From positions 62,001 to 126,000 of IMG/VR virus record IMGVR_UViG_3300008259_005066: 64,000 nucleotides of DNA; one strand, 5' to 3'. Both the position numbers and the translations under genes were made by a program. Of the stretch, positions 1-64,000 are shown one piece after another; the first letter of the stretch is position 1, and the number at the start of each line of letters is the position of its first letter. Under the pieces are notes generated by a model. The model had not been told where the DNA came from and ran no database searches. It saw only the letters and a list, made by a program, of their open reading frames with translations.

Positions 1-171
1 TGTTTGTTGAGCAATTCAACTGAAACTTTGGCATCACCTTTGCCGGATTCCCATGTATGGGAAAAATGGGTGGCTTTTTCGAGAGGGCCGGCCCAGCGCC
101 ATTCTGGGCCTATCTTCACGATTATCTCAGGCAGTTCCTCATGCCACACAGAATCGATTTCGATATCGATC

Positions 172-1494
172 TTAGTTCTGTAGGTAGCCATGCTTGTCAA
201 GTATGTGGGCAAATTCTGGATACAACACACGAGCGTCAAATCCAAACACACGATCCCAGCGATCGAGATGCTGTACCAATGCTGACCAACGACGATCTCG
301 ATCATCAGGTTCTGGTAGATCCAATATCCGCAGTATTTGTAATATCTGATTTTTGGCCACCCTGCGGAAGTTGTTGGGGTCACTTTCGTTATAGTCAGAC
401 CACACATCGGCTTCATCCAGTGCATATCTTGTCAACAAATCAAGATATGGCAGTCGATACTGATCTCTTATGTTTTTGGGTACCACAGTGATATCAAGGA
501 AATCTGGATCTGTGCAGAGATTGCTTTTGATCAACAACCCCTTTTGCAAAGCCAACTCAATGACTTGCCAATAACTGCGCACTGTCAGCAATCCCGGTGC
601 TGGTCTCAAGGTCACTGTGATCGTGGTGCCATTGCACTCATTGATGTAATTCTCGATGTTGGCCAGCACCATGCTATTATCTGTGCCCTGGCGAGTGTAT
701 TCATTGAGCGTGTCCAGAGTTTCTATGCTGATCTCAAGACCCACCCTGGGGAACCGTTTGAGTTTTTCGATGATCTTTTTGTCAAAGGAAGTGCCATTGG
801 TCACGAAACTCATGCACACATCTGTGCGACCATGATCGATCAGGAAATCCACTAGATCATGGAACCGAGGTTGTATTATGGTCTCCCCGCCCATGAAATG
901 TATGTTCTTGAGTTTGGATATTGATACTAACTCCTCGCGGAATCTATTCCATACTTCTGGATCAGCGGTCCAATCCTGTGATACAGCACTGATCATGTTC
1001 CATTGACGATGTTGGCTGGCGATGCGGCTGGATGCTGACGGGTTACACATCTTGCAGGCGAGATTGCAGTAGTTGCCAAGATCAATGTGCAGATCGATTG
1101 GCATGCCATCATATGCACCTGCGTTGGATCGACTGTGTTCAAATTTTTCGAACCCAGGACTTTGCTGGTAACTTTCTGCAAAATTCTGCTTGGTGAATAT
1201 CACTGATTTCTGATTGCTACGATGCCGACGACTGGTGTCACTGACCTGTTCTTCGTGCCAGCATCTAGCACAATGATTCCATTGCTGATCCCCTAGCACT
1301 TGTAATCTAGCTTCACGCATGGGCACAGAATCATACCACTCCTTTATGGACATGTTCCTGATGTTGTATCGCTGTTTCAGCGATGTATCATAGGGAACAT
1401 TGGGAGTGGCATGACAGCAAAACGCCAAAGCGCCGTCCCAGTAGATATGTAATTCATACCACGGGCTGTTGCAGAATATTCTTTGATTAGACAT
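172..1494 (-). CDS. Radical SAM protein with N-terminal SPASM/twitch-like Cys domain
   Basis: CNLACKMC (CxxxCxxC), FMGGE, VTNG motifs; N-terminal C..PW..CC..CARC. Confidence 0.85.
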
Positions 1495-2077
1495 CTCGTT
1501 GGGTGATGATGCGATCAGCTAGGCCATACTCCACGGCCTGTTGTGCTGTCATCCAGTTGTCTCGATCCATATCTTTCTCCAGAGTCGCATAGTCTTTGCC
1601 GGTGTGCTGGACATAGAGTTCAGTCAAGGTCTTCTTCCAGCGCATGAGTTCTTTGTAACGGATCTCCACTTCAGTGACCTGTCCTTCAGCTCCACCCAGA
1701 GGTTGATGGATCATGTGCTGGCTGTGTGGCAGGATGAACCGCTTGCCAGCAGTGCCGGCGCAGGCCAGCATGGAGCCCATCGACGCGGCCAATCCACACA
1801 CTATGGTAGAAACATCACACTTGATGAACTGCATGGTATCATAGATGCTCATGCCCGCTGTGATTGACCCGCCTGGTGAGTTGATATAGAACAAGATGTC
1901 TCTGTCAGGATTTTCCGCTTCTAGGAACAGCATCTGCGCCACTATGAGGCTGGCTGAATGTGAGTTTACGTCTGTATCCAGCATGATGATGCGATCTCTC
2001 AGCAGGCGGCTGTAGATGTCATAACTGCGTTCTCCACGGCTAGTCTGTTCCAGCACGATAGGCACTAGATTGGGCAT
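1487..2077 (-). CDS. clpP: ATP-dependent Clp protease proteolytic subunit
   Basis: [19 protein letters not shown], catalytic triad AASMG / MIHQP / MDRD; SD AAGGAG. Confidence 0.97.
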
Positions 2078-2111
2078 TGTTTCTCCTTGTTGTAAGTAAG
2101 TATCCTAGATA

Positions 2112-2140
2112 AGTATAGCATACACTGAAAATATCTGCAA
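2112..2140 (-). promoter_or_regulatory. sigma70-type promoter for clpP
   Basis: TTGCAG-N17-TATACT with TG extension. Confidence 0.55.
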
Positions 2141-3696
2141 TGAGAAACCTAATCGATATCATAGAAAACCTAGAAGAATCACGTGGACTCAGCGCCAGGA
2201 ATCCCGGTGAGGAATTCGTGCGCACCGGGAGCAAAGAGCAAGACGATCTCATAGTGTTCCAGGGCCTGCAATTCTATCCCGAATCTGGTGCCTATGACAG
2301 TTCTGAAGAAATGATGCAGGTTTTTGACAAACTCAAGGCCAAACTAAAACCCGGTGTAGAGCCCATAAATCGCCCCACAGCCGGCACCAAAGCATTTGGC
2401 TTGGCCACTTTTGATACAGCAGTGGGCCGCAGATACCTGGTAAAATTTGCCAAAGAGATCAACCCAATACGGACCAAGAACACATTTTTCCAGACCGCAG
2501 ACATACCTGGAGAGTTTACCTACAAGACAGCACGTGGCGAAAAAGAAACTGTGGGTTACAAGCCCAGCCAAGTGCTCACGGAATTCCGGAGCCAAACACC
2601 AGAATCTATCTATCAACAGATCATGGCCAAGTTCGGAGAAGACAGCCCCATTGGTCAAGCCACTCGCATATTCTACCAAGCCACAGACTTTCCCATCATC
2701 GTGCCCGGCGAAGGCATTGATTTCAACGGATTCCGGGACTACTTCTGCGAGATGCTACAGCCCGTGGCCTTGATCCAGGGCAAACCCATCACAGGCAACG
2801 CTGGCAAAGCCGCCGAAGTGTTCTTGGGTGGAAATTATTCTGATTGCGTGGTATCGTTCAACGAAGGCGTGAGTGGTGGCCTGTTTGACAGTCTGTTGAT
2901 CGCTCCCAATGGCAAGCAGATCAAACTCAGTTCCAAAGGCGCCAAAGGCGCCATGGCATCAGTGATCAACTTGTTGAAGTCTGCCCGAGAACTGCGCGAT
3001 GCAGGCCTTGGAGACATAGTGGATCAATATCAATCAGTGATAGATATCTTGGAAACCATAGAACAAGGCAATCACTGGAGCGGACCCATTGAACTGGCCA
3101 CACAGTTGGGTATCATCGACGAAGCCGAAGCCGGTGCCATCATACCCACGCTCACGCCTTTGACCCAGTCTGTGGACATCCGCAAGGTCCAAGGATTGAC
3201 TGACAATCTACGCCAGATCTACAATGACAGAACCGTCAAAGATGCCAGCAAGGTGGTTCCTTTGGAGCACATGGTGGCCAGCCTGGCATACAAAGTCTGC
3301 AACGAGATCAACACAAGAACCAATTTCTCTGACGCGGCCGCAGACATCCTCAACAATTCGGCCTTTGTGCAGATGTATACTGAAGCTGCCAAGAAAGGCA
3401 CGGACATCATCATCAAGGGTTTCCGCACTGTGTGGCCCAGCAAATTGTTCACACAAGTGACCATAGAAGCAGAGAAGAGTTACAGTTCTACTTCAAGTTC
3501 GGGTGGCAAGTTGGTGTTCAACATCAACAAAGAACCCAAGGCCGTGGCCAACGCAGACACATCAGGCGGCACTGAACCCGGTAGCGATCAGGACATCGCC
3601 GATTATCAAGCGCCAAGATCCGACATCAAAGCGTCAGACACAGTGGCAGTGGGTGATGAACGAGGTCTAGGAAGAAAACGCCGCAAGAACTTCTAA
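2140..3696 (+). CDS. Hypothetical protein, possible PD-(D/E)XK-like fold, possibly virion-internal
   Basis: 518-aa ORF; LFDSLL...KLSSK pattern; N-terminal IIENLEE. Confidence 0.6.
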   Translation: MRNLIDIIENLEESRGLSARNPGEEFVRTGSKEQDDLIVFQGLQFYPESGAYDSSEEMMQVFDKLKAKLKPGVEPINRPTAGTKAFGLATFDTAVGRRYLVKFAKEINPIRTKNTFFQTADIPGEFTYKTARGEKETVGYKPSQVLTEFRSQTPESIYQQIMAKFGEDSPIGQATRIFYQATDFPIIVPGEGIDFNGFRDYFCEMLQPVALIQGKPITGNAGKAAEVFLGGNYSDCVVSFNEGVSGGLFDSLLIAPNGKQIKLSSKGAKGAMASVINLLKSARELRDAGLGDIVDQYQSVIDILETIEQGNHWSGPIELATQLGIIDEAEAGAIIPTLTPLTQSVDIRKVQGLTDNLRQIYNDRTVKDASKVVPLEHMVASLAYKVCNEINTRTNFSDAAADILNNSAFVQMYTEAAKKGTDIIIKGFRTVWPSKLFTQVTIEAEKSYSSTSSSGGKLVFNINKEPKAVANADTSGGTEPGSDQDIADYQAPRSDIKASDTVAVGDERGLGRKRRKNF

Positions 3697-4274
3697 CGGC
3701 TGACGTTGGCTATGTGATCACAGATGCCCAGTGCCAGTGCTTCCTCGGCGCTGAGCCAAACATCATTGGCAGGCAACAATTTGGTTTTGATGGTATCTTC
3801 ATCCAGCCCAGTGGTAGCACTGTAGTGATCGATCATCCGTTGTTGGGCCAATCCAAATTCCTTGGTTATAGCAAACAGTTCGTGATGCTTGCCATCACTG
3901 CCCCATGAATACTGGTGGCTGAGTATGGAAGTGTTGGGCGTGAGCACTCTGCGAGTTTTGGTGCCTGCCAGGAATATCAACAGACCACAACTGGCTATCT
4001 GACCCAGGCCCACGGTTTTGATGGGGATCGAACTGCTGTTCATGACATCGATCAGCGCAAAGGCCTCTTCCATGTCTCCGCCACGACTGCAGATCATCAG
4101 TATGAGTTCTTTTTTCTTTTTCTTGACTATGTAGTTTTCATGCAAGATCCACTCAATGATGGGCAACATGGACTCAGCGTCTACTTCACCCATAAAAGTG
4201 TAGATGCCACTTTTTTTGAGATCGTCACCTGGCGAGTATGCAACATCGTCTTTGTCTTGGATCATGGTCGACAT
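3693..4274 (-). CDS. Second, divergent ClpP-family protease
   Basis: ICSRGGD, IASCG (Ser), ILSHQ (His), NDVWLSAEEAL (Asp). Confidence 0.88.
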   Translation of the reverse strand: MSTMIQDKDDVAYSPGDDLKKSGIYTFMGEVDAESMLPIIEWILHENYIVKKKKKELILMICSRGGDMEEAFALIDVMNSSSIPIKTVGLGQIASCGLLIFLAGTKTRRVLTPNTSILSHQYSWGSDGKHHELFAITKEFGLAQQRMIDHYSATTGLDEDTIKTKLLPANDVWLSAEEALALGICDHIANVSR

Positions 4275-4365
4275 ATTTTTGAGTAGTGAATTCGTTATAT
4301 ACGCATATTATAACAAATTTTTTTGGATTGCATACTACTTATGAGCAAATCCAAAATAGGCTAGT

Positions 4366-5465
4366 TTAATTAGGGCACTGATCTCCGCGCACCACTGCGA
4401 TTTCGTAGCGATCTAAAGCGGGTGGGTTGGCGCTGTCAAGGTTAAATCCTGCTCGGCCCGCCCATCCAATATAGGTATTGATCTGCACCCCTTGATCCGT
4501 GGGTTGCGCCAAGCGTTCATTGTTCAGCATGCCCGCTTGCTGATTGTCCAGATCCGAATAACGATGGCATCCACGCCAGATCATGTTGCGATTTTGGTCC
4601 CAAAAAGTAAACAACACCGCGGGTCTGCTGTGTATCAAGTGTTGGCGCACCAAGGCCAGCGTTATGGAATCATCAAAAGCCGCGGTCCGGCTCCATCCAT
4701 GTGTGCCCGGTCGGGCCTTGATAGTGACGTAGCCTTGATATTGGCAATCACGGCGATATCTGCCCAGGCAGTCTCCGGCATTGGGTTTTGGCTCACCTGG
4801 CCCAGTGCTTCGTTGAGGCTTTGCACATAGGTGGGGCGCCAGCGCACCACGAAATTCAACTCCAGTTTCTTCTGGCGATCGTCACTGTAATACACCCTGG
4901 ATGGCAGTTTTTCTATGTCATAGGCCCGGTGCGGAAAATCCACCAAGACCTGGCGCAACAGAGCATCGCCATTTTTGCGGCTGTGATCTAGAGTTTGGGC
5001 CTGGGCAGTCAAACGATCGTTGTCTATGTGTCCGGGTTTTCGATGTTCGCCCAACAAACGATCAGCCAATCGGCTGCGGCGCACCCACACATCCACGGTC
5101 ATGACCACTAGACCGTTTTGTTGCTCTACGCTTTTGACTTCATAACTGTCCACGAAACCGGCCGCATGGGCTACCACTTCAGATCTTGTCAGTGTTCGAT
5201 CTTGCACTTCGCGTTCGGATGCTATGACCGACCCCACTGCTTGATCCACCGCGGCTCTCAGGGCCTGTATGCGGGCTTCTTCTGTGGTGCGCCCATGCCC
5301 TCGTGCGGTCACGAAGTAATGTGGATGGCCATCTTTGAGCAACCAAGGAACCACCTGTATGATGATGCTGACAGGATTGGGCTTCAGCGAATCAGGGGCA
5401 CTCTGTGCCACCACTGGCGCACTGACCAACAAGGTAGTGGCCAGTGCTAGAGCGACAATACGCAT
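4366..5465 (-). pseudogene. Secreted FlgT/LPP20-like protein with a frameshift near 4783 (ORFs 4662-5465 and 4366-4653 are one gene)
   Basis: Signal peptide; ARIQALRAAVDQAVGS motif; adding 1 nt at CAAAACCCAAT gives a continuous frame ...NPNAGDCLGRYRRDCQYQ...LVRQHLIHSRP. Confidence 0.7.
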
Positions 5466-6145
5466 TATCGCATCATTTCATTGAGTATGATCCGGCGCTG
5501 GCTGTTGTCTTTCCTATCCCAACGCACTGTTACCTGCACGTTGCGACCATCATTGATGATGCGGCCTTCTTTGAATACCACACCGCCCAAGATACCTGAA
5601 CGCTGGATAGATACTGTTTTGCGTAGATTGCTCTGGATGTTCACAGCATCGTTGCGCACGGCTGTGTTCTCTTCGCGATTGATCTCGCCAGATCGAGCGG
5701 CTTCTTCATCAGATGTTTCAAAAGCGAAATCCTGATTCTTGTTTGTGGCGAACTTGTTGGTCTTGTTGTCGCGAGCCTTTTCTAAATTCTTGGTCACTGT
5801 GTCCAGGAACCTTTTGGAATTGATGGTCTCAGGATGCAAGAACGAACTCATGCGATCTTTGGCCAGCACATAGGCCGCTTCGGTGGCCGATTGCACTGCA
5901 CGTTCCGAGTTGCCTTGAACTGGAGCATAGCCAGTGGCTTCTACAGCATCCAGGTCACCCAACAGTGAATAGATGACTTTGACACCTTCACGTTTGAAGT
6001 CCGATGCGGCACGTTGCTCAGAGATAGCCTGTTGTGGGCCTGGGTTCACTGTGCGATTGGGACCTACGTCTGTGGTCTTGGTAGAACTACAGGCCGAAAG
6101 ACCCAGGGCGGCGATCAAGGCCATGGCTAGGATTGACTTGTTCAT
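5465..6145 (-). CDS. Lipoprotein (LPP20-like)
   Basis: Start MNKSILAMALIAALGLSAC with lipobox LSAC. Confidence 0.75.
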   Translation of the reverse strand: MNKSILAMALIAALGLSACSSTKTTDVGPNRTVNPGPQQAISEQRAASDFKREGVKVIYSLLGDLDAVEATGYAPVQGNSERAVQSATEAAYVLAKDRMSSFLHPETINSKRFLDTVTKNLEKARDNKTNKFATNKNQDFAFETSDEEAARSGEINREENTAVRNDAVNIQSNLRKTVSIQRSGILGGVVFKEGRIINDGRNVQVTVRWDRKDNSQRRIILNEMMR

Positions 6146-6267
6146 TTGTTTTTGATCCATTCTCCGGCTTTGGAAAGATCTTGGCCGGCGCCGGAAACCG
6201 CGCCACCGATCGTGCCACAACCAACCAAAAGGCTGGCCACCAATACTGCAAAAACCAAGTGCTTCAT
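6142..6267 (-). CDS. 41-aa entericidin EcnA/B-like lipoprotein (not in ORF track)
   Basis: MKHLVFAVLVASLLVGCGTIGGAVSGAGQDLSKAGEWIKNK; SD AAGGAG; ATGA overlap with next gene. Confidence 0.75.
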   Translation of the reverse strand: MKHLVFAVLVASLLVGCGTIGGAVSGAGQDLSKAGEWIKNK

Positions 6268-6291
6268 GCGAACTCCTTAAAGATTGGTCAT

Positions 6292-6341
6292 AAAAAATCC
6301 TACTATGTGTGTATTATTACACAAGTAGGATTTTTGGTCTA
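6292..6341 (-). terminator. Long hairpin with U-tract after phasin, overlapping a sigma70-like promoter
   Basis: AAAAATCCTACT...AGTAGGATTTTTT inverted repeat plus inner TGTGTA/TACACA; TAGACC...TAATAAT. Confidence 0.6.
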
Positions 6342-6369
6342 GTGACCGGTTAACCGTTTTTTTACCAAA

Positions 6370-6645
6370 TTACTTGGTTTTGGTCTGGGATGTGTAGGCT
6401 TTCATGATACCCTCACCGAATTTGACATAGTCAAATTTAGCGGCTTCCTGGGCATGCTTGATGGTTTCTTGCACAACCGTGGTGCCAGCATCCAAAGTGG
6501 CCTTGGCGGCTTTTTTGGTATATTCGGATTGGTTGTCAATGAACTCATTCAATGCTGTGGCAATCTTTTCGTCAGTTACGAAAGTCTTGACAAATTGCTT
6601 CTTGCCGGTCTGGACTGCATCGATGGTCGCGTCTAATGTAAACAT
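6370..6645 (-). CDS. Phasin-like PHA granule-associated protein
   Basis: 91-aa amphipathic helical protein (IDAVQTGKKQFVKTFV...FIDNQSEYTKKAAK); SD AAGGAG; PhaR-like box upstream. Confidence 0.65.
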   Translation of the reverse strand: MFTLDATIDAVQTGKKQFVKTFVTDEKIATALNEFIDNQSEYTKKAAKATLDAGTTVVQETIKHAQEAAKFDYVKFGEGIMKAYTSQTKTK

Positions 6646-6704
6646 AGTGTTTCTCCTTGAGTTAAGCGAGTTTACTGCTAGAGACCCGCCCCATGCGGCA
6701 TCTC
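6646..6704 (-). promoter_or_regulatory. ROSE-like RNA thermometer in the phasin 5' UTR
   Basis: CUC(G)CUU pairs with AAGGAG with a bulged G; upstream hairpin GAGAU(G)CCG...CGGGUCUC. Confidence 0.65.
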
Positions 6705-6724
6705 CTTTGAACTATTATATATGA

Positions 6725-6749
6725 TAATTATTGCACTGCACAATAATTA
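6725..6749. promoter_or_regulatory. Palindromic operator, PhaR-box-like
   Basis: TAATTATTG-cactgca-CAATAATTA, containing TGCACTGCACAA. Confidence 0.65.
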
Positions 6750-6804
6750 ATCTACCCAGATAATAGTGTTTTGGCTAAGTAATTTTATCAAAATGGAGGA
6801 CTGC

Positions 6805-7185
6805 ATGGCTTGGACTGCTACACTCAACATCGTCAACAACACCCAATATAACCTAACCGTTAACCACAACACAGTGGGTGATTTAACTACTATCGCACCT
6901 GGTCAGTCATGGTCCTGGACCACATCTGATCCAAACAATACCAACGCCTTGCGTTTTTGGACAGTTCCGGAACAGTGGTATATGCAAGGTTCAGTGGCCT
7001 ATGGTCCCATGGCCGGAGTATACATGGACCGTGGCTGGATGGCACCCACGGATCAGACCATCCGCTTGGATGCCGATGTCAATGGCACAGGATTCTCACA
7101 GACCCAAAACGGTGGAGCCACTGTGGTGCCTTGGAACGGATTTGAATCCGGTGGCACGATCAATATGAAGTTTTCTAAGACTTGA
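6805..7185 (+). CDS. Hypothetical beta-rich protein
   Basis: SD GGAGG before ATG 6805; 126 aa, Thr/Asn/Trp-rich. Confidence 0.7.
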   Translation: MAWTATLNIVNNTQYNLTVNHNTVGDLTTIAPGQSWSWTTSDPNNTNALRFWTVPEQWYMQGSVAYGPMAGVYMDRGWMAPTDQTIRLDADVNGTGFSQTQNGGATVVPWNGFESGGTINMKFSKT

Positions 7186-7885
7186 TGTTGTAGGCCAAAC
7201 CAAATCGTTCTAGCCCTTTGATATAAGTCCATCCTAGATCCCATTCCCAGGGTTTTTGGCTGAGTTTAGGCGAAGCTGGATCAGCATGATGATTGTTGTG
7301 TAGTTCTTCACCACCGATGAAGAATGCCCAGGGCACAATATTAGTGGAATAGTCTTTGGTTTGAGTGTTCCTATAACCCCACCAGTGTCCCAGGCCGTTT
7401 ATGACGCCGGCTGCCCACAGTGGGATCCAAATCATCTGCCATAGCCAAGGCAACCAACCCCAGTCCCAGCCCCAAATCATGCAGTTGATAAAGAACATCA
7501 AGGTCACCCCCAACCAGTTGAATGGTGCATAGATGTGACGCTCTACCCAGTCATCGGGCGTGCCCACACCATACTGGTTGACCATGGCTTTGTCTTTTGC
7601 GGCCCAGGCATAGTAAAAAGCACCGCCTAATAAAATCTGCCAAATTCCTTCATTTTGCGGACTGTGCGGATCACCTTCCGCGTCAGTGAATCTGTGATGT
7701 TTTCTGTGTGTGGCCACCCACTGTTTGGTGACCATGCCTGTGGTGAGCCACAGCCAAAATCTCATGAAATGTGCCACACGTGGATCAAATGTCACACCTC
7801 TATGTGCCTGGCTACGATGCAAGTAAAGTGTGACACAAGCTATGGTGATGTGTGTCATCACCAGGATGTATATGAATAGGAGCAT
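7175..7885 (-). CDS. Delta-9-type fatty acid desaturase
   Basis: His boxes HRSQAH, HRKHH, HNNHH; TM segments; start taken at MLLFIY. Confidence 0.93.
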   Translation of the reverse strand: MLLFIYILVMTHITIACVTLYLHRSQAHRGVTFDPRVAHFMRFWLWLTTGMVTKQWVATHRKHHRFTDAEGDPHSPQNEGIWQILLGGAFYYAWAAKDKAMVNQYGVGTPDDWVERHIYAPFNWLGVTLMFFINCMIWGWDWGWLPWLWQMIWIPLWAAGVINGLGHWWGYRNTQTKDYSTNIVPWAFFIGGEELHNNHHADPASPKLSQKPWEWDLGWTYIKGLERFGLAYNIKS

Positions 7886-7889
7886 CAAA

Positions 7890-8504
7890 TTACTTATCCT
7901 TGATCCAGAAGCCCAATCTACTACCAGCAGGGCTGTGATACCACTGTGTACCGGGAGGCTGTTGTTGGCTGGATTCGGGCCATACAGGCCAGATCTCATC
8001 ACTATCATGATTGGCGAAATCATCATTGTATCGTAGATGCACTTCGATCACTGTATCGCCGATGTATTCTACGTTGATCCATTCCTGATAATACTTGAGA
8101 TCGTGCAACATCCCAGGAAAAGGCCGATCTAAATCCGTTCGACACCACCGTGAAAAACGATCCAATCTCCGAGGATCATCTCTGAAACCTTGCACCGTGA
8201 GATGCTGTTGGCCCCAATGGTAGTCCACTGACACATGCGGACCTTCGAGCACCTGGGTCCAGAAAAATCCATCGGGCACTGTGTCACTGTCACCTTTTTC
8301 CATCCACACGATCTGCGCACCTCGACTCATCATGCGGATGTTGGTGATAGGTCTTATCACATATTCTCCGGACCATGGTACGGGAATACCAGCCGGTCCA
8401 GCGGCGATGCCCTGTCTTCGTGCCACTATGAGTTTGTCATAGACCCACAACCACTGTGGTGGGCATGAGTCATACACGTCGCGATCGCTGACGAACTGCA
8501 TCAC
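7890..8504 (-). CDS. Hypothetical protein, ATP-grasp-like
   Basis: YDKL, VIRPITN, INVEY..VIEVHLR pattern. Confidence 0.55.
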   Translation of the reverse strand: MMQFVSDRDVYDSCPPQWLWVYDKLIVARRQGIAAGPAGIPVPWSGEYVIRPITNIRMMSRGAQIVWMEKGDSDTVPDGFFWTQVLEGPHVSVDYHWGQQHLTVQGFRDDPRRLDRFSRWCRTDLDRPFPGMLHDLKYYQEWINVEYIGDTVIEVHLRYNDDFANHDSDEIWPVWPESSQQQPPGTQWYHSPAGSRLGFWIKDK

Positions 8505-9130
8505 GCTCCCGAGGCCAACACTATCTTGCAGATATGTTCCAGCCGTTCTATGTGTTCAAACGCACGCCACGGTGAGGTATCGATAGCAACCACACCATGT
8601 CCACGGATGCCCACGATGTCAAAGGCGATGTTGCCTTGTTGATCTAATTGTAAATTTTCGTGGCAACGATCTGCCAGTTCTTGGCTTATAGGCGGCACAT
8701 CTCCCACATTGGGTGCTACCTTGGTATATCTACTGAGTTCTGGAAAGTCCGCAACAATGTCGCCTAAATTGATGCCACGGTGCATGGCCGCCACACAGTA
8801 TGTTGGATGCAAGTGAACTACCACACGCACCTCCGAGGCATGTTGTCCCATGCGTCGTTGCAGTCCAAAGTGCAAAGGAATCTCGCCGCTGGGTTTGAGA
8901 TTGGCGCTGATGTCAGTGTAATAATCTTCTCGCCAGAGAGACACTGGACCATTTTCAAGAATCATGATCTTCTTGAACTGGTCTGGTTGTAGGGTCTGCT
9001 TTCTCACTCCTGATGGTGTGATGTAGAAATGATCTCGATCATGATGCCGAATGCTGACGTTGCCGTCTCGACTGGTGATCCAGTTGCGGCGGTATGCCTC
9101 TACTAATGTTTCACATATGGTTTCTAACAT
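8501..9130 (-). CDS. Class II aldolase/adducin family protein
   Basis: DGNVS, ITPSG, PSGE..LH, HLH, GHG motifs. Confidence 0.9.
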   Translation of the reverse strand: MLETICETLVEAYRRNWITSRDGNVSIRHHDRDHFYITPSGVRKQTLQPDQFKKIMILENGPVSLWREDYYTDISANLKPSGEIPLHFGLQRRMGQHASEVRVVVHLHPTYCVAAMHRGINLGDIVADFPELSRYTKVAPNVGDVPPISQELADRCHENLQLDQQGNIAFDIVGIRGHGVVAIDTSPWRAFEHIERLEHICKIVLASGA

Positions 9131-9131
9131 T

Positions 9132-9326
9132 TTACCAGTGCCTTATGACATTTGCTATTATGAATCCGCAAGTGATCACATGGATCACTATCCAGAACGT
9201 TTTGAGGCAGAGTGCTACCCTTGCTTCTCTCATGGTCAAGATGGGCACTCTAGGGCGGTCTTCGTCAGTGTTGCCCATGACATGACCTGTGGCTCGAGCC
9301 CAGATGCGTTCAATGCTACGCATCAT
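9132..9326 (-). CDS. Small membrane protein
   Basis: C-terminal hydrophobic helix; translationally coupled to neighbours. Confidence 0.6.
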   Translation of the reverse strand: MMRSIERIWARATGHVMGNTDEDRPRVPILTMREARVALCLKTFWIVIHVITCGFIIANVIRHW

Positions 9327-9433
9327 TGCAGATTGATCCATATCGCAATGGCCAGACCTGCACACCATAATACCGAGATCACAGCGTATTTGATCTTTTT
9401 GCGTCGAGATACTCTAGACCAAGTGCTTGCCAT
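9323..9433 (-). CDS. 36-aa membrane peptide (not in ORF track)
   Basis: [36 protein letters not shown]; stop/start overlaps on both sides. Confidence 0.5.
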   Translation of the reverse strand: MASTWSRVSRRKKIKYAVISVLWCAGLAIAIWINLQ

Positions 9434-10710
9434 CAGTGGAACTGTTCTTCTTCTGTTGAGCCTTTGAGAGCCTGGGTGGAAGCATCAGCCTCCACTGTGG
9501 TAGTCACGCGGTCAAAGTAACTGGTTCCTACTTCTCTCTGATGTTTGACAGCTTCGAAACCACGGCTCGCATCCGCGAACTCACGCTCTTGTAACTCCAC
9601 GAAAGCAGACATGCCGTCCCTAGCATAGCCATGAGCAAGGTCAAACATGCCATGATTAAGAGCATGGAATCCAGCAAGTGTGATGAATTGAAAACGGTAA
9701 CCCATTGCTCCAAGTTCACGTTGGAAACGGCCAATTGTGTCTGCATCTAGGTTCTTCCTCCAGTTGAATGATGGTGAGCAGTTGTAGGCTAACATCTTGC
9801 CCGGAAACTGTCGGTGTATGGCTTCGGCGAATCGCTTGGCGAAGTCGAGGTCGGGTTTGCCTGTTTCGCACCATACGAGATCTGCGTAAGGACAGTAGGC
9901 CAGGGCTCTACTGACTGCTTGGTCGAATCCTGCTCGGGTCCGATAGAAACCCTCCACAGTTCTTTCACCAGTAAGAAAAGGAACGTCGTTAGGATCAATA
10001 TCTGAAGTGATAAGATCGCCGGCTTCGGCATCTGTTCTAGCAATAACAAGACTAGGCACTCCCATAACATCAGAAGCGAGACGAGCGGCAATAAGTTTAT
10101 TGATGGCTTCTCGTGTTGGAACAAGGACTTTTCCTCCCATGTGTCCGCATTTCTTTACGGACGCTAATTGATCTTCAAAATGCACACCTGCGGCCCCGGC
10201 TTCGATCATGGCCTTCATGAGTTCGAACGCATTGAGCACACCACCAAATCCTGCCTCTGCGTCAGCCACGATGGGTGCGAAAAAATCTCGATCTTCTTGG
10301 TCTTCCATCCAGGCGATCTGATCTGCTCTGGTAAAAGCATTGTTGATCCTACGCACCACTGCTGGCACAGAGTCTGCGGGATACAGGCTCTGATCAGGAT
10401 ACATGGCGCCAGCCAAGTTGGCATCAGCGGCCACTTGCCACCCACTCAAATATATAGCCTTCAAACCGGCCTTGACCTGTTGCAGGGCTTGCATGCCCGT
10501 GAGTGCTCCCAGGGTGTTGACATAATCTTGTTCATGTAGCAAACGCCACAATTTTTCGGCGCCACGCCGTGCCAGACTGTATTCTATGGGGTTGGAACCT
10601 TGCAAACGCACCACGTCCTCGGCTGAATAATCACGTTTGATTCCGGTCCAGCGCGGGTTTTCTGTCCATTCTTGTTGCAGTTTGTATACCTTCCATCTAC
10701 GGTCTTGCAT
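9433..10710 (-). CDS. aceA: Isocitrate lyase
   Basis: KKCGHM signature, [19 protein letters not shown]-terminal STEEEQF; SD AGGAGG before ATG 10710. Confidence 0.97.
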
Positions 10711-10746
10711 GGTGTTTCCTCCTGTTGAGCCAGGATATTTAGTTAC

Positions 10747-10759
10747 ATTGCAGTGCAAT
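10747..10759. promoter_or_regulatory. Palindromic operator, PhaR-box-like, between divergent aceA and the KKPAAK gene
   Basis: ATTGCAGTGCAAT perfect palindrome, same core as 6731-6743. Confidence 0.6.
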
Positions 10760-10817
10760 ATGCTAGGTTTCGATAATATGCTGTGTAAATACACTATATA
10801 AAACAAAGGAGACTGCA

Positions 10818-11051
10818 ATGCTCGCATTTTTAAAAAAGTTTTTTGGTTCCAAGCCCACCGTAAGTCCTTGCCCAGAGGCCCCTTACAAAGTTGAAGCACC
10901 ACAGACCACACCTGGTGTGATACCTATGTCCACACAATACTCCGAGGCTGCGGCGCCTAAGAAAAAACCGGCTGCCAAAAAACCTGCTGGGGAAAAGAAA
11001 CCTGCTGTCCGTGCCAAAGCAGTGAGAGCCAAGAAACCTGCTGCCAAATGA
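10818..11051 (+). CDS. Small protein with N-terminal amphipathic helix and histone H1-like KKPAAK tail
   Basis: [10 protein letters not shown]...[30 protein letters not shown]; SD AAGGAG. Confidence 0.8.
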
Positions 11052-11410
11052 GTTCCCACTGGGGTTATCATCTGATGTTGGATTGTAGTGGTTGTGATAT
11101 TGAATCTATATCCAACCGCGACAACATCTATAGATTCGTCAAGGATCTAGTGGATCGTATCGATATGACAGCACACGGAGAACCCGTGATCGAACATCTC
11201 CTGCCCGGAGACCCCAAACAGGGCTACAGCCTCATGCAGTTGATCACCACATCAAATATCTGTGGCCATTTCATGGAACTAGATGGCACGGCCTATTTTG
11301 ATGTGTTCAGTTGCAGAACTTTTGATATTGAAACTGCCAAGGCCGTGGTCGATGAATATTTCCATCCCAGAAAGATGCGTGTCAATTTCCTGACTAGACA
11401 CGCCGATTAG
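11048..11410 (+). CDS. speD: S-adenosylmethionine decarboxylase proenzyme family protein
   Basis: GYHLMLDCSGC, G.S...LITTSNICGHF, DVFSC. Confidence 0.8.
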   Translation: MSSHWGYHLMLDCSGCDIESISNRDNIYRFVKDLVDRIDMTAHGEPVIEHLLPGDPKQGYSLMQLITTSNICGHFMELDGTAYFDVFSCRTFDIETAKAVVDEYFHPRKMRVNFLTRHAD

Positions 11411-12188
11411 CGAAATAACTCCGCAAGTATCCTAGGCCTTTGTATTCGATCACAGCATCAGTCATGCTCATCACACTGCTGATGATCCTTTGTTTTTTAT
11501 CTGCGTCTTGGAACACATCCCGTAGTGGTATCATGTAGACTCTGATCAAAAACAGCGCGGCTTGACTGTGTATGGGTATAGTGGTCTGGCGTTCCGATCT
11601 GAACCACATGTCATCTATTGTCTCCGTGGACCATGCTTCTACACCACTGGGATGTCTGCTCAACGCAGGACGGTTGGCTATACTCCACACTGATCTTATG
11701 AAAGGACCCCGGGTAGTGATCATACGTGCGATGTGTCCAGATGCCTTGTTGACTATGTCAAAGTCTGGCACGGGTTCATGTATTTCAAGGAAAGTCTTGT
11801 TGACTTTGGTTTGAGGATCCCACCCCGATGGCAAGCACACACTCAGTATCTGTGCAGAGAGTTCGCCGGCACGATTGGGTGCCCATATCACAAAGTCTTC
11901 CTGTAGTGCCCGAGTTAGTTGCCACACAGGAGCATCTCCTTGGATCACAGGTGCAGTGGGATCATATTTTCTCAGTGCATCTACGGCTTGATAAACCAGT
12001 TCACGACTGGCTGAATCTCCATATACCGGATTGTAGTTGTTGAGTTTGGCGTCTTGATATCGATCAAAATCCCTGTCCGTGGTCAGTATGGACTCACCGG
12101 GTTGCCAAGGTCGCATGTGCGGCCGCATGGCATAGGGAACTTCTACATCAAAAGGGATATCACACAGTGACGTGCTTGGCGAAACCAT
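11394..12188 (-). CDS. DUF3445 / heme-dependent oxidative N-demethylase alpha-like protein
   Basis: LQEDFVI, CLPSGWDP..K, IHEPVP, RSERQT motifs; start uncertain. Confidence 0.75.
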   Translation of the reverse strand: MVSPSTSLCDIPFDVEVPYAMRPHMRPWQPGESILTTDRDFDRYQDAKLNNYNPVYGDSASRELVYQAVDALRKYDPTAPVIQGDAPVWQLTRALQEDFVIWAPNRAGELSAQILSVCLPSGWDPQTKVNKTFLEIHEPVPDFDIVNKASGHIARMITTRGPFIRSVWSIANRPALSRHPSGVEAWSTETIDDMWFRSERQTTIPIHSQAALFLIRVYMIPLRDVFQDADKKQRIISSVMSMTDAVIEYKGLGYLRSYFANRRV

Positions 12189-13179
12189 CTCTTGCTAGAT
12201 TTTTACCTTTGGCCTCGCACTGGATGTCAAACTGATCGGAGAAACCAGCGGCCCAGTCGTTCACAGCCGAATTCCAATAGAAATCCGAGTGGGCGCGGAG
12301 TTGCTGTTTTTTATGACCTCGTGCAAGAAGTCCAGCAAGATCTGGGCGAACTCGGGGATCATGATCAACAAGAATATCTTCGCGACTAACACTGTAATGC
12401 ATAGCAGGGCGAACGTCACGCCAAGACTCAACCACACGCTGAACACGATCATCTTGGGGATCGATGTATTCTCCTGTTTTGACCCAATGGTGATGAATGT
12501 CCAGCACAAGAGCCACGTTATCAGCCACAAGCAAAGTAAGGTCCAAACCATTTGATATCTCGTCGTTTTCGATAGTTATGAGATTGCGTGCCTCGGGGCT
12601 AAGTTTGCCCAGGCTACGCAAGAATTTTTCAGGCCCACCCTTGCCCGACAGGTGAACATTGATCTTGAAGCCATGATCATGCCAGGTGGCGCCATAGCCC
12701 ATCCAGCGGGCCATGTCTGCATGATATTCAAACTCTTGGATGCTACGTTCCACGATGCCGTCGTTCTCTGATGCTAACACACAGAACTGTCCAGGATGGA
12801 ATGAAAGTCTTACTCCCAACTCTCGGGCACGGGCACCCACAGGAGCAAAGATCTTTTCTAGGTGTCGTTGGATGTCTGCTTGTTGCCACCAGTCAATCCA
12901 GTTGGGTTCTGTGTAGCCTTGTAGCATTTCAGACCCCAGTCGAACCATGCGTAGATGATGAGGTAGACTGCCCACACGTTCTACCATGTTGAGAGCGGCC
13001 TGTGCATTGTGATTCATGATGTCCCACTGGCGCTGTTCTGCTTGGTCTGCATGCTCACGCAACCAACGCATGGTAGTGCTCCGCCCATTGAGTTCACGAT
13101 TCTTGGCATTGACTTTCATGCCAGCAGTTTCACTGGGATCGTCTAACCATTTACAACAAAAACCAATTCGAGCAGTCAT
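12160..13179 (-). CDS. uvsE: UV-damage endonuclease
   Basis: RIGFCCK, RLSFHPGQF, IENDE, LDIHHH, AHSD, EAKGK. Confidence 0.93.
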   Translation of the reverse strand: MTARIGFCCKWLDDPSETAGMKVNAKNRELNGRSTTMRWLREHADQAEQRQWDIMNHNAQAALNMVERVGSLPHHLRMVRLGSEMLQGYTEPNWIDWWQQADIQRHLEKIFAPVGARARELGVRLSFHPGQFCVLASENDGIVERSIQEFEYHADMARWMGYGATWHDHGFKINVHLSGKGGPEKFLRSLGKLSPEARNLITIENDEISNGLDLTLLVADNVALVLDIHHHWVKTGEYIDPQDDRVQRVVESWRDVRPAMHYSVSREDILVDHDPRVRPDLAGLLARGHKKQQLRAHSDFYWNSAVNDWAAGFSDQFDIQCEAKGKNLARDGFAKHVTV

Positions 13180-13197
13180 GAAAGCCTAGAAGAGTTA

Positions 13198-13746
13198 TCA
13201 ATTAAGTAATTGTAACACGGCTTCAAATTTATCGCAAGTGAGATTGGGGATTTTGGTCAGGCTTGCATCCAAATCATTGGCATGATCAATCAAGACAAAT
13301 TGGGTTTGAGGATAGGTATTTAGGGTGGCCCGAAAAGCATTAAGGTAATTGGTTTTCTTATGCTTTTGGAACTTGTCTGTTTCGGTAATCTTGCTGACAT
13401 CGTAACCAAAAAGCAAAACCAAATCTGCGGAGTCAGCCACGAGATGCATGGACACGATCTCTTCAGGGTGGTCGAACTCTCCTGGAAAATCTCCATCATA
13501 TAGATTTACCTTGGAAGGTCTGTTCAACGCACCATAGTTCTTGTTGGGTATGTAGAGATTGCACACAGCATGGAACGCTCTTTTTATCAATTCGTCGGCC
13601 TTGGAAAAATCGTGGCACAGAACATTGTCTGTCTGCCAGGCACGCCATGTGCGCCAAGATCCCCAGAGAGCCCCTATGTCTTTGAGTTGCCCAGGCTCGA
13701 TATGAGTTGCCGAGAACTCGTCGGCCAGCACACACACTATCCTCAC
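13198..13746 (-). CDS. Hypothetical protein
   Basis: GTG start overlapping the upstream TGA; Rossmann-like LLFGYD segment. Confidence 0.6.
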   Translation of the reverse strand: MRIVCVLADEFSATHIEPGQLKDIGALWGSWRTWRAWQTDNVLCHDFSKADELIKRAFHAVCNLYIPNKNYGALNRPSKVNLYDGDFPGEFDHPEEIVSMHLVADSADLVLLFGYDVSKITETDKFQKHKKTNYLNAFRATLNTYPQTQFVLIDHANDLDASLTKIPNLTCDKFEAVLQLLN

Positions 13747-15035
13747 TGTGACATCCTCACAGTTTGCCAACGGAATGCACCAAGACATACCCATGCAAAG
13801 ATACCATCACTGGCATTGGTATTAAACACTATGTCACCCTTGGTGCCACTGTAACCGGGCACTTCAGTGCTCCATGACAAGCGATTACGTGCTATCCGCA
13901 GTTGTTGCACAGTGACCATGCCATCACTGTCTACTTCTATGTGATTCTGGCGATTGACACCGATCACCAAATTTTGTTTTCGATTGCTGCCAATGAAACT
14001 GGTGTTCTTGCTGTATTTGCCCAGAGCGAGATTGGTTTCTTCGTCCCATACGCTGAGTGCGCTGTCAGGTTCTTGTGTGTTGACGCCAACGCGATTTTTT
14101 TGCACAGTTAAAGTCTTGGCTAGATTTGTGGTCCCCGATACTTCGAGATTTTCCACTGTGCCTAGTTTCTTGATATTGCTATTGACCACTCCGGCACTGA
14201 GAGTGTTGCCCGTGACCAATGGGTGCCCATCCACTGTGATGTTTTCGATTTCAATGCCGGATTTGGTAGAATCAATCACTGTGGCGATCAATTCGCTGGC
14301 GAAATCCTGTTTGATGCGGTCATAGGTAACATTGCCCACATGGCGGCTGAGATCCTGCCAGGTTTGGTTGTCAGTGTTGATGCGACCTTGTATGCCCAGG
14401 TCACCTTGGACCAAGACATCTCCGTTGATCTTCACGTTATGTTCCACTGTGAGATCGTGTGTGACAGTTTCGTGCTCGATGACCACCACTCCGTCCATGA
14501 CTGTGAGTTGGGTGGAGCCGGATTGATCAACTATGCCCGCAGTGCGGAAATCTCTCTTGATAGCAGTGATCAACTGGTCTTTGTTTTCCATTATGGCCTG
14601 AGAAATCTTGGCATTTAGATCTATATCTCTCAAGAGATTGCGTAGGCGATCTTCTGTGCGCTGTGCTATCAGCGTTTCAATTTTGGTAACCCATTGCGGA
14701 TCCACAGACAGATTGTTGATGGTATTTTCAACAAAACGTTCTACGGCTAGATCCACTGTCTGGCGGATCTTGTCCTGATCAACATAGGAATTCAAATCAG
14801 GAACAAATCCGCTGGCAAACATTTCGCCTACTTTGTGTTCCACAGTGGTCACGAGATCAGGCAAGGTTCCGATATTGCTGAATCTAGCCGTGATACGATC
14901 CTGCACGAACCCAATGATCTGCTGTTCGAGATCCTGGAGCCATTCGGGTTGACTCACTGCCTGTTGCACCTGCAGTCGTGCTTCGTTGCGTATTTCTTGT
15001 TCGACTATGTGTGCCAGTTGTTGTGCGTCAAGCAT
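13743..15035 (-). CDS. Putative structural/fibre-like protein
   Basis: Helical N-terminus, beta-repeat C-terminus (RVGVNT..P, KGDIVFN..WVC). Confidence 0.55.
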   Translation of the reverse strand: MLDAQQLAHIVEQEIRNEARLQVQQAVSQPEWLQDLEQQIIGFVQDRITARFSNIGTLPDLVTTVEHKVGEMFASGFVPDLNSYVDQDKIRQTVDLAVERFVENTINNLSVDPQWVTKIETLIAQRTEDRLRNLLRDIDLNAKISQAIMENKDQLITAIKRDFRTAGIVDQSGSTQLTVMDGVVVIEHETVTHDLTVEHNVKINGDVLVQGDLGIQGRINTDNQTWQDLSRHVGNVTYDRIKQDFASELIATVIDSTKSGIEIENITVDGHPLVTGNTLSAGVVNSNIKKLGTVENLEVSGTTNLAKTLTVQKNRVGVNTQEPDSALSVWDEETNLALGKYSKNTSFIGSNRKQNLVIGVNRQNHIEVDSDGMVTVQQLRIARNRLSWSTEVPGYSGTKGDIVFNTNASDGIFAWVCLGAFRWQTVRMSQ

Positions 15036-15948
15036 GCTCTCTCCATAGGTCCAGCGTCACGCAATGGAAACCACCGCCCAAGGTGCGACTGTGACTCAAT
15101 CGGTGTCCTATCACTGTGATACCGTGTTTTTCTAACTCTCTTTGTAGCACCCGTTGATCACTGTCCATGATCACTGTGTTAGGATCTACCACGAGCATAT
15201 TTAAGGCTATCCATTTAGAAGCATAGGGGTATTGATAAAATCCCTGTTCTTTGACATAGTCAACGTAGAGCACTTCCCAATCTTTCAAGGCCCTAGGCAG
15301 ATTTTCTGGTGTGACTCGTGCGGCATTGACAATGACCAATCCTTCTCTGATCGGGACTATGGTAGAATCTATATGCACGCCAGAATAAAAATTGCAAAGT
15401 TCTATCGTGATATGTGGAAATTGTTCGCACAGCCATTCATAGGCTTTACGATTGCCCGATGCACTTTCTAGATATAGCCAAGTATCGCCAAGTCTGCACA
15501 CATTGGCTGCGTCCAATATCATGCCTTCGTTGCGCGGCATGTGCAGATATCTTTCACAAGAATCAACTACATCATGATAGGCCGCCAATTCCATGTCTCT
15601 GCAAGGATACATCATGGCAGGATCCACTATGGTTTCGCCGGCTACCAATAATCTATCTCTGGGGCAATAGTTATACATCCCTCCCAAGGCAACAAAATCT
15701 ATTTCTTGTGGACGGTATACTTCTACACCTAGCCCAGTGAGTTTGTGTGCGAGATCATCCAGTTCAGATTCTGCTTCATCCACTATCCATTGTGGCACAG
15801 GACCTGATGGAACTGGTGTTTCTTTCCACAAGGTCTTTTCACTTTCCAGGGCAAACACAGGATCTTGGCTAGGCCAATTGGCATGCTTGGCAGATCCTAT
15901 CACTATGGATCGCAAAGGATCCCATTCATTGTAGCTAGATATTTTCAC
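15028..15948 (-). CDS. Amidinotransferase (glycine/inosamine-phosphate amidinotransferase family)
   Basis: NEWDPL, CPRD, DAAN, HIDST, GGGFHCVT (catalytic Cys). Confidence 0.9.
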   Translation of the reverse strand: MKISSYNEWDPLRSIVIGSAKHANWPSQDPVFALESEKTLWKETPVPSGPVPQWIVDEAESELDDLAHKLTGLGVEVYRPQEIDFVALGGMYNYCPRDRLLVAGETIVDPAMMYPCRDMELAAYHDVVDSCERYLHMPRNEGMILDAANVCRLGDTWLYLESASGNRKAYEWLCEQFPHITIELCNFYSGVHIDSTIVPIREGLVIVNAARVTPENLPRALKDWEVLYVDYVKEQGFYQYPYASKWIALNMLVVDPNTVIMDSDQRVLQRELEKHGITVIGHRLSHSRTLGGGFHCVTLDLWREHA

Positions 15949-16478
15949 AGATGTCCTGTTATTTGTAGAGTGTAACGATCTTCAAGACCGATGTTGGCTG
16001 CCATGTGCGGCACATCATAAATCCATTCTGCCACTGTGCCTGCATGCCATTTGACCACAGGATCGCCCTGCACTTCTAGATAGTGTCCCGACTGCCAATC
16101 TTCCAACATCACCAATGCCCGGCGTATGTTGTATTCTTGACCTTCCAGTCCAAACAATTTTACATACTTTACATAACGATCTTGATGCACTGGCATCACT
16201 GTTCCGGAAGTCATTCTATAGTAAGATGTTCCAATATCTTTCCACCCCATGGCAGAAAAATAGTCTACGAAAAGATGATTCCAACTGGGTTGACGTCCTT
16301 TCATGTCTGCCATGGATCCACATATTTTGGGTTGATATCCTTGGGCCATCCATCGTCTCACATCTTCTGAATCGTTGAACGGCTCTTGGATGTAATCTAG
16401 ATGCTTGAATTCATCATCCCAAAAAACATCCAAACTGTAAATTTTATAATCCAGTCCGGCCATCTCGTGTGTTGCCAT
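15945..16478 (-). CDS. 2OG-Fe(II) oxygenase-like protein
   Basis: HQD (HxD), distal H in PHMAAN, R in DRYTLQITG. Confidence 0.75.
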   Translation of the reverse strand: MATHEMAGLDYKIYSLDVFWDDEFKHLDYIQEPFNDSEDVRRWMAQGYQPKICGSMADMKGRQPSWNHLFVDYFSAMGWKDIGTSYYRMTSGTVMPVHQDRYVKYVKLFGLEGQEYNIRRALVMLEDWQSGHYLEVQGDPVVKWHAGTVAEWIYDVPHMAANIGLEDRYTLQITGHL

Positions 16479-17688
16479 AATGGATCACATTATATTGTGG
16501 TGTAGAAGGCATTTTCCGCCAAGGATCAACAATGACAGAACCATAGGCTATGGGAGAATAGAACGTGTCATCTCTCACATCACCAGTGTATCCATAGGTG
16601 ATTTGTCGATTGTGTGCCAGCAACAATACACAAGGACCAGTGATCGATTGGACTACATCGTCGCTGTCATCTGCCAAGGGATCTAAGTATTTCACAGAAT
16701 AACCGGCCTCCTTGATATAGAATCCTATCAACGTGGAGTAGCTACCGATACAGTAGGCAACATCAGGCTTGTATGCCTTGCCATGTATGACTATAGGCAA
16801 ATTCTTTTCTTTGGCTTGGTCTACTAAAAAGTGTGCTAGATTTTTTGCTTGTATTTCTCGAGCATGCATGATGGTGTCAAACAAGTCATAGCCAATGTCA
16901 TACTCTTCGGCCAACCAACGCAAGGCGATGTTGTCTCGAGGATGGCAAGCACCTGCATCGCCCATGCCCGCGGTCATGTATTTGGGTCCCATGATACGCA
17001 TGGTTGATTGGGCAAGGGCATCGGTCACAACATCCACATTGATGTTGCCAATCTTCAGCGCAAAATCCTGTATCATGTTCACCAGTCCAACCTTGGCAGA
17101 AATGAATGTGTTGTAGAAAATCTTGATGGCTTCGCACTCGTCCCAGGTACCTGTGACATAACGGGGATTGTTTTTCATCAACGGGCGATATAGATCGATT
17201 AGATCACGCATCTCAGATGCATCACCAGTTTCTGTCCCGATCATGACCATTTCGGGATTGGCCATATCCCATTTGACCGAGCCCATGGCTATGAGGTAAG
17301 GATTATAAAGGAACTGATGCTGTGGACCCAACAAGTTGGCAAAATGTCTGCGTGTGGTTCCCGGCAACACTGTAGAGATCAATACCACACGCTTGGGTGT
17401 GTCAGCATGTTCATTGATCTGACTAATAGCGTCTTTCACCGCATCATGCCCAAAGTCTCGAGGCTCCATGTGCGAGCTGGGCACTGATCCATCATAGCCC
17501 TCGGCGTGTGGAGTTGGCACAGCGATAAAGATCCAGTCGCTTTTTTTGACCACTTCGTCAATGCCACAAACTTCAACGGTATCACTATACCTCGGATATA
17601 TATCATACCCTCGGACTGTGTAACGTTCAGCAAATACCTCTGCACAGTCTAGACCCAGTTTTCCTAGACCAATAAAACCTATATTCAT
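16444..17688 (-). CDS. UDP-glucose/GDP-mannose 6-dehydrogenase family
   Basis: GFIGLGKLG, AVPTP, STVLPGT, K..YN, GACHPRD; SD GGAGG before MNIGF. Confidence 0.92.
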   Translation of the reverse strand: MNIGFIGLGKLGLDCAEVFAERYTVRGYDIYPRYSDTVEVCGIDEVVKKSDWIFIAVPTPHAEGYDGSVPSSHMEPRDFGHDAVKDAISQINEHADTPKRVVLISTVLPGTTRRHFANLLGPQHQFLYNPYLIAMGSVKWDMANPEMVMIGTETGDASEMRDLIDLYRPLMKNNPRYVTGTWDECEAIKIFYNTFISAKVGLVNMIQDFALKIGNINVDVVTDALAQSTMRIMGPKYMTAGMGDAGACHPRDNIALRWLAEEYDIGYDLFDTIMHAREIQAKNLAHFLVDQAKEKNLPIVIHGKAYKPDVAYCIGSYSTLIGFYIKEAGYSVKYLDPLADDSDDVVQSITGPCVLLLAHNRQITYGYTGDVRDDTFYSPIAYGSVIVDPWRKMPSTPQYNVIHYGNTRDGRTGL

Positions 17689-17703
17689 TGTTTCCTCCAT
17701 TAA

Positions 17704-19005
17704 ATGACAGTGCCTGCTCATAATTTATACGATTTTATACATCAGGTCACAGAAAAACGTTTCTGGTTGTTGTATTTTTACCAATGGGGTAATAAAGATC
17801 TCAAGAACGTTTTGGACTACCAAAAGGACTATGAACACACAAAAGGACCCAATGGCATAGATAATCTGCTGGGAGAAACCTTCTTAGATCCAGATCAGAT
17901 AGGACTAAGCAGATTTTCATTGGCTAGGAATTTCCAACCGGTATTGTTTTGTCATGATCAAGAACCACTGAATTATGAACTGTATCAAGATGGACAGCCG
18001 TTGTTACACAAAACCGAAGAGTTCAATCGACAGGATTATAACTTTCCTGTGCAGGATCAAAATCTCAGAAACACCATAGTATGGTCTTGGCAAAAACAAT
18101 GGATCCTATTGCATTCTGAAATCAATTCCCCTCAACTGCAAAAATATGAATCCACTGGTCGTTATTGCGGCGCTTACTGGTGGAGCCATGCGTTGATTGC
18201 CCGTGATTGGTATAGATTTGCCCAACATGATCAAAGTCTCGAGAGAAAAAAGATCAAAAAAATATTTTTGATATATTGCAGAGATCAGACTGGTACCAGA
18301 CAATATCGCCAACAGGTCATGGATCATCTAAAACACAATGGACAATGTGATTTTGCAAATCCTACAACAGCAGATGCCATGGCCAGCGCCTATTATAACA
18401 GTGAAGATTTTTGCAAGACTGGTATAAGCCTGATCTTGGAAACTCTGTTTGAAGATCCAAGGATACACTTGACTGAGAAAACACTCAGGCCCATAGCCTG
18501 CGGACATCCATTTATCTTGGCTGCCGGACCCGGCGCCCTGGCAGTGTTAAAATACTATGGATTTGAGACTTTTAGCCCTTGGATTGATGAGTCATACGAT
18601 CATGAGTCCGATCATTCCACCCGCCTTGATCTCATACTCAAAGAGGTTGACAGGTTGTCTTCAATGGCTCCCGAACAACTCAATGAAATACTTGCTCATT
18701 GCTGGGCCGTGGCCCAGAGAAATAAACAACGGTTCTTTTCGGATAATTTCCTGAAATTCATAAAAGATGAACTTTACCATAACGTCATGCAAGCATATGG
18801 AAGGACCCAGAACAAATTGGATCCTTCATACTGGTGGTATGTGCGTCAATGGCGAAAGCAACACTTGCCTCAGAGTCCGCGATCTAACAAATACACCTTG
18901 CACCTGGTCAGACATCTACGACTCAACCAAGGGTCACTTGAACAATATCAGCGCCATGATCACAGCCTGGATGATGAATCCGGCACCAATTGTGACAATG
19001 TTTAA
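17704..19005 (+). CDS. Glycosyltransferase-like protein (GT10-like TEK motif)
   Basis: LILET...LTEKTLRPI..GHPF...GFETF..IDESYD. Confidence 0.6.
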   Translation: MTVPAHNLYDFIHQVTEKRFWLLYFYQWGNKDLKNVLDYQKDYEHTKGPNGIDNLLGETFLDPDQIGLSRFSLARNFQPVLFCHDQEPLNYELYQDGQPLLHKTEEFNRQDYNFPVQDQNLRNTIVWSWQKQWILLHSEINSPQLQKYESTGRYCGAYWWSHALIARDWYRFAQHDQSLERKKIKKIFLIYCRDQTGTRQYRQQVMDHLKHNGQCDFANPTTADAMASAYYNSEDFCKTGISLILETLFEDPRIHLTEKTLRPIACGHPFILAAGPGALAVLKYYGFETFSPWIDESYDHESDHSTRLDLILKEVDRLSSMAPEQLNEILAHCWAVAQRNKQRFFSDNFLKFIKDELYHNVMQAYGRTQNKLDPSYWWYVRQWRKQHLPQSPRSNKYTLHLVRHLRLNQGSLEQYQRHDHSLDDESGTNCDNV

Positions 19006-19257
19006 CGTATCCTTGAGCACCACTGCTCGTCCAAACAACAGCACCAGACCAGCCCACATAAACAGCACCACGTCTACAGAAGGAGTGCGATCACTGAGTC
19101 CCGTGAGTATGGCCAGCAATGTGGGTATGGTGGCCGAGTGGATCAGGATCACTGCCAGCCATCCCAGTGTTTCGGCTGAGACCGTGTGTAACTGATTGGC
19201 GAGATATTGGCTGAATCCTGCTCGGACATTTCCTATGAATTGGAAAAACTTGCTCAT
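18934..19257 (-). CDS. Multi-pass membrane protein, holin candidate
   Basis: About 3 TM helices; coupled (ATGA) to the cell-wall hydrolase. Confidence 0.6.
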   Translation of the reverse strand: MSKFFQFIGNVRAGFSQYLANQLHTVSAETLGWLAVILIHSATIPTLLAILTGLSDRTPSVDVVLFMWAGLVLLFGRAVVLKDTLNIVTIGAGFIIQAVIMALILFK

Positions 19258-19859
19258 GCGCCCTTCTCCTTCTTCTTGTAGAATCTGTGTGCTCCAAACT
19301 TGCCCACGTATTGCATGTTGGGCCAACCCGGATTTACATAGTCAGCATGGAAATACAGGGCCTCCTTGAGGCTGGGCAGTCGGAATCCCTCTAATAGGAC
19401 CTTCTTGGCCACTTCCATGCTCTCATCCCATAGTGCAGGGTGTATGGGTCGGACCTTGTGATGTGGTTCACAGTACCAAGAGAATTGGCATACGACCTTT
19501 TCGTATACCACGTTCTTTTGATAAACCACTCCACAGACGTCCTTGCCAAAACGACCGTCTTCTACGCGATTGATAGTGACTTGGGCCACACCCACTTTGC
19601 CTTCAAAAGGCTCAGAGGCGGCTTCCCAATAGATATTGCGGGCCAAGCATTCTAGTTGCTTGGAGCGATCCGCTGTGGACACGAAGCCTTGGCGCCATGA
19701 GGCCGCTTCGTTGTCAGATGCAAGAGCATCCAGACGCAAATTGGTGACTGTGATCAAGATCGATGCTACGATCATTAGGCCGATCACACGGGGCAGACTT
19801 ACAAAAAGTTTGGCCATGTCAACTTGGTGCGTTCTTGACTTTGATGTTGTCTCTGTCAT
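19254..19859 (-). CDS. SleB/Hydrolase_2 cell-wall hydrolase
   Basis: CLARNIYWEA..E..GK..VAQVTINRV, CQFSW, ALYFHA; N-terminal TM. Confidence 0.92.
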   Translation of the reverse strand: MTETTSKSRTHQVDMAKLFVSLPRVIGLMIVASILITVTNLRLDALASDNEAASWRQGFVSTADRSKQLECLARNIYWEAASEPFEGKVGVAQVTINRVEDGRFGKDVCGVVYQKNVVYEKVVCQFSWYCEPHHKVRPIHPALWDESMEVAKKVLLEGFRLPSLKEALYFHADYVNPGWPNMQYVGKFGAHRFYKKKEKGA

Positions 19860-19989
19860 AACTTCCTCCTTGTTTACAGGTTTCGAACCGTAGTAATATG
19901 TAAATCCAATATTACCACAGATATCGGCGTATATTACAAAATGGGCTATATTTAACCAACCGGCCCTGAATTTGTCTCATACAAGGTTT

Positions 19990-20018
19990 ATTTTATGGTA
20001 TTTTTTGGTGGTTGTCAA
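19990..20018 (-). promoter_or_regulatory. sigma70 promoter upstream of the cell-wall hydrolase
   Basis: TTGACA-N17-TAAAAT. Confidence 0.7.
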
Positions 20019-20035
20019 AAAAAGTTTCTTCAGAA

Positions 20036-20356
20036 TCAAAATCGCTGAGATTTTGGAAGAAAATTCCCATTTACGATGTCAGAGGATTCACCCACGCCCA
20101 AGATACAACCGGTGACGCGACCATACTGCACCAGAGTCCAGGCTCCGGTGGTTTCATTGAGAAAAAGACTGAATTGGCTGGTGTCTTGACTACTTTTTCC
20201 GATCCACAGTGGAAACTCTCGATACTTGTCTTTCATCAAAGTTTCCACTATCTCCCGGAATGGGCCGCAGGTCACTGGTTTGTCCCGCTCGGTCCACTCG
20301 CTCGCCATCGCTGAGATCGGTAGGATGGCGAGGATGAGGGCGATGATTTTTTTCAC
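20036..20356 (-). CDS. Secreted hypothetical protein
   Basis: Signal peptide MKKIIALILAILPISAMA; two Cys. Confidence 0.75.
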   Translation of the reverse strand: MKKIIALILAILPISAMASEWTERDKPVTCGPFREIVETLMKDKYREFPLWIGKSSQDTSQFSLFLNETTGAWTLVQYGRVTGCILGVGESSDIVNGNFLPKSQRF

Positions 20357-20897
20357 AGATCTCAGGGTGTGGATCCTGTGCTGGTCCCATCTTGCCCGAG
20401 GATGCTACAAATGGTGCAGGTGCTCCAAAACTGGGTGCTGTAGGTGCGGCACCGGGTGCGCCGAATCCGCCCATGGGCTTGTTAAAACTCATTGATGCTC
20501 CGCCAAAACTGGCAGATGCACTCAGGCCTCCCATGCCACTGGTGCCGCTGTTGCTGGGATTACCACTCACAGGAGTAGATCTCGTGGCCGCTTCCAGGGC
20601 TTTCATCTTGGCTTCTTTATCGTCTTTGCCGGCCAACATGATGCCCGACAGCGTACCGGTAAGGAACGTAGCAATGGGTATGATCAGTTCAAAAAACTTC
20701 TGATCTATGGGGCTCATAGCGTTGAGTGGCTGGGTGACGAATATGATTGAATACAGCACCACAAACACTATGCCTGTCAGTGTCAGCGCCAAGCAAACAC
20801 CTATGAAAAAACGCAGGCGGGCCATGAGCTGATCTTCGGTGTAGATAAATGGATCTTCTTGATCTTTTTCTTTGAAAAATTTAAAAATCATTTGCAA
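20190..20897 (-). CDS. Two-TM membrane protein; true stop probably near 20357
   Basis: Two TM helices and a G/A/P-rich tail; after HPEI the frame runs into the next gene. Confidence 0.65.
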   Translation of the reverse strand: MQMIFKFFKEKDQEDPFIYTEDQLMARLRFFIGVCLALTLTGIVFVVLYSIIFVTQPLNAMSPIDQKFFELIIPIATFLTGTLSGIMLAGKDDKEAKMKALEAATRSTPVSGNPSNSGTSGMGGLSASASFGGASMSFNKPMGGFGAPGAAPTAPSFGAPAPFVASSGKMGPAQDPHPEICEKNHRPHPRHPTDLSDGERVDRAGQTSDLRPIPGDSGNFDERQVSRVSTVDRKK

Positions 20898-21157
20898 TTC
20901 GCTCCTAGAGTTGTTTGGGGTGCCGATGCAGTCGTAGTTCCAGCACTGGGCGGGCCTAGACGTGGATCGCGGCCACCTTTGAATATGTGATCTGGGCAGG
21001 TCCTTGTGACATCACAAGCGGGTAACTTACACATGTCTTTGTCCCAGTTGGCAGGATCTTGGCAGGGATAGCGGAATCTATCACCGCCAAATATGGCCAG
21101 CATCAAGGGCATGAAAATCAGCAAGGCCAACCATTTGAACAGTTTACGATCGTTCAT
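20888..21157 (-). CDS. Small Cys-rich membrane-anchored protein
   Basis: SD AGGAG; TM followed by RYPCQDPANW..C..P.C....C. Confidence 0.7.
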   Translation of the reverse strand: MNDRKLFKWLALLIFMPLMLAIFGGDRFRYPCQDPANWDKDMCKLPACDVTRTCPDHIFKGGRDPRLGPPSAGTTTASAPQTTLGANCK

Positions 21158-21191
21158 TCGAGCTCCTAGTTTATTGTTTGCTGTATTTAAC

Positions 21192-21212
21192 AAAAAACCC
21201 GCCGAAGCGGGT
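21192..21212 (-). terminator. Rho-independent terminator with UUCG loop
   Basis: ACCCGC-TTCG-GCGGGT followed by a T run. Confidence 0.85.
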
Positions 21213-21219
21213 CGAGCGC

Positions 21220-21699
21220 TTATTTGCCTGCCAAGGGATTATCTAGGGCTTTTTTGATCTTGTCGTCTACTTCTCGTCGCAGTTCGCGCACATCTTTTTC
21301 AGTTTCGCGCTGGCTTTGTTTGCTACTGCGCTCTACTTGTTCTACCACATTTTCTAGCCTGCGGATATCTTGCTTGAGATCGTTCTTGATGTCTTGCGTA
21401 TACTGTGTGCCTTTTTCTGAACTCTGTTGCACCAGTTCCAGTTTCTTGTAAATTTCTGTTAGATCTGGCGTGACATACTCAGCGATCTTTTTCTTCATGC
21501 TCTGGTAGTCTTTGTATACTTCAAAAGCTCCATACAATCCGCCCAACACAGACGATACTATGGTGGCAGCCACCATGAGTTTAGCTGGCGTAAACTCATA
21601 ACCTCCAATGGAGATCACTGTGTCTTTGCTGGCGTATTTTTTCACCGCCGCATCCATGTCATCGATCTTTTTGTTTACGTCTTTGATTTCTTCTCCCAT
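21220..21699 (-). CDS. Membrane-anchored coiled-coil protein
   Basis: One TM, coiled coil, C-terminal LDNPL; SD AGGAG. Confidence 0.75.
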   Translation of the reverse strand: MGEEIKDVNKKIDDMDAAVKKYASKDTVISIGGYEFTPAKLMVAATIVSSVLGGLYGAFEVYKDYQSMKKKIAEYVTPDLTEIYKKLELVQQSSEKGTQYTQDIKNDLKQDIRRLENVVEQVERSSKQSQRETEKDVRELRREVDDKIKKALDNPLAGK

Positions 21700-21766
21700 T
21701 TCCTTCTCCTTTTATTGCACGCCTCGTTGGCGTTGTAATTTTTTAGCGACTTGATCAGACCTCTGT

Positions 21767-21883
21767 TCATTGAGATCTATTCTGTATCGTGCCTTGTTTT
21801 ATTGCTATGCTCTGATGCTCCAACCAGATGCCCAACAAACCCACTAGCACTGCTACCACGGCAAATAATTTGGCCACGATCAT
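21767..21883 (-). CDS. 38-aa membrane peptide (not in ORF track)
   Basis: MIVAKLFAVVAVLVGLLGIWLEH...; ATGA overlap. Confidence 0.35.
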   Translation of the reverse strand: MIVAKLFAVVAVLVGLLGIWLEHQSIAIKQGTIQNRSQ

Positions 21884-22323
21884 ACCTTATATAGTTTGAA
21901 AAAATATGTGAGCAAAGCAGCCACGCCCACGCAGTACCAGAACAGATCCTGCACCCGATGGCGATCTCTGTCAATAAACTTCATGTCTTGTGCATTCTGC
22001 GTCTGTATCTCCGTCTTGATCTTCTGCACTTGATTCCAAGCATCCTTGCCATGCTTCGCAGTCAAATCTGTTTTTAATTTTTTTACTAACTCTTCTCGTT
22101 GTAGTTCTTCTTCAAATTTACGTATGGCTGTGAGTTCTGCATTGATCAAGAGTTGTTCTTGTTGGCGCCGTTCCTGGACTCGCTTTTTCTGTTCATTCTG
22201 AACAGTTTTCTCCATGTCGCCTTGTATTTCGCCAACAAATTTACTGGTGTCATCTCCCAGTTTCTTGGCCTGTTTCAAGGCATTCAGGCCACCGGATAAA
22301 TCTTTGGGTATCTCCATGATCAT
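21880..22323 (-). CDS. Coiled-coil protein with C-terminal TM
   Basis: ORF coupled to neighbours; Q/E/K-rich helices. Confidence 0.7.
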   Translation of the reverse strand: MIMEIPKDLSGGLNALKQAKKLGDDTSKFVGEIQGDMEKTVQNEQKKRVQERRQQEQLLINAELTAIRKFEEELQREELVKKLKTDLTAKHGKDAWNQVQKIKTEIQTQNAQDMKFIDRDRHRVQDLFWYCVGVAALLTYFFKLYKV

Positions 22324-23861
22324 CTCGCATACTGTCTGTCGACCATGTCTGCATGGCGTCGGTCCGAAGCACCAGTGAGTCCCTGCAACAATCTGCGGTT
22401 ATCCACGTTCTGTTGTCCACGATAGATTTCTCTAGGTGCGTAAAATTGTGCATCTGGTAGGCGAGCCTGACCATAGGCTTCAAAGCCCGGCACAAAACTC
22501 ATGGTGGCCACTACATAAGATTGATTGGCCATCTGCTCATCCAAGGTCTTGGCCGAATCGGCTTCACGTATGGCTTCGCGACCACGTGCCACAGCATTTT
22601 CCATGGCAGCACGACGCTGGCGTTCGGCCAATTGTTTGCGTCGGTCGCTAGATTCTTCTTCGCGTTTCTTTTCTTCTTTCAGTGCGAGTTCACGCTCGGC
22701 CGCAGTGGCTTCTCGACCTTTTTTCTGCTGTTCTGACTCGGCAGAGGGTTTGGTCTGGATCTGTATGCTCAATGTGCCAGTAGGGCTGGCAGTGGTTTCA
22801 ACTTTCTTGGTAACCACAGTGTTGACTTGGCTGTCAGGTACAACTGCCACGCCGGTAGATACCGAGCCGTCAGTGGCTATGGTCAAGGTAGGTTCTGTGG
22901 TAGATACAGTTCCAGTCAATGATACCGAGCTGGTGGTCGTAGATGTGGTTGTCGTGGTCGTTGATGCGGCCTGTGTGTTTTGTTGCGTGACGTAGGCTGT
23001 GTTGTAACCAGGACAGGAACGATCATACAAGGGATTGGCCGTGCATTGTTGCGTAAAATAGGCCTGTTGATAGCCCGGACATGAAGGATCATACAAGGCA
23101 GAGATGCTACATTGTTGTGTGAGAAATGCCTGGGCATATCCCGGACAAGAAGCACTGAAAAGAGGATTGGCGCTACACATCGCAGTCTGGTAGCCAGGGC
23201 AAGTGGGATCACTGATGGGATTGATCGCACACTGGTCCGCATCATACAACAGTCTCACATCAGTGTTGCGCACACGCGGACCATAAAGACCCATCCAGAA
23301 AAGACTGTCCTTGCCAGTCCAGGTAACGTCGAGACTGGTTACCTGTCCGGTAGTATAGCCGCCGCTCTGAGAAAACAATTTGCGTCCTGAATCCAGCAAC
23401 CATGAGGATGCTGGTGTGATACCTTGCGGATAGTTGTAAGTATATGATTCCAAGGCCTTACCATTGTTGCCATTTAGCGAGATAGTGCTGAACAGAGTCC
23501 CTCCATACTGTCCCGGAGAATTTTGTATCTCCCAAGAATAGTCATAGCCCACCCATTTGATGCCGGTGCCGGCCAAAGCCGAGTTGATGGCAATGCTCTG
23601 TGCCACTGTGCCCATGATATAACTGAATCTAATGGTGTTGGTGTCACTGTTGTAGTAAGGACTGCCTGGCACATACACACCACCACCTTCCACAGCAGTG
23701 ATACCTGCTGTGTTCAGGACCTGGGCACTAGGTATACCCCAGGCTGTGCCCGCAGGATTGATCAGATTAGATGTAGCTGTTTGTGCCCGTGCCGGCTGGT
23801 GCAACCATAGCGCAAACGTGGCCACTGACCAGAAGATCCAGAACCGCAACCAGATGTTCAT
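22320..23861 (-). CDS. Secreted protein with Cys repeats, Thr-rich linker and coiled coil
   Basis: Signal peptide; four C-x9-CPGY repeats; poly-Thr. Confidence 0.8.
   Translation of the reverse strand: MNIWLRFWIFWSVATFALWLHQPARAQTATSNLINPAGTAWGIPSAQVLNTAGITAVEGGGVYVPGSPYYNSDTNTIRFSYIMGTVAQSIAINSALAGTGIKWVGYDYSWEIQNSPGQYGGTLFSTISLNGNNGKALESYTYNYPQGITPASSWLLDSGRKLFSQSGGYTTGQVTSLDVTWTGKDSLFWMGLYGPRVRNTDVRLLYDADQCAINPISDPTCPGYQTAMCSANPLFSASCPGYAQAFLTQQCSISALYDPSCPGYQQAYFTQQCTANPLYDRSCPGYNTAYVTQQNTQAASTTTTTTSTTTSSVSLTGTVSTTEPTLTIATDGSVSTGVAVVPDSQVNTVVTKKVETTASPTGTLSIQIQTKPSAESEQQKKGREATAAERELALKEEKKREEESSDRRKQLAERQRRAAMENAVARGREAIREADSAKTLDEQMANQSYVVATMSFVPGFEAYGQARLPDAQFYAPREIYRGQQNVDNRRLLQGLTGASDRRHADMVDRQYAR
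23004..23231 (-). repeat. Four tandem C..NP....CPGY coding repeats
   Basis: CAINPISDPTCPGY / CSANPLFSASCPGY / CSISALYDPSCPGY / CTANPLYDRSCPGY. Confidence 0.9.
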
Positions 23862-24479
23862 TTATTTGCAACCCATTCTTTCTTTGATTGTAGGGTCGTT
23901 ACCGGCGTAATCTTTACAGGCAAAATCGTCTCGGCGTGGAGATTTTTCTGCGGGCTTGCTCAAGTCAATCACGGGCGGCTTGGTAGCATAATGCCCCACG
24001 TTTTCTTTCTTGGTAGAATCTAGCACACCTCTACGTTCCCACTCAGCACGAGCATCGGCGCCAATTTTACCTTCTACTGGGCAGGGTGTGCCAGCGGCCA
24101 TCATGGCAGTAAATATACGTTCATCTTGACACAGCGTGGCCACTGCGGCGACCTTCATGCCCATGTCATATAAATTCTTTGACAGTTTGATGCGTTCGCA
24201 GTTCATGTCACGCATGGTTCCCCCCATGGAGATACCCAGGATCTGAGTCTGCACAGCACCTGACGCGGCCACGGCACACACATCATTGTTGATGGTGGTC
24301 ACAGCGGGTGCCACTGCCGTTGGTGGCGGACTTTTGATAGTGGTTGTAGAACTGGAATTGGTAGTCGACGTAGACCTGCTGGTGGAATCTGTGATGATTG
24401 GATCGGTCTGTGCAACTACTGCGGTCATAGATAGTGATAAAACTACGCCCGCCCAGAGTTTTTTATAGTTATAAAACAT
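23862..24479 (-). CDS. Secreted Cys-containing protein
   Basis: Signal peptide; six Cys; SPPPTAVAP; first gene of a late operon. Confidence 0.8.
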   Translation of the reverse strand: MFYNYKKLWAGVVLSLSMTAVVAQTDPIITDSTSRSTSTTNSSSTTTIKSPPPTAVAPAVTTINNDVCAVAASGAVQTQILGISMGGTMRDMNCERIKLSKNLYDMGMKVAAVATLCQDERIFTAMMAAGTPCPVEGKIGADARAEWERRGVLDSTKKENVGHYATKPPVIDLSKPAEKSPRRDDFACKDYAGNDPTIKERMGCK

Positions 24480-24480
24480 C

Positions 24481-24530
24481 TTTTGTCTAGCTCCTTAGGC
24501 GACATAATATTTAACGGAGCCAAGACAAAA
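24481..24530 (-). promoter_or_regulatory. SD-sequestering hairpin with a late promoter in its loop
   Basis: TTTTGTCTTGGCTCC / GGAGCTAGACAAAA stem; TAAATA at 24508-24513. Confidence 0.7.
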
Positions 24531-24554
24531 AATAAGCGGTAGTTTTATTTGTTA

Positions 24555-24797
24555 CTAAGAGATTGGTATATTTTTTAGCAGATTGATGCAGTCGTTGAAC
24601 AGTATCTGTTGATCCAGTTCATCTGCTGACAGTTGGATGTTGTCAAGGCGTTGCAGATCTTCCATGAGTTCCTGGAATTCTGCTGAGTTGACATCACCTC
24701 GCGACAATGCATCACGATATTCCAAGGCTTTTTGCACTCGATATCCCAAGGCATTGTTTTGTCTGCAGAAATTTTCTACCACTTGTTGAATGTTCAT
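24555..24797 (-). CDS. Hypothetical protein
   Basis: 80-aa ORF, ATGA overlap. Confidence 0.65.
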   Translation of the reverse strand: MNIQQVVENFCRQNNALGYRVQKALEYRDALSRGDVNSAEFQELMEDLQRLDNIQLSADELDQQILFNDCINLLKNIPIS

Positions 24798-25186
24798 GCT
24801 CGAGGTCTCCTTCCACTCACTGACAACATCTTGCGAGCGGCTTCGTTTATGTTTTTAATTTTGGCACTACAGAAAAATTTACTAGGTGGTCGGTCTCCAC
24901 GATAGCGTTGATCAAAATCTCCCACTATTTCACTGAGATTACGATTCATCTCTTGTATCTTGGAATTGTCAGGCAAGCTGGCACTGTATGTGGTCAGCCA
25001 ATCTACTTTGTGGCGTATATCTCTGCTCACTGTTCTGATTTCTTCAGTGGCACATACTGCATCTGTCTTGGTCAGTTCGATGATGTCTACCAAACGGGCT
25101 TGCTCATTATAGTCAAAATAACTAGGGAATAAAGCACAAGCCGACAGTAAAAAAGCGACACTAACGGTCGCTACTAAATTTTTCAT
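24794..25186 (-). CDS. Lipoprotein
   Basis: MKNLVATVSVAFLLSAC lipobox. Confidence 0.75.
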   Translation of the reverse strand: MKNLVATVSVAFLLSACALFPSYFDYNEQARLVDIIELTKTDAVCATEEIRTVSRDIRHKVDWLTTYSASLPDNSKIQEMNRNLSEIVGDFDQRYRGDRPPSKFFCSAKIKNINEAARKMLSVSGRRPRA

Positions 25187-25535
25187 ATACGCCGTTCCAA
25201 TCCGGACCTGGGTCCTTGTGTTTATACTTAGCGATTCTCTGAGAAATTTCATCATAGAAGCTGTTCAGCGTGCCGCCCCAGCGTCCGTGTAGGTGTTCTA
25301 TGGCCTGTTCGCAGAAACCCCAATTCCGCTTGCGATAGTTTTCCATGAGTTTGGCATGGAGATTGATGATATTAGGCATGGTACCTATTTCTTCCAATCT
25401 CACTGCATCAGTGTCCAACACACAGAAACTGTCCAAAATCGGACCATTGGATTGTATCTGTATCTGATCCAGTTCCAACACCGTGTATTTGTCCTTCAAC
25501 CCCTCTGCTGTTTCTTTGCCAAATATTATGTGCAT
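25161..25535 (-). CDS. Stand-alone protein resembling the C-terminal tail of class III nucleotide cyclases
   Basis: LELDQI...YRKRNW...Y..I..RI.....P..DWNGV pattern; no catalytic core. Confidence 0.5.
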   Translation of the reverse strand: MHIIFGKETAEGLKDKYTVLELDQIQIQSNGPILDSFCVLDTDAVRLEEIGTMPNIINLHAKLMENYRKRNWGFCEQAIEHLHGRWGGTLNSFYDEISQRIAKYKHKDPGPDWNGVYEKFSSDR

Positions 25536-25559
25536 AAAAAATCCTTTTAAATATGTATC

Positions 25560-26351
25560 ATGCCAATAGCATTTGATTTAATTTCAGACCTCCATGTGGA
25601 AACTTGGGATCAACCATTTGATTGGGAAGGACAGGCCACTGCTACTCTTTGTGTGGTGGCCGGAGATGTGTCTCGAGACCGTGCCTTGGTCAAAGATGCT
25701 TTGGAAAAACTCAGCCAACGATATCGTGCAGTGATGTTCATAGATGGCAACGACGAGCATCGATGGACCTTGAACGATCTTGGGGACAGTTATCGCAGTC
25801 TAGTGGAAGAAATAAGCGACATACCCAATGTTACCTATCTCCAAGACAATGTAGTCATCGTTGATGGTGTAGCATTCCTGGGTACCAATGGTTGGTGGAG
25901 TTTCGATTTTGAACCTGGAGTGGACTATGATCAGACGCGGTTGTGGTTCCAAGACAGATACCAAGTTGATAGGACAGTTTCGGATGCCATAGAATCCATG
26001 AGCATGCAGGATTTCGCTTATCTGGCCAGATCAGTGCGTAGATTGCAGACGCATCAAGACGTGAAAAAAATAGTGTTGATCACCCATACTCCACCGCGTT
26101 TGGATCTCATACATCATGACATCGAGATAGCCGACAGCTATAGGATCAACTGTTCAGGCAACAGTTATATGACGCAGGTATTGGGCGAGGACACCGAGAG
26201 CAAGATCTCTACTTGGTGTTTTGGACACTACCACGGCGATGTTGATACCACCATACAAGGCATCAGATATGTCAACAACTGTAGAGGAAGAGGCAACACA
26301 CCTTGGTGCAAGCCTGTGTATTACCCTCGTAGGATTGAAATAAGTCTCTAG
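25560..26351 (+). CDS. Calcineurin-like metallophosphoesterase
   Basis: SDLH, AGD, GNDE, THTPP, FGHYH. Confidence 0.9.
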   Translation: MPIAFDLISDLHVETWDQPFDWEGQATATLCVVAGDVSRDRALVKDALEKLSQRYRAVMFIDGNDEHRWTLNDLGDSYRSLVEEISDIPNVTYLQDNVVIVDGVAFLGTNGWWSFDFEPGVDYDQTRLWFQDRYQVDRTVSDAIESMSMQDFAYLARSVRRLQTHQDVKKIVLITHTPPRLDLIHHDIEIADSYRINCSGNSYMTQVLGEDTESKISTWCFGHYHGDVDTTIQGIRYVNNCRGRGNTPWCKPVYYPRRIEISL

Positions 26352-26668
26352 GCCGAATCTGGCTCTAGTTTGACCTGTAAAGGATACCCGGCACCACGTG
26401 CCATCACAGTGACTTCGATGCCTTTTTGTTCGGCTATCTCATAGGGCAACACGGCCACCACTGCAGATCCTGCTTCATGGATGTCGAAAGTGATTTTTTC
26501 TGCTGTTGAGGGGCTGTAATCAAAATGTTCTACCAGGCTTTCAATCACGAATTCCATGGCAGTTTTATTGTCATTGATGTAGATAACTTTGAACATGGGA
26601 GGTTCTTTGAGCACCTCTCTGGGCCTGACGGTTGTTTTAGTTTTGGGTTGTGTAGCAGTTTCTGACAT
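26348..26668 (-). CDS. clpS: Clp protease adaptor
   Basis: PPMFKVIYINDNKTAMEFVIESL, IHEAGSAVV, EIAEQK, YPL. Confidence 0.93.
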   Translation of the reverse strand: MSETATQPKTKTTVRPREVLKEPPMFKVIYINDNKTAMEFVIESLVEHFDYSPSTAEKITFDIHEAGSAVVAVLPYEIAEQKGIEVTVMARGAGYPLQVKLEPDSA

Positions 26669-26727
26669 GTCGTTCCCTTTGTCCTCAGTAGAGGGCGGGT
26701 GCCCTCCACTGTATTTACGCTATTATA

Positions 26728-27165
26728 TTATTTTGCGTATGAGATTGCAATACGCTTTGGCTTCATTTCTTCGGGCACGATGCGCTGTAGATGCACGTTC
26801 AAGATGCCGTCTTTCATCACAGCATCGCGAACCTCTACATAATCAGCCAGTTGGAATGTGCGCAGGAACTTGCGAGCCGAGATACCGCGATGTAGATAGT
26901 TCAATTCTGAGTCATCGGTGTTCTTTTCACCGGTGATCACCAACTGTCCTTCATGGAAATCTACATTCACTTCACCTTCGGCAAACCCAGCCACTGCCAC
27001 CTGGATTTCATAGGTGTCTTCTCCTGTTTTCAGGATGTTGTAAGGCGGGTAGTTCTGGCTTTGCGCGGCATGGTCAAACTGATCCATGATACGGTCGAAC
27101 AAGCGGTCGACGCCAATGGTATTACGATAGAAGGGGGTGAGATCAAAAGATGTGATTTTAGTCAT
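26728..27165 (-). CDS. Small heat-shock protein (Hsp20/IbpA family)
   Basis: NYPPYNI, AVAGF, YLHRGIS.R.F, DGIL, IAI C-terminal motif. Confidence 0.96.
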   Translation of the reverse strand: MTKITSFDLTPFYRNTIGVDRLFDRIMDQFDHAAQSQNYPPYNILKTGEDTYEIQVAVAGFAEGEVNVDFHEGQLVITGEKNTDDSELNYLHRGISARKFLRTFQLADYVEVRDAVMKDGILNVHLQRIVPEEMKPKRIAISYAK

Positions 27166-27221
27166 AACATTCTCCTTTTTTAAGCAAGTTGACTATGTAG
27201 GCCCGACCATCGGCACCTACA
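27166..27221 (-). promoter_or_regulatory. ROSE-like RNA thermometer in the hsp20 5' UTR
   Basis: CUU(G)CUU-AAAA-AAGGAG hairpin; upstream UGUAGGU(G)CCGA...UCGGGCCUACA hairpin. Confidence 0.75.
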
Positions 27222-27225
27222 AATA

Positions 27226-27256
27226 TATTTATACAGGATTTTTTGAGAGTTGTCAA
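27226..27256 (-). promoter_or_regulatory. Superimposed sigma70 and T4-type late promoter for hsp20
   Basis: TTGACA-N17-TATAAA, where the -10 is part of TATAAATA. Confidence 0.75.
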
Positions 27257-27504
27257 TATCGCTCGCCGGCCACATTAACCAATTCATATTCCAACCAGCG
27301 CCGGAACTGTTCTGGTGGGTTCCATGTCATGGCCCACATGGTATAGGTTTCGTCGTGATCAAAAGCCACACGATGTTCGTATTTTATGGTTTTTTGCGTG
27401 TATCTCACACCATATTGTTCAGCCCAACTTTGCACCTGCTGTTTGATGAATTCCAGGGTGCGGTGATAGTCGCCGTGTTGTGGCAACCGGAACCGGATAT
27501 ACAT
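27253..27504 (-). CDS. Hypothetical protein
   Basis: 83-aa ORF. Confidence 0.65.
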   Translation of the reverse strand: MYIRFRLPQHGDYHRTLEFIKQQVQSWAEQYGVRYTQKTIKYEHRVAFDHDETYTMWAMTWNPPEQFRRWLEYELVNVAGERY

Positions 27505-27556
27505 TAGAACTGGCCTTTTCTACATTGCCATCCGGAACGATCACTGTTTTACCCAA
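27504..27556 (-). pseudogene. rpsU: Internally deleted ribosomal protein bS21 remnant
   Basis: SD AAGGAGG, TTG-GKTVIVPDGNVEKA joined directly to CAG TTC TAA in another frame. Confidence 0.55.
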
Positions 27557-27557
27557 A

Positions 27558-28757
27558 CTATTCCTCCTTGTAAACGGGTTGTGGGTTATTTATTTGCTCT
27601 CGGTTAATAACTACGCGGTTTATCCCCCGATCACGATAGCGTTTGATAGCGAACATGTGTGGCATCAACACACGCTCAAGTTCGCTGTGCAAGGCGCGGG
27701 CACCAGTACCGAAATCTGCAGAACGCTGTGCTATGGTGGTCAAGGCCTCGTTCTCGAAATCAAGATCTATGCTGTCTGAAGCAAACAGGTGTTGATATTG
27801 ACGTATCAATGAATTCTTGGTATCTGTGAGCACATGCACCAGATCATCCGTGGTCAGTTCATCTAGGCTGACCCAACTAGGGAAACGGCCGACGAATTCA
27901 GGTATCAGACCAAATTTTACCAGATCATCGGGCATGGTCTTTTGTAGATCCACGTCACCTGATACTTTGACTTCAGCATTGAATCCCATGGAGGACCCGA
28001 ACAGTCGTTTCTTCACTATCTGGTCTAGGCCCACGAATGCGCCGCCGGCAATGAACAGTATATTGGCAGTGTCTATTTCGATCATTTCGCCACCAGGGTG
28101 TTTGCGGCCGCCACCAGCCGGAACTCGGCATACTGTGCCTTCTACCAGCTTCAACAGGGCCTGTTGCACACCTTCACCACTCACATCTCTGGTGATAGAT
28201 GTTGATTCGCTTTTTCGAGCGATCTTGTCAATTTCATCAACAAATATTATACCACGACGACATTTTTCCACATCGCCACCAGCGGCAGTGAGCAATCGCT
28301 GTATGAGACTTTCTACATCATCGCCCACATATCCGTCTTCGGTTATGCTAGTGGCATCTGCGATGGCAAAAGGCACGTCGAGATAACGTGCCACGGTGCG
28401 AGCCAGCAGGGTCTTGCCCGATCCTGTGGGGCCCAGCATCAGGATATTGGCCTTGTCTAGTTCTATTTCAGGATCGCGATTCTGTATGCGTTTGTAATGA
28501 TTGGCGATGGCCACTGCCAAGACAACCTTGGCACGGTCCTGCCCTATCACATACTGATCTAGATAACGTTTGAGTTCTTGAGGATCAATGTCTGTGTGAT
28601 TGTGTTCTCTCGTTACCGGATCCTCTTGCAAGAGTTTTTGGCAAAGATCCACGCAATCGTTGCAGATGGCCACATCATTGGCCACTATGAGTTTTTTAAC
28701 ATCGTCTTTGTGTTTGTTGCAGAAACTGCAAAGTTCGTATGAAGTATCTTCTTTCAT
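27558..28757 (-). CDS. clpX: Clp ATPase
   Basis: C4 zinc finger, GPTGSGKT, GYVG, DEIDK, RDVSGEGVQQALL, RKH, MGF loop, GARAL. Confidence 0.97.
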   Translation of the reverse strand: MKEDTSYELCSFCNKHKDDVKKLIVANDVAICNDCVDLCQKLLQEDPVTREHNHTDIDPQELKRYLDQYVIGQDRAKVVLAVAIANHYKRIQNRDPEIELDKANILMLGPTGSGKTLLARTVARYLDVPFAIADATSITEDGYVGDDVESLIQRLLTAAGGDVEKCRRGIIFVDEIDKIARKSESTSITRDVSGEGVQQALLKLVEGTVCRVPAGGGRKHPGGEMIEIDTANILFIAGGAFVGLDQIVKKRLFGSSMGFNAEVKVSGDVDLQKTMPDDLVKFGLIPEFVGRFPSWVSLDELTTDDLVHVLTDTKNSLIRQYQHLFASDSIDLDFENEALTTIAQRSADFGTGARALHSELERVLMPHMFAIKRYRDRGINRVVINREQINNPQPVYKEE

Positions 28758-30313
28758 GCTGGACCGTTGAATTTGGGATCATCTCGTAGCCTAGCTTCTA
28801 TTTGTTGTCTTTCGTTTTCGTTGAGCAGATCAGCATCATACTCACCAGAACCGATCTTGGCGATTAGATATTCGATATACTCATCATTGTAGGTGAATGA
28901 ATCAGTGATTTCTTTGTCCACTTCAATCCATTTCGCACCATTCCATTTGAACAGTTTAGTTGGCAGGAAATCTACACGGATAAACGCATCCCCACGACCG
29001 GGAGTTGTAGGGAATCGTGTTCCAAAATCAACATTGGCATATTGTTCTTGATCATCTGCCTGCAGTTGTAGACTCTGTTCCCATGGTAGTCGTTCTATCT
29101 TGCCCTGTGCCAACAATTTTTCGTGTCTGTGTAAAGTGTCATCAGGATTGTCCGCTTTCCATTGGCGCTTGGCCCTTTTTACAGGATCTTTTTCTTCAGG
29201 AGTTTCTTCTTCATCGGCATCACCTACATACTGCACATCCGGACGCACAGTGACAATGTCCGGCATGTCGACATAAACAGGTTCACCGGGCCGATTATTT
29301 TCAACGATTTGTTTTGTTAGATCTTGCCCGCCCCATTGCGTAGGTGGGATAGCCACCATCGGAGCGGTGGGTTGAACATCAGCATCATCTCTGTCAGGTT
29401 GTCTAGCCAGATCCTGGGCAATAGGTTGGCCATCATCAGCATTGGTACCATTGGGTTGCCTCCATTTTTTTATTTTGTCGCGCCATTCGTTTATGCGATC
29501 CATCACTGGGCTGTCAGGTGGCGGATTTTCTGGTTCATCGGGATCATCTCGAGCACCGTATTTTTCCCACTTGTAACTCTCAGTGGCGGCCAACAACATG
29601 AATATGGCCAAGGGATCAAACACTACCACAAGTATTATGATCACCCAACGCACGGCCTTTTCCAGTAAGTTGGCATCAGGATTGTCTCCATAGATCAAGG
29701 CCGCTATGTATTTGATTGGACCTACCTCGGCTTCTACTTTGCGTAGATTTGCGGCTATGGGTGCCCGTTGTTCGTTTAATTTTGCTATCTCGGTCTGTGC
29801 GCGAGAGATGTCTCCTTGCAGGTTGCCACGCTCACGGGCCTGAGCACGGCGCAGTGCCGCGGCTTTGTCAGCACCCTTCTCGTCAGATGATCTGCTGAGT
29901 GTTTGGTCCACAGCCGCATCCATCTGGGCCAGGGCACGTCGGGCGGCTTCGATGTTGTCTCGCTGTGTCTTTATCTTTTCGTCTAGCAAGGCCACTTGTG
30001 CGGCCACATCCCCAGTGGGAACTGCTTGATCTAGATGGGCCTTTGACAGGAAGCCAAAGATGCCCATGGAAGTGATCAACATCAGCATACCCACCGCAGG
30101 CACCAAGTATATTTTCATGGCTCGTTTACAACGATGCCAGTATTCATGCAACCATACAGTGACCGTTAGTTTGGCTATCTCCAATATGGTTCCCATGACG
30201 GCCACAGGAATCACAGCCGCGGCAAATATGGCAGTGAGACCTATGATCGAATAGAATGCGGCGATGGCGCTGAGGCACAGCGCCACAGCCAGCATCAAGT
30301 ATGTGAGAAACAT
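28754..30313 (-). CDS. Membrane protein with long coiled coil
   Basis: Three N-terminal TM helices, coiled coil, VVFDPLA TM; TAAATA upstream of ATG 30313. Confidence 0.8.
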   Translation of the reverse strand: MFLTYLMLAVALCLSAIAAFYSIIGLTAIFAAAVIPVAVMGTILEIAKLTVTVWLHEYWHRCKRAMKIYLVPAVGMLMLITSMGIFGFLSKAHLDQAVPTGDVAAQVALLDEKIKTQRDNIEAARRALAQMDAAVDQTLSRSSDEKGADKAAALRRAQARERGNLQGDISRAQTEIAKLNEQRAPIAANLRKVEAEVGPIKYIAALIYGDNPDANLLEKAVRWVIIILVVVFDPLAIFMLLAATESYKWEKYGARDDPDEPENPPPDSPVMDRINEWRDKIKKWRQPNGTNADDGQPIAQDLARQPDRDDADVQPTAPMVAIPPTQWGGQDLTKQIVENNRPGEPVYVDMPDIVTVRPDVQYVGDADEEETPEEKDPVKRAKRQWKADNPDDTLHRHEKLLAQGKIERLPWEQSLQLQADDQEQYANVDFGTRFPTTPGRGDAFIRVDFLPTKLFKWNGAKWIEVDKEITDSFTYNDEYIEYLIAKIGSGEYDADLLNENERQQIEARLRDDPKFNGPA

Positions 30314-30317
30314 AGAA

Positions 30318-30521
30318 CTATTTACCGGCTTCAGGCACTTCAAACCATACGGATACTCCAGGACGATTTTTCCCGTAGCGAGAGTTTTCCGTGAGTTTTC
30401 TCTTTACTCGAGGTTGTGTGCGCCAGTTTTTTCCAAACCAATCTCGGCACTCTCGCATGATCGAATACCATTGCTCTTGTGTGGTGACGCTGACGTAGAT
30501 TCGATGTAGTCCTGGTTCCAT
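30318..30521 (-). CDS. Hypothetical protein
   Basis: ATG 6 nt downstream of TGnTATAAT (30528-30533). Confidence 0.6.
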   Translation of the reverse strand: MEPGLHRIYVSVTTQEQWYSIMRECRDWFGKNWRTQPRVKRKLTENSRYGKNRPGVSVWFEVPEAGK

Positions 30522-30540
30522 GATATTATTATAGCACAAT

Positions 30541-31050
30541 TCAATCCCAAGTTCTATGCTTTTCGGCCACCCACTCCAGACCGTCGTATTCTTCTATTTG
30601 CCATTCTACATCGGCGGGGATCTCAACTACCTTTAATGCCGCAAATCTGCCACCGGCATCAGCGCCCATTTCCTGCACCACTTGCACCAGCACAGGGTCA
30701 TCTCTATCTACGTCACGATCAGAAAATACCTGTTGATCATAGAGTTGATTATGCTGTTGTCTTTGGGCCATGGTCATCGAATGCCAAGTTTCAGCATCAG
30801 GTTCTTGTAGTTGCTGTTGTTTGGGCACCAACCAGTGTTTGGGTCCTACGAGTCCACCAAATCGATCATTTTCCTCGACGTAGTATTCTATGCCCTTGAT
30901 TTCTAAATAGCGTTTGATAGCGTCTGGACTGAGACCAAAACCGCCATGTTGTTTGTTGATCACAACATAGCGGATGCCTTGTATTTCATTAAGTAACTGC
31001 TTTTGTTCAGCAGAGAGATCGGGATCTTCCAATGCTTTCATCAGGACCAT
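30541..31050 (-). CDS. Hypothetical phage protein
   Basis: VVINKQHGGFGLS...RDDPVLVQVV...IEEYDGLEWV.E pattern. Confidence 0.75.
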   Translation of the reverse strand: MVLMKALEDPDLSAEQKQLLNEIQGIRYVVINKQHGGFGLSPDAIKRYLEIKGIEYYVEENDRFGGLVGPKHWLVPKQQQLQEPDAETWHSMTMAQRQQHNQLYDQQVFSDRDVDRDDPVLVQVVQEMGADAGGRFAALKVVEIPADVEWQIEEYDGLEWVAEKHRTWD

Positions 31051-31259
31051 TTCAATTCAAACATAATTACATCCCGTTCGTCACGGAACAAATACCGAGC
31101 GATCAAATCATGGGTATGAGACACATCCGTCACGTCTACTACCTCATGTTTTTGATAACTGACACAATTTTTTTTGGCCCAGCGATGCGCTGATTCAAAA
31201 CGCTGTCCAGCCTGCTCGTATCCTATACCGCCGTCATCTAGCCAAACTTCTCGCATCAC
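31041..31259 (-). CDS. Hypothetical protein
   Basis: 72-aa coupled ORF. Confidence 0.6.
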   Translation of the reverse strand: MMREVWLDDGGIGYEQAGQRFESAHRWAKKNCVSYQKHEVVDVTDVSHTHDLIARYLFRDERDVIMFELKWS

Positions 31260-31546
31260 ACCGCTGTGCTGTTGCGATCATGGAATCGTTGGAACGTCAC
31301 TGCCATGTTCACGAAACGATCGCGATCTCGAGGATCCAAAGTGAAACAGTCAAAGTCACCATAGCGGCGATTGCGTCCAAACACATATTTCACAGCCAAC
31401 CACACACGCTGATACCAGGGTCTGTATGCAAGCAGATACACCGTGGTGTAGAGTTCACCATCATCAGGGTCATAGTCAAATCTCAAAGTGTGCTCGGCCG
31501 AATGGCACGAACAGGTATAATAGTCAGTTTTACAGGGTTGCATCAT
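31256..31546 (-). CDS. Hypothetical protein
   Basis: SD GGAG; CSCHSAEH motif. Confidence 0.6.
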   Translation of the reverse strand: MMQPCKTDYYTCSCHSAEHTLRFDYDPDDGELYTTVYLLAYRPWYQRVWLAVKYVFGRNRRYGDFDCFTLDPRDRDRFVNMAVTFQRFHDRNSTAV

Positions 31547-31820
31547 CTCTCCAGGTGTTGGTAACATCATCCCAATGACGACGATCATAGATCCTGACAT
31601 CCATGGTCCACCCAAAAACATTGATCATGAGCCACGGACCTGCATGATCAGTCTGTCGCCAGTTGAGATCTAGTTTGGCTTCTAGCCAATTAAATGCATA
31701 GTGGCTGAACTGCAATTCAAAGGTTTTATTGCGGAACATCTGCCAAGACCAACAGGCAATATTGCGGAAAGGCCTTGGCGGCCATGGATTGCGAAGCCGT
31801 ATATCGAGTTCTATCATCAA
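31530..31820 (-). CDS. Hypothetical Trp-rich protein
   Basis: 96-aa coupled ORF. Confidence 0.6.
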   Translation of the reverse strand: MMIELDIRLRNPWPPRPFRNIACWSWQMFRNKTFELQFSHYAFNWLEAKLDLNWRQTDHAGPWLMINVFGWTMDVRIYDRRHWDDVTNTWRDDATL

Positions 31821-31966
31821 TAGATTCCTTTGCCGTTACGCCATGCCTCAAAGCACTGACGGGGATGACGTATCCACATCCAGGCTACAATAACGGGAAC
31901 GGCCACCAAGGCCGCTGGAATCAATAACCACGGGCTCAGTATGCGCCAATAGATCCTAAACTTCAT
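31817..31966 (-). CDS. 49-aa membrane peptide (not in ORF track)
   Basis: MKFRIYWRILSPWLLIPAALVAVPVIVAWMW...; fills the gap between coupled genes. Confidence 0.5.
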   Translation of the reverse strand: MKFRIYWRILSPWLLIPAALVAVPVIVAWMWIRHPRQCFEAWRNGKGIY

Positions 31967-32195
31967 ATCTCTGTCGGGCAAACATTTTACGGATGCGCCA
32001 TTTGATGTAAGCCCACCACTCAGAACGGGGAATATGTCTCATGCTCGTCTTGCCTCCACGACAATACCAATTACAGCCAGTGTCAAACCGGCCACCAATG
32101 CCGCACCGTTGCCAGATATCAATGACTCCATTGATAATATGACCACTGCGAACCAAATCATCAGATTCAAATTTTTTCTCCAGGTTCAAACCCAC
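31956..32195 (-). CDS. Hypothetical protein (start uncertain)
   Basis: ORF filling the gap after the ligase. Confidence 0.4.
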   Translation of the reverse strand: MGLNLEKKFESDDLVRSGHIINGVIDIWQRCGIGGRFDTGCNWYCRGGKTSMRHIPRSEWWAYIKWRIRKMFARQRYEV

Positions 32196-33549
32196 GGAAT
32201 CTCACGAATCGTGGAAATCTCAGTGAGTATGATCCGTCTTGGTTTTGTGTGACTGCGTCCGCTTGGATTTCAACCAATCGACCAAGTAGGTCATCGCGAG
32301 CGGTCCAGAAGTCATCCCTATCGCTATCAGACAAACCACTGCCAACATTAACACGAATATTTCTGCCATTGTCATCTCCTTCACAAATTATAGCACCCAA
32401 TCGCTTTTCGTTGCGACCAGTTCCTTGTTCGAAACCCACGATTTCCAAATCCACTGTTATGGTGGGTTTCCACTTCATCCAAAAAGACGTTCGCTTGCAC
32501 TCATAGGGCGCATCCACCGACTTGATCATGATACCTTCATAGCCGGCCGTGACAGCATCTTGGGCGAATCGATCCATGATGTCATGACCTTCTCCGGTGT
32601 CGAGATCCACTTCCAGTCCGGGCATGATACGGAGGCAATCGGTCTGCTCTTGTAGCGGTTCCATTGCCCGGTTAAGTATGTCCAGTCTCTTGTGATGTTG
32701 TGCGTTCCAGAACCCACGCTCAAAATCTTCCAGAGGAATGATATCAAAGATATGATAAACCATGCCATCAGTTTGGGCATCGCTTTTACGATGTGCTTGA
32801 CGCATGAGTTTCTGGAATGACTCTCCCACGATCTCACCATCCAACACAAATCTACCACCTGAGTTCAGTCCGTGACGGAACACAGCCCTGCAATCTTCTA
32901 TGGCTTCAGCGATCTGCGGAAAGTTGTCAAAGGGTTTGCCGTTGCGGCTGTAGAGGTTCACTGTGCTACCGCTGACCACTGCCAGCACACGCACACCATC
33001 CAGTTTACATTCGATACGTTTTCGACCTTTCATCTTGGCCGGATGATCGCCCGAGTCTTGCGCCAGTTGGCAAGTGAACACCGGTATCTTCCATTCCGAG
33101 TTACCCAGCACTTTGTTTAAGGTCTTTTCTGAAATACCACAGCGGAGATCTTTGATCAGCACACGACGGGCCAGGCCGTTCCACTCGTCTGAGTCAAAAC
33201 GACCGGCCAGTTCGTCGATCCTATCACGTGCCTTGTTGCCAGTGATGCTACGGGTTCGGAGGCCTTCTGTGAGAGCCCAGAACTCAGTCCAGGGATTGTC
33301 TTTTCCTGTGAGTCCTTGGGTTTCTGGAACCTTCTTCACACCATAGACGAAATAAGGATTGTAGGTCAGGTAGCAGTTGTATAAAAAACACTGCGCCCCT
33401 GCCGACCCTAATCGAGCCGCTACCAGAGCCTTTTCGATCACTGCTTCTTTGTGTAGCCTAGAGTCTGAGCCTTCGAGATCTTGTATCCAATCTGCCGCCA
33501 CTTTTAATCCATTGAATTCATCATTGTGCCAATCGCGTGCCTGTGTCAT
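32167..33549 (-). CDS. ATP-dependent DNA ligase
   Basis: KLDGVR, LDGEI, FDII, EGIMIK, W.KWK, SLRFPRF. Confidence 0.96.
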   Translation of the reverse strand: MTQARDWHNDEFNGLKVAADWIQDLEGSDSRLHKEAVIEKALVAARLGSAGAQCFLYNCYLTYNPYFVYGVKKVPETQGLTGKDNPWTEFWALTEGLRTRSITGNKARDRIDELAGRFDSDEWNGLARRVLIKDLRCGISEKTLNKVLGNSEWKIPVFTCQLAQDSGDHPAKMKGRKRIECKLDGVRVLAVVSGSTVNLYSRNGKPFDNFPQIAEAIEDCRAVFRHGLNSGGRFVLDGEIVGESFQKLMRQAHRKSDAQTDGMVYHIFDIIPLEDFERGFWNAQHHKRLDILNRAMEPLQEQTDCLRIMPGLEVDLDTGEGHDIMDRFAQDAVTAGYEGIMIKSVDAPYECKRTSFWMKWKPTITVDLEIVGFEQGTGRNEKRLGAIICEGDDNGRNIRVNVGSGLSDSDRDDFWTARDDLLGRLVEIQADAVTQNQDGSYSLRFPRFVRFRGFEPGEKI

Positions 33550-33722
33550 GCCTTTACCTTTGTATTTAGACTGTCAGCAGTCTTCATTTCATATTCGTTT
33601 AATATGTGAGAGATGATGCCGGTCTCGTCCATGACATAACCATACCGATTCCAGATGCGCTGGAGCACCTCGATGTCATCCAGTGTGAACGTGATCGATA
33701 AGGTGACATCTCGTTGTGTCAT
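33546..33722 (-). CDS. 58-aa hypothetical protein (not in ORF track)
   Basis: MTQRDVTLSITF...; ATGA overlaps at both ends. Confidence 0.55.
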   Translation of the reverse strand: MTQRDVTLSITFTLDDIEVLQRIWNRYGYVMDETGIISHILNEYEMKTADSLNTKVKA

Positions 33723-33919
33723 GCCGCCACCTGATCAAAAATGCTTTGCTGTAATTCAGCGACTTCATCTCTTGGCACATAAAAATCTGTGCGTGGATCC
33801 CAGTATTCACCGGCCTTGGGATCATAATACAGCACCCGGCCATTGGGATAGTGGAACGGACCTTCCAGCCCCGATCGTGGACCATAGTCCTGGTTGTGTC
33901 GGAAAACGTGATAGGCCAT
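33719..33919 (-). CDS. Hypothetical early protein
   Basis: MAYHVF...GLEGPF..GRVLYYDPKAGEYWDP; SD GAGG. Confidence 0.7.
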   Translation of the reverse strand: MAYHVFRHNQDYGPRSGLEGPFHYPNGRVLYYDPKAGEYWDPRTDFYVPRDEVAELQQSIFDQVAA

Positions 33920-33920
33920 G

Positions 33921-34094
33921 TTATTTGACCTCGGCGGCGCCGATGTTGCAAGCGGCAAAGAATCGATCCGAGTCAAATCTGCGATTGGCTTCTTTACAAG
34001 CAGATGCCACCGCGATAGCCGCTTGCAAACGGCAATGCGGATCCATGATAGAATCGATGTATTTGGCGAGTAGTTCAAAGTGTTTCTTAGACAT
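33921..34094 (-). CDS. 57-aa early protein (not in ORF track)
   Basis: MSKKHFELLAKYI...NRRFDSDRFFAAC; SD GGAG; directly after a consensus promoter. Confidence 0.7.
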   Translation of the reverse strand: MSKKHFELLAKYIDSIMDPHCRLQAAIAVASACKEANRRFDSDRFFAACNIGAAEVK

Positions 34095-34126
34095 ACTGTG
34101 GCTCCAAGTTGTTTACTATAACTCAT

Positions 34127-34155
34127 ATTATAGCAAAATGGCGATTTTTGGTCAA
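34127..34155 (-). promoter_or_regulatory. Strong early sigma70 promoter
   Basis: TTGACC-N17-TATAAT with TG extension. Confidence 0.85.
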
Positions 34156-34159
34156 CCAC

Positions 34160-34187
34160 AAAAAAACCCTACTGTTTGTAGGGTTTT
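34160..34187 (-). terminator. Rho-independent terminator
   Basis: AAAACCCTAC-aaaca-GTAGGGTTTTTTT. Confidence 0.8.
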
Positions 34188-34208
34188 CGTAGGTTAGTGC
34201 CCACTGAC

Positions 34209-36413
34209 CTAGGAACGAATCACCAGGGCGTCGGCTTCTTCTTTGGTCAAAGTGTTCGGCGCCAGCGTTCCTGGGAACTGCGGTTGTTCTGTGGCCAGTG
34301 CTGTGTCCGTCTTGATGCCTGCATCATCCAATCTAGCTTGATTGCGACCCTCGCGCATGGCAGCGATCAAGGCCTGCCCTCCTAGGCTGTTGGCATTGGC
34401 CACACGCTCTAACCACATGGCCGGTCCGCCGAATTCAGTGTTTCTACCAAATTGAGGCAAGGACTGTCCAAAATTGATGGCAGTTGTGTCAGACGCTCTG
34501 AAATCTGTGACGATGAGATCTGCACGTTGTCTGTTGAGATATTCTCTGCCATACTGCTCTTGCCAGATTGTTTCGTTGGCGTTTACTGTTTGCGCATCTG
34601 GATAGTTTTCGTAGATGTCTGTTGACGCCACAGCGGTATAAGGAATGATTCCATTTAGCCATGCATCTTGAAAGGCAATATTGCCTGTAGCGCCATAATA
34701 AATGCCCGCGGCTGCCCATCCCACAGGGATCTCTATCTGGTAATCATCATTGGGCGGATCCACTGGTGTGGGGTTGGCAGTTGGACCAAATGTGCCTAGA
34801 CAGAATTGCTGGATGGTTTCGTAGATGCCCTGGCTTTGTGTGAATTCCGCAAAGGCACCATTGGCGTTGAGGCTGGTCAACAGCGGGCCATTGTCCTGGA
34901 GAGGCTGTCCTGAATTATAACCTGCGGCAAATCCCACGATGTCTGAAACTACATATGACCCATTGTTGCCAGTGGTCAACTGTATGCCAAAATCTTCGCC
35001 ATAGTAATTTTTCCAATAGTCAATCACCGGTTGGGTCACATATTCTTCCTGACCGGCTATCAAAGGCAAATCTCTGAGGTTTTCCAATTCCAGGACACTT
35101 GCGGCCAATGAATCACTGCTGGTATTTGAAATACCCTTGACCTGTAGGAAACTGCGGCCCAATGCGGAATTGGCCACTGCCAGGTCATCGGGTATGATAC
35201 CTTTGAGATTTTCTCCTAAGTCATTGAGTTCAGGATTGATGCTGCCACTTGCTTCATAGATACCACGGAAGCCAACAGACCCCACACGGATAGGCGTGGT
35301 CAGTGTGCTGGAGCTGGAGGCAAAAAGTTTTTGTGGATCAAGTAGGTCTTGACCTTTCTGCACAGCGACCTGTGTGTTGTTCAATATGCCTTTGACCTGT
35401 GTGACTTCAGTGGGCGTGAGTTTGGTCAGTTCTGTGTATATTTCTTTTTGTATGCCGGCGGGCAGATTTGCACCTTGTCGCGCTATCTGATTGAGATCAA
35501 TGCCGAGATCCTTGAGACGCAATTCTTCACGGCCCAATAAAGCATTGGTTATGTTCACTCCCAACTGCTGTGCGGTGCGGGGATCTACCTGGATGTTGCC
35601 CAGTTTGTCATAGAATGGGCCCAGTGTTCCACTGTTTTCAAGGTTGGCGATCAGTTGTCCTGGATAGCCAAGGAAATCAAGTTTGGCCCAGTCCACGGTG
35701 TTGCCTAGTTTGCTGATGTCATCGCCCAGACCTTCAAACCATTTGCTGACTCCATCCACGCCGGCAGTGATGGTATTTTCCATGTTGGTGAAGGTTTTGT
35801 TGAGATAGGTTCCGGCCGACTCGGCTGCGTTGATAAAGCCATTGGCTGTCTGCGCGAAAGAATTGGCAGCATTGAAAGCCTGACCTAGGATCTTGGGATC
35901 GCCAACCAACGCCCCTGCGACCAATGTACCAGTGCCCCCAAGAGTTTGGCTAGCCCAAGTGATACTTTCTTGGATAGCGGTCTTGAACACCCCTTCTGTG
36001 ACCGATGACAAAAATTGTGCTGTTTTTGGTCCCCAGGTTCCAGAAACTGAATTGAATACTTGTTTGCCGGCTGCGGCCGGGGCGGTGGCTAGATTGCTCC
36101 AGGCTTCTCTCATGGGCGCAGTGAATTCTAAAAAACTGTTGGTCATGGAATTGAGAGTGTCTCCCAGACCTCCGAGACCGCTGAACCACGATTGGCTCGC
36201 AGTATTTTCAATGATGCCCGACGCCACTGCTTCAGCAGTGCTCATGGAAAAGATTTCACCCGATGGAGTATACACAGTGACTAAACCTTCGGCCGCACTA
36301 CCGGCTGCGCCGGCCACAGGTGCTCCACCAAACACTTCTGCGAGGCCTCCGTTGGCGATAAATGCGCCAACCGCAGTCATTATGATCGAGGTGAGTGCGC
36401 CTGCGCAGGCCAT
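34209..36413 (-). CDS. Putative tail/baseplate-associated protein
   Basis: 734 aa, G/A-rich, directly after PAAR. Confidence 0.6.
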   Translation of the reverse strand: MACAGALTSIIMTAVGAFIANGGLAEVFGGAPVAGAAGSAAEGLVTVYTPSGEIFSMSTAEAVASGIIENTASQSWFSGLGGLGDTLNSMTNSFLEFTAPMREAWSNLATAPAAAGKQVFNSVSGTWGPKTAQFLSSVTEGVFKTAIQESITWASQTLGGTGTLVAGALVGDPKILGQAFNAANSFAQTANGFINAAESAGTYLNKTFTNMENTITAGVDGVSKWFEGLGDDISKLGNTVDWAKLDFLGYPGQLIANLENSGTLGPFYDKLGNIQVDPRTAQQLGVNITNALLGREELRLKDLGIDLNQIARQGANLPAGIQKEIYTELTKLTPTEVTQVKGILNNTQVAVQKGQDLLDPQKLFASSSSTLTTPIRVGSVGFRGIYEASGSINPELNDLGENLKGIIPDDLAVANSALGRSFLQVKGISNTSSDSLAASVLELENLRDLPLIAGQEEYVTQPVIDYWKNYYGEDFGIQLTTGNNGSYVVSDIVGFAAGYNSGQPLQDNGPLLTSLNANGAFAEFTQSQGIYETIQQFCLGTFGPTANPTPVDPPNDDYQIEIPVGWAAAGIYYGATGNIAFQDAWLNGIIPYTAVASTDIYENYPDAQTVNANETIWQEQYGREYLNRQRADLIVTDFRASDTTAINFGQSLPQFGRNTEFGGPAMWLERVANANSLGGQALIAAMREGRNQARLDDAGIKTDTALATEQPQFPGTLAPNTLTKEEADALVIRS

Positions 36414-36704
36414 TTAGATTCCTACTATAACATCGAGACTTCCAAATGCCCGAGGATGAAAACAGGTGTCAGGTGACCCAACATAAACAATGGGTTTGCC
36501 TTCGGCCAGCACAGAAAGACTGCCCAGTGTGGTCAAAGCGGCGCAATGAATCTCGCAACCAGGTGCACCGCAACAAGGATGAGGTGTGACTAAAGTGCCT
36601 GTGGTGCAGGCCGGACGACCGTTGATCAGCACGCTGAGAGCGCCGGGGAATACTGCGAGACCCCCGGCTATGTTTGGGTCTCCGATTCTTACTGATGGTG
36701 GCAT
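36414..36704 (-). CDS. PAAR-domain spike-tip protein
   Basis: RIGD, VLINGRPAC, H/C zinc ligands, GS..V.AEGKP. Confidence 0.88.
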   Translation of the reverse strand: MPPSVRIGDPNIAGGLAVFPGALSVLINGRPACTTGTLVTPHPCCGAPGCEIHCAALTTLGSLSVLAEGKPIVYVGSPDTCFHPRAFGSLDVIVGI

Positions 36705-36708
36705 GATG

Positions 36709-37014
36709 TTATCCTGTTATGATTTGTTTAGCAGGCGGAGTGGCGATTCCTGTGGTAGCCTCAATGTATTTGGACTTGACGTCTTCGCGTGTTTCTGCCT
36801 GCATCACTATCGTAGCAGTATTTATATGCACAGTTTTGTCCTGATTTGCTGAAAACAAACTGGGCATCATCTGAAGCCCTTGTGGGCCCAGGACCATGCT
36901 GATGGGTTGGGTAACTTCTATCACATCGCCGCAGATTTCTACGACTTTGGCGGTGATTTCTTCACCGCTGATTAATTTTAGAGTGTATATTTGGCTTCTT
37001 TGGAATACGTTCAT
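36709..37014 (-). CDS. Hypothetical protein (Sm-like fold candidate)
   Basis: TLKLISGEEITAKV...Y..ATTGI. Confidence 0.65.
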   Translation of the reverse strand: MNVFQRSQIYTLKLISGEEITAKVVEICGDVIEVTQPISMVLGPQGLQMMPSLFSANQDKTVHINTATIVMQAETREDVKSKYIEATTGIATPPAKQIITG

Positions 37015-37280
37015 ATGGTTCCTAGGTCTGTAAGATTCATGCGCTCGCGGATGTCCGTTCGCGTCAACTTACTTAAACCTTGGAACCCACCTTCCACAAA
37101 TAATTTGCCTTCAAAATAGATCTGCGGCACCGTGCGATGACCTTTTTCCTGGATGAACTGGCGTGCTTGCTCATCCTTTTCGATGTTGATTTCTTCGAAG
37201 GGTATGTCTTTGCTTTTCAAGTAATTTTTAGCATTGACACAAAACGGGCAAACGGTTTTTGAATACACAGTCAACATCAT
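37011..37280 (-). CDS. Glutaredoxin
   Basis: CPFC, TVPQI, GG. Confidence 0.95.
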   Translation of the reverse strand: MMLTVYSKTVCPFCVNAKNYLKSKDIPFEEINIEKDEQARQFIQEKGHRTVPQIYFEGKLFVEGGFQGLSKLTRTDIRERMNLTDLGTI

Positions 37281-38404
37281 AGACTCATACCAGAAAAAGT
37301 AGCATCTGTGACATCCTGTTTGGTGCCGCCGATCACATAGGAAGTGATCTCAGTTTCTTGAGGTGCTACCTGCACTTCAGCACCTGCGATCCATTTGGCC
37401 GTCCATGGCAAAGGGTTGGATCCGCCGCGATAGCGATTGGGCAAACCAATGGCTGTCATGCGCTTGTGGGCGATCCACTCTACGTAATCGCACAACAACT
37501 GTTTGTTGAGACCGATCATGCTTCCGTCACGGAAAAGATACTCAGCCCACCGTTCTTCTTGTTCTACAGCTGACTCATACATGGTGATCATGTCGGCCTG
37601 TGTTTCTTGTTTGATTTTCACGTAATCTGGATCGTCTTGTGGCAACAGTTTAAGCAGAGTCTGTGTGAATCCTAGATGGACGTTTTCATCACGTGCGATC
37701 AGTTTGATGATCTTGGCATTGCCTTCCATCTTTTTCAACTCAGCAAATGCCCACGAGCAAGCGAACGAAACATAAAATCTTATGCCTTCCAACACATTGA
37801 CCGAGGCCACAGCCAACCATAGTCGTTTCTTCAGTTCATATTCAGTGATTTCCAGTGTCTTGCCGTTGACAGTGTGCCGGCCAACTCCCAACAGTTGATA
37901 GGCAGTGGAGTATTGTATGAGGTCATCATAGTATTTGGAACAGTCTGTTCCGCAGGTCACGATATCTTCGATGTCCAACATCTCATCAAATATCTTGCCG
38001 GGGTCGGAATAGATGTTGCGGATGATGTGTGTGTAACTACGGCTGTGTATGGTCTCATTGAAAGCCCAGGTCTCTATCCAGGTTTCTAATTCAGGCAGTG
38101 TAACCAAAGGCAAGAAGGCCAGATTGGGTGAACGACCTTGCACAGAATCCAGCAATATCTGGCGTTTGAGATTGCTGGTAAAGATGTGCTGTTCCCATGG
38201 TGTGAGATCCTTGAAATCCTTGGAGTCACGTAGCACATCTATTTCTTCTGGACGCCAGAAAAATCCCAACTGCTTGTCGGTGAGTTTGTCAAACTGACGA
38301 TACTTCAGTGTGTCATATCTTTGCATGCCTAGTCCGCCTTGAGGATCAAGAAAAGCCAAGCTCTTGGTGTGGTCACGATTCTTTTTTAGATTCAATACGC
38401 TCAT
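37277..38404 (-). CDS. nrdB: Ribonucleotide reductase class Ia beta subunit
   Basis: FFWRPEE, DSVQGR, ETIHSRSY, EGIRFY, DENVH. Confidence 0.98.
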   Translation of the reverse strand: MSVLNLKKNRDHTKSLAFLDPQGGLGMQRYDTLKYRQFDKLTDKQLGFFWRPEEIDVLRDSKDFKDLTPWEQHIFTSNLKRQILLDSVQGRSPNLAFLPLVTLPELETWIETWAFNETIHSRSYTHIIRNIYSDPGKIFDEMLDIEDIVTCGTDCSKYYDDLIQYSTAYQLLGVGRHTVNGKTLEITEYELKKRLWLAVASVNVLEGIRFYVSFACSWAFAELKKMEGNAKIIKLIARDENVHLGFTQTLLKLLPQDDPDYVKIKQETQADMITMYESAVEQEERWAEYLFRDGSMIGLNKQLLCDYVEWIAHKRMTAIGLPNRYRGGSNPLPWTAKWIAGAEVQVAPQETEITSYVIGGTKQDVTDATFSGMSL

Positions 38405-38416
38405 TTATTATTCTCT

Positions 38417-40726
38417 TTATATTTTGCAACTGTCGCAGTCTTCATCTGCTTGTATCGAAGTGTCGGGGGCTTCGATCAGGATTTCCTGTCTGTTCATCCG
38501 ATCTGCGTCGATCTCCCCCGAGCCATCATAGGTGTTGAAATAATACAACTGCTTGCCACCATACTTATAGAACATGATCATGTGCTTGAGCATGTCACTC
38601 ATAGGGATCTTCTCATCTTCAAAGTGCTGTGGATTGTATGATGTATTCACAGAGATGCCTTGGTCGATATACTTCTGCAAGATAGCCATGATGCGTAGAT
38701 AGCCTTCGGGGCTTTTCTGATCCCACAGCAGTTCATACTTATTTTTGAGTTTGCGATATTCGGGCACTACTTGTTTGAGCACACCATCTTTGCTCTGCTT
38801 GATGGAAACATAACTGCGAGGAGGTTCCACACCATTGGTAGAGTTAGATATCTGTGCTGACGTCTCTGCTGGCATCAAGGCCATCAAGGTAGAATTCCGG
38901 ATGCCGTGTTTTTGTAACTGCTGACGCAGACCTTTCCAGTCCACTAGATCTCGATGCGGCACCAACTCGTCCACATCACGTTTGTAGGTATCCACGGGCA
39001 AGATGCCATCGTGATATCGGGTTTCAGGACTGCGAGGACAGGCGCCAAACTCTTGTGCTAGATCCGCTGATGCTTTGATGAGATAGTATGACCAGTGTTG
39101 CGCCCAACGATCCACTTCAGGCAGTGCTCCGGGGTCACTGTAACTTAGATCGTTCTTGGCCAACCAATAGGCCAGGTTGATGATGCCCACTCCTAGAGGT
39201 CTGCGATTTTCTGTGGCGATCTGCGCGGCCAGGATAGGATAGTTCTGATAACTCAACAATGCATCCAGACCTCGCACAGCCAAAGTGCAGGCACGTTCCA
39301 TGTCTTCGGGATCACGGAACACACCCCAGTTGATGGCGCTGAGTGTGCATAACGCGATCTCGCCGTCCTTGTCATGCACATCATTGAGTGGTTTGGTAGG
39401 TAAGGTGATCTCACAGCAGAGATTGCTCATTTTAATAGGCGCCAAGTCTGGCTTGAACGAGCCGTGAGTGTTGGCGTGATCAACGTTCTGGAGATAGATG
39501 CGTCCGGTATCTTTGCGCTCTTGCATGAATGCCGTGAACAGGTCGATGGCCTTGAGCTTTTTCTTACGGAGTTTGGTGTTGCGTTCGGCTGTTTCATACA
39601 GTTCACGGAAACGTTCCACATCAGTGAAGAAGGCTTCATACATCTCGGGCACATCATGCGGTGAGAACAGCGTGATATCCCCACCAGTCAACAGTCGCTC
39701 ATACATGACTTTGTTGAATTGCACACCATAGTCCATGTGGCGCACACGATTGTCTTCAGTGCCTTTGTTGTTCTTTAGCACCAGGAGATCTTCTACTTCG
39801 TAGTGCCAGATGGGATAATAAAGAGTGGCGGCTCCATTGCGCACGCCGCCTTGGCTACACGAGCGGGTAGCCGCCTGAAACATTTTGTAAAAAGGAATAA
39901 CACCTGTGTGATAAGCATCTCCATTGCGGATGGGTGACCCCAACGCACGTATGCGTCCTCCGCCGATGCCAATACCGGCTTTTTGGCTCACATACTTGAC
40001 CACGCTGGAAGAAGTGGCATTGATTGAATCAAGGCTGTCAGCGGTCTCGATCAGCACACATGATGAGAATTGACGGATAGGAGTGCGCACGCCGGCCATG
40101 ACCGGAGTGGGCAGTGATACCTGATGTGTGGAAATAGCGTCATAATAATCTCGCACCCACATCATGCGGCTTTCTCTTGGATAGTGTTGGAACAGCGTGG
40201 CCGCTATCAACACATAGGCCATCTGCGGAGTTTCAAACAGCTCCTTGGTCACACGATTCTGCACCAGATACTTGCCACGGAACTGTTCCATGGCCGCATA
40301 GGTCAGTTGTTCATCACGATCATGTCGAATGAATGAGTTGATGCGATCCCACTCATCATCGTTGTAGGCAGTGAGCAGTTCCGCGTCATAGAATCCTGCG
40401 GTGACATTTTTCTCGACCAGCTGCCGGATTGGCCAAGGTTGGAACTGGCCGTATACTTGTTTGCGTATATGGTAGCAGATCAGTCGGCCGGCCACAAACT
40501 GATAGTTGGGAGTGTCTTCAGTGATGAGATCCGCGGCGCTCTTGATCAGAGTCTCCTGGATGTCTGCGGTTTTCATTCCATTGTAAAACTGTATGTGACT
40601 TTTAATTTCTACTTCGCTGGCGCTTACGCCTGTGATGCCTTCTGTGGCCCAAAATACTACTTTATGCAACTTCTCGAGATCCAGAGGCTCCTTGCTTCCG
40701 TCTCTCTTTGTGATTTGTATGCTCAT
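38417..40726 (-). CDS. nrdA: Ribonucleotide reductase class Ia alpha subunit
   Basis: ATP cone, SSCVL, SNLCCEI, LYY, C-terminal CDSC. Confidence 0.98.
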   Translation of the reverse strand: MSIQITKRDGSKEPLDLEKLHKVVFWATEGITGVSASEVEIKSHIQFYNGMKTADIQETLIKSAADLITEDTPNYQFVAGRLICYHIRKQVYGQFQPWPIRQLVEKNVTAGFYDAELLTAYNDDEWDRINSFIRHDRDEQLTYAAMEQFRGKYLVQNRVTKELFETPQMAYVLIAATLFQHYPRESRMMWVRDYYDAISTHQVSLPTPVMAGVRTPIRQFSSCVLIETADSLDSINATSSSVVKYVSQKAGIGIGGGRIRALGSPIRNGDAYHTGVIPFYKMFQAATRSCSQGGVRNGAATLYYPIWHYEVEDLLVLKNNKGTEDNRVRHMDYGVQFNKVMYERLLTGGDITLFSPHDVPEMYEAFFTDVERFRELYETAERNTKLRKKKLKAIDLFTAFMQERKDTGRIYLQNVDHANTHGSFKPDLAPIKMSNLCCEITLPTKPLNDVHDKDGEIALCTLSAINWGVFRDPEDMERACTLAVRGLDALLSYQNYPILAAQIATENRRPLGVGIINLAYWLAKNDLSYSDPGALPEVDRWAQHWSYYLIKASADLAQEFGACPRSPETRYHDGILPVDTYKRDVDELVPHRDLVDWKGLRQQLQKHGIRNSTLMALMPAETSAQISNSTNGVEPPRSYVSIKQSKDGVLKQVVPEYRKLKNKYELLWDQKSPEGYLRIMAILQKYIDQGISVNTSYNPQHFEDEKIPMSDMLKHMIMFYKYGGKQLYYFNTYDGSGEIDADRMNRQEILIEAPDTSIQADEDCDSCKI

Positions 40727-40733
40727 CGCTACC

Positions 40734-41165
40734 TCAATTGATTTTTTTTGTGACTGCTCGTGAATCCACGCTCTTCTTGATATTGACTGCTGGTGATGTG
40801 ATATTTAACAACTGCCCGGCTTCCCAATTCAGTATATATTTTCCCTCATTGACCAGGACTAAATTGTCCGCTGATTCGCCATTTACGGCTATTTCCACCT
40901 GGGTTATGTCTGATCTTGCCATCATATGTAGAGTATACACTATGCCCAGTGCTTTTGCAAGACTGCAGAAATGATTATCGGACAAAAGATCCCAGGGGTC
41001 CGGCCAATCGGCCATGTCATCCCAGTGGAGGTAATACGGAACCCATGGGCACTGTTGCCACCAATCATTCACTGCCAATAGGCATTGATCTAAGTCATTG
41101 CTGAGGTTGGCCTCTCTCAGTTGATACCAAGAAGCCAATCGGTCTTCATACCGGTTGGGCCACAC
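40734..41165 (-). CDS. Hypothetical protein, transglutaminase-like Cys peptidase fold candidate
   Basis: VNDWW...WPDPWDL...FCSLAKAL. Confidence 0.55.
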   Translation of the reverse strand: MWPNRYEDRLASWYQLREANLSNDLDQCLLAVNDWWQQCPWVPYYLHWDDMADWPDPWDLLSDNHFCSLAKALGIVYTLHMMARSDITQVEIAVNGESADNLVLVNEGKYILNWEAGQLLNITSPAVNIKKSVDSRAVTKKIN

Positions 41166-41167
41166 AG

Positions 41168-42778
41168 TTATCCTAGAGTGCTAACAGCGTATCGGAAACG
41201 GCCATTGGCCGTGATGGTGTAAGAGACTTCGATGTCAGAACCTACCTGGCTCACAGAAAGCGTGAGTCCGACAGGACCATTTTCAGTATAGTCATCAGTG
41301 AAAGACACAGGAAAAGTAGAACTGTCATCTATGTCTTCAGATACAATGACCAAGGTGCCGTAACGGACCTGAGTGGTTACTAGATCTTTGAAATTGTATC
41401 GCACTTCAAATGCTGAACCCAGCGCGGCAGGCAATGTCAACAAGGTGCCACTACCAACAGTTTTGTCTACCAGCACACCAGCTTCTTGTACCAAGGTGCC
41501 AAAGCGATATCTCTCGCCGGCTTCCATGGCAAAGACTTTTTTGTTGTCGATATTGATACGTGCTTTTAATTCATCTGCTGAAGAATCACGCTCAAACATA
41601 TCGCCAAAACTTACATTGTTGTCTGTGTCGATCAGTATGACGTTGAAATTGTCGGCGGCAGGATAGGCGCCGCCACGGAATTTGGTGGCCACGTCCAGGA
41701 ACATGTTGAATCCAGACATGTTGTTTTGCGCACCATCGATCTCGATGCCTTCGGCATAGATAGCGTCGAACAAGTTCTGTGTGATGCGGAAACCCTGCGG
41801 TCCTATATAGCCCGCAGTACCAGCACCAGTTCCTGTCAACAGCACACCTTGATACAGCGTGTTGAATTTGCTGTCAGTGACAGTGATACCAGAGATGGCA
41901 GCATCGCTGGATAAACCATAGGTCAGTCCTGAAAATTCGCAGGCCGTGAACGAAATATTCTCTGTGGGATAAGTTGTCGTGGATCCGAATGTGGCACCTG
42001 AGATGTCGTCTACATCGGTGTCAAGTTCGGCCTGCACCAATGGTCCAATGAATGCCACGTCTTGGAACAACACATTGGTGGCTTCCTGGATCGACACTAT
42101 GTTGAGTGTTTCTGCGGACTGGAAGCCCATGTCATAGATTTCTATGTTGGTAGGTGCAGTGGCATTGTTGTTGCCGATGTTGGGATAGACCTGCTGTAGA
42201 CTGTCTGCGGTCTGGGCCACATAAGTAGCAGTCAACGTGCTGTCACCAGTGGTGTCCAAGAATATGACCGAACTGCGGGCACCTTCGCCGTATAATTTAC
42301 AGAACGGGGGGATCTTTATGGTGGAAGTCACACGATACACACCAGCAGGGAAGAATATGCTACGTCTCACCTGTGGATTCTGTTCGCGGCAGAACATCTG
42401 GAACAGGGCACGGTTGATAGCATCAGTGTCGTCGCTGTCTCCGTCGCCCGTGGCACCAAAATCTTTGATCGATGCCATGTCATCCAGTTTGGATTGCAGT
42501 GTGCGCTCGATGGGGTCACCTGGTGTGGGGCCGGTCTGCACAGTGTATCCACCGGCTTCACCTTTGTAGGTGTAGGCTCCAGCTATGGCGAATATGTCAG
42601 AATATTGGGTGAGGATTTCAGTGTTGCCAATGGCAGGAGCACCTTCTTGTATGGTGCCATTGCCGATGAACAATCTGCGCTGGTCGATGACCCAGCCAAA
42701 CTCTGCGCCCGCTAGTTGCGGTAGATTTTCACTTAGACCTTTGCGTTGCGTGATACGCGATATCTGAACTATTGCCAT
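41168..42778 (-). CDS. Tail fibre/spike protein with pectate-lyase-like beta-helix
   Basis: SIKDFGATGDG..DDTDAINRA, FFPAGVY; N-terminal LPQLAGAEFGW. Confidence 0.82.
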   Translation of the reverse strand: MAIVQISRITQRKGLSENLPQLAGAEFGWVIDQRRLFIGNGTIQEGAPAIGNTEILTQYSDIFAIAGAYTYKGEAGGYTVQTGPTPGDPIERTLQSKLDDMASIKDFGATGDGDSDDTDAINRALFQMFCREQNPQVRRSIFFPAGVYRVTSTIKIPPFCKLYGEGARSSVIFLDTTGDSTLTATYVAQTADSLQQVYPNIGNNNATAPTNIEIYDMGFQSAETLNIVSIQEATNVLFQDVAFIGPLVQAELDTDVDDISGATFGSTTTYPTENISFTACEFSGLTYGLSSDAAISGITVTDSKFNTLYQGVLLTGTGAGTAGYIGPQGFRITQNLFDAIYAEGIEIDGAQNNMSGFNMFLDVATKFRGGAYPAADNFNVILIDTDNNVSFGDMFERDSSADELKARINIDNKKVFAMEAGERYRFGTLVQEAGVLVDKTVGSGTLLTLPAALGSAFEVRYNFKDLVTTQVRYGTLVIVSEDIDDSSTFPVSFTDDYTENGPVGLTLSVSQVGSDIEVSYTITANGRFRYAVSTLG

Positions 42779-42798
42779 TCCACTCTCCGATTACCTAT

Positions 42799-43512
42799 TT
42801 ATGCGGTCAAGTAATAGAGCTCCAGGCGCCGCCACCACTGCTGTTCCCAATAATCAAAATCCGCCTCTTCCAGCACGAATTCCTGATATTCTGGGGGTTT
42901 TGTGATAGTAAACTGTGTGTCTATTTCAGGTTTTACACACATCAGCACCACGCCCTTGCGTATGCGGGTGCCATGCACTTCGTTGTGGGCCAGGGCATAG
43001 GCCACCAGTTGCAGGAAGTAATCTTCGATCCACTCCCGGCGCTTGGGTTTGTTGGTTTGTTTGTAATCTAGGATGCTTTGGCTGCCAAGATGGATTCCAG
43101 CACCGTCCGAAGTTCCTGCATAGAGATTGGGAAAGTAAAGCGGTATTTCCACACCCCAAAATTCTTCAACATTTTTAAGTCCTTGTTCAATCACTGTCAT
43201 GGCCATGGCATGACTGCTCCAGGCATAGGGATTAGTGCCCGCTGGTTTTATTTCACCGGTCTTGACATAGTGCTCAAGATATGTATGCATACGGGTTCCG
43301 CGATTGGCGGCCTCCGTGGTAATTTGCTGTGCTTGGGCCTCACCCACACGCTTTTTCCAATTGGCCAAAGCCTGTTTCTTTTCTTCGGGCTTGGTACGGT
43401 CAAGTATGGTAGTAACTGATGGTAACTTTTTACCATCGGGAGTGAGATACAGTCGTCGCCCATCTTCGCTGGTGCGATTCAAGGGCTCGTAGTTAAATTT
43501 TTGAATATACAA
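42799..43512 (-). CDS. PD-(D/E)XK exonuclease
   Basis: PSVTTIL, RGT.MH, AGTSD, LDYK, QL.AY; probable TTG start. Confidence 0.88.
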   Translation of the reverse strand: MYIQKFNYEPLNRTSEDGRRLYLTPDGKKLPSVTTILDRTKPEEKKQALANWKKRVGEAQAQQITTEAANRGTRMHTYLEHYVKTGEIKPAGTNPYAWSSHAMAMTVIEQGLKNVEEFWGVEIPLYFPNLYAGTSDGAGIHLGSQSILDYKQTNKPKRREWIEDYFLQLVAYALAHNEVHGTRIRKGVVLMCVKPEIDTQFTITKPPEYQEFVLEEADFDYWEQQWWRRLELYYLTA

Positions 43513-43514
43513 TA

Positions 43515-43844
43515 TTAGACTCGGAAACTTTCTCCGCAACCACAGCGGTCGCGTTCGTTAGGGTTGATGAAATCAAATCCTTCGTTGAGGCCGTTTTTGA
43601 CCCATGCCATGGTCATGCCTTCGAGATAAGGACGATGCTTGGGATCCACATATATGCGCACACCGTTGATGTCATAGTGTGCCACGCAGTGCTCTCGCCC
43701 TTGATCCGTATCCACGTATTCCAGGGTATAGGCCAGACCCGAACAGCCTGTGGTGCGCACACCAATCTTGATGCCTAGGCCGCGTCCACGTCGGGCGATG
43801 TTTTCCTTAACGCGGCAGGCCGCTTCATCAGTGACTGTGATCAT
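43515..43844 (-). CDS. iscA: Fe-S cluster A-type carrier
   Basis: GCSGLAY, NPN, CGCGESF. Confidence 0.96.
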   Translation of the reverse strand: MITVTDEAACRVKENIARRGRGLGIKIGVRTTGCSGLAYTLEYVDTDQGREHCVAHYDINGVRIYVDPKHRPYLEGMTMAWVKNGLNEGFDFINPNERDRCGCGESFRV

Positions 43845-44220
43845 GTTTTTTGCGATAGTCTTCTATGGCAGCCTTGATGGCATCCTCGGCCAAGATGGAG
43901 CAGTGGATCTTGACTGGTGGCAATGCTAGTTCTTCTGCGATTTGGCTGTTTCGGATTGTTCCTGCTTCATCAAGGGTTTTGCCTTTGACCCATTCTGTGA
44001 CCAGGCTCGAGCTCGCGATAGCCGATCCGCAGCCATACGTTTTAAAGCGTGCATCTGTAATAATACCTGTATCATCGTCCACCTTGATCTGTAATTTCAT
44101 TACATCCCCGCAAGCAGGTGCCCCAACCATACCAGTGCCAACGGTAGGATCAGACTTATCAAGAGCACCAACATTACGGGGGTTTTCATAGTGATCAATG
44201 ACCTTTTCTGAATAAGCCAT
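43828..44220 (-). CDS. iscU: Fe-S cluster scaffold
   Basis: MAYSEKVIDHYENPRNVG, ACGD, GCGSA, LPPVKIHC. Confidence 0.98.
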   Translation of the reverse strand: MAYSEKVIDHYENPRNVGALDKSDPTVGTGMVGAPACGDVMKLQIKVDDDTGIITDARFKTYGCGSAIASSSLVTEWVKGKTLDEAGTIRNSQIAEELALPPVKIHCSILAEDAIKAAIEDYRKKHDHSH

Positions 44221-44251
44221 ATCTACCTCCTATGTTAGTATACAGTAGTAT

Positions 44252-44587
44252 TTACTTGATGTCAATGGCCCGTTTGGCCATTTGGTTGACTTTTTTGCGG
44301 GCTTGATCCACTGACATGGTTTCGCCATCTGGTGTGATGGTTTGGGAACCTTTCCAGATGATATCATCACCCTGGATATTGGCGATGATATTGTTGAGTG
44401 GTGGTTGCGTAGACAAGGTCATCAAGCGTTCCCGATCCATGTTGATACCATTTTCTCTGGCTAGATCTATAAAGGCATCTACATTGTAAGGTTTGACCGC
44501 GGCTGTGTCCTGGGCTCGTTTGAGCAAAAACTGGCCTATGGCGGCCAGTCTCTGCACTGAGGGATCCTGGAACTCTCGGATCAGCAT
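44252..44587 (-). CDS. Hypothetical protein
   Basis: 111-aa ORF starting MLIREF. Confidence 0.7.
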   Translation of the reverse strand: MLIREFQDPSVQRLAAIGQFLLKRAQDTAAVKPYNVDAFIDLARENGINMDRERLMTLSTQPPLNNIIANIQGDDIIWKGSQTITPDGETMSVDQARKKVNQMAKRAIDIK

Positions 44588-44588
44588 G

Positions 44589-45596
44589 TTATCTACGCTC
44601 GCGGCCTAATGCTCGGGCTGGTAGTTCTTCAGCATCTACATCGAGATTGGCATCTAGGCTGAGGTCTGGAGTTTCACCGGTGTCAGCACCGGATACATCT
44701 CCGGTAGGAAGGGTAGCGGCTCCTGCGGCGCCAGCATCTTGTCCGGGAACCACTGGGGCTTGACCTGTGAGCACACCTTGTGCGGTTTCCAGCTGGGTCT
44801 TGGAACCCTGGAGGCCCTGGATGAGACCTTGTAGTGCGGCTGTGCAATCATTGTTAAACTGTTGTGCTTGATCCATACCAAGATCGTTACGGATCGAATC
44901 TACAAGTGCTGGCAAATCTTTGAACTGCATGGCCGAAACTTGTTCAATCATTTTTTGAACTTGGTCAACCATGTCTTGTGCGGCCAATACCACTTGAGCC
45001 TGTTGTATCTCGCTGGCTTCTTTGAGCCGGCGTGCTCGTTTGCCTTCCATGGCTGATGCCGTGGCTGTTTTCAACATCTGTTGTAGACGTGTGGCCTGCT
45101 GAGGATCTTTCATGGCAGCACCAATGCCAGCGGCAAAACCTGCCATGGCTTTCTTTTGGGTCTGATCCAAGGTCTTGCCCAGGGCGGCCTGTGATACTGC
45201 GCGAGCCAAAGGATTGGCCTGCGTGCCAGTGGCGGCAGCGGCTTTGCGTATTCCGCCCGACATAGATTTGGCGTCTGCTTGTGCGGCGGCAGCGGCCTGT
45301 CGTGGATCTTGTTGTGCCATGGCCATGCCAGGAGCGGCACCAGGTTGAGATTCTCGTATCCTGGACTCTAGAGCCTGTTCCATGACCACCATCTTTAGAT
45401 AAGCAGGATTCTTTTCACTGCGATGGAATTGTGGTGTGCCACGATGCTCACGGATCAGCCCGCGGATTTTTTTCAACATCTCTTTGGCCGTCTTGACGCT
45501 GACAGCGCCGACGTCTAACTGTTGACCAAAGTAACTTTCAAGCACTTTGCGTGTTTGTTGTGTTTTGGTTTTTGAGTCCAATTCTTGCAGTTTCAT
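44589..45596 (-). CDS. Helical protein, putative head scaffold/internal protein
   Basis: A/Q-rich helices, L-x-E sites, TAAATA upstream. Confidence 0.6.
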   Translation of the reverse strand: MKLQELDSKTKTQQTRKVLESYFGQQLDVGAVSVKTAKEMLKKIRGLIREHRGTPQFHRSEKNPAYLKMVVMEQALESRIRESQPGAAPGMAMAQQDPRQAAAAAQADAKSMSGGIRKAAAATGTQANPLARAVSQAALGKTLDQTQKKAMAGFAAGIGAAMKDPQQATRLQQMLKTATASAMEGKRARRLKEASEIQQAQVVLAAQDMVDQVQKMIEQVSAMQFKDLPALVDSIRNDLGMDQAQQFNNDCTAALQGLIQGLQGSKTQLETAQGVLTGQAPVVPGQDAGAAGAATLPTGDVSGADTGETPDLSLDANLDVDAEELPARALGRERR

Positions 45597-46029
45597 CTTT
45601 GAATCCTTTTTGTTGCCAGTATTTAGCCAGATTTACGCATTTGTCCAAGTGTTCTTGCAACCACTTCAAGCGTGTGTGGCTGTGTTGCAATCTGTCTTCC
45701 AGCACATATTTACGCTCAGTGTCTGTGGTGGTTTCTATCATGTGCCGGAAATATCTGATCTCATCTCTGCGGCGTTCTATTTCTTGATCAAACAGCATGA
45801 TCTCTTGTGTGAGGGTGAATTTGCCCAGTTTGTCGGCTATGCACCATGCCAGGGCCAGGCGTGCAGAACTGGGGCATGCGGCCAATGTGGCTCCACGATA
45901 CACTTCAAAATACTGGGCCTGTTTGACGATAGTATAGCGTCCAAATGCTTGATACCCATCGTTGACTGGCAGTATTGAGTTGGGATTGGCAAATACCTGT
46001 CTTGCTATGCGATCCAGCGTGGATTCCAC
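45538..46029 (-). CDS. Hypothetical protein (start uncertain)
   Basis: 3' part of ORF 45538-46344; the 5' part overlaps a better gene. Confidence 0.55.
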   Translation of the reverse strand: MESTLDRIARQVFANPNSILPVNDGYQAFGRYTIVKQAQYFEVYRGATLAACPSSARLALAWCIADKLGKFTLTQEIMLFDQEIERRRDEIRYFRHMIETTTDTERKYVLEDRLQHSHTRLKWLQEHLDKCVNLAKYWQQKGFKDETARIGLKNQNTTNTQSA

Positions 46030-46040
46030 GCGGTCTATGA

Positions 46041-46304
46041 TTATTTGATCACGTATGTGGTTATCATCCAGCCCAGGCTGGCCAGCAGGAACCCGATTAT
46101 TCCTATGCCCCACGATATGATCTGATCCGTGCGCTTGTCGGCCATTCTTTGCATCATGTCGTGAATCTCTCTGATCACGGTTTCGGTCTGTGTTACCTTT
46201 TGCTCCACGTTTTCCAGTTTTTCTTCCAGAAACTTGTATCTCTCCGCGCACAGTTCCACGTGAGTTTCTAGGCTTTTCTTTTCGATGTCCGTGGTCGTGA
46301 CCAT
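46041..46304 (-). CDS. Coiled-coil protein with C-terminal TM
   Basis: TATAAATA upstream; LETHVELCAERY; TM. Confidence 0.75.
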   Translation of the reverse strand: MVTTTDIEKKSLETHVELCAERYKFLEEKLENVEQKVTQTETVIREIHDMMQRMADKRTDQIISWGIGIIGFLLASLGWMITTYVIK

Positions 46305-46336
46305 GATCTTCCTTCGTTATGGATTTATTTATAGAT

Positions 46337-46768
46337 TTAGGCATGATATATGGTGTTGGGGCTGTCCCCTAATGTTATGATCCTGGGTTCGAGATCAGAT
46401 GTTTCTTCTAGATCAATGATCATGGGTGTGCTGTCACTGTCCTGTTTAAGCACCCAAAATTCATCACCATCCACCAACCATTGCGCCTGCGGTTCTATCT
46501 CAAAATCAAAGTGCCAGGTTCGTTGATTGCCAAAGGGCCCTGTGTCCTGCACAGTGGGATCGCTGACATTGAACATTTGGGTGCGCAGTCCGATCAACTG
46601 CAATAAGGTGTCAAAATTCCTTTGTTGATTGCGTGCTCGTGCCAAGGACGCTGGGTCTGCCATGGTCAGTCCGTTGCGACTCACATAAGGAAACTGTGCG
46701 GCTTTGACGTGCCCATTTATCCCAGTAGCAGTGATATCAAACAAGGTATAGCATTCAATCTTTTGCAT
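46337..46768 (-). CDS. Hypothetical protein
   Basis: 143-aa ORF. Confidence 0.7.
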   Translation of the reverse strand: MQKIECYTLFDITATGINGHVKAAQFPYVSRNGLTMADPASLARARNQQRNFDTLLQLIGLRTQMFNVSDPTVQDTGPFGNQRTWHFDFEIEPQAQWLVDGDEFWVLKQDSDSTPMIIDLEETSDLEPRIITLGDSPNTIYHA

Positions 46769-46997
46769 ACTTGAGACTGTAGTAGATCCGTAGTTGATCC
46801 AACATCTGCTGTAGGGCAGGATCTTGCTGGGCTCTGCGCCGTATATCGCCCCACAGTTTGTCTTCTTTCAAGGCAGCCAGTTTGTCCTGGGTTTCCTGAT
46901 CGATGGATACCAATTCTCTATCCAGTTTGCCAGGATGCCTGCGATAGATAGTGTGTCCACCATCAGGACTTTCATATACGTATCGTTGATCTGCCAT
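46755..46997 (-). CDS. Hypothetical protein
   Basis: YVYESPDGG.TIYRR; TAAATA 5 nt upstream. Confidence 0.7.
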   Translation of the reverse strand: MADQRYVYESPDGGHTIYRRHPGKLDRELVSIDQETQDKLAALKEDKLWGDIRRRAQQDPALQQMLDQLRIYYSLKYAKD

Positions 46998-47014
46998 GCG
47001 GGTATTTAAGCCAC

Positions 47015-47044
47015 AAAAAAACCCTAGTTAAAGAACTAGGGTTT
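47015..47044 (-). terminator. Rho-independent terminator
   Basis: AAACCCTAGTT-cttt-AACTAGGGTTTTTTT. Confidence 0.85.
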
Positions 47045-47065
47045 CTTCTATACCAAAACTACAGA

Positions 47066-47449
47066 TTAGGTTGTGAGTTTGAAACCAGCGTTTGTGGCTG
47101 AGTCTAACTGGAAACCTGTGTAGGTGATGTTGGCTGCTGACAAGAAAGCGGCAGCGTTTGCGAATGCGCCTGTAGGATATACAGCCACTGACAATGCTAC
47201 GCCGTCAACTTGATACATAGCAACTGTGGATGTTTGCTGGATAGCCTGGATCACGTTTGCAACGTATTCTGCTACACCGCCTTCGCCGTTGATGCTGTTG
47301 TTAGCAACTGCACGGAAGAAGTCAAGTTTTGGACCTTGAGGCTGGACAGGAACACCGGCCAACGAAGTGGAAGGTGCGACTGGACCATTCTGTGTGTCTA
47401 GCGCGAATACTGGTTGCGAATCACCATTGGTGCGTGTAAATTGTGCCAT
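47066..47449 (-). CDS. Putative abundant virion structural protein
   Basis: Own TATAAATA promoter, strong SD and terminator; small A/G/T-rich protein. Confidence 0.65.
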   Translation of the reverse strand: MAQFTRTNGDSQPVFALDTQNGPVAPSTSLAGVPVQPQGPKLDFFRAVANNSINGEGGVAEYVANVIQAIQQTSTVAMYQVDGVALSVAVYPTGAFANAAAFLSAANITYTGFQLDSATNAGFKLTT

Positions 47450-47520
47450 TTTAAATCTCCTAATAAGTGGCCTTAGCGGGCCTACTTTTATTTATACCGA
47501 AATGGTGAAATCGGGGGCTA

Positions 47521-49398
47521 TCAGGCTAGATCAGGATTGTTGCGGGCAAAGTTGGCTTGGCTGAAACGCATGCGATCCACGTATTTCATGCCCTGGCCCA
47601 CATAACCTTCGTGTCCGGGCTCGTCGTTGATGGATGCCTGCACATCATGTGCTTGGCTGTCTAACTGTCGCACCACTTGATTCTTCAAGGCGCTGAGATC
47701 CAAGAATGTCTGGAACACAGCGGCCACGCCCTGTTTGTTGAGATTGGCCCACTCAAATATGCGCGGTGCCTTGGCTGGTTCTCGTTCCTGCACCCAGGGA
47801 CCAAATCCCTGTATCAAGTTATCATAACTGCCAGCACGCACACGGGTGTTGATATACTGTTTCATCAACTGTGGTAAGTTGGTGATCTTGCGGGCACGCA
47901 GTTCTGCAGGGTTGAACAGCGCATCTATGGCCGCACCTTTGGATTTCAGTAGATCCTGTGTTTTCTTTACGGTCTTGGCGTCGAGTTTTATTTGCTGTGG
48001 TTCTCGCAGGCTGGGGTCCAAGATCAACAGGCCCGGAACCGGCTTCAGTGCCGCCGCACGTATGGGAGTGGCTGCCGCACCTGGCGCATCTAACTGTGTG
48101 TGGACGACCACTGCGGCATCACTGGCCGCGATCTGGCGACCAAGATCGCTGTCAGCATCCACTGAATATTTCACTGTGTTGGGCTGGAACACCCATTTGC
48201 CATTCTCTTGTTGAGGTTGTGCGCTGTAGAGCAAGTCTCCTTGAACATAGCCTCTGAAATCTGGAGGTGTGGCTGCTCTCAACAACGGAAACAGTTTTTG
48301 ATATAGTCCTATGAGTTCGCCACGCTCGCCGCCTCTGGCAGTCATGATGCGGGCGATCATATCAGGCGAAGTGGCCAGACCATCATAGCCCTTGGCCAGG
48401 AAACCGGCCTTGTCAGTGAGCACAAAATCACCGTTGGATTTGCGACCAAAGATGATAGCGGGTTTGCCATCCCATTTCACAGTGGCAGTGTCTGGTTGCT
48501 GTGCGGTATTTACAATGCCTGTGAGTGCTTGTTGTGCGCCGCGACTGCCCATGTCAAATACCATGTCTTCGGGATGCTCGATGCGCACACCTTCAGCGAT
48601 GATTTGCATGCCCTGATTCACGATCCTGTCGCGCAGGCGAGCCAAGAAATGCACTTCGGCTTCTTCTAAATTTTCATCAAAGGGCTGGCCTTCACGTTCC
48701 ATGTGCGCACGGAAGTCTGCTATCTTGCTGTCTTTGTTTGGATCCATTTTGAGAGCACGCATGATGCTCTCCACGGAATAGAGGTCTTTGGCCGATGCGG
48801 TGGGATTCAGCAACAGTTTGGCCACCGCGTCTGGATCGTCGGTGACAATGTCATTGGTGTTGCGATTTGCGATACCATCATTCTGATTGAGTTTGAAACC
48901 CATGGATTTGGCCATGGAGTTGATCATGATGTTGCGCAGGGCACCTTTGTAGGCACTGGCCGGATCGCTACGCAACACGAACTGATTCCAGCGTGGTTTA
49001 TTTGCGAACATGAAATCGGTCTGCACAAACCCACGACGTGGGTCACCACCAATGGCAGTGAGGAAATGCACAGATATTCCGGACTTCTTGATGTAGCGTT
49101 GTGGATCCACTCCTTGCTGTTTGGCCCAATCTCGCAGTCGATCTATCAATTGTTCTTTGGAGATTTTTGTGGCATCTATCTGCAGATCCAGATCACCTGA
49201 TGATTCCTTGCGACCGGTGGAACCCAACCAGCGTGCCGGTTGTCCATCTATGGAGTCTTTTTCTGTGGTAAAGTCAATGCCAGTGATGGGTTCTAGCCAC
49301 TGCACAGTGGGCATGATGTCGGCTTGCGCTATGCGTTGCGTGATGACCTGTCCTTGATCATCCTTGAATACGTTGCCACCTTCTAGTAATCTCATCAT
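47521..49398 (-). CDS. Fusion of a Pol-beta-type nucleotidyltransferase domain and a ligase-like KxDG domain
   Basis: LGSTG...SGDLD...QTD; TVKWDG.P...QGDLL; ATGA-coupled start 49398. Confidence 0.7.
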   Translation of the reverse strand: MMRLLEGGNVFKDDQGQVITQRIAQADIMPTVQWLEPITGIDFTTEKDSIDGQPARWLGSTGRKESSGDLDLQIDATKISKEQLIDRLRDWAKQQGVDPQRYIKKSGISVHFLTAIGGDPRRGFVQTDFMFANKPRWNQFVLRSDPASAYKGALRNIMINSMAKSMGFKLNQNDGIANRNTNDIVTDDPDAVAKLLLNPTASAKDLYSVESIMRALKMDPNKDSKIADFRAHMEREGQPFDENLEEAEVHFLARLRDRIVNQGMQIIAEGVRIEHPEDMVFDMGSRGAQQALTGIVNTAQQPDTATVKWDGKPAIIFGRKSNGDFVLTDKAGFLAKGYDGLATSPDMIARIMTARGGERGELIGLYQKLFPLLRAATPPDFRGYVQGDLLYSAQPQQENGKWVFQPNTVKYSVDADSDLGRQIAASDAAVVVHTQLDAPGAAATPIRAAALKPVPGLLILDPSLREPQQIKLDAKTVKKTQDLLKSKGAAIDALFNPAELRARKITNLPQLMKQYINTRVRAGSYDNLIQGFGPWVQEREPAKAPRIFEWANLNKQGVAAVFQTFLDLSALKNQVVRQLDSQAHDVQASINDEPGHEGYVGQGMKYVDRMRFSQANFARNNPDLA

Positions 49399-49978
49399 AT
49401 GGCCTGCGAAACTGTGGTGGACTTGATTTTGCCTGCGGCATCCTGTGAAAGACTGTTGTGCAATGGTGTGCCGGCGATGACCTGTTGGCCGCTGGCACTG
49501 GTCCAACGACCATTGGCCCAGGTGTAGATTTCGTCAGGAATCTCGGTAGTTCCTGCCCTGCCGCCACGCACCATCACATTGTATCCGTTAGGTATTTCCG
49601 GAGCCACTGCGGTTTTGCTGACTTTGTAGGCGGGCAAAAAATGCTTGGCCAGATATTCACGCATCTGTTCTATGGCTGGTTGGGTGATATACTTGTCCAT
49701 GTTGCGCTCATCCACAGCGACCTGTCCTTGCATGGCTTGCTCTAACCAGGCAGCCGCTCGTTTTTTGTATTCATCCGCATCCATGACCTGTCCAGCAGTC
49801 TTGCCAGCGTTTATTTTCTTGGCCTGACGCCGGGTATTTTGCCCATGGCGCCTTTGATCGCGGCTCCGGCCTTGCCCATCATGGCCGAACGGCTTTGGGC
49901 CATGCGATCTTGCTCGGCACGCCCAATGGTGGCCAAATCTTGGAAAATACCTTCGTTAGTGACCTGTTTAACTTTCAT
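49395..49978 (-). pseudogene. Hypothetical gene broken by a frameshift/deletion near 49827
   Basis: MKVKQVTNEG...KIPGV switches frame to QAKKINAGK...MDADEY. Confidence 0.6.
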
Positions 49979-50213
49979 CGGTGCGTCTCACGGTCCTCGT
50001 GAATTTTGACGCATCCCGCATGCGTATGGCGTTGAGTAGCTTGCGCTGGAGATTTTCTGCCTGCTCTGGATCATAAGTGGCATCGATCTGCTCCATGAGC
50101 CTGATGGCGCCGGCAATGATGTTTGAAGCACGATTTTCTATCACGTGCCTGCGATCACGCTCGATATACATAGCATCGAGTTCTTCTAATATACTGCGGG
50201 TCTTTTTGTGCAT
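49968..50213 (-). CDS. Hypothetical protein
   Basis: 81-aa ORF, TAAATA upstream. Confidence 0.75.
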   Translation of the reverse strand: MHKKTRSILEELDAMYIERDRRHVIENRASNIIAGAIRLMEQIDATYDPEQAENLQRKLLNAIRMRDASKFTRTVRRTDES

Positions 50214-50267
50214 GATCCGAACCTTTAAATTATTTAGTAGATTTTACGTATCTGTAAATATCCTTAT

Positions 50268-51320
50268 ATGATAAGTCAACGTAAAGTTTCAAGTCACAGC
50301 CAATGGCAACCATTGAAAGAAGTATGGGTAGGTGGCACTTATCCTGCAGATTTTTACCAGCATCTTGGCAACAAATCCCACGATATTTTTGCAAAAATCA
50401 CTGAAATTACCAACAAAGATTTTGACAATCTAACAGACACATTGGAAAAATTAGGTGTCACAGTAGTCAGGCCTCAATTCGATCGTATAGACGACTTTTT
50501 AGACGAACATGATCATTTGCTTAAACCACCGGTAAGTCCATGCGACATAGCACTGACACTAGGAGATACTTTGCATCTCATGCCTCAATACACGTCCGAA
50601 GTAAATCCCTATCAACGTGCTGTAGATGATTATCGCCAAGCAGGACAAAAAATACATGTCATTGACCGTGCTACACCAGAACCATGGGCCTGGATGATTT
50701 TTGCCAGCGTGGTGCGGGCCGGAAAAGATATACTGATAGATTATCAGCCAAATATACCAGAATCAAAAAAATACACGTATCTGGTAGCACAGGAATTAGC
50801 CAAAGATTATAGAGTGCATCTCAGTGGCACTGGAGATCATAACGACGGAGTTTTTTGTCCGATTAGGCCAGGGCATATTTTTACGTCTCATTATAGAAAG
50901 GTCTATGACTCAAGTTTTCCAGGATGGTCTGTGTTCCATCTGCCAGACACCACATATAAAAATCTCCAACACGTTGGTATAGCCGACAAGTGGTATCTAC
51001 CCGGAGTAGACTACGGGCATTTCAACGCAGATATAATGGCCGTGGCAGAACAATGGTTAGGCAATCCGCAAGAAACTGTTTTTGAAGTCAATATGTTGGT
51101 AGTAGACGAAAAAAATATCATATGTGGCGCTTACGATGAAATGGCTTTTCAATATTTTGAATCTCTAGGTATCACTCCGCATTTGGTAGAATTTCAATCT
51201 AGATATTTTTGGGATGCCGGAATACACTGCGTTTGTAGTGATATACATCGATCAGGGGGCCGGGAGGATTATTGGCCTGAGCGCGGGGACAGCGGCATCT
51301 ATTATATAACGGAGTGGTAA
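50268..51320 (+). CDS. Second amidinotransferase-family protein (divergent)
   Basis: SQWQPLKEVWVG, SPCD, HNDG, EVNML, DAGIHCV. Confidence 0.82.
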   Translation: MISQRKVSSHSQWQPLKEVWVGGTYPADFYQHLGNKSHDIFAKITEITNKDFDNLTDTLEKLGVTVVRPQFDRIDDFLDEHDHLLKPPVSPCDIALTLGDTLHLMPQYTSEVNPYQRAVDDYRQAGQKIHVIDRATPEPWAWMIFASVVRAGKDILIDYQPNIPESKKYTYLVAQELAKDYRVHLSGTGDHNDGVFCPIRPGHIFTSHYRKVYDSSFPGWSVFHLPDTTYKNLQHVGIADKWYLPGVDYGHFNADIMAVAEQWLGNPQETVFEVNMLVVDEKNIICGAYDEMAFQYFESLGITPHLVEFQSRYFWDAGIHCVCSDIHRSGGREDYWPERGDSGIYYITEW

Positions 51321-51791
51321 ATGAAAGAACGAATACGTTTTGAATTCGACATAAGATCAGAATTTTGGGATAAATTTCCCATGATAGAAATTTCCGTTGA
51401 TGATCGTATCAAATGCACAAAAACTCTAGATCAAAAGCAATGCAAATTATCCTTTGAGGATGATCTAGAATTTGATCGCCCACACACAGTATCTTTAAAG
51501 AGATTTAACAAAACAGATGATCAATGCGTGATTGATAACAATGGATCTCGGTTCGATCAATATGTTATCTTGAATCAAGTTTGTATTGATGGTATCGATG
51601 TGCAGAATCTCATCTGGCACCGCAGTTGGTTTGAACCTATCTATTCCACAGTATGGAAACAACAACAGATAGATGCTGGAGTTGCGTTGGAAGAAAAAAT
51701 CATCGGAGAAACTTGGTTAAGTCACAATGGGACATGGAAGTTTGAATTTTTCAGTCCTTTTTATAAATTTATTATCTCACAATTTGAGTAA
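51321..51791 (+). CDS. Hypothetical protein
   Basis: 156-aa ORF in operon. Confidence 0.7.
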   Translation: MKERIRFEFDIRSEFWDKFPMIEISVDDRIKCTKTLDQKQCKLSFEDDLEFDRPHTVSLKRFNKTDDQCVIDNNGSRFDQYVILNQVCIDGIDVQNLIWHRSWFEPIYSTVWKQQQIDAGVALEEKIIGETWLSHNGTWKFEFFSPFYKFIISQFE

Positions 51792-51797
51792 ATCATC

Positions 51798-52628
51798 ATG
51801 ACATGGCAATTAACTAAAACAACAAAAACTCTCTTTCCTGTGAAAGATCAAAAAATGATATCATTGCGACAGTCATGGTATCACGATGCTCAAAGACAAA
51901 GCACCTATCAAGACTTTTTCCCGATGGCAAAAGAATGGTTCACATCAACCAAGATCAACGATATACAAGGGTGGGACGCTTTCCCTCATGTGGACGTGAC
52001 CATGGGATGCACACATTATATAGAAAGTTTTGTCCAAAAGCATGGATGGAATGGATTTCAGATACTCAAGAACGAATATGCTTATTATACCCTAATGGGC
52101 AAACATGGAGTAGAAGTCAATGACCTTGAGCCCAACAAGCCATTGATCATCACCATGCCCCATTGGACTTTTTGCGATGTCAGACCGGAGTGGGAGGATG
52201 TTCTAAGAATCTGCGAACAGAGGATGATTGATATCCACATCGATATGGCATGGATTGTCACTGCCAAAGATATCCATCTAGATCTCAATCATCCCTGCAT
52301 CAAAAGCATTGGTGTGAGTCTCAGCAAATTGAGCCTACAATGGAATCGAGTAGGACTACGATTCAGCAGGCAAAAATCCATGGATTCTGTGACAATATTC
52401 AACGACTACTACAAAGATACCAACACAGTGATCACTTCTATCGGTTGCTATTGGATTGATAATTTTGAAAGAGATTATCTATGGAATTCCTATGGCGGTC
52501 AACATCAAGAAATTTGTAGGACTTTAGATATCTTGCCAACAAAAATAATACATGTGGCCAAAGATAAAACAGGACAATCGTTAGGTATCGGTAAGATGCT
52601 TGGAGATGCGACTCCACACAGCGTATAA
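51798..52628 (+). CDS. PLP-dependent fold-type-I-like enzyme (truncated aminotransferase-like)
   Basis: IDMAW, SLSK, RVG motifs. Confidence 0.6.
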   Translation: MTWQLTKTTKTLFPVKDQKMISLRQSWYHDAQRQSTYQDFFPMAKEWFTSTKINDIQGWDAFPHVDVTMGCTHYIESFVQKHGWNGFQILKNEYAYYTLMGKHGVEVNDLEPNKPLIITMPHWTFCDVRPEWEDVLRICEQRMIDIHIDMAWIVTAKDIHLDLNHPCIKSIGVSLSKLSLQWNRVGLRFSRQKSMDSVTIFNDYYKDTNTVITSIGCYWIDNFERDYLWNSYGGQHQEICRTLDILPTKIIHVAKDKTGQSLGIGKMLGDATPHSV

Positions 52629-53189
52629 GATGTAGCGGGTAGTTCCGGCTGAAACTACACTCTCTGACCTATGAGAGATTTTGTCTGTTCTATCATGTTG
52701 GATTAGATACCCTGAGTTGTGCTCACTGGGTATCAGGATCGGAGTGTGTTCCGATCCAAAGATTGTTCCCACCCCAGATGAAGTGTAGAGATATATTTGC
52801 ATGGCAACATCGATGTCAGGATTATCAGTGTGCCAACCAATTTCATATCCCGCTTCATCTTTCCAGAGCGATACTCCCCAGAAATGTTTATAGGGGTCTG
52901 TAAACGTTTCATTGATCAGATCTGTCGCAGAATCAAATATTTCATGCAACTCTTCTATCACTGTATCAAAATCCCAAGTGATTTTTTGTCTAGGAAGAGT
53001 TTCTTGACCTTCCACTGTTTGCCATTTGTCATTGGAAACCGATGAAACATACTGATTGAGTTTTTGTAATATCGCAAGATCTAAGACATCTGTTATCTGA
53101 TACAAATCTGCTATAGGGGTAGACAGTCTGTTGGAGATGCAAGACGCTAGATGTTTCTTGTTGTTCTCGATCAAATCCTGATCTATCAT
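52581..53189 (-). CDS. 2OG-Fe(II) oxygenase-like protein
   Basis: WHTDN, QIYL, NSGY, distal H, R. Confidence 0.72.
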   Translation of the reverse strand: MIDQDLIENNKKHLASCISNRLSTPIADLYQITDVLDLAILQKLNQYVSSVSNDKWQTVEGQETLPRQKITWDFDTVIEELHEIFDSATDLINETFTDPYKHFWGVSLWKDEAGYEIGWHTDNPDIDVAMQIYLYTSSGVGTIFGSEHTPILIPSEHNSGYLIQHDRTDKISHRSESVVSAGTTRYILYAVWSRISKHLTDT

Positions 53190-54583
53190 GACTGTTTGAT
53201 TTGTCCTAATAACTGTTTGAGTTTGTTTGATTGCACATCGGCTGTGACCTTGCCAACATCTTCAGCTGGTTCACTGTTGTCATCCTTCATAGTAGACTTG
53301 GCCTTGATTGATTCGTAGATGTTGGGTTTCTTGACAAATCCAGAACTTTGCTGTTGGTCTTCGCCTAAATCTCTGATACGCAGGCTTTCAATGTCAAACT
53401 CTAAATCTACCTTCTGTCCCACTCCACTCGATGAACGAGTCTTCATCAACTGTATCTGATAGCGACCACGTTCACGCATGGCTCGACTTGTGAAGATACC
53501 AAACACATTATCTGCTGTGTTGATCTTGGAAATACCACCCGATATATGGCTATGATCGAACTCAATCTCTTCCACTGCCGCACGATTCAACTGCGAAGCA
53601 GTGACAAACAATACATTGAGTTCTTTAGCCAAGTTGCGCAGTTCTTCTGAAACATACTTGTCTTTGACGAATAAATCATTGGGGCTAACTTTGGCACTCA
53701 CCGGCATGATCAAGTCTAGATAATCTACGCATAAAAAATCCACACGTTTCTTTGTCTTCACTTGCAGTTCTTTGAGATATGCACGGATATCATTCACTGT
53801 GCTCTGTGCTGGCATGTATTTGATCTGCAAGGCGCCGGCCTTCTTCTGCATCATCTTGACTTTCATTTCCACTGTATCGATATCTCGAAAAATTTCTTTG
53901 CTAGACGTATTGGTCATCATGGAGTCGATGCGCATGGAACAAAGACCTTCTGACAGTTCCAGCGTGATGTAACAACCGTTGAGCCCGGCCTGTGCCCAGT
54001 TCACTGCCAAGTTCTGCATGAACAAACTCTTGCCAGAACCTGAACCTCCTGCGAAAATCTGCAATTCACCTCGGTTGAATCCACCATACAGCAATTTGTC
54101 CAGGGCAGGCCATCCAGTAGAGTTCTGTCCATTATTATTTTTCAAGGCCAGCAGTCTCGATCGCGGATCTTCAAAGTAATCTGTGCCCAGATCCTTGGTC
54201 AATGATATTTGCACGGCATCCTTAATCAACTTCTCCACAGGATCAAAATTGCCCTTTTCCAAAAGGTCCGCCGACTTAAGGATCGCACGTTCCAATTCTT
54301 GTCGACGAGTGAATGATTCAAACTCTTCCATGAACCAGTCGAGATGCCCTTCATTGATATCGGGTATTTCTTGTAGGTCAACATTGGTCACTGCTCGAAC
54401 CTGTTTGCGATCAGGCAAAGTTTTGTGTTGATCACAGTGTTCTCGGATAAACTTCGCGGCACTACGCAGGCTGCGATCAAAGTTTTCTTCATTGAATATG
54501 TTCTGCACTCGCACGTAACTCTGTGCGTCCTGCATCATAAACTCCAGGAACAACTTTTGGACTTCTACGGAATAATCTTTCAT
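53186..54583 (-). CDS. Replicative helicase (DnaB/T4 gp41-like)
   Basis: GGSGSGKS, LELSE, VDYLD, TASQLNR, KTR. Confidence 0.95.
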   Translation of the reverse strand: MKDYSVEVQKLFLEFMMQDAQSYVRVQNIFNEENFDRSLRSAAKFIREHCDQHKTLPDRKQVRAVTNVDLQEIPDINEGHLDWFMEEFESFTRRQELERAILKSADLLEKGNFDPVEKLIKDAVQISLTKDLGTDYFEDPRSRLLALKNNNGQNSTGWPALDKLLYGGFNRGELQIFAGGSGSGKSLFMQNLAVNWAQAGLNGCYITLELSEGLCSMRIDSMMTNTSSKEIFRDIDTVEMKVKMMQKKAGALQIKYMPAQSTVNDIRAYLKELQVKTKKRVDFLCVDYLDLIMPVSAKVSPNDLFVKDKYVSEELRNLAKELNVLFVTASQLNRAAVEEIEFDHSHISGGISKINTADNVFGIFTSRAMRERGRYQIQLMKTRSSSGVGQKVDLEFDIESLRIRDLGEDQQQSSGFVKKPNIYESIKAKSTMKDDNSEPAEDVGKVTADVQSNKLKQLLGQIKQS

Positions 54584-55269
54584 TGGGTTTCTCTCGATGT
54601 ATCTATGTGTTGTTGTATCATGTCAGCGATTTTTCTATGCGTGGCAGCGCCCGGATGATCATCCAACGGTGCATGGTCCAGTTTGAGATCCACGATGCTG
54701 TGCCACGGGTTTACCCATTGTGTCCAGTCTATCAATTCAAGATTATTGCGCAACCGTTCACTGAAATCTCGAGTTTGATCATCATCTAGATCTTGATATA
54801 AGGTCTTGGCATAGTCACTGTGAGATTGATTGGTCAACATGTCTTGGGTCCAAGGAATCATGCCATTGATAAACCATATATCTTTTCCAGCATCATCGGA
54901 CATCTGTTGCAGTATCCTGGTATAGTCTATCAATGACATTATATTACTATAATCGTGATTAAGCAATTGATATTGGGCCACAAACTTTTTATCTATTAGA
55001 TTGCTATCAGTGTCGGCACCGATATAAAATCCCTGGTTGGCGCTGGGGTAAACCCAGTGTCTGTGCAAAGCACTCCATTGCACAAAATATCGATCATGTC
55101 GACGATCCAATAAAGCCTTGGCTGCTCGGGTAAAAATTTTTAGATTGCTGGATCCACCTTCGGCATCGTTGTCTGCATGGCCAATGAGATTGGGATAGAT
55201 CCTGGGATCATTTTGTTGGCTCTCGAAACCTGCACCCATGGTGATGCTACAGCCGCCAAAATAATTCAT
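54580..55269 (-). CDS. SGNH-like hydrolase
   Basis: GGCSIT.G, GGSSN, DDHPG. Confidence 0.7.
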   Translation of the reverse strand: MNYFGGCSITMGAGFESQQNDPRIYPNLIGHADNDAEGGSSNLKIFTRAAKALLDRRHDRYFVQWSALHRHWVYPSANQGFYIGADTDSNLIDKKFVAQYQLLNHDYSNIMSLIDYTRILQQMSDDAGKDIWFINGMIPWTQDMLTNQSHSDYAKTLYQDLDDDQTRDFSERLRNNLELIDWTQWVNPWHSIVDLKLDHAPLDDHPGAATHRKIADMIQQHIDTSRETQ

Positions 55270-55973
55270 AGCCATCCTAACTCCTGCATGCGAGGACACA
55301 ATACTTTTTCATACCAATGATGATTGCCCGCAGATCCATAGTGACCGTGCCATCCGTGAGTATCAAAGTCCACGGGACGATGGACATTTTTGTTAGTGCT
55401 GAAGTAGGTATCTTCAAACAGGATACTGTGCGGATCTGCTAAAAATCTTCTCTGTATACTGGCCAGTGTTGGCCACTCGGTCTTGGGCTGGAATGGTTCG
55501 GCGAGATTCACGATGAGATAATTGCTAGTCCATCCTTGGATATATCTAGTCAATAAAAATAATTCTCTAAGAGCCTGTGCTTCTTGCCAACTACGATTCC
55601 ATGACATTACATAGCCTTGGCCCAGCTGATGAGTAGTGACTTGCCTGAGCCCATCATGTTCTCGTAAGCATGGTTGATCTATGGGTTCTAGATTGCCAAA
55701 AAATCTATGATAACTAGGAGCCATACCATCATAATCATACACAGTAAATCTCTCGATAGGGGGCACACCCACTATTACATAATCGTTAGGACTAAATCCA
55801 GAACCAGCCACTATGAGATGTGATATGCTATCTACGTTGTTTCCTGGCCAACTGTAGTTTTCTACACTATCAACTTGCAAGGCAGCAGCCATTAAGCCCC
55901 ACCAAGAATCCTTGACATCTACACAGAATCCTGGTGTGCTATAACTGTCGCCATACACGATCAATCTAGACAT
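55266..55973 (-). CDS. SGNH-like hydrolase
   Basis: YGDSYS, NYSWPGNN, HGHY. Confidence 0.7.
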   Translation of the reverse strand: MSRLIVYGDSYSTPGFCVDVKDSWWGLMAAALQVDSVENYSWPGNNVDSISHLIVAGSGFSPNDYVIVGVPPIERFTVYDYDGMAPSYHRFFGNLEPIDQPCLREHDGLRQVTTHQLGQGYVMSWNRSWQEAQALRELFLLTRYIQGWTSNYLIVNLAEPFQPKTEWPTLASIQRRFLADPHSILFEDTYFSTNKNVHRPVDFDTHGWHGHYGSAGNHHWYEKVLCPRMQELGWL

Positions 55974-56955
55974 GGAGTTTCCTCATGAGATTCTTCCGAG
56001 CCATTTCAATTTTTATTTTACTGGTGCATCGATGCTGGAAAATATTCAACAGCGTGGCCAATCGTCCTTGGCGTATCACTGCATCGTTAACGTCCTTGAC
56101 ATCCGCTGGCCAGTCTGGTATGCTCACTGCCCAACCCAGTTCTATAGCACAATCTATCAACTTGAGACCGGCCTTGTCTTGATCGGGCACCACTGTGACT
56201 TCTCGACCAATACTGCGTATCAGTCTCGCTTGGGTATCATTGATTTCAGCATGCAATACTGCCAATCCACCGATGCTGAGAGCATCAAATATGCCTTCCA
56301 CCACGATCACATGCTGCCAATCTGGTCGCTGTAGATCTGTGCCAAACACATAGCCCTGTTGCATGTCGTGGACGTAGCGAGGATTATGATCATCAAAAAA
56401 TCTACGTGTGTGTCCTACTATGCGTCCATCATAGGTAAACGGTATGATCACACCTTGCCTACGACTGAATTTGTCATCAGGCCGGCCATGGATCATACCT
56501 ATGGGATAATCCTCGGGCACACAACGATCTCTGAGATACTGCCAATGCACTGACATGTCGCGATCCACCAATGCGAATTCTTCCGGCAGTTCTCGATCTT
56601 CAAACTCGATGCCCTGCACCACATTGGCAGTGCGCTGTCGATCATCCAGTATGCCTTGGATGTTTCGATGTTTGAGGCTTTCGAGATTTATATATTCTAT
56701 TTCTTGTTGTGGAACATTAAGCCATTGCAACAGTCTGCGAGCCTTGAATGAAAGATTGCGACCCAGGATGAAGCTGGCAGTGAATCCGCAATTGAAACAG
56801 TGGAAACTCCAACCTTGGTCAGTGGCCTTGATTCCACCGCGCTGTCGTCGATCCTGGCTTTCACCATTGTGAACACAACACGGAGCATTGAATGAAATCC
56901 AGCCAGAACTTGTGCTTTTGCGTTTGGCTGGTAGATAAGAAAATATGTCGATCAC
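55966..56955 (-). CDS. DNA primase (zinc finger + TOPRIM)
   Basis: CCVH...CFNC, VEGIFDA, PDQDKAG, KDVND. Confidence 0.92.
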   Translation of the reverse strand: MIDIFSYLPAKRKSTSSGWISFNAPCCVHNGESQDRRQRGGIKATDQGWSFHCFNCGFTASFILGRNLSFKARRLLQWLNVPQQEIEYINLESLKHRNIQGILDDRQRTANVVQGIEFEDRELPEEFALVDRDMSVHWQYLRDRCVPEDYPIGMIHGRPDDKFSRRQGVIIPFTYDGRIVGHTRRFFDDHNPRYVHDMQQGYVFGTDLQRPDWQHVIVVEGIFDALSIGGLAVLHAEINDTQARLIRSIGREVTVVPDQDKAGLKLIDCAIELGWAVSIPDWPADVKDVNDAVIRQGRLATLLNIFQHRCTSKIKIEMARKNLMRKLHV

Positions 56956-57692
56956 TCTAACATTTTACTATGTTTTATGTGTTCGATCAAGTGGTCTGCA
57001 ATGATTTTATGACCCAATTCATTGGGATGTCCGCCGCGAGCAAACGGTTCTATGCCCAATTCTTTCTTTTTGTTGTATAATATTTCTTTGAAACTCAGTC
57101 CTGGATAGATCAGACTGGGCACTCGTAGAGAATAAGGATTGGGCAATGCGCTGACCTGTATTATCGGAATGCCATACCTGCTCTCGGCCTGATCAAATAG
57201 ATTGATGGATGTTTGGAAATTGTATTCTGCCCATTCTCTATGATAACTCATGCCCAGCCATAATCGTTGCAAAGAGAACCAGTTGTCATCTATGTCGGGG
57301 TTGGGTTGGAGCAACCAAGTTCCGTGCATGTGTCGATTCCATTGCGGATCCTTCATGCTAATTTGATGCTGTGGGTTAAACCAGCTTTGCCGTGTGCTAT
57401 CAGTGTGTGCCACGATAAACAGAACATCGTCGGTGCTCTGACCGTTGCGCAGATACCACATGAAGTTCCAGCGCATGCTTTCAAGGCTGGATCCCGGAAA
57501 AGCCATGTTGTCTAGTTCAAGATCAAATTCTTTGGCAATACGACCCGCAAAGCCATTGGCCAGCCTGTAAGGACGATTTTGATCGTAGTGATCTCGGAAT
57601 GCTTCTTCAGACAAGTCTCGGAATTCAGGAGCGATGAGTTCATCGCCATAGGTCCAACTACAGCCAAATGCCACTAACTTCCTAATCTTCAT
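56952..57692 (-). CDS. SGNH-like hydrolase
   Basis: FGCSWTYG, NMAFPGSS, GGHPNELGH. Confidence 0.75.
   Translation of the reverse strand: MKIRKLVAFGCSWTYGDELIAPEFRDLSEEAFRDHYDQNRPYRLANGFAGRIAKEFDLELDNMAFPGSSLESMRWNFMWYLRNGQSTDDVLFIVAHTDSTRQSWFNPQHQISMKDPQWNRHMHGTWLLQPNPDIDDNWFSLQRLWLGMSYHREWAEYNFQTSINLFDQAESRYGIPIIQVSALPNPYSLRVPSLIYPGLSFKEILYNKKKELGIEPFARGGHPNELGHKIIADHLIEHIKHSKMLE
56962..56990 (-). promoter_or_regulatory. sigma70 promoter giving a leaderless primase mRNA
   Basis: TTGATC-N17-TAAAAT, 6 nt before GTG 56955. Confidence 0.55.
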
Positions 57693-58631
57693 CTATAGGC
57701 GATGGATGTAATGAATCCGTTGTTGATTTTGGCATTGGGATTATTGACGTATCCTGCGCCACCGGCTGTGACTATCACAGCATTGACATTGCCACCTGCA
57801 GTGGCCACGGCATATCCTTCAGCACCTGTGCCTTCGCCCACAAAGTCTACATTAGGGAATGGCGTGGAAATCCACTGACTACCAGAATTGTTCATGGTAA
57901 CATTGGTCACGGTGCCACCACTGACCACTGCATTGCCAATTTTGGCCTTGTAGCCATATTGATTTACTTCGAAACGACTGTCGCTGGCTGCCAACATCAT
58001 ACCATGGCCCCAATTGTGTGCTGGAACCCTGCGCCTTGACGTTGCCCGAGAAATTGTCAAAGTCCATCTGGAAGGTTACAAGATCGCGACCTTGTGTATA
58101 CACCGCAGATGTATGATTGCGATTGGGATTGCTCTGGCTGATTTCCGGGTTGGTAGGAACAGTCATTATCTCACTGGGCACAAATGCAGGATACACTGAA
58201 TCTACTACATCGGCTGTGCCGCGGCCGCCGGAGTAGGCATTGGTAAACACAGGCTCGTAGAGTTCGCTGGTGGCTGAGTTACGTTCAAGGCTCCAGCCCA
58301 CGGGCTGTGCATCAACTTCGTCTAGATCGGTGCTGAGCAGAGTGACCTTGGCCCGGCCGTAAGCGGCACTGAGTATTTCTAGGTCTTTGCTCAACAAAAG
58401 TATATCACCATTGGTCGAGATCAATCGGAAAGTGATGGTAGACCCAGTGATGTTCACGGGTTTCTGATCTTGATTGACGAATTCAAACAGTATGACGTTG
58501 TCTACGCCACGATGGATTTTTAAATTTTTAGCATACACGGGTTGCCACCTCCGGTCAAAATAGGCACCACTGGTGTCGATCAAAATGACCTGCTGTCGCT
58601 GTTGATATAAATAGGCAGTGGTTGAATACAT
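57689..58631 (-). pseudogene. Structural (baseplate/tail-like) gene with a frameshift/deletion near 57977
   Basis: Frame ...WYDVGSQRQ joins RFEVNQYG... in another frame; the two ORFs overlap with nonsense ends. Confidence 0.65.
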
Positions 58632-58652
58632 AAGGTTTTCCTAACGATATTT

Positions 58653-59030
58653 ATGGGCTCTGAAATCTTCGCTAAAATAGCCGAACGCTACCCTTTCATA
58701 ACATTTTGCACCTATGCTGGCAATGAATACATCGGTGTGATACAGAACCGCGATGATGCTGTGACCACCATCTATGATTTTGGCAATATTCCCCACGCAG
58801 ATCTCAAGAAACTGTTCTTAGAATTGGCCAATACTTGGTGGTGGGAAAGCAATCGTAGCATACCTATCAATATATTCCTCAAGCAAGATTGGGAAGTATT
58901 CCGCCCTTATCTCAGGACATTTACCAACAAAGATCTGGAAATAGTGCATGGACCATGCACCAGCCTCACCGACATAGCCCGCAAAAAATCCAAACGCAAA
59001 TCAATCACCCTGGTTCGCAGGATCGATTAA
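58653..59030 (+). CDS. Hypothetical protein
   Basis: 125-aa ORF (WWWESNR.IPINIF); TATAAATA at 58606. Confidence 0.75.
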   Translation: MGSEIFAKIAERYPFITFCTYAGNEYIGVIQNRDDAVTTIYDFGNIPHADLKKLFLELANTWWWESNRSIPINIFLKQDWEVFRPYLRTFTNKDLEIVHGPCTSLTDIARKKSKRKSITLVRRID

Positions 59031-59579
59031 GTTCATGTGCAGTGCTACCAAAGCCGCATAACTGATAGCATGGCTTTTCTTGAAAGTATAACCACGGCTG
59101 TCGTCACCATCCCACACTGACTCAAACACTTCGGCCCATGGGAGATTTTGTAGATGGGCCTTGCCAGGGCGTATGATAGATATAAAAGCTGCCATCCTGG
59201 GTATAGAATCGGGTCTCATGATTGAGAGCAGGCCAGTGTAATTGCCCACATGCACCAATCGGCTGGCCCAGTCTGTATCAGTCCATAATTTTGTCCAAGG
59301 GGGCGATCGATCCAACATGTCTTTGTAATGATCCGGGCCCCGGACCAAAGAATACACGCTCATATTTAAAAAATCCAGTTTGAAGTAACCCCTAGATTCG
59401 GCTTCTTGATAGTCTATGGACGCACATTGATTGATAGGATCCCAAGGTATATCCGTGACATATACTCCGGAGTTGTGTCGTCGCACTTGAGATTCTACAT
59501 GTTGTCTCGCAGATCTGTGCTGTATCAGCGACAGGATCTTTTCTCTATCAGCGAAATCTATGTCAATGTCTGCGCTCAT
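59001..59579 (-). CDS. Miniature DNA polymerase III alpha (family C) catalytic-core homologue
   Basis: DIDIDF, HNSGVY, GYFKLDFL, IRPG, YTFKKSHAISYA in DnaE order within 192 aa. Confidence 0.85.
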   Translation of the reverse strand: MSADIDIDFADREKILSLIQHRSARQHVESQVRRHNSGVYVTDIPWDPINQCASIDYQEAESRGYFKLDFLNMSVYSLVRGPDHYKDMLDRSPPWTKLWTDTDWASRLVHVGNYTGLLSIMRPDSIPRMAAFISIIRPGKAHLQNLPWAEVFESVWDGDDSRGYTFKKSHAISYAALVALHMNLIDPANQGD

Positions 59580-60271
59580 CACCAACCTGCCTGTCGTAAC
59601 ATTTCGCGGGCATACTCTTGATCTGCCGGATAATCGCGGAATTTGCGTTGCCAGAATTCAGGATCGATCCAAGGCCATACTATGGCGATCTGCTCTTGGT
59701 CTAGATCATCCAGCAATTTTTGTCCGCTGTCGCAGTTATACAATACCCAAGCACTGATGCGGCCGGTGGACACAGCATAGGCCACGGCATTGCTGTTGCC
59801 ATATCTCAAACAATCCTGTGCCGGGTGCCCATGGGTTTCACTCCAGTCGATAGAATATTCTATGGCCCGAGCCAAGGCATCATTTACGCTTTCCTTGCGC
59901 ATGTATTCTGCGAGGTATTCTGCATACACGCTGTCTCTACACCAATGATCGATCTTTTTGTTTTTCTCTACCACCCAATCAATGAATCTGGCAGTGTTCA
60001 CAGCACGGATGGCCACACAATGACGGCCAAACTTTACAAAGGCTCGATAGTAAGGACTCTTGGCAAAATCATCAAAGGTTTTGAGTTTGGCAGAACCTTG
60101 CGTCATTTCGTAGAAACGCAGATAGGCCTGTAACCCCAACCGCACACCGGGCTCCTCTCGATCTTGATAACGGCGTTTTTGTTCGCACACATGCACAGCC
60201 AGGCTCTCGGGCCTGGCAAAAGTTTTTTCACAATATCTACAGACGTGGTCAGTCTTTGTTTCCGTGCTCAC
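59579..60271 (-). CDS. Zinc-finger protein
   Basis: CRYCEKTF....LAVHVC. Confidence 0.75.
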   Translation of the reverse strand: MSTETKTDHVCRYCEKTFARPESLAVHVCEQKRRYQDREEPGVRLGLQAYLRFYEMTQGSAKLKTFDDFAKSPYYRAFVKFGRHCVAIRAVNTARFIDWVVEKNKKIDHWCRDSVYAEYLAEYMRKESVNDALARAIEYSIDWSETHGHPAQDCLRYGNSNAVAYAVSTGRISAWVLYNCDSGQKLLDDLDQEQIAIVWPWIDPEFWQRKFRDYPADQEYAREMLRQAGW

Positions 60272-60689
60272 GTAGATACTCTTGTAGTTCTTTTTTGGTG
60301 ACCAACTTGGCCATGACTTCTATGTCAGACATCTTCCAGTTAGGATAGAGGTCTGTCAACGTTTTCTTTACTTCGCTGTTGCCGGCTTCTTTCTTCTTGG
60401 GAGCGATCCACTGATGCCGTTGTGTGCCCAGACCAGGACTCACTGCCGTGGCACATAACCATTGTAGTTTGGGGTGACGATTGATGGCAAAGAAGTTTTT
60501 GTTGAGATAGTGATTGGTGCTCTGCACATAGTATTCCTGCAATTCCTGACCGCCTTGTATGGCAGATCCCCAACGTATCATGAGATAGTTTGAAAACTTC
60601 TTGCGTTCTTCGTCAGTGAGTTCATCATAGAATGATCTGTTTTTACGATCAAACTCGGACATTTCGTTGCCGATGCTTAACTTATCCAT
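60249..60689 (-). CDS. Clamp-loader small subunit-like protein (T4 gp62-like)
   Basis: KKFSNYLMIRWGS...HQWI..KKK pattern; replication context. Confidence 0.55.
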   Translation of the reverse strand: MDKLSIGNEMSEFDRKNRSFYDELTDEERKKFSNYLMIRWGSAIQGGQELQEYYVQSTNHYLNKNFFAINRHPKLQWLCATAVSPGLGTQRHQWIAPKKKEAGNSEVKKTLTDLYPNWKMSDIEVMAKLVTKKELQEYLREHGNKD

Positions 60690-61189
60690 CACCAAGCCTT
60701 GTTGTAGTCAACGATCTCACAGTTCCTGGAGATGTCCTTGACAAAATACACACAATCAGGTTCTGGATCCTCTGTGAGTGGCACACACAGCATCTGACCA
60801 TTTTTTAGTTTAGGGCAATACCATGCCACGTCGTGATAGACATCCACGATCTCTATGTCCAGGAAACTGGGGCGGAATGACGTCAGTGGATTGAACTGGA
60901 ACACTTTGAATCCGCGATCATTGATCGACGTCAACGGCAACATCTCTAGATCGCCCAAGTCGGGCTCACCTATCAGCACTTGCCAGTCTATGGGCATTTT
61001 GATCCTGTGGGATCCGATCTGTAGCACCAAGGCCGGTGAGTTGAAACTCTCAAGGAAGATCAGAGGAATATAGTGATAGTCTGGATCTGCGGGATCTGAG
61101 TTATCTAATATCGCGAAACGCATGTCATCCACTTCTTCGGGTAGCGCATCCAGATCATAGGCTGTGTTGTCTAGTGTGAGTATCTTCAT
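60689..61189 (-). CDS. Hypothetical protein
   Basis: 166 aa, beta-rich; TATAAT 7 nt upstream. Confidence 0.7.
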   Translation of the reverse strand: MKILTLDNTAYDLDALPEEVDDMRFAILDNSDPADPDYHYIPLIFLESFNSPALVLQIGSHRIKMPIDWQVLIGEPDLGDLEMLPLTSINDRGFKVFQFNPLTSFRPSFLDIEIVDVYHDVAWYCPKLKNGQMLCVPLTEDPEPDCVYFVKDISRNCEIVDYNKAW

Positions 61190-61197
61190 AGTATCCA

Positions 61198-61803
61198 TTA
61201 TACGATATAATTTCTGTATCCGCGACCGAGTATGACTCCATAATCTCTCGCGACAAGGACCCCAAATCCTTGCCCCAAAAGATAAGGAACCACGGCGCCA
61301 CCCTTGCCAATAAACACGCCATTGTATTCATAGGTATCATCAACACATATCACACATCGATCACTCATATGCGGCAATAGATTGACCATTTGAGTGACAT
61401 GTGCTGTTTGGCAGTTGATGTTGGTCATGATCAAGCCTTGCTGACTATACCAAGCGATTTGATCCTGGATCATTTGTTGCTGTCTATCAGTGCGCCAATC
61501 CCAGTCGAAGTTATCCAGATACAGCACCCGTATTTTTGACCCGGAATATTGAGCTGTCCATTGGGTGCCTTCGGCTTGCACAAATTCAGCAAGATGGCTG
61601 TGCTCCGGAGCGATAGTTTTGCGCAATCTATGTCTGGCATCTTGATCGAGATCCACAGACACAAATCTCATGTCATGTGTGTGGGCCAGATCTGCGAAAT
61701 AGGCACTGCTGCCTTCCCATCTATCCGACCCAATCTCTACGATAACCTCACCAGAGAACTTGCCCAATAGGTGTTCTCCCACTTGTTGATACAGTTTACC
61801 CAA
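61198..61803 (-). CDS. Class I SAM-dependent methyltransferase-like protein
   Basis: IVEIGS, SVD, LYLD, VDD, GKG. Confidence 0.75.
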   Translation of the reverse strand: MGKLYQQVGEHLLGKFSGEVIVEIGSDRWEGSSAYFADLAHTHDMRFVSVDLDQDARHRLRKTIAPEHSHLAEFVQAEGTQWTAQYSGSKIRVLYLDNFDWDWRTDRQQQMIQDQIAWYSQQGLIMTNINCQTAHVTQMVNLLPHMSDRCVICVDDTYEYNGVFIGKGGAVVPYLLGQGFGVLVARDYGVILGRGYRNYIV

Positions 61804-63265
61804 TGGTCATCCACTCCAGTTTCTCGTGCGTGAAAGGATAACGGGCTTCTTTGTAGAACTGTTTGCGCTTGGTCAAGTGCCTTTTGGCGAATCGGCAGGT
61901 GGAGGTGATGTCCCAGATTTGGACGAAGTCTTTGTCCTCAGCTTTTCTAATGCCGCGCCCAATTGATTGTATAACTCGGACAAAGCTCTTTCCGGGTTCC
62001 ACAAGCACCAGATTGAAAATACGAGGAATATTGATACCAACAGCAGCCACGCCATAGGTAGCAACAATAATTTTATCGGTAGCTTCAGCCACTTCGTCAT
62101 ATTCATCCTGTCTGTCCTTTGCTTTGGTGGCGCCTGAAACAAACACAGCACGGTCGCCCAGTCGTTTTACTAGTTCTTGTCCGGCTGTGATACGATCTAC
62201 CAGCACGAGAGTGTTGCCTGTTTCGTTAACTTGCCGTATCAAACTGGCCATGGTATCCAACCGCCCTGATTCCTCTAAAAGATATTTCAGTTCGCTTTGA
62301 TAGTTGTTGTATTCCACATGGTCTACTAGTTGCACGATGTTGACATGGCACTGCGCCAGCACTCCTCTATCCTGCAGTTCAGCGGCGGCCAGTCGAGATA
62401 TCACTGGTCCTAGACTCACATGCAAGGCCTGGAATTCAAAATCTTCTTTGGGTATGGTTCCTGTCAATCCCCAACGGATTGGCACTTGCGCCATCACGCC
62501 TGTGAGCAGAGTTTTCAGTGCATCGGCCTTGGCCATGTGCACCTCGTCCACTATCACGCACACTACGCCTTCGATAAATTCACCAATGGTGATTTCTGCT
62601 GATTGATTTTTGGTGTTCTTTAACAGCACATTGAGACTCTGCCATGTGCAGATGGTGTGTGTGCGTCCAAACTCTTTGCGGTCTCCGAAGAACACACCCA
62701 CGTCCAGACCCATGTTGATGTAGTCTTTTTCTGTCTGTGTCACAAGACTTTTGTTAGGAACTATCACTATGCTACGACCATAAGGTGTCACAGCATGGCT
62801 CAGGGCGGCAGTCATGATTGTTTTGCCGGCGCCAGTGGCCACTTCTTGCAGGCATTGAGGGTTGGCAAGAAAGTTGTTGACTATGTCAACTTGGTAGTCT
62901 CGCATCATGACAGGTTCGCCGGCATTGGGATGTCCTTTGGGCCAAGAGATGTTAGAGAAAGTGTCTTCTTGCACTTGCTCAAACTCAAAGGTGGTGCGAT
63001 ACTCTCTTTGATCGTCCAGTTCTATGTCGTAACCATATTCTTCCAGCACTGGTATGATTTCAGGCAAGAGGTTTACGTAGGTGCTACCACCCAGTTGGAA
63101 AAAGGAGACCTTGCCATCCCATCGCCCCAATCTTACCGCTGGTAGGTATCTGGCGTAAGGAACATCATATTTGAACTTGTTGACTAGAGTGCGACGTGCA
63201 TCCAGTTCTAGCCCTTCTATCTTGACGTTGACTTCATCTCGTATGCTTAGTCGTGCAGTTCTCAT
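61796..63265 (-). CDS. uvsW: UvsW-like SF2 helicase
   Basis: WDGK, RDYQ, TGAGKT, DEVH, GLTGT, QSIGRGIR. Confidence 0.92.
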   Translation of the reverse strand: MRTARLSIRDEVNVKIEGLELDARRTLVNKFKYDVPYARYLPAVRLGRWDGKVSFFQLGGSTYVNLLPEIIPVLEEYGYDIELDDQREYRTTFEFEQVQEDTFSNISWPKGHPNAGEPVMMRDYQVDIVNNFLANPQCLQEVATGAGKTIMTAALSHAVTPYGRSIVIVPNKSLVTQTEKDYINMGLDVGVFFGDRKEFGRTHTICTWQSLNVLLKNTKNQSAEITIGEFIEGVVCVIVDEVHMAKADALKTLLTGVMAQVPIRWGLTGTIPKEDFEFQALHVSLGPVISRLAAAELQDRGVLAQCHVNIVQLVDHVEYNNYQSELKYLLEESGRLDTMASLIRQVNETGNTLVLVDRITAGQELVKRLGDRAVFVSGATKAKDRQDEYDEVAEATDKIIVATYGVAAVGINIPRIFNLVLVEPGKSFVRVIQSIGRGIRKAEDKDFVQIWDITSTCRFAKRHLTKRKQFYKEARYPFTHEKLEWMTIG

Positions 63266-63271
63266 TGTGAT

Positions 63272-63299
63272 ATTATACACTAATTTTGACGTGTGTCAA
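63272..63299 (-). promoter_or_regulatory. sigma70 promoter giving a leaderless uvsW mRNA
   Basis: TTGACA-N16-TATAAT, 6 nt before ATG; -35 lies in the palindrome ATTTTGAC-n4-GTCAAAAT. Confidence 0.75.
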
Positions 63300-63309
63300 A
63301 ATAATTTGA

Positions 63310-64000
63310 TTAATGTGCATCCATTGCCGTTAGGACCTCGTCAAACAGGCTACGGAAAATACCCAAATGTTTTTGGATTTGCGGTATATCAACTTTCCTA
63401 TGTTTCATAAGTTTGGAAAATCTATCCACAAACTGTTGCCGCCATTGCGGACTGAATTTAACCTTGTCTAACCCATCAATCAGATCTTGTATCCACTGCG
63501 TCTGCTTGGATATCAATCTAAATCTTTGATTGCAATCCTGTAGATACTGTTTCAGTTCGATTTTTTCAGAAACGGTAAGTATGTCCCAAGACCAGCATCC
63601 GGGCGATAGATTGTGCAAAGAAATTGGTGTGCGTTCTCGATTGGCCCAGTCCAAAGTGGCATGCAGATTTTGAATATTAAGCACCTGTGTGACCACATGA
63701 AAATTGAGTTTGATGTTTGATAGTTGTTTCAGTTTTTGGTAATTGCCGATCAAGGTATCCCAGGTGTAAGGGTAACGCATAAGAGCATAGGTTTCTTCTA
63801 TAGCATCTATGCTGATTTGCATTTCAATTGCTTTGATCTCTGTAAGCTTTTTCCAAAGTTCATCAGTCAATACGCTGGCATTGGTTACGATCCTGGCTTC
63901 GAGATTTTTTTCAATGATCTTGTTGCAAATTTTGACGTTGTTTTTGAATAAGAAAAATTCCCCGCCTATGAAACTGACCTGCTCGAGATCAGGTAGCAGA
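63310..64000 (-). CDS. Radical SAM protein, C-terminal part (continues beyond the window)
   Basis: Open frame to the window edge with FIGGEF, VTNAS, ISIDA. Confidence 0.75.
   Translation of the reverse strand, partial: LLPDLEQVSFIGGEFFLFKNNVKICNKIIEKNLEARIVTNASVLTDELWKKLTEIKAIEMQISIDAIEETYALMRYPYTWDTLIGNYQKLKQLSNIKLNFHVVTQVLNIQNLHATLDWANRERTPISLHNLSPGCWSWDILTVSEKIELKQYLQDCNQRFRLISKQTQWIQDLIDGLDKVKFSPQWRQQFVDRFSKLMKHRKVDIPQIQKHLGIFRSLFDEVLTAMDAH

What the first reader, a model, noticed from the sequence alone, without database searches (positions are those of the whole stretch)
15028..19005. Amidinotransferase cassette 1: possible guanidino-sugar pathway
Seen: an overlapping run of UDP-sugar dehydrogenase, 2OG oxygenase and amidinotransferase genes leads straight into a fibre-like gene, with a GT10-like transferase divergent only 15 bp away. 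Known: amidinotransferases guanidinylate amines, as StrB1 does in streptidine synthesis. Inference: the phage builds an unusual amidino/guanidino-modified glycan for virion proteins, the host surface or DNA.
Basis: partly seen in the sequence, partly recalled or inferred. Interest (0 to 1): 0.68.

Follow-up and report, generated by a model that had tools for sequence, protein, structure and literature searches.

The report
Jumbo-phage amidino-sugar glycosylation gene module
A freshwater jumbo phage carries a tightly conserved set of four genes (a nucleotide-sugar dehydrogenase, a small iron oxygenase, a streptomycin-type amidinotransferase and an unannotated glycosyltransferase) that most likely builds and attaches an unusual nitrogen-rich sugar, but nobody has yet tested what the sugar is or what it decorates.

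Summary
The 306-aa protein is a StrB1-like amidinotransferase (PDB 1bwd, E 2.7e-63) with an intact Cys-His-Asp triad. The 177-aa protein has no Pfam hit but folds as a 2OG/Fe(II) oxygenase with invariant HxD...H...R. The 414-aa protein belongs to the UDP-Glc/GDP-Man dehydrogenase family. The divergent 433-aa protein is an unannotated GT-B glycosyltransferase with a GT10-like E..TEK motif.

Linkage is strong. In 80 related viral contigs the oxygenase precedes the amidinotransferase in 80, the dehydrogenase is present in 74 and the transferase in 74. Natural fusions join the oxygenase to the transferase and to a DegT sugar aminotransferase, and probably the transferase to the dehydrogenase. Distant phages, including cultured cyanophage S-SCSM2R, repeat the set in other gene orders.

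The "fibre-like" gene is a variable passenger (29 of 80 loci) with no detectable family.

My best reading is a nucleotide-sugar pathway: 6-oxidation, 2OG-dependent oxidation, transamination by a short DegT encoded elsewhere in the genome, amidination from arginine, then transfer. The reaction order, the substrate and the target are inferred. DNA is the least supported target. This is a new variant of virus-encoded glycosylation; interest 0.6.

The parts
16444..17688 (-). Nucleotide-sugar 6-dehydrogenase (414 aa from ATG 17688; the longest ORF runs to 17721)
   Evidence: Pfam UDPG_MGDP_dh_N 1.3e-13 and central domain 7.3e-15, both above cut-off. phrog_9148 E 9e-86. TIGR03026 scores 135 bits, below its cut-off. 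Best PDB matches are UDP-glucose 6-dehydrogenases, E 7e-17. The start is set by the GGAGG site and by homologue lengths. Present in 74 of 80 related loci at 58-87% identity.
15945..16478 (-). p177: minimal 2OG/Fe(II) oxygenase of a phage-restricted, unannotated family
   Evidence: No Pfam, PHROG or NCBIfam hit. AlphaFold model pLDDT 91. VIA Z 14.3 to 3dkq, 14.0 to PiuC and 13.9 to P4H. H98, D100, H158 and R168 are invariant in 28 homologues. Lies upstream of the amidinotransferase in 80 of 80 loci. 28% identical to S-SCSM2R ORF308, which holds the same position. Fused to p433-like and DegT domains in P0266, P0268 and P0365.
15028..15948 (-). amid306: StrB1-like amidinotransferase (guanidino-group-modifying superfamily)
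   Evidence: PDB 1bwd (inosamine-phosphate amidinotransferase) E 2.7e-63; HsvA, SxtG and AGAT at about 1e-27 to 1e-29. D98, H192, D194 and C296 are invariant and D146 is present in 80 of 81 phage homologues. More than 7000 metagenomic relatives at E<=1e-10.
17704..19005 (+). p433: unannotated GT-B glycosyltransferase with a GT10-like nucleotide-sugar motif, divergent from the operon
   Evidence: No Pfam, PHROG or NCBIfam hit. Model pLDDT 82. VIA Z 11.9 to T4 BGT, 10.8 to 8xsh, 10.6 to H. pylori FucT, and 9-10 to POGLUT1/2 and FUT9/11/13. Invariant R202, E246, T247, E258 and K259. Present in 74 of 80 loci at only 26-52% identity. Ten paralogues in the complete relative G001, nine of which keep E[TS]..[TS]EK. 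Two 151-nt metatranscriptome contigs lie inside the gene.
17689..17703 (.). 15-bp gap between the divergent start codons
   Evidence: Read directly from the sequence. It is too short to hold two promoters. Sigma-70-like sites in 13000-19500 are no more frequent than in shuffled sequence (14 against 11.6).
13743..15035 (-). p430: variable downstream passenger gene of unknown family (the 'fibre-like' gene); probably not part of the core module
   Evidence: Overlaps the amidinotransferase stop by 8 nt. Present in only 29 of 80 related loci; elsewhere UvdE follows directly. No family or PDB match. The only lead is a viral cluster with PTL_trimer at 0.89.

Best explanation
The four genes are a phage module that makes an unusual nucleotide-activated sugar and transfers it to an acceptor inside the infected cell.

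Proposed order of steps:
1. The dehydrogenase oxidises C6 of an NDP-hexose to a uronic acid.
2. p177 uses Fe(II), O2 and 2-oxoglutarate to oxidise a ring carbon to a ketone.
3. A truncated DegT-type PLP aminotransferase turns the ketone into an amine. In this phage lineage it is encoded about 100 kb away; in other lineages it is adjacent or fused to p177. This step regenerates 2-oxoglutarate from glutamate, which would explain the DegT-p177 fusion.
4. The StrB1-like amidinotransferase moves the amidino group of arginine, through its Cys296 thio-uronium intermediate, onto that amine to give a guanidino sugar.
5. The GT-B enzyme p433 transfers the finished sugar.

Shown here: the family or fold of each enzyme, intact catalytic residues, tight conserved linkage, and domain fusions.

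Inferred: the order of steps, the identity of the sugar, that the amine acceptor is a sugar, and the target.

My preferred target is virion surface protein, by analogy with giant viruses and mycobacteriophages. Host envelope glycan comes next, and DNA last.
For: Enzyme identities. Catalytic residues are invariant.

Linkage within the clade:
- p177-amidinotransferase in 80 of 80 loci, dehydrogenase in 74 of 80, p433 in 74 of 80.
- This holds at identities down to 64% (amidinotransferase), 42% (p177) and 26% (p433).
- When the dehydrogenase is lost (six loci), p433-p177-amidinotransferase stay together.

Linkage outside the clade:
- S-SCSM2R has short DegT, radical SAM, GT, p177 homologue, amidinotransferase and GT2 in a row.
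- L095 has short DegT, an amidinotransferase (36% identity) and a GT-p177-GT fusion, then a carbamoyltransferase.
- L117 has dehydrogenase, p177, short DegT, GTP cyclohydrolase I and amidinotransferase.
- L096 has a DegT-p177 fusion, an SDR dehydratase/epimerase and a p433-like C-terminal half.

Fusions: P0266 and P0268 against the p433 profile give probability 99.4%, E about 1e-21. P0365 carries DegT (PF01041, E 1e-15) plus p177. A 788-aa BFVD protein named as a UDP-glucose/GDP-mannose dehydrogenase matches the p433 fold.

Short DegT: it keeps the SFxxxKxxxxGxGG lysine motif, weakly matches NtdA and WbpE, and is present in four of four nearly complete relatives.

The amidinotransferase is much closer to StrB1, whose acceptor is an aminocyclitol phosphate, than to amino-acid amidinotransferases.

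The p177-amidinotransferase pair occurs with different transferase types (GT-B here, GT-A in S-SCSM2R, DUF6492 in L058). This fits a role in making the donor.

The complete relative G001 invests heavily in glycans. It has ten p433 paralogues, three amidinotransferase-family genes, DegT, SDRs, GDP-mannose 4,6-dehydratase, a carbamoyltransferase and four radical SAM genes.

No cassette protein has a transmembrane segment.
Against: - No biochemical data exist for any member of these families.
- The cassette holds no aminotransferase in any of the 80 close loci, so the amine source is inferred from an unlinked gene.
- A 2OG oxygenase that makes a keto sugar for transamination has no exact precedent that I can cite. 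p177's nearest solved folds are mostly protein prolyl hydroxylases.
- The dehydrogenase lacks a detectable C-terminal UDP-binding Pfam domain and falls below NCBIfam cut-offs.
- The 80 loci are related, so part of the synteny is inheritance.
- p433's best single structural match is a DNA glucosyltransferase.
- The predicted p433-p177 complex gave no verdict.
Confidence: 0.45

Rival explanations
1. DNA hypermodification. p177 hydroxylates a base in phage DNA, as JBP or TET enzymes do. p433 then glycosylates that base with a uronic or amidinated sugar, as T4 beta-glucosyltransferase does, to block host nucleases.
For: - p433's top structural match is T4 BGT (Z 11.9), and T4 AGT scores Z 9.0.
- The cassette lies among DNA-metabolism genes: UvdE, ligase, RNR, helicases and primase.
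- Phage DNA glycans, including hexuronic acids and multi-sugar chains, are documented (bioRxiv 10.1101/2023.12.21.572611; PMC13326640).
Against: - Four relatives that are 91-100% complete have no ThyA-type hydroxymethylase/hydroxylase and no C5-cytosine methyltransferase. There is no Tet_JBP hit either, though that search had no positive control.
- p177 is fused to a sugar aminotransferase and travels with SDR sugar enzymes. This points to sugar chemistry, not base chemistry.
- The GT10-type E..TEK motif is not a BGT feature, from my own knowledge.
- The DNA assembles from standard libraries in at least 17 studies. This is weak evidence.
Confidence: 0.12
2. Free metabolite. The genes make a diffusible guanidinylated aminoglycoside- or aminocyclitol-like small molecule, an 'antibiotic' as suggested for S-SCSM2R, rather than a glycoconjugate.
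For: - StrB1 is the nearest characterised enzyme.
- The companions are the enzyme types of aminoglycoside pathways: DegT/StrS-family aminotransferase, TobZ/NodU-type carbamoyltransferase, radical SAM enzymes and GT-B.
- The S-SCSM2R authors proposed antibiotic synthesis, without a test (PMC12801897).
Against: - Ten paralogous transferases per genome, plus GDP-mannose dehydratase and several SDRs, fit a polymer or oligosaccharide better than a pseudo-di- or trisaccharide.
- No inositol-phosphate synthase, kinase or exporter was seen near the cassette.
- A lytic jumbo phage has little time to benefit from a secreted antibiotic (inference).
Confidence: 0.15
3. Protein hydroxylation followed by glycosylation. 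p177 hydroxylates a Pro, Lys or Asp residue of a phage or host protein. p433 glycosylates that hydroxyl with glucuronic acid from the dehydrogenase, as in collagen, Skp1 or mimivirus L230. The amidinotransferase acts separately, for example on lysine side chains or on a small amine.
For: - p177's best solved neighbours include the protein hydroxylases P4H/EF-Tu, PHD2 and viral collagen P4H, with a faint Asp_Arg_Hydrox signal in relatives.
- p433 resembles the protein O-glycosyltransferases POGLUT1/2, SdgB, OGT and SPY.
- Oxygenase-transferase fusions mirror the hydroxylase-GT fusions LH3 and L230, from my own knowledge.
- The fast evolution of p433 fits a variable protein acceptor.
- An amidinotransferase and a P4H-like protein were found in purified S-SCSM2R virions (PMC12801897).
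Against: - The DegT-p177 fusion and the recurring short DegT and SDR neighbours are hard to explain if p177 acts on protein.
- The amidinotransferase is the most constant partner of p177 but would have no role in this scheme.
- No candidate acceptor is conserved beside the module, since p430 is in only 29 of 80 loci.
Confidence: 0.13
4. Amino-acid or guanidine metabolism that is unrelated to glycans. The amidinotransferase makes guanidinoacetate or homoarginine, and p177 hydroxylates the guanidino compound, as plant homoarginine-6-hydroxylases release guanidine. This would adjust host nitrogen metabolism. The sugar genes would be mere neighbours.
For: - Amidinotransferase plus 2OG oxygenase is the invariant pair (80 of 80 loci).
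- The plant 2-ODD-C23 precedent, from my own knowledge.
- Public annotations call relatives 'glycine amidinotransferase'.
Against: - Fusions tie p177 physically to a glycosyltransferase and to a sugar aminotransferase.
- The enzyme is much closer to StrB1 than to AGAT.
- Linkage to the dehydrogenase and p433 persists at low identity and in rearranged loci.
Confidence: 0.05

Closest known systems
StrB1, scyllo-inosamine-4-phosphate amidinotransferase of Streptomyces griseus (PDB 1bwd)
   Same: Full-length homology (E 2.7e-63, two aligned blocks covering residues 3-303). Asp98, Asp146, His192, Asp194 and Cys296 are conserved and correspond to StrB1 D108, D179, H227, D229 and C332. By homology the donor should be arginine and the acceptor a carbohydrate-like amine.
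   Different: About 40 residues shorter; StrB1 residues 139-172 have no counterpart. It is encoded by a phage. It is not accompanied by inositol-pathway genes. Its partners are a 2OG oxygenase, an NDP-sugar dehydrogenase and a glycosyltransferase.
Pseudomonas aeruginosa WbpA/WbpB/WbpE pathway to UDP-2,3-diacetamido-2,3-dideoxy-mannuronic acid (with WbpG forming the acetamidino group)
   Same: The logic is the same: 6-dehydrogenase, ring oxidation, DegT-family transamination coupled through 2-oxoglutarate/glutamate, then N-modification that gives an amidine-type group on a uronic acid (own knowledge). The short DegT weakly matches WbpE.
   Different: Ring oxidation would be done by a 2OG oxygenase instead of the NAD enzyme WbpB. 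The nitrogen group would come from a Cys-dependent amidinotransferase (guanidino) and not from an asparagine-synthase-like amidotransferase (acetamidino). No acetyltransferase is present in the cassette. None of this was tested.
GT10 alpha1,3-fucosyltransferases (H. pylori FucT, FUT9/11/13)
   Same: GT-B fold with Z 9-10.6. The C-domain pattern of an invariant Arg, then E-T/S, then ..TEK, resembles the FENS..YxTEK donor-binding motif (the motif is from my own knowledge).
   Different: No Pfam PF00852 hit and sequence identity of about 9%. T4 BGT scores slightly higher. There is a C-terminal helical extension at residues 300-420. Donor and acceptor are unknown.
Virus-encoded glycan machineries: Mimivirus fibril clusters (L136-L142), chlorovirus capsid glycans, mycobacteriophage capsid glycosylation
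   Same: The virus carries its own nucleotide-sugar enzymes (dehydratases, DegT aminotransferases) and many glycosyltransferases. Mimivirus L138 and other giant-virus transferases are structural neighbours of p433 (review PMC9614988).
   Different: No amidinotransferase, no p177-type oxygenase and no p433-type family is described there. The target in this phage is unknown.
Uncharacterised amidinotransferase modules of cultured phages: Synechococcus phage S-SCSM2R ORF305-310 and Campylobacter phages CP220/CPt10
   Same: S-SCSM2R has the p177 homologue directly upstream of a 35%-identical amidinotransferase, with short DegT, radical SAM and glycosyltransferases around it. CP220 has a 23%-identical amidinotransferase flanked by radical SAM genes and followed by two GT-A genes (PMC2853527).
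   Different: Neither has a p433 homologue. CP220 has no p177 homologue. In S-SCSM2R the dehydrogenase is not linked to the module. Function is unknown in both; the papers offer 'antibiotic synthesis' or 'metabolic fitness' as guesses.

Membership tests
Amidinotransferase (AGAT/StrB1 branch of the guanidino-group-modifying superfamily) | Full-length sequence homology to characterised amidinotransferases | tested here: met
   1bwd E 2.7e-63; HsvA 1.8e-29; SxtG 6e-28; AGAT 4e-27.
Amidinotransferase (AGAT/StrB1 branch of the guanidino-group-modifying superfamily) | Catalytic Cys-His-Asp triad and the two substrate-binding Asp residues | tested here: met
   C296, H192 and D146, plus D98 and D194, align with StrB1 C332, H227, D179, D108 and D229. 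They are invariant or 80 of 81 in phage homologues.
Amidinotransferase (AGAT/StrB1 branch of the guanidino-group-modifying superfamily) | Pfam PF02274 score above the gathering cut-off | tested here: not met
   17.8 bits against a cut-off of 22.8, on the C-terminal 56 residues only. The model is poor for this branch; the PDB homology overrides it.
Amidinotransferase (AGAT/StrB1 branch of the guanidino-group-modifying superfamily) | Transfer of the amidino group from arginine to an amine | not testable with these tools
   Needs an enzyme assay.
UDP-glucose/GDP-mannose 6-dehydrogenase family | N-terminal NAD-binding and central domains | tested here: met
   PF03721 at 51.3 bits and PF00984 at 55.3 bits, both above cut-off.
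UDP-glucose/GDP-mannose 6-dehydrogenase family | Catalytic cysteine in the GGxCxxKD-type motif | tested here: met
   The sequence reads GDAGACHPRD. The motif itself is from my own knowledge.
UDP-glucose/GDP-mannose 6-dehydrogenase family | C-terminal UDP-binding domain, and a score over the NCBIfam equivalog or subfamily cut-offs (needed to name the substrate) | tested here: not met
   No PF03720 hit. TIGR03026 scores 135 against 189.8, and all equivalogs are far below cut-off. The substrate sugar therefore cannot be named.
2OG/Fe(II)-dependent oxygenase | Double-stranded beta-helix fold | tested here: met
   Model pLDDT 91. VIA Z 14.3, 14.0 and 13.9 with rmsd about 3 A over about 150 residues. 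246 Foldseek hits at E<=1e-3.
2OG/Fe(II)-dependent oxygenase | HxD...H iron triad and a basic residue about 10 positions after the distal His to bind 2OG | tested here: met
   H98, D100, H158 and R168 are invariant in 28 sequences.
2OG/Fe(II)-dependent oxygenase | Match to a curated sequence family (Pfam, NCBIfam or PHROG) | tested here: not met
   No hit. Relatives give only faint PF05118 signals.
GT10 fucosyltransferase | GT-B fold | tested here: met
   Z 10.6 to 5zoi, and 9.1-9.3 to FUT9, FUT11 and FUT13.
GT10 fucosyltransferase | Sequence-family match (PF00852) | tested here: not met
   No Pfam family at E<=0.01 except a chance DUF4296 hit. I therefore do not file it as GT10, only as GT10-like.
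GT10 fucosyltransferase | Donor-binding motif (Arg; E-N/T-S/T; xTEK) | tested here: inconclusive
   R202, E246-T247 and T257-E258-K259 are invariant or nearly invariant, and 9 of 10 paralogues keep the pattern. The equivalence to GT10 residues was not checked by a residue-level superposition.
T4-type DNA glucosyltransferase system | Genome encodes a route to a hydroxylated or hydroxymethylated base (ThyA homologue, or C5-MTase plus TET) | tested here: not met
   PF00303 in 0 of 4 and PF00145 in 0 of 4 nearly complete relatives. PF12851 in 0 of 4, but without a positive control.
Phage tail fibre (for the 430-aa gene) | Any recognisable fibre, spike or chaperone domain | tested here: inconclusive
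   No hits. A PTL_trimer lead at 0.89 is below the reliable range.

The most novel reading that the evidence does not exclude
Phages make a guanidino sugar, a class of glycan building block not described in any glycoconjugate. The route would be new: a minimal 2OG oxygenase replaces the usual NAD-dependent sugar oxidase and is metabolically coupled, and sometimes fused, to a truncated DegT aminotransferase through the 2-oxoglutarate/glutamate pair. A StrB1-like enzyme then amidinates the amine, and a previously unrecognised, phage-specific GT-B family with about ten paralogues per genome installs the product on virions.
Probability: 0.3. Interest if true: 0.8.

Novelty: new variant of a known kind. 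Interest (0 to 1): 0.6.

Why it matters
Virus-encoded glycosylation is known from giant viruses, some mycobacteriophages and DNA-modifying phages. Amidinotransferases have never been placed in such a pathway.

This module is common. More than 200 viral contigs and thousands of metagenomic proteins carry it, lake metagenomes from at least 17 studies hold this very DNA, and rearranged versions occur in a cultured marine cyanophage.

If the product is a cationic guanidino sugar on virions, it would change how we think about phage surface charge, adsorption and evasion of host receptors or grazers. If it is on DNA, it would be a new hypermodification.

The work also gives first functional handles on two large unannotated protein families, p177 and p433. 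It offers a cultured system, S-SCSM2R ORF305-310, in which the idea can be tested directly.

Tried and rejected
- Megablast of the region against 50,697 phage records gave no match. tblastn of p433 against the same set gave no match.
- Pfam, PHROGs and NCBIfam found nothing for p177, p433 or p430.
- For p430, a single-sequence PDB search, a profile PDB search and a Pfam scan of all 23 family members found nothing.
- I tested whether small genes beside related enzymes are p177 homologues. CP220 gp085 and HTVC008M gp163 and gp164 are not.
- The 305-aa gene inserted between p177 and the amidinotransferase in L054 is not a second amidinotransferase and has no family. Inserts in L044 and L045 are NUMOD3 homing endonucleases.
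- A scan of one genome per prokaryote species with the p177 profile gave only six hits. All are on MAG or short contigs carrying the same phage-type module, so no cellular pathway could be used as a guide.
- Complex prediction on p433 plus p177 gave no verdict (score 0.00). This is not evidence either way.
- Promoter-like sites are not enriched.
- Expression: only two short metatranscriptome contigs lie on p433 and none on the minus-strand operon. That is too little to call transcription.

Full report
**Where the window lies.** The window is bases 62001-126000 of a 209.5-kb IMG/VR virus record that CheckV rates 60% complete. A 315.8-kb record, G001, is 91% complete and identical in all twelve proteins I compared around the locus. 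Relatives reach 343-364 kb, and one has terminal repeats. The UvsW-type helicase is 50-55% identical to those of Sinorhizobium phage Phosso, Agrobacterium phage Atu_ph07, Pseudomonas jumbo phages and the E. coli 350-kb phages. This is therefore a jumbo myovirus. The same DNA is held in lake and freshwater metagenomes of at least 17 studies.

**The observation.**

The ORFs are as described.

- *Dehydrogenase.* The longest frame is 16444-17721, but ATG 17688 follows a GGAGG site and gives the 412-414 aa length of the homologues. The gap to the divergent ATG 17704 is then exactly 15 bp.
- *Operon packing.* On the minus strand the genes are translationally packed. The dehydrogenase and p177 overlap by 35 nt, p177 and the amidinotransferase share GTGA, and the amidinotransferase and p430 overlap by 8 nt.
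- *Amidinotransferase.* This is the strongest call: StrB1 at E 2.7e-63, against about 1e-27 for glycine-type and other amidinotransferases. Residues D98, D146, H192, D194 and C296 match the StrB1 active site and are invariant, or 80 of 81, in phage homologues.
- *Dehydrogenase family.* It has the NAD-binding and central domains and a GACHPRD cysteine motif. It falls below every substrate-specific cut-off, so the sugar cannot be named.
- *p177.* It has no sequence family. A confident model (pLDDT 91) is a double-stranded beta-helix with Z about 14 to 2OG oxygenases. H98, D100, H158 and R168 are invariant.
- *p433.* It has no sequence family. Its model (pLDDT 82) is a GT-B glycosyltransferase. 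T4 BGT scores Z 11.9, H. pylori FucT 10.6, POGLUT about 10 and FUT9/11/13 about 9. The invariant R202, E246-T247 and E258-K259 recall the GT10 donor motif.
- *p430.* I found nothing that identifies it.

**Linkage within the clade.**

A viral-contig scan gave 203 relatives of the amidinotransferase, and I analysed the best 80, at 64-100% identity. The results were:

| Gene | Loci of 80 | Note |
|---|---|---|
| p177 | 80 | lies immediately upstream of the amidinotransferase |
| Dehydrogenase | 74 | |
| p433 (divergent) | 74 | |
| UvdE (downstream) | 73 | |
| p430 | 29 | |

- In four of the 80 loci a homing endonuclease or an unknown gene is inserted between p177 and the amidinotransferase.
- p430 is therefore a variable insert, not a core member.
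- In the six loci without the dehydrogenase, p433, p177 and the amidinotransferase remain together.
- p433 evolves fastest, at 26-52% identity.

**Linkage beyond the clade.**

Because these loci are related, I looked further afield.

- *Cultured cyanophage S-SCSM2R.* It has a p177 homologue (28% identity, E 6e-23) directly upstream of a 35%-identical amidinotransferase. The pair sits inside a run of glycosyltransferases, a 195-aa DegT-type protein and a radical SAM gene.
- *Profile search over 1.84 billion representatives.* It found 912 p177 relatives. Among them are fusion proteins:
  - P0266 is p177 plus a p433-type C-terminal half.
  - P0268 is p433-type, p177, then p433-type. hhalign probability is 99.4% at E about 1e-21.
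  - P0365 is a DegT aminotransferase N-terminal part plus p177.
- *Fusion contexts.*
  - L095 carries short DegT, an amidinotransferase (36% identity), the P0268 fusion and a carbamoyltransferase.
  - L096 carries the DegT-p177 fusion, an SDR dehydratase/epimerase and a p433-like half.
- *MAG contig L117.* It has dehydrogenase, p177, short DegT, GTP cyclohydrolase I and amidinotransferase in a row.
- *BFVD.* The list of p433 structural neighbours includes a 788-aa phage protein named as a UDP-glucose/GDP-mannose dehydrogenase, probably a transferase-dehydrogenase fusion.
- *Prokaryote genomes.* A scan of one genome per species found only six p177 hits, all on such phage-like contigs. The family is essentially viral.

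**The missing amine.**

The cassette has no aminotransferase.

- The short DegT subfamily that neighbours or fuses with p177 elsewhere is present in G001 at 185387-185986. It is also present in three further nearly complete relatives at 67-74% identity.
- It keeps the PLP-lysine motif and weakly matches the sugar aminotransferases NtdA and WbpE.
- G001 also has two full-length DegT genes.
- G001 carries a 25-kb glycan island. Its genes include p433 paralogues, SDRs, GDP-mannose 4,6-dehydratase, a third amidinotransferase-family gene, a NodU-type carbamoyltransferase and four radical SAM/SPASM genes.
- In all, G001 has ten p433 paralogues, and nine keep the E..TEK pattern.

**Mechanism.**

I propose a donor-synthesis pathway ending in transfer:

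1. 6-oxidation by the dehydrogenase.
2. 2OG-dependent oxidation of a ring carbon by p177.
3. Transamination by the short DegT. This returns 2-oxoglutarate from glutamate and gives a chemical reason for the DegT-p177 fusion.
4. Amidination from arginine by the StrB1-like enzyme.
5. Transfer by p433.

The p177-amidinotransferase pair occurs with GT-B, GT-A or DUF6492 transferases in different phages. That fits a role in making the donor rather than recognising the acceptor. The closest known logic is the WbpA/B/E route to 3-amino uronic acids, from my own knowledge. Everything about the order of steps, the substrate and the product is inference.

**Target.**

- No cassette protein has a membrane segment.
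- DNA is disfavoured. Four nearly complete relatives lack a ThyA-type enzyme and a C5-methyltransferase. These are the two known routes to glycosylatable bases (PMC13326640; bioRxiv 10.1101/2023.12.21.572611). It is not excluded, since T4 BGT is the top fold match.
- Virion protein is my first guess by analogy with giant viruses (PMC9614988). In S-SCSM2R a second amidinotransferase and a P4H-like protein were detected in purified virions (PMC12801897).
- I rank host envelope glycan second. A free aminoglycoside-like metabolite, suggested without a test for S-SCSM2R, remains a separate rival to the whole glycoconjugate reading.

**What is known.** The searchable literature has no functional study of a phage amidinotransferase. 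CP220/CPt10 authors noted an interchangeable module of radical SAM genes plus a putative amidinotransferase of unknown role (PMC2853527).

**Verdict.** This is a new variant of virus-encoded glycosylation, and it brings two unannotated enzyme families to light. Interest 0.6.

Noticed in passing
window 50268-52628 (+): A second amidinotransferase-family gene of 350 aa: AGAT E 5e-9, 21% identical to amid306, with the catalytic Cys, His and two of the three Asp aligned (the D146 position is Ile). It opens a low-GC island (0.40-0.42 against about 0.48) and is followed by two ORFs (156 and 276 aa) with no family or PDB match.
   Followed up: partly
G001:C1:240729-265196 (outside the window; loci L111, L112). 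A GME-like match at G000:C1:164064-164234 may be the same gene region.: A glycan island of about 25 kb in the complete relative. It holds six p433 paralogues, two SDR epimerase/dehydratases, GDP-mannose 4,6-dehydratase, DegT, a third amidinotransferase-family gene (247749-248804), a NodU/CmcH carbamoyltransferase and four radical SAM/SPASM genes.
   Followed up: partly
G001:C1:185387-185986 (L108:5387-5986), and L121-L123: A truncated (about 200 aa) DegT-type aminotransferase subfamily that keeps the PLP lysine motif. It is conserved in all nearly complete relatives. In other phages it lies adjacent to, or is fused with, p177 and the amidinotransferase.
   Followed up: partly
window 11394-13179 (-): UvdE UV-damage endonuclease (PF03851, E 6.5e-32) follows the cassette in 73 of 80 relatives. 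Next to it in this phage is a HODM_asu-like gene (haem-dependent oxidative N-demethylase alpha-subunit family, PF11927, E 2.5e-29), seen in only 4 of 80 loci.
   Followed up: no
L044:7369-7926 (-) and L045:5596-6264 (+): NUMOD3 homing-endonuclease genes are inserted inside the cassette in some relatives, between p177 and the amidinotransferase or between p433 and the dehydrogenase. In L053, L054 and L056 a 305-aa gene of unknown family sits between p177 and the amidinotransferase.
   Followed up: partly
L115-L120 (genome contigs): Contigs carrying this phage-type module are filed in MAGs labelled Haliscomenobacter, Legionella, Legionellales, Pacearchaeota and Terrimicrobiaceae, and in a Synechococcus lacustris assembly. 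They are likely binned phage DNA and not reliable host evidence.
   Followed up: no
window 19254-19859 (-) and 20190-20897 (-): A SleB-type cell-wall hydrolase (PF07486, E 1e-21) with an N-terminal hydrophobic segment, and beside it a 235-aa protein with a strong transmembrane segment. This may be a lysis pair just beyond p433.
   Followed up: no
window 17774-17924 and 18045-18195: Two 151-nt contigs from a freshwater metatranscriptome match p433 at 99% or more. None match the minus-strand operon. This is too little to conclude expression, and DNA carry-over is possible.
   Followed up: partly
window 172-1494 (-): A radical SAM protein (phrog_14086, E 1e-15) lies at the start of the window. 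Radical SAM genes recur beside amidinotransferases in CP220, S-SCSM2R, L095 and G001.
   Followed up: no

What the first reader, a model, noticed from the sequence alone, without database searches (positions are those of the whole stretch)
47521..49398. Nucleotidyltransferase plus ligase-like fusion that looks like a virion-packaged polyprotein
Seen: the N-domain has GS-x7-DLD plus a distal Asp (QTD), the Pol-beta superfamily signature. The C-domain has KWDG and QGDL, resembling ligase/capping motifs I and III. Each domain is preceded by (L/I)-x-E sites (LLE, NLEE, IAE), and the gene lies among late genes. Known: T4 prohead protease cuts after (L/I)-x-E. Inference: two injected nucleotidyl-transfer enzymes acting in RNA repair, protein NMPylation or counter-defence signalling.
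Basis: partly seen in the sequence, partly recalled or inferred. Interest (0 to 1): 0.62.

Follow-up and report, generated by a model that had tools for sequence, protein, structure and literature searches.

The report
Phage polymerase-X plus ligase-like fusion enzyme
This jumbo-phage gene fuses a miniature repair-type DNA polymerase to a previously unrecognised ligase-like enzyme (DUF6267), most likely a one-protein "fill the gap and seal the nick" DNA repair tool, and the ligase half may be the long-missing ligase of marine T4-like cyanophages.

Summary
The N-half (residues 1-262) folds confidently (pLDDT 92.6). It matches family X DNA polymerases specifically (Z 8.3-10.2 over palm plus thumb); other Pol-beta-type transferases score Z 6.4 or less. 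D69, D71 and D128 are invariant.

The C-half is Pfam DUF6267 (pLDDT 94.7). Its 26 best structural matches are all RNA or DNA ligases or capping enzymes. Ligase motifs I-V are invariant, starting with K308 in KWDG. It has a 105-residue helical insert and no OB domain. In relatives an intein sits directly after KWDG.

The two halves also occur as adjacent overlapping genes, fused in reverse order, or alone. They usually lie just downstream of the replicative helicase.

Best reading: a gap-filling and nick-sealing DNA repair enzyme, analogous to the Phaeocystis globosa virus PolX-ligase fusion.

The polyprotein and virion idea is not shown. (L/I)xE sites are not enriched, and the cyanophage orthologue is absent from three virion proteomes. 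It is not excluded either: two of the sites are about 98% conserved, some homologues carry T4 capsid-targeting-like leaders, and the phage encodes a T4-type prohead protease.

DUF6267 is a core gene of cyanomyoviruses, which lack any recognised ligase.

The parts
47521..49398 (-). Whole gene, 625 aa (P0001): PolX-like domain fused to a DUF6267 ligase-like domain
   Evidence: More than 4000 full-length homologues of 612-641 aa at 65-97% identity, on contigs up to 515 kb.
48613..49398 (-). N-domain, residues 1-262: minimal family X (Pol-beta-like) polymerase fold, palm plus thumb-like subdomain
   Evidence: AF2 pLDDT 92.6. Foldseek top hits are Tth PolX, pol beta and pol lambda. VIA top 10 are all PolX, Z 7.0-10.2 (nine of them 8.3 or more); ASFV PolX aligns 154 of 176 residues. 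No Pfam hit.
49186..49224 (-). GSTGRKESSGDLD (residues 59-71): nucleotide-binding GS loop and the two catalytic Asp, D69 and D71
   Evidence: G59, T61, G62, G68, D69 and D71 invariant in 69 homologues. Coordinates checked.
49015..49023 (-). QTD (residues 126-128): third catalytic Asp, D128
   Evidence: Q126 and D128 invariant. Lies on a palm strand of the model.
47524..48612 (-). C-domain, residues 263-625: DUF6267, a divergent covalent nucleotidyltransferase (ligase-like) with no OB domain
   Evidence: Pfam PF19782, E 1.3e-39. AF2 pLDDT 94.7. The 26 best VIA matches are all ligases or capping enzymes, Z 4.7-7.4 over 140-194 residues. BFVD search.
48466..48477 (-). KWDG (residues 308-311): ligase motif I, with K308 the predicted AMP-accepting lysine
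   Evidence: K, D and G invariant in 129 full-length homologues and kept in cyanophage T4-GC71. The intein in relatives P0134, P0145 and P0156 starts directly after KWDG.
48232..48243 (-). QGDL (residues 386-389): ligase motif III, D388
   Evidence: D invariant in 63 diverse and 129 close homologues. Lies on a strand of the model.
47659..47979 (-). Helical insert of about 105 residues (474-580) between motifs IIIa and IV, specific to DUF6267; contains invariant K572
   Evidence: Helices at C-domain 212-318 in the model. K310 (C-domain numbering) invariant. Not matched by ligase structures.
47572..47610 (-). EGYVGQGMKYVDR (residues 597-609): ligase motifs IV (E597-G598) and V (K605, R609)
   Evidence: E, G, K and R invariant. 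Also kept in cyanophage, HTVC008M, Melnitz and DLP6 homologues.
49381..49389 (-). LLE (residues 4-6): conserved [LI]xE directly before the invariant GGNVFK
   Evidence: [LI]xE in 126 of 129 homologues. E6 invariant in 69 N-domains. The Atu_ph07 homologue starts at MGG with no leader.
48592..48600 (-). IAE (residues 267-269): conserved [LI]xE at the start of the DUF6267 core, a few residues past the gene boundary seen in split homologues
   Evidence: [LI]xE in 127 of 129 homologues. Split N-domain proteins end at about residue 260. Cyanophage versions lack this leader.
49395..49784 (-). Upstream 129-aa ORF whose stop overlaps the start of the gene (ATGA), suggesting translational coupling; function unknown
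   Evidence: No PHROG or Pfam hit.
53186..54583 (-). DnaB-like replicative helicase upstream on the same strand (context)
   Evidence: Pfam DnaB_C, E 3.7e-21. The same helicase-then-module order occurs in L003, HTVC008M, Melnitz, S-PM2 and P-RSM6.
32167..33549 (-). Canonical ATP-dependent DNA ligase of the same phage (context: the fusion is a second, distinct ligase-like gene)
   Evidence: phrog_114, E 4e-94. PF01068, E 1.2e-23.

Best explanation
The gene encodes one polypeptide with two nucleotidyl-transfer enzymes that work in sequence on broken nucleic acid, most likely phage DNA.

The N-terminal 260 residues are a stripped-down family X (Pol-beta-like) polymerase. It has a palm with catalytic D69, D71 and D128 and a thumb-like subdomain, as in the minimal ASFV Pol X. 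It lacks the 8-kDa lyase domain.

The C-terminal 360 residues (DUF6267) are a divergent polynucleotide-ligase-type adenylyltransferase. The motifs are I (K308 in KWDG), III (D388), IIIa (Y411), IV (E597-G598) and V (K605, R609). A family-specific helical insert of about 105 residues takes the place of an OB domain.

Proposed mechanism: the polymerase domain fills a short gap. The ligase domain, charged on K308 with AMP, then seals the remaining nick. This would be a single-protein gap-repair module expressed with the replication genes.

Shown here: both folds, invariance of the catalytic residues, and repeated gene fusion, fission and adjacency of the two parts.

Inferred: the substrate (DNA rather than RNA), the nucleotide donor (ATP or NAD+), templated synthesis, and timing of expression.
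For: N-domain:
- AF2 pLDDT 92.6.
- The top 10 of 48,161 PDB representatives are all family X polymerases. Pol beta scores Z 10.2 over 162 aligned residues; ASFV PolX Z 8.6 over 154 of 176. The next class (TUTases, CD-NTases, CCA enzymes) reaches only Z 6.4 or less over about 85 residues. Foldseek agrees.
- G59, D69, D71, H111, Q126, D128 and R155 are invariant.

C-domain:
- AF2 pLDDT 94.7.
- The 26 best VIA matches are all ligases or capping enzymes: NgrRnl Z 7.4 over 183 residues, REL1 6.5, Trl1 6.1, DNA ligases 5-6.
- The weak Foldseek PDB and BFVD hits outside the family are also ligases.
- Motif residues are invariant across 63 diverse and 129 close homologues and in cyanophage orthologues.
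- In relatives the intein is inserted directly after KWDG.

Functional linkage of the two halves:
- They are separate overlapping adjacent genes in L003 to L006.
- They are fused N-to-C in 44 of the 150 best representative clusters and in reverse order in two more, P0336 and P0342.
- In Atu_ph07 the N-domain gene overlaps an upstream gene from a different ligase family: a weak PF09414 match, named 'RNA ligase' in BFVD/UniProt.

Context: the gene or genes lie 1-3 genes downstream of the replicative helicase in the window, L003, Atu_ph07, HTVC008M, Melnitz, S-PM2 and P-RSM6.

Precedent:
- PgV-16T PolX is an N-terminal Pol-beta core fused to a C-terminal ligase, with polymerase, lyase and ligase activities shown in vitro (PMC5537341).
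- Phage YerA41 PolX plus ligase complete gap repair (bioRxiv 10.1101/2025.03.26.645540).
Against: - No biochemical data exist for any member.
- Sequence methods do not link either domain to PolX or to ligases. Pfam, PDB phmmer and profile searches were blank, and hhalign against the phage's own ligase was not significant.
- The ligase-fold Z-scores are modest (7.4 or less). The best matches are RNA ligases, and the domain lacks the OB fold and motif VI of DNA ligases.
- No UDG or ExoIII-type AP endonuclease was found in the 60%-complete record, so a full base-excision pathway is not visible.
- The phage already has a canonical DNA ligase.
- DUF6267 recurs fused or adjacent to NMNAT-like HIGH nucleotidyltransferases, and once to an Acb1-like 2H phosphoesterase. 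This hints at NAD-linked or RNA-end chemistry.
Confidence: 0.55

Rival explanations
1. The protein is a capsid-targeted precursor. The T4-type prohead protease cuts after E6 and E269, releasing a PolX-like and a ligase-like enzyme that are injected with the DNA, for example to repair or seal the incoming genome.
For: - The genome encodes an S77 (T4 gp21-type) prohead protease.
- [LI]xE is conserved in 126 and 127 of 129 homologues, directly before each conserved core.
- Stand-alone homologues carry leaders of variable length that always end in [LI]xE.
- Some leaders resemble the T4 capsid targeting sequence MKTYQEFIAE (PMC8442874): DLP6 MMKFTQFLAE, P0358 MRAQEFLTEE, P0216 MRASEFILES.
- Similar leaders occur on other proteins of this genome, including one next to the protease.
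- Leader-less homologues begin at the predicted mature ends: Atu_ph07 at MGG, cyanophage at M..HLEHLED.
- E6 and E269 are dispensable in those homologues.
- The leader is not tied to the presence of the N-domain.
- The 81-aa neighbour is homologous to a PA5oct virion protein, and TATAAATA motifs are nearby.
- The neighbouring cyanophage gene T4-GC190 was found in S-SM1 virions (PMC3037559).
Against: - This protein's own leader (MMRLLE) is only 6 residues and unlike the CTS-type leaders of the same genome.
- There is no overall enrichment of sites.
- NLEE is not conserved.
- Position is replication-linked in seven phage lineages.
- The prohead protease and head genes lie about 80 kb away.
- T4-GC71 is not among the virion proteins of three cyanophages, although those versions lack the leader.
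- No exact late-promoter motif lies upstream of the operon.
- No proteome exists for any leader-bearing member.
Confidence: 0.18
2. An RNA repair enzyme. The N-domain adds nucleotides to RNA 3' ends without a template, and DUF6267 is an RNA ligase that reseals RNAs such as tRNAs cut by host anticodon nucleases.
For: - The best structural matches of the C-domain are RNA ligases: NgrRnl, REL1, Trl1, T4 Rnl2 and Rnl1.
- There is no OB domain, as in RNA ligases.
- The Atu_ph07 partner is named 'RNA ligase'.
- One relative carries an Acb1-like 2H phosphoesterase domain, and another a HAD phosphatase-like domain, reminiscent of end-healing modules.
- T4-like cyanophages lack RnlA and PseT (PMC1079782).
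Against: - The N-domain matches DNA polymerases X over palm and thumb, not RNA-specific transferases.
- The Z-scores of RNA and DNA ligases differ by less than 2.
- Gene position is with the DNA replication genes.
- No polynucleotide kinase is consistently associated.
Confidence: 0.15
3. DUF6267 is not a strand-joining enzyme. It is an adenylyltransferase working with NAD or nucleotide metabolism, or in counter-defence, and its fusion to the PolX-like domain serves another nucleotide-transfer pathway.
For: - It recurs fused or adjacent to NMNAT/PPAT-like HIGH nucleotidyltransferases: P0337, P0395, P0407, P0408, P0381, S-PM2, P-HM1, P-RSM6 and DLP6.
- It is also found fused to Cu/Zn superoxide dismutase and to an Acb1-like domain.
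Against: - The full ligase motif set I, III, IIIa, IV and V is invariant.
- Its partners are a polymerase fold and, in Atu_ph07, another ligase family.
- Some long 'fusions' in metagenomic gene calls may be artefacts.
Confidence: 0.08

Closest known systems
PgVPolX of Phaeocystis globosa virus 16T (PMC5537341)
   Same: [quoted passage not shown] It was shown to fill gaps and seal nicks in vitro.
   Different: PgVPolX has 1093 aa, keeps the 8-kDa dRP-lyase domain and carries a canonical NAD+-dependent LigA-type ligase. Here the polymerase is minimal, with no 8-kDa domain. The ligase-like half is DUF6267, with no PF01653, PF01068 or PF09414 signal. The host is a bacterium and the virus a tailed phage.
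ASFV Pol X (minimal family X polymerase, 174 aa) with ASFV DNA ligase
   Same: Palm plus thumb only, with no 8-kDa or fingers-type DNA-binding domains. VIA Z 8.6, with 154 of 176 residues aligned. It works with a separate viral ligase in repair.
   Different: About 13-15% identity, with no sequence-level relationship detected. The phage domain has an invariant N-terminal EGGNxFK element and a helical tail of about 50 residues. ASFV's enzymes are separate proteins.
Rnl5-type nick-sealing RNA ligases (NgrRnl, DraRnl) and other ATP-dependent RNA and DNA ligases
   Same: Covalent nucleotidyltransferase fold with motifs I, III, IIIa, IV and V in order. As in RNA ligases, there is no OB domain. Best match is NgrRnl, Z 7.4 over 183 residues.
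   Different: A helical module of about 105 residues is inserted between motifs IIIa and IV, rather than an appended N- or C-terminal domain. Motif V reads K-x-V-D/N-R. There is no profile-level similarity.
Bacterial LigD (NHEJ polymerase, phosphoesterase and ligase in one protein)
   Same: Logic of combining a gap-filling polymerase and a ligase in one polypeptide for break repair.
   Different: The LigD polymerase is an archaeo-eukaryotic primase-type enzyme, not Pol X, and its ligase is a canonical PF01068 plus OB enzyme. No Ku partner was examined here. This comparison rests on my own knowledge.
T4 internal proteins and Alt (capsid-targeted, gp21-processed)
   Same: [LI]xE directly after a short N-terminal leader. 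The genome encodes an S77 protease.
   Different: This protein's leader is 6 residues and unlike MKTYQEFIAE. There is no evidence of packaging. It is a large, highly conserved enzyme (about 68% identity across thousands of homologues), unlike the fast-evolving internal proteins.

Membership tests
Pfam DUF6267 (PF19782) | Match to the family profile above the gathering score | tested here: met
   137.1 bits against a cut-off of 27; E 1.3e-39; residues 273-618 cover profile positions 4-373 of 376.
Family X DNA polymerases | Pol-beta-type palm: helix, G-S loop, strand with DxD, and a third Asp on a later strand | tested here: met
   GS-x8-DLD at residues 59-71 and D128. All are invariant and lie on the expected elements of the model.
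Family X DNA polymerases | Palm plus thumb (nascent base-pair binding) subdomain architecture, distinguishing PolX from other Pol-beta-superfamily transferases | tested here: met
   The top 10 VIA matches are all PolX, nine at Z 8.3-10.2 and D. radiodurans PolX at 7.0, over 151-183 aligned residues spanning model 1-219. Non-PolX transferases reach Z 6.4 or less over about 85 residues, palm only.
Family X DNA polymerases | Sequence-profile membership (Pfam DNA_pol_B_palm/thumb, or similarity to solved PolX sequences) | tested here: not met
   No Pfam hit on residues 1-262. PDB phmmer and profile searches found no PolX. Only a weak language-model lead to a PF14792 cluster, score 0.84.
Family X DNA polymerases | 8-kDa dRP-lyase / HhH DNA-binding domain (present in pol beta and lambda and in PgVPolX; absent in ASFV PolX) | tested here: not met
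   The domain starts at the palm. Only 24 residues precede the first palm helix.
Family X DNA polymerases | Template-directed dNTP incorporation on gapped DNA | not testable with these tools
   Needs a primer-extension assay with a D69A/D71A control.
Covalent nucleotidyltransferases (ATP/NAD+ ligases, capping enzymes) | Motif I KxDG with the nucleophilic lysine | tested here: met
   K308-W-D-G is invariant in 129 close homologues and in 61 of 63 diverse ones, and is present in cyanophage orthologues. An intein is inserted directly after it.
Covalent nucleotidyltransferases (ATP/NAD+ ligases, capping enzymes) | Motifs III, IIIa, IV and V in canonical order on the nucleotidyltransferase fold | tested here: met
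   D388, Y411, E597-G598, K605 and R609 are invariant and lie on strands in that order. The 26 best VIA matches all belong to the superfamily, Z 4.7-7.4. Residue-to-motif assignment is my inference; Z is modest.
ATP-dependent DNA ligases / capping enzymes | C-terminal OB domain with motif VI | tested here: not met
   The protein ends about 16 residues after motif V, and no beta-barrel is present in the model.
Known ligase Pfam families (PF01068, PF09414, PF01653) | Profile match | tested here: not met
   Genome searches hit only the separate canonical ligase at G000:C1:94467-95036, not this gene. Pfam scan.
Covalent nucleotidyltransferases | Lysyl-AMP formation and strand joining | not testable with these tools
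   Needs labelled ATP or NAD+ adenylylation and nick-sealing assays with a K308A control.
T4-type capsid-targeted, gp21-processed proteins | Phage encodes an S77 prohead protease | tested here: met
   PF03420, 95.5 bits, at G000:C1:190636-191055.
T4-type capsid-targeted, gp21-processed proteins | N-terminal CTS-like leader of about 10 residues ending in [LI]xE | tested here: inconclusive
   Here the leader is only MMRLLE, with [LI]xE conserved in 126 of 129 homologues. CTS-like leaders occur on some stand-alone homologues and on other proteins of this genome.
T4-type capsid-targeted, gp21-processed proteins | Presence and cleavage in virions | not testable with these tools
   The only indirect data: leader-less cyanophage T4-GC71 is absent from three virion proteomes (PMC3037559 Table S8).

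The most novel reading that the evidence does not exclude
DUF6267 is a previously unrecognised family of polynucleotide ligases. It has the covalent nucleotidyltransferase core with an internal helical module and no OB domain.

It is cyano-T4 core gene T4-GC71, present in all 16 cyanomyoviruses compared by Sullivan et al. It is the only ligase-like gene I could find in P-RSM6. It would therefore be the 'missing' DNA ligase of T4-like cyanophages and pelagiphages.

In a large clade of jumbo phages it has been fused to a minimal Pol X, giving a single-chain gap-repair enzyme. In some lineages the enzyme carries a T4-CTS-like leader and may be delivered inside the capsid.
Probability: 0.4. Interest if true: 0.8.

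Novelty: new variant of a known kind. Interest (0 to 1): 0.64.

Why it matters
- It gives a testable function to a very abundant unknown. DUF6267 has over 1000 clusters at 50% identity, and the fused form has more than 4000 relatives. It is a core gene of marine T4-like cyanophages (PMC3037559).
- Reviews have noted since 2005-2010 that cyanomyoviruses have no recognisable gp30 ligase and left open whether a distant homologue exists (PMC1079782, PMC2984593). This family is a concrete candidate.
- PolX-ligase fusions were known only from a giant eukaryotic virus. Finding the same logic built from a different ligase family in phages would be convergent evidence that coupling gap filling to sealing is advantageous for large viral genomes.
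- A compact polymerase-ligase could also be of practical interest as a reagent.

Tried and rejected
- **Near-identical DNA in phage records:** none.
- **Sequence and profile searches of the PDB:** blank or spurious for both domains.
- **hhalign of the DUF6267 profile:** not significant against the phage's own canonical ligase or against the Atu_ph07 ligase-like neighbour. In the latter only motif I aligned.
- **Foldseek of the C-domain against the PDB:** no hit below E 0.1, so the ligase call rests on the VIA search and the motifs.
- **Complex prediction of the N- against the C-domain:** no verdict (score 0.00). This is not evidence either way.
- **Base-excision partners in the 60%-complete record:** no UDG and no ExoIII-type nuclease. 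One sub-threshold AP_endonuc_2 match lies in a sugar-metabolism region.
- **Idea that the [LI]xE leader of DUF6267 is a docking element for the N-domain:** rejected. HTVC008M, Melnitz and DLP6 have the leader but no N-domain.
- **Idea that the intein lies in the polymerase domain:** wrong. It follows KWDG in the ligase domain.
- **Literature search for 'DUF6267' and 'cytitidyltransferase':** nothing found.
Full report
**What is there.** The finding is a real gene on the minus strand, window 47521-49398, 625 aa (P0001). The window is part of a 209.5-kb IMG/VR virus record judged 60% complete, so this is a jumbo phage. The ATG at 49398 overlaps the stop of an upstream 129-aa ORF by four bases. 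It gives the same N-terminus as the homologues, M-x-x-L-x-EGGNVFK.

- GSTGRKESSGDLD at residues 59-71. The spacing is GS-x8-DLD, not x7.
- QTD at 126-128.
- KWDG at 308-311.
- QGDL at 386-389.
- LLE at 4-6, NLEE at 243-246 and IAE at 267-269.

**How common it is.** The word search found more than 4000 relatives. The 120 best are nearly all full-length proteins of 612-641 aa at 65-97% identity, on contigs up to 515 kb. This is a strongly conserved core gene of a large clade of big phages, not a fast-evolving accessory protein. Pfam sees only DUF6267 on residues 273-618 (E 1.3e-39). PHROGs gives an unknown-function family, and the PDB sequence search is blank. Because these scans left the protein open, I used the exhaustive representative search once, on the C-half. 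It found 1075 clusters at 50% identity with E up to 0.001.

**N-domain.** With 69 homologues at 43-65% identity, AlphaFold gave pLDDT 92.6.
- Foldseek's best PDB hits are Thermus PolX, pol beta and pol lambda (E about 1e-4).
- An exhaustive alignment to 48,161 PDB representatives put ten family X polymerases on top. Pol beta scores Z 10.2 over 162 residues, pol lambda 9.4, TdT 9.3, and ASFV Pol X 8.6 with 154 of its 176 residues aligned.
- All other Pol-beta-superfamily enzymes (TUTases, CD-NTases, OAS, CCA enzyme, MenT) reach Z 6.4 or less and align only about 85 palm residues.
- So the domain is a palm-plus-thumb unit of PolX type, not just a generic Pol-beta nucleotidyltransferase. Like ASFV Pol X, it has no 8-kDa domain.
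- G59, T61, G62, G68, D69, D71, H111, Q126, D128 and R155 are invariant. So is an N-terminal EGGNxFK element with no counterpart I know of.
- Sequence profiles do not connect it to PolX. Family membership in the strict sense is therefore not shown, only the fold and the catalytic constellation.

**C-domain.** With 63 diverse homologues at 30-98% identity, AlphaFold gave pLDDT 94.7.
- Foldseek found nothing significant in the PDB, though its weak list is mostly ligases.
- The exhaustive alignment gave 26 top matches that are all covalent nucleotidyltransferases. Naegleria RNA ligase scores Z 7.4 over 183 residues, REL1 6.5, Trl1 6.1, a minimal DNA ligase 6.0, T4 Rnl2 5.9, T4 Rnl1 5.8, cellular and viral DNA ligases 5.0-5.6, and vaccinia capping enzyme 4.7.
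- Each Z is modest. The uniformity of the list, together with the motifs, makes the assignment solid.
- K308-x-D-G (motif I), D388 (III), Y411 (IIIa), E597-G598 (IV) and K605/R609 (V) are invariant in 129 close and 63 diverse homologues. They lie on strands in the canonical order.
- About 105 residues of helices (474-580) are inserted between IIIa and IV. The chain ends 16 residues after motif V, so there is no OB domain.
- In three relatives an intein begins directly after KWDG. Inteins characteristically sit in catalytic motifs of nucleic-acid enzymes; that generalisation is my own knowledge.

**The two halves belong together but are separable.**
- In relatives L003 to L006, a 250-aa N-domain gene and a 356-380-aa DUF6267 gene are adjacent, in the same order, overlapping by 4 nt. 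The split falls at about residue 260 of P0001.
- Among the 150 best representative clusters, 73 are DUF6267 alone and 46 contain both domains. In two of those, P0336 and P0342, DUF6267 comes first and the PolX-like domain last.
- Agrobacterium phage Atu_ph07 has the N-domain but no DUF6267. Its N-domain gene overlaps an upstream 324-aa gene that weakly matches PF09414 and is called 'RNA ligase' in BFVD/UniProt. The polymerase-like gene has thus paired with ligases of two different families.
- Cyanophage P-RSM6 has DUF6267 but no N-domain.

**Context.** On the same strand in the window lie:
- a Toprim primase (55966-56955) and a DnaB-like helicase (53186-54583);
- then, after a low-GC plus-strand island, the small-gene operon with P0001;
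- further on, a PD-(D/E)XK exonuclease, both ribonucleotide reductase subunits and a canonical ATP-dependent DNA ligase.

DUF6267 or the N-domain lies one to three genes downstream of the replicative helicase in L003, Atu_ph07, HTVC008M, Melnitz, S-PM2 and P-RSM6.

**Mechanism.** The simplest reading is a single-chain gap-repair enzyme. The PolX-like domain fills a short gap, and the ligase-like domain, adenylylated on K308, seals the nick.

This architecture has an experimentally proven precedent in PgV-16T PolX, which is an N-terminal Pol-beta core with a C-terminal NAD+ ligase and shows polymerase, lyase and ligase activities (PMC5537341). Phage YerA41 PolX and ligase jointly repair gaps.

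Substrate, cofactor and templating are inferred, not shown. I could not find UDG or an ExoIII-type nuclease in the incomplete record, so I do not claim a full base-excision pathway.

**The polyprotein and virion idea.** Evidence against:
- Only 5 [LI]xE sites against 3.55 expected.
- NLEE is not conserved.
- Gene fusion explains the two domains.
- Context is replication-linked.
- The head genes are about 80 kb away.
- T4-GC71, the cyanophage DUF6267, is a core gene in all 16 genomes of Sullivan et al. but is not among the virion proteins of S-SM1, S-PM2 or Syn9 (PMC3037559 Suppl. Tables 4 and 8).

Evidence that keeps it alive:
- The phage has an S77 prohead protease.
- LLE and IAE are conserved as [LI]xE in 126 and 127 of 129 homologues, exactly before each conserved core.
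- Stand-alone homologues have leaders of variable length that end in [LI]xE.
- Some leaders look like the T4 capsid targeting sequence MKTYQEFIAE (PMC8442874; PMC9026906). An example is DLP6 MMKFTQFLAE.
- Leader-less homologues start at the predicted mature ends.
- Similar leaders occur elsewhere in this genome.
- The cyanophage versions that were absent from virions lack the leader.

I put this model at roughly 0.18. It changes delivery, not enzymology.

**Wider implication.** Reviews state that cyanomyoviruses have no identifiable gp30 DNA ligase and that distant homologues might exist (PMC2984593, PMC1079782). P-RSM6 has no PF01068, PF09414 or PF01653 match, yet its T4-GC71 keeps every ligase motif residue. 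DUF6267 is therefore a concrete candidate for that missing ligase.

A caveat is its recurrent fusion or adjacency to NMNAT/PPAT-like nucleotidyltransferases (T4-GC190 and fusions). That could mean an NAD+-linked ligase, or a different chemistry altogether.

**Verdict.** The thing is a new variant of a known kind: a PolX-ligase fusion built from an undescribed ligase-like family.

Noticed in passing
P0134, P0145, P0156 (relatives): An intein (Pfam PF14890) is inserted directly after the KWDG motif of DUF6267 (…TIKWDG|CIHPDL…). These records look cut by contig ends.
   Followed up: partly
L018:3748-5645 (P-HM1), L001:7246-8343 (P-RSM6), L023:4176-5498 (DLP6); P0337, P0395, P0407, P0408, P0381: A cytidylyltransferase-like (NMNAT/PPAT-type HIGH) gene or domain follows DUF6267 in many phages. 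The cyanophage version (T4-GC190) is a core gene and was detected in S-SM1 virions with 25 peptide counts (PMC3037559). P0381 also carries ParB_N and Acb1-like domains.
   Followed up: partly
G000:C1:600-998, 995-1579, 152197-152835, 154483-155088 and 191140-192003 (same record, outside the window): Several proteins start with T4-CTS-like leaders (MRAQELLVE, MRSQEFISE, MMKTFKDYLAE, MKTFAEYLTE, MNKFEQLIE), the last one next to the S77 prohead protease. The first is followed by a twin-arginine-like RRDFLRGAGA stretch.
   Followed up: no
window 27226-27233, 36819-36826, 46326-46333, 47489-47496 (minus strand); 58606-58613 (plus strand): The T4 late-promoter octamer TATAAATA occurs 5 times against 1.1 expected (2 of 100 shuffles reach 5). 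One copy sits in the 71-nt gap right after the stop of the gene, upstream of the 127-aa ORF 47066-47449.
   Followed up: partly
window 50268-52628 (+): A low-GC island (0.40 against about 0.49) of three plus-strand ORFs (350, 156 and 276 aa) interrupts the minus-strand gene array between the helicase and the operon with the fusion gene. The first and third gave no Pfam hit; the 156-aa ORF was not scanned. The syntenic place in L003 holds a Mom-like gene.
   Followed up: no
window 43828-44220 (-): A 130-aa ORF reads like an IscU/NifU-type iron-sulfur scaffold (…GAPACGDVMK…YGCGSAIASSS…). This is judged from the sequence only. A NifU-family gene also lies near the module in L005.
   Followed up: no
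window 49968-50213 (-) and 44589-45596 (-): Small neighbours are homologous to proteins of PA5oct-like, Rak2-like, XaC1 and Phosso jumbo phages, some annotated 'virion structural protein'. This places the phage among distant T4-superfamily jumbo myoviruses.
   Followed up: partly
P0336, P0342 (about 940-990 aa; Atlas cluster of 63 members): Reverse-order fusions: DUF6267 first, then about 350 unassigned residues, then the PolX-like domain last.
   Followed up: partly
window 172-1494, 16444-17721, 27558-28757, 41168-42778: Other cargo in the window: a radical SAM protein, a UDP-glucose dehydrogenase, a ClpX-like AAA+ ATPase with zinc finger, and a tail-spike/pectate-lyase-like protein next to the exonuclease.
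   Followed up: no

What the first reader, a model, noticed from the sequence alone, without database searches (positions are those of the whole stretch)
50268..53189. Amidinotransferase cassette 2 with PLP enzyme and 2OG oxygenase
Seen: an AT-richer plus-strand operon with its own TAAATA (50255-50260) encodes a divergent amidinotransferase, an unknown protein and an SLSK/RVG PLP-type protein; a 2OG oxygenase converges on it. Inference: oxidation, transamination and amidination mirror the logic of streptidine synthesis. Two independent amidinotransferase-oxygenase pairs in 64 kb suggest a recurring functional module.
Basis: partly seen in the sequence, partly recalled or inferred. Interest (0 to 1): 0.62.

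Follow-up and report, generated by a model that had tools for sequence, protein, structure and literature searches.

The report
Jumbo-phage amidinotransferase–PLP–oxygenase gene module
Four adjacent genes of an uncultured freshwater jumbo phage, none recognised by family databases, encode a divergent amidinotransferase, a virus-only small protein, a stripped-down PLP (aminotransferase-class) enzyme and a 2-oxoglutarate oxygenase; the set recurs beside the replicative helicase gene in many related phages, which points to an uncharacterised phage pathway that probably builds an amino- or guanidino-modified small molecule.

Summary
All four ORFs lie at the stated coordinates and are the AT-richest genes of the genome.

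- ORF1 (50268-51320) belongs to the AGAT/StrB1 amidinotransferase family by sequence. It keeps Cys, His and both guanidino-binding Asp, but has lost the triad Asp.
- ORF3 (51798-52628) folds with high confidence as a compact class I/II aminotransferase-type PLP enzyme. The Lys, Asp and Arg motifs are invariant.
- The convergent ORF (52581-53189) is a P4H-type 2OG-Fe(II) oxygenase with HxD...H...R.
- ORF2 belongs to a virus-only family.

The setting is not a bacterial gene cluster. It is a roughly 315 kb freshwater jumbo phage, and the cassette sits between the dnaB helicase gene and a DUF6267 gene.

In 28 dereplicated phage lineages that carry the PLP gene, ORF2 accompanies it in 23, the oxygenase in 20, an amidinotransferase in 15, and all three in 11. 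This holds through several rearrangements and also away from dnaB. A radical-SAM gene takes the oxygenase's place in some lineages.

Amidinotransferases of this family also occur very widely without the other genes.

The "oxidise, transaminate, amidinate" reading is chemically coherent and is my best guess, but substrate and product are unknown. Verdict: partly supported. This is a new variant of a known kind, of moderate-to-good interest.

The parts
50214..50267 (+). Divergent intergenic region holding the TAAATA hexamer (50255-50260). Possible promoter of the plus-strand operon, unproven.
   Evidence: Sequence read. The promoter scan is not above shuffles. A relative in run X14 lacks 2 nt at 50265.
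50268..51320 (+). AT2: divergent amidinotransferase (pentein fold), 350 aa. Cys321, His191, Asp93 and Asp193 are kept. The triad Asp is replaced by Ile144.
   Evidence: No Pfam hit. Matches phrog_25854, function unknown.
51321..51791 (+). 'unk': 156-aa protein of a virus-only family that nearly always lies directly upstream of the PLP gene. Possibly a beta-sandwich partner or subunit.
   Evidence: Adjacent to the PLP gene in 23 of 28 lineages. Complex prediction gives weak support only.
51798..52628 (+). Compact (276 aa) fold-type-I PLP enzyme of the class I/II aminotransferase family. Invariant G70/T72, D149-x-x-W152, S174-x-x-K177 and R184.
52581..53189 (-). P4H-type 2OG-Fe(II) oxygenase, 202 aa. 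H120-x-D122, H173 and R185 are present; the RxS Ser is Ile187 in this copy. Translationally coupled to dnaB, and its 3' end overlaps the PLP gene by 48 nt.
   Evidence: A 171-nt contig from a metatranscriptome library covers 52773-52943.
52660..52677 (.). Short palindromic hairpin followed by a T-run on both strands, 32 nt after the PLP stop. Terminator-like.
   Evidence: The number of such sites is not above shuffles.
53186..54583 (-). DnaB-like replicative helicase: the conserved anchor on one side of the module.
49968..50213 (-). 81-aa conserved gene. Together with DUF6267 (47521-49506) it is the conserved anchor on the other side.
15028..15948 (-). AT1: second pentein/amidinotransferase paralogue (306 aa) of 'cassette 1'.
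15945..16478 (-). 177-aa protein with an HQD...H motif, overlapping the AT1 start. Probably a small cupin/2OG oxygenase.
   Evidence: The same gene order is seen in S-SCSM2R ORF308-309 and in L155, L164 and L192.
16444..17721 (-). UDP-glucose/GDP-mannose dehydrogenase family gene, upstream of the cassette-1 pair.

Best explanation
The four genes are an accessory small-molecule tailoring module of a clade of uncultured jumbo phages. It sits in the replication-gene region, between dnaB and DUF6267.

Shown:
- The core is the gene pair 'unk' plus a compact class I/II-type PLP enzyme.
- The core is usually joined by a P4H-type 2OG-Fe(II) oxygenase. In some lineages a radical-SAM enzyme sits there instead.
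- In about half of the lineages an AGAT/StrB1-family amidinotransferase is also present.

Inferred mechanism:
1. The oxygenase (or radical-SAM enzyme) oxidises a C-H or C-OH of a hydroxylated scaffold to a carbonyl. The scaffold is most likely a sugar, nucleoside or nucleotide, or an amino-acid-derived compound.
2. The PLP enzyme transaminates the carbonyl to an amine. 'unk' may act as its partner.
3. Where an amidinotransferase is present, its Cys-His active site transfers an amidino group from arginine to that amine, giving a guanidino product.

Lineages without the amidinotransferase would stop at the amine. Substrate, product and benefit to the phage are not known.
For: Enzyme identities: amidinotransferase; PLP enzyme; Lys, Asp and Arg motifs aligned to AvtA; 2OG oxygenase with the full HxD...H...R set.

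Operon packing and oxygenase-dnaB coupling.

Linkage in 28 dereplicated lineages with at least 3.5 kb of flank:
- unk in 23, oxygenase in 20, amidinotransferase in 15, all three in 11.
- Oxygenase or adjacent radical-SAM in 22.
- At least one partner in 25.

Linkage survives different orders and orientations: AT2>unk>PLP|<OG; DnaB>unk>PLP>AT3>OG; OG>DnaB>unk>PLP>AT3; AT2>OG>PLP. It also survives where no dnaB lies within 10 kb (L087, L089-L092).

Distant 22-29% PLP homologues again lie next to an amidinotransferase and radical-SAM genes (L108, L110, L111).

In L011, L031 and L062/63 a radical-SAM gene occupies the position beside the PLP gene and the oxygenase is absent.

An unrelated T4-like cyanophage carries a fold-I PLP enzyme, a radical-SAM, a 2OG oxygenase and an amidinotransferase in one cluster (PMC12801897). 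Campylobacter phages carry an amidinotransferase among five radical-SAM genes (PMC2853527).

The structural ties of the oxygenase include PolD and PasI, which act on amino-sugar nucleoside phosphates. From my own knowledge, in the polyoxin pathway a 2OG oxygenase makes a ketone that a PLP aminotransferase aminates.

Complex prediction for PLP + unk: ipSAE 0.46, best control 0.00, partner pLDDT at least 88, contact agreement at least 95%. The mark was reached by 58 of 80 solved complexes and 2 of 110 mismatched pairs. At 0.60 or under it was reached by only 7 of those 80 solved complexes and by both mismatches that passed. This is weak support.
Against: - No substrate evidence of any kind.
- The PLP fold family also contains lyases, decarboxylases, cyclases and oxidases, so transamination is only the default reading. 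12 of 36 family members give faint Pyridoxal_deC matches.
- The window's amidinotransferase lacks the triad Asp (I144). The whole AT2 clade and this genome's AT3 copy lack it too.
- The window's oxygenase has Ile in place of the RxS Ser.
- The amidinotransferase is absent from 13 of 28 PLP lineages. The amidinotransferase family occurs in at least 582 viral contigs, mostly without the PLP gene or the oxygenase.
- Close AT2 relatives sit alone next to dnaB (L014, L126, L128-L141). Part of the adjacency may therefore reflect a shared accessory slot rather than selection for linkage.
- The oxygenase's nearest structural neighbour is a protein prolyl hydroxylase (PPHD, Z 16.5), statistically tied with the small-molecule enzymes.
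Confidence: 0.45

Rival explanations
1. Arginine-centred amino-acid tailoring. The oxygenase hydroxylates arginine or another guanidino amino acid. The class I/II-type PLP enzyme then cyclises, oxidises or transaminates it, as in capreomycidine, enduracididine or streptolidine chemistry. The amidinotransferase makes or recycles the guanidino substrate.
For: All three enzyme classes handle arginine-type substrates in known pathways (my own knowledge: VioC/VioD, OrfP/OrfR, MppP/MppQ, GntC). MppQ, MppP, RohP, Plu4 and GntC are among the structural matches of the PLP model, at Z 14.7-16.6. The amidinotransferase keeps both guanidino-binding Asp residues.
Against: Those PLP matches are tied with dozens of ordinary aminotransferases and C-S lyases. 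The oxygenase is P4H-type, not the clavaminate-synthase/TauD type of the known arginine hydroxylases. No invariant Arg that could hold an alpha-carboxylate is seen near the C-terminus of the PLP family. This reading does not explain why the amidinotransferase is often absent.
Confidence: 0.2
2. No common pathway. The dnaB-proximal slot is an accessory-gene hot spot, and the amidinotransferase, the unk-PLP pair and the oxygenase are independent phage accessory genes that merely accumulate there. The oxygenase could, for example, be a protein prolyl hydroxylase.
For: AT2 relatives occur alone beside dnaB. PLP lineages exist without an amidinotransferase (13 of 28) or without the oxygenase (8 of 28). 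The amidinotransferase family has other, commoner contexts. In the window the oxygenase is coupled to dnaB, not to the plus-strand operon. The best structural match of the oxygenase is the EF-Tu prolyl hydroxylase PPHD. The low GC and opposite strand fit a moron-like insertion.
Against: Linkage persists through at least four different gene orders and in loci with no dnaB within 10 kb. It also persists for 22-29% identical PLP homologues. The same enzyme classes cluster in unrelated cyanophage and Campylobacter phage genomes. unk-PLP-AT3-OG are co-directional and tightly packed in the commonest arrangement.
Confidence: 0.2
3. A DNA or nucleotide hypermodification pathway. The module decorates a base or nucleotide with an amino or guanidino side chain to protect phage DNA from host nucleases.
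For: The module is embedded among replication genes: primase, dnaB, RNR and ligase. PLP and radical-SAM enzymes take part in known thymidine hypermodification (my own knowledge: Lee et al. 2018). AlkB/ABH2 and the nucleoside-phosphate oxygenases PolD and PasI are among the structural matches of the oxygenase.
Against: There is no ThyA- or ThyX-family gene (a candidate pyrimidine hydroxymethylase) in the 209 kb record. The near-identical, 91%-complete 316 kb genome also has no ThyA-family gene; it was not searched for ThyX. No kinase, glycosylase or transglycosylase was recognised next to the module. The module is facultative among close relatives (L014/L126 lack unk, PLP and OG).
Confidence: 0.1

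Closest known systems
L-arginine:glycine amidinotransferase family (AGAT, StrB1, HsvA, SxtG)
   Same: A family profile hits exactly these four solved enzymes and no other pentein family (E 8.6e-25 to 4.5e-17). The catalytic Cys and His and both guanidino-binding Asp residues are invariant.
   Different: Below Pfam and NCBIfam thresholds. The triad Asp is lost in the window's copy and its clade. Virus-encoded and expanded to three paralogues in one phage. Acceptor substrate unknown.
Class I/II aminotransferase family (PF00155: AvtA, kynurenine aminotransferase, PatB/MalY C-S lyases, HisC)
   Same: Same fold over 255-260 of 276 residues, Z 14.6-17.4. The PxNPTG-like, D-x-A-[YW] and S-L-S-K...R-x-G motifs align with AvtA.
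   Different: About 100 residues shorter than any solved member. No Pfam hit, and a profile-profile comparison with bacterial members fails. No conserved C-terminal carboxylate-binding Arg is evident. The family was found only in viruses. It is always paired with a 130-180 aa protein of unknown fold.
Prolyl-4-hydroxylase-type 2OG-Fe(II) oxygenases (PPHD, PHD2, OGFOD1) and the related nucleoside-antibiotic enzymes PolD and PasI
   Same: Double-stranded beta-helix fold, Z 15.6-16.5 over 176-194 of 202 residues. HxD...H...R motifs are invariant.
   Different: 10-16% identity and no Pfam hit. Substrate class (protein or small molecule) unresolved. Ser of RxS is Ile in this copy.
Streptidine branch of streptomycin biosynthesis (dehydrogenase, StsC aminotransferase, kinase, StrB1)
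   Same: Same formal logic of oxidation, transamination and amidination, and a StrB1-family enzyme for the last step.
   Different: The oxidant here is a 2OG oxygenase or radical-SAM enzyme, not an NAD dehydrogenase. The PLP enzyme is class I/II-like, not DegT/StsC-like. No kinase, phosphatase or inositol-phosphate synthase is nearby. The host is a phage.
Clusters annotated in phage isolates: Synechococcus phage S-SCSM2R ORF305-309 and ORF266-269; Campylobacter phages CP220/CPt10 gp080-087
   Same: An amidinotransferase next to 2OG oxygenase, radical-SAM and fold-I PLP genes in large phages. Noted in print as unexplained (PMC12801897, PMC2853527).
   Different: Those clusters lie among glycosyltransferases and resemble the window's cassette 1 (AT1 34.7% identical to ORF309). 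They lack the unk-PLP pair, which gave no hit in 50,697 phage records.

Membership tests
Amidinotransferase family (AGAT/StrB1 branch of the pentein superfamily) | Significant sequence similarity to characterised amidinotransferases and not to other pentein families | tested here: met
   phmmer: AGAT 4.8e-9, HsvA 6.7e-4, SxtG 7e-4. Profile A4: AGAT 8.6e-25, HsvA 2e-19, SxtG 2.8e-19, StrB1 4.5e-17. No ADI, DDAH or agmatine deiminase at E<=1.
Amidinotransferase family (AGAT/StrB1 branch of the pentein superfamily) | Nucleophilic Cys (AGAT C407) and general-base His (H303) | tested here: met
   C321 and H191 align with AGAT C407 and H303 and are invariant in 37 and in 23 family members.
Amidinotransferase family (AGAT/StrB1 branch of the pentein superfamily) | Third triad residue Asp (AGAT D254) | tested here: not met
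   Ile144 in the window's protein. The position is variable (I/T/V/C/E/G) in the AT2 clade and Asn in this genome's AT3. It is Asp in 27 of 37 sequences, the AT3 type.
Amidinotransferase family (AGAT/StrB1 branch of the pentein superfamily) | Guanidino-binding Asp pair (AGAT D170, D305) | tested here: met
   D93 and D193 are invariant.
Amidinotransferase family (AGAT/StrB1 branch of the pentein superfamily) | Curated family-model threshold (Pfam PF02274, NCBIfam) | tested here: not met
   No hit for ORF1 at E<=0.01 (Pfam) or E<=0.1 (NCBIfam). AT1 and an AT3 homologue reach only 0.0018-0.0038.
Amidinotransferase family (AGAT/StrB1 branch of the pentein superfamily) | Amidino transfer from arginine to an amine acceptor, as opposed to hydrolysis | not testable with these tools
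   Needs an enzyme assay.
Fold-type-I PLP enzymes, class I/II aminotransferase family | Fold-type-I architecture | tested here: met
   AF2 pLDDT 92, pTM 0.89. At least 500 Foldseek matches at E<=1e-3; the 50 listed are all PLP fold-I enzymes. In the unbiased VIA search the top 50 are all class I/II family, Z 14.6-17.4.
Fold-type-I PLP enzymes, class I/II aminotransferase family | Schiff-base Lys after strand f, pyridine-N Asp at the end of strand e, phosphate-binding Arg | tested here: met
   K177, D149 and R184 are invariant in 36 sequences. They sit at the ends of strands 168-174, 146-149 and 186-190. Profile A6 aligns them with the IDNAY and SLSK..R.G motifs of AvtA, at a marginal E of 0.005.
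Fold-type-I PLP enzymes, class I/II aminotransferase family | Full-size two-domain subunit with a C-terminal alpha-carboxylate-binding Arg | tested here: inconclusive
   276 aa against 334-517 aa for the matched chains. No invariant Arg after residue 226. Residue-level superposition was not available.
Fold-type-I PLP enzymes, class I/II aminotransferase family | Curated family-model threshold (PF00155) | tested here: not met
   No Pfam hit for ORF3 or for any of 36 members. hhalign against 10 bacterial PF00155 proteins gives probability 0.4%. One structurally near ESM Atlas cluster has PF00155 in 14% of its members.
2OG-Fe(II) oxygenase superfamily (P4H type) | Double-stranded beta-helix fold | tested here: met
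   pLDDT 92.3. PPHD Z 16.5, PasI 16.0, PHD 15.6, PolD 15.6, OGFOD1 15.6. Foldseek E about 7e-8.
2OG-Fe(II) oxygenase superfamily (P4H type) | HxD...H iron triad and the Arg that binds the 2OG C5 carboxylate | tested here: met
   H120, D122, H173 and R185 are invariant in 22 sequences. The Ser of RxS is nearly invariant but is Ile187 in the window's copy.
2OG-Fe(II) oxygenase superfamily (P4H type) | Curated family-model threshold (Pfam) | tested here: not met
   No relevant Pfam hit for the protein or for any of its 22 relatives.
Streptidine-type (aminocyclitol) pathway | NAD-dependent dehydrogenase, DegT/StsC-class aminotransferase, kinase and cyclitol synthase alongside the amidinotransferase | tested here: not met
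   Pfam scans of the neighbouring genes found none of these. The PLP enzyme groups with class I/II, and no DegT-class chain is in the top 50.

The most novel reading that the evidence does not exclude
A widespread clade of uncultured jumbo phages encodes a previously unknown pathway: a minimal virus-only PLP enzyme with an obligate small partner, a 2OG or radical-SAM oxidant, and an amidinotransferase. Together they would make a guanidino- or amino-modified nucleoside, nucleotide or sugar. The product would be either a new phage DNA hypermodification or a phage-made bioactive metabolite used against the host or its defences.
Probability: 0.15. Interest if true: 0.85.

Novelty: new variant of a known kind. 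Interest (0 to 1): 0.58.

Why it matters
Phage-encoded amidinotransferases next to radical-SAM or 2OG enzymes have been noted since 2010 (Campylobacter phages) and again in 2025 (a cyanophage, where they were called "antibiotic synthesis genes"). No function has been assigned.

This locus adds a defined, testable four-gene unit. Two of its members, the 276-aa PLP enzyme and its small partner, are invisible to Pfam, PHROGs and NCBIfam and were found only in viruses. It also shows that the unit is conserved across dozens of freshwater and marine jumbo-phage lineages.

If the genes act together, this would be a rare case of a multi-step small-molecule pathway carried by a virus. It would also give a compact PLP scaffold of interest for enzymology. 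If they do not act together, the locus still provides fold assignments for three large viral dark-matter families.

Tried and rejected
- Pfam, PHROGs and NCBIfam scans of the four proteins: no usable hit.
- Per-member Pfam scans of the three family alignments: only faint, non-specific matches. Pyridoxal_deC appeared in 12 of 36 PLP members (best 0.0022), SBP_bac_3 in 13 of 36, and CBM60 in 2 of 37 unk members.
- phmmer and profile searches of PDB with ORF3, the oxygenase, unk and profiles A1-A3: nothing relevant. Only the broadened profile A6 reached AvtA. The single distant homologue from L111 gave nothing.
- hhalign of A1 against ten bacterial PF00155 proteins: failed.
- megablast of the region and tblastn of the PLP protein against 50,697 phage records: no match.
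- Pattern scan of 185,579 prokaryote species genomes for the PLP family: none. The amidinotransferase "hits" in MAGs are phage-like contigs sharing many genes with this phage.
The ESM Atlas holds a confident model, but its neighbours are all unnamed viral clusters.
- ThyA and ThyX searches, to test a hydroxymethyl-pyrimidine route: negative in this record. ThyA was also negative in the 91%-complete near-identical genome, which was not searched for ThyX.
- Promoter and terminator scan: not above shuffles.
- Read laying: only contigs were available. One 171-nt contig from an RNA library lies inside the oxygenase gene, which does not prove transcription.
- The cyanophage 2OG proteins next to its amidinotransferases show no sequence similarity to this genome's ORFs.
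- No alternative genetic code was needed.

Full report
**What is there**

The window is bases 62001-126000 of a 209.5 kb IMG/VR virus record, which CheckV estimates at about 60% complete. A near-identical 315,778-bp contig is 91% complete. The same phage is present in lake and other freshwater metagenomes from 17 studies.

The surrounding genes are phage replication and nucleotide-metabolism genes:
- DnaB-like helicase, 53186-54583.
- Toprim primase, 55966-56955.
- DUF6267 protein, 47521-49506.
- Ribonucleotide reductase, ATP-dependent ligase and a PD-(D/E)XK nuclease.

The helicase is 55% identical to that of the PA5oct-like Pseudomonas jumbo phages and 48% identical to that of Agrobacterium phage Atu_ph07. 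The finding is therefore a cassette inside a jumbo phage, not a bacterial biosynthetic cluster.

**The observation**

The three plus-strand genes are packed like an operon. The stop of the first is followed at once by the ATG of the second, and 6 nt separate the second and third. They run against the prevailing minus-strand direction of the genome, which has 215 minus-strand and 52 plus-strand ORFs.

The fourth gene is on the minus strand. Its last 48 nt overlap the end of the third gene, and its ATG overlaps the dnaB stop codon (ATGA). It is therefore coupled to dnaB, not to the plus-strand operon.

The four genes have GC of 0.420, 0.346, 0.404 and 0.412. The 209 genes of 100 aa or more average 0.479 +/- 0.035, so these four fall in the lowest 0-7% (profile).

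TAAATA is present at 50255-50260. Promoter-like matches in the region are not enriched over shuffles, so that part is unverified.

**Identities**

No Pfam, PHROG-with-function or NCBIfam model recognises any of the four proteins.

*ORF1 (AT2).* It matches human AGAT at 4.8e-9, and also HsvA, SxtG and StrB1. A profile of 23 phage relatives matches just these four solved amidinotransferases, at 8.6e-25 to 4.5e-17, and no other pentein family. Residue conservation is as follows:
- Invariant and aligned with AGAT: Cys321 (C407), His191 (H303), Asp93 (D170) and Asp193 (D305).
- The third triad residue (AGAT D254) is Asp in the AT3 subgroup. It is Ile144 in the window's protein and variable in its subgroup.

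*ORF3 (PLP).* It has more than 180 relatives, all unnamed and all 255-300 aa. With a 36-sequence alignment, AlphaFold2 gives pLDDT 92 and pTM 0.89. The structure searches agree:
- Foldseek returns at least 500 matches at E<=1e-3, and the 50 listed are all fold-type-I PLP enzymes.
- An unbiased VIA-align search of 48,161 chains puts only class I/II aminotransferase-family members in the top 50, at Z 17.4-14.6 with about 255 of 276 residues aligned.
- The ESM Atlas neighbours are viral clusters, one of which has PF00155 in 14% of its members.

Invariant residues fit the PLP site: G70/T72, D149-x-x-W152, S174, K177 and R184. They lie at the ends of the expected strands.

I added three 315-325 aa distant homologues to the profile. 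Its best PDB match then became valine-pyruvate aminotransferase AvtA. The E-value is marginal (0.005), but the alignment lies exactly on the PxNPTG, IDNAY and SLSK...R.G motifs.

The protein is about 100 residues shorter than any solved relative, and I see no conserved C-terminal Arg for an alpha-carboxylate.

*The convergent ORF (OG).* It folds at pLDDT 92.3 as a double-stranded beta-helix. The nearest structures are:

| Structure | Z |
|---|---|
| Pseudomonas prolyl hydroxylase PPHD | 16.5 |
| PasI | 16.0 |
| A PHD | 15.6 |
| PolD | 15.6 |
| OGFOD1 | 15.6 |

These values are; Foldseek results are. H120-x-D122, H173 and R185 are invariant. The Ser of RxS is Ile in this copy.

*ORF2 (unk).* It belongs to a virus-only family; its nearest ESM Atlas cluster has 697 members. 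It has a confident Atlas model but no named neighbour. The only hints of a beta-sandwich are faint CBM-like matches.

**Surroundings in relatives**

I fetched 80 viral loci through the PLP family and more through ORF1 and contig look-ups.

The commonest arrangement is co-directional: primase, (radical-SAM), DnaB, unk, PLP, AT3-type amidinotransferase, OG, an 81-aa gene, DUF6267. In the window's lineage the segment is inverted, and an AT2-type paralogue sits upstream of unk.

I dereplicated the loci at 90% PLP identity and required at least 3.5 kb of flank. That leaves 28 lineages:

| Partner near the PLP gene | Lineages (of 28) |
|---|---|
| unk | 23 |
| OG | 20 |
| Amidinotransferase | 15 |
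| unk, OG and amidinotransferase together | 11 |
| OG or an adjacent radical-SAM gene | 22 |
| At least one of amidinotransferase, OG or radical-SAM | 25 |

Without dereplication, 44, 29 and 38 of 50 loci carry unk, an amidinotransferase and OG, and 21 carry all four genes.

Linkage survives several different orders and orientations. It also survives in loci with no dnaB within 10 kb (L087, L089-L092). PLP homologues of 22-29% identity on phage-like MAG contigs again lie beside an amidinotransferase and radical-SAM genes.

In L011, L031 and L062/63 a radical-SAM protein sits directly beside the PLP gene and OG is absent. This is consistent with an oxygen-independent substitute for the oxidant, which is inference.

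A complex prediction for PLP + unk scored ipSAE 0.46 against a best control of 0.00. Partner pLDDT was at least 88 and the runs agreed in at least 95% of contacts. The mark was reached by 58 of 80 solved complexes and 2 of 110 mismatched pairs. At 0.60 or under it was reached by only 7 of those 80 and by both mismatches that passed. This is weak support only.

**Limits of the linkage**

The amidinotransferase family is very common in viral contigs.

I sampled the 80 loci most similar to ORF1. Of the 52 with at least 3 kb of flank, 2 had the PLP gene, 3 had unk, 1 had OG, 11 had a radical-SAM gene and 7 had dnaB. This sample is biased towards AT2-like sequences.

Close AT2 relatives sit alone beside dnaB (L014, L126, L128-L141). 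The commonest context of other family members is a trio of small genes: 167 aa, 146 aa and DUF6614.

Two conclusions follow. The amidinotransferase is a versatile, facultative partner. Part of the adjacency could also reflect a shared accessory slot beside dnaB.

**The "two pairs" claim**

The genome has three pentein paralogues:
- AT1, window 15028-15948.
- AT2, the ORF of this finding.
- AT3, at contig 164037-165209, outside the window.

AT1's start overlaps a 177-aa protein with an HQD...H motif. That protein's nearest ESM Atlas cluster carries Asp_Arg_Hydrox in 21% of its members, which is a lead rather than proof. A UDP-glucose dehydrogenase gene lies upstream.

The same order (dehydrogenase, small oxygenase-like gene, AT1) recurs in L155, L164 and L192. 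The oxygenase-like/AT1 pair, without a detected dehydrogenase, recurs in L017.

AT1 is 34.7% identical to the "inosamine amidinotransferase" ORF309 of Synechococcus phage S-SCSM2R. A 2OG oxygenase gene overlaps ORF309 there, in a cluster with glycosyltransferases, a fold-I PLP enzyme and a radical-SAM gene. That phage's second amidinotransferase is likewise followed by 2OG oxygenases. Its authors call these genes unexplained "antibiotic synthesis genes" (PMC12801897).

Campylobacter phages CP220 and CPt10 carry an amidinotransferase among five radical-SAM genes. This was noted in 2010 without a function (PMC2853527).

The recurring pairing is therefore real.

**How it most likely works**

Shown: the four gene products are a Cys-His amidinotransferase-family enzyme, a PLP enzyme with an intact cofactor site, an Fe/2OG oxygenase with an intact metal and co-substrate site, and a virus-only small protein tied to the PLP enzyme.

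Inferred: one linear route uses all three chemistries.
1. Oxidation of a C-H or carbinol to a carbonyl.
2. PLP-dependent amination of the carbonyl.
3. Amidino transfer from arginine to the new amine.

This route explains three observations. An oxidant (OG or radical-SAM) nearly always accompanies the PLP enzyme. The amidinotransferase can be absent, in which case the amine is the end product. And the same enzyme classes cluster in unrelated large phages.

It has precedents. From my own knowledge, the streptidine pathway follows this logic, and so does the 2OG-oxidase-then-aminotransferase step of polyoxin and nikkomycin nucleoside biosynthesis. The polyoxin enzyme PolD, and PasI, which was crystallised with an octosyl-acid nucleoside phosphate, are among the oxygenase's closest structures.

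I put this reading at about 0.45. The specific order of steps is less certain than the claim that the genes work together.

Rivals:
- Arginine-centred amino-acid tailoring, 0.2.
- No common pathway, only an accessory hot spot, 0.2.
- DNA or nucleotide hypermodification, 0.1. This is weakened because no ThyA/ThyX-type gene is present in this record, and no ThyA-type gene in the 91%-complete genome.

**Novelty and verdict**

Each enzyme belongs to a known superfamily. Amidinotransferase genes in phages have been annotated before. New here:
- Fold and active-site assignment of two large viral dark-matter families (the 276-aa PLP enzyme and the oxygenase).
- The virus-only unk-PLP pair.
- The conserved four-gene unit in the replication region of many jumbo-phage lineages.

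I rate it a new variant of a known kind, interest about 0.58.

Read laying was given 5,101 letters. Only table 11 was used. The costly representative-protein search was not run.

Noticed in passing
window 15028-15948, window 50268-51320 and contig C1:164037-165209 (outside the window); loci L126-L203: The phage carries three pentein/amidinotransferase paralogues. The family is present in at least 582 IMG/VR contigs. This is a large, functionally unassigned expansion in big phages.
   Followed up: partly
contig C1:197637-198909 (outside the window); L101, L103, L104, L106, L107, L147 and others: The commonest neighbours of phage amidinotransferases are a trio of small genes (167 aa, 146 aa and DUF6614), seen in 32 of the 80 sampled loci. 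In this genome the trio is contiguous with no amidinotransferase, and a GIY-YIG SegE-type homing endonuclease lies about 400 bp downstream at C1:199343-199789.
   Followed up: partly
window 13198-17721; L017, L155, L164, L192; S-SCSM2R ORF308-309: Cassette 1 (UDP-sugar dehydrogenase, a small HQD...H cupin-like protein, AT1) is conserved in other jumbo phages. The cupin-AT pair is also present in a T4-like cyanophage among glycosyltransferases, which suggests a sugar-directed pathway distinct from cassette 2.
   Followed up: partly
L011:5785-6924, L031:10869-12008, L062:10821-11897: A radical-SAM gene sits directly beside the PLP gene in lineages that lack the 2OG oxygenase. This may be an anaerobic/aerobic alternation of the oxidant.
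   Followed up: partly
window 172-1494; contig C1:202504-203994 and 205009-206157: There are at least seven radical-SAM paralogues in this phage. Several have the SPASM domain N-terminal to the radical-SAM core, an unusual, apparently permuted order.
   Followed up: no
window 7175-12188: A row of auxiliary metabolic genes: a fatty-acid-desaturase-like gene (7175-8026), a class II aldolase (8501-9130), an isocitrate lyase (9433-10911, E 3.5e-107) and a haem-dependent oxidative N-demethylase alpha-subunit-like protein (11394-12188).
   Followed up: no
window 1487-2077, 3693-4274, 27558-28757: Two ClpP-like protease genes and a ClpX-like ATPase with a zinc finger are encoded by the phage. The ClpP assignment of 1487-2077 rests on a 72%-identical homologue in L017.
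   Followed up: no
window 52581-52628: The 3' ends of the PLP and oxygenase genes overlap convergently by 48 nt. A similar overlap is kept in relatives (about 42 nt in L021, about 12 nt in L024). A palindromic hairpin at 52660-52677 lies inside the oxygenase coding region.
   Followed up: partly
L061:1263-2238 and L065:357-1472: The 'unk' gene is tandemly duplicated upstream of the PLP gene in two lineages.
   Followed up: no
window 52773-52943: A 171-nt contig from a freshwater metatranscriptome library (run X20) matches the oxygenase gene exactly. This is presence in an RNA library only, not proof of transcription.
   Followed up: partly
L100-L113 (genome contigs): Contigs binned into MAGs of very different phyla (Saccharibacteria, Bacteroidota, Legionellales, Pseudobdellovibrionaceae, Pacearchaeota) share several genes with this phage. 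They are probably phage contigs mis-binned into those MAGs, so they give no reliable host clue.
   Followed up: partly
contig C1:143583-144715 (outside the window): There are two further paralogues of the module's oxygenase. One is detected at 4.8e-9 with the family profile and the other is marginal, at 0.015. They are arranged convergently.
   Followed up: no
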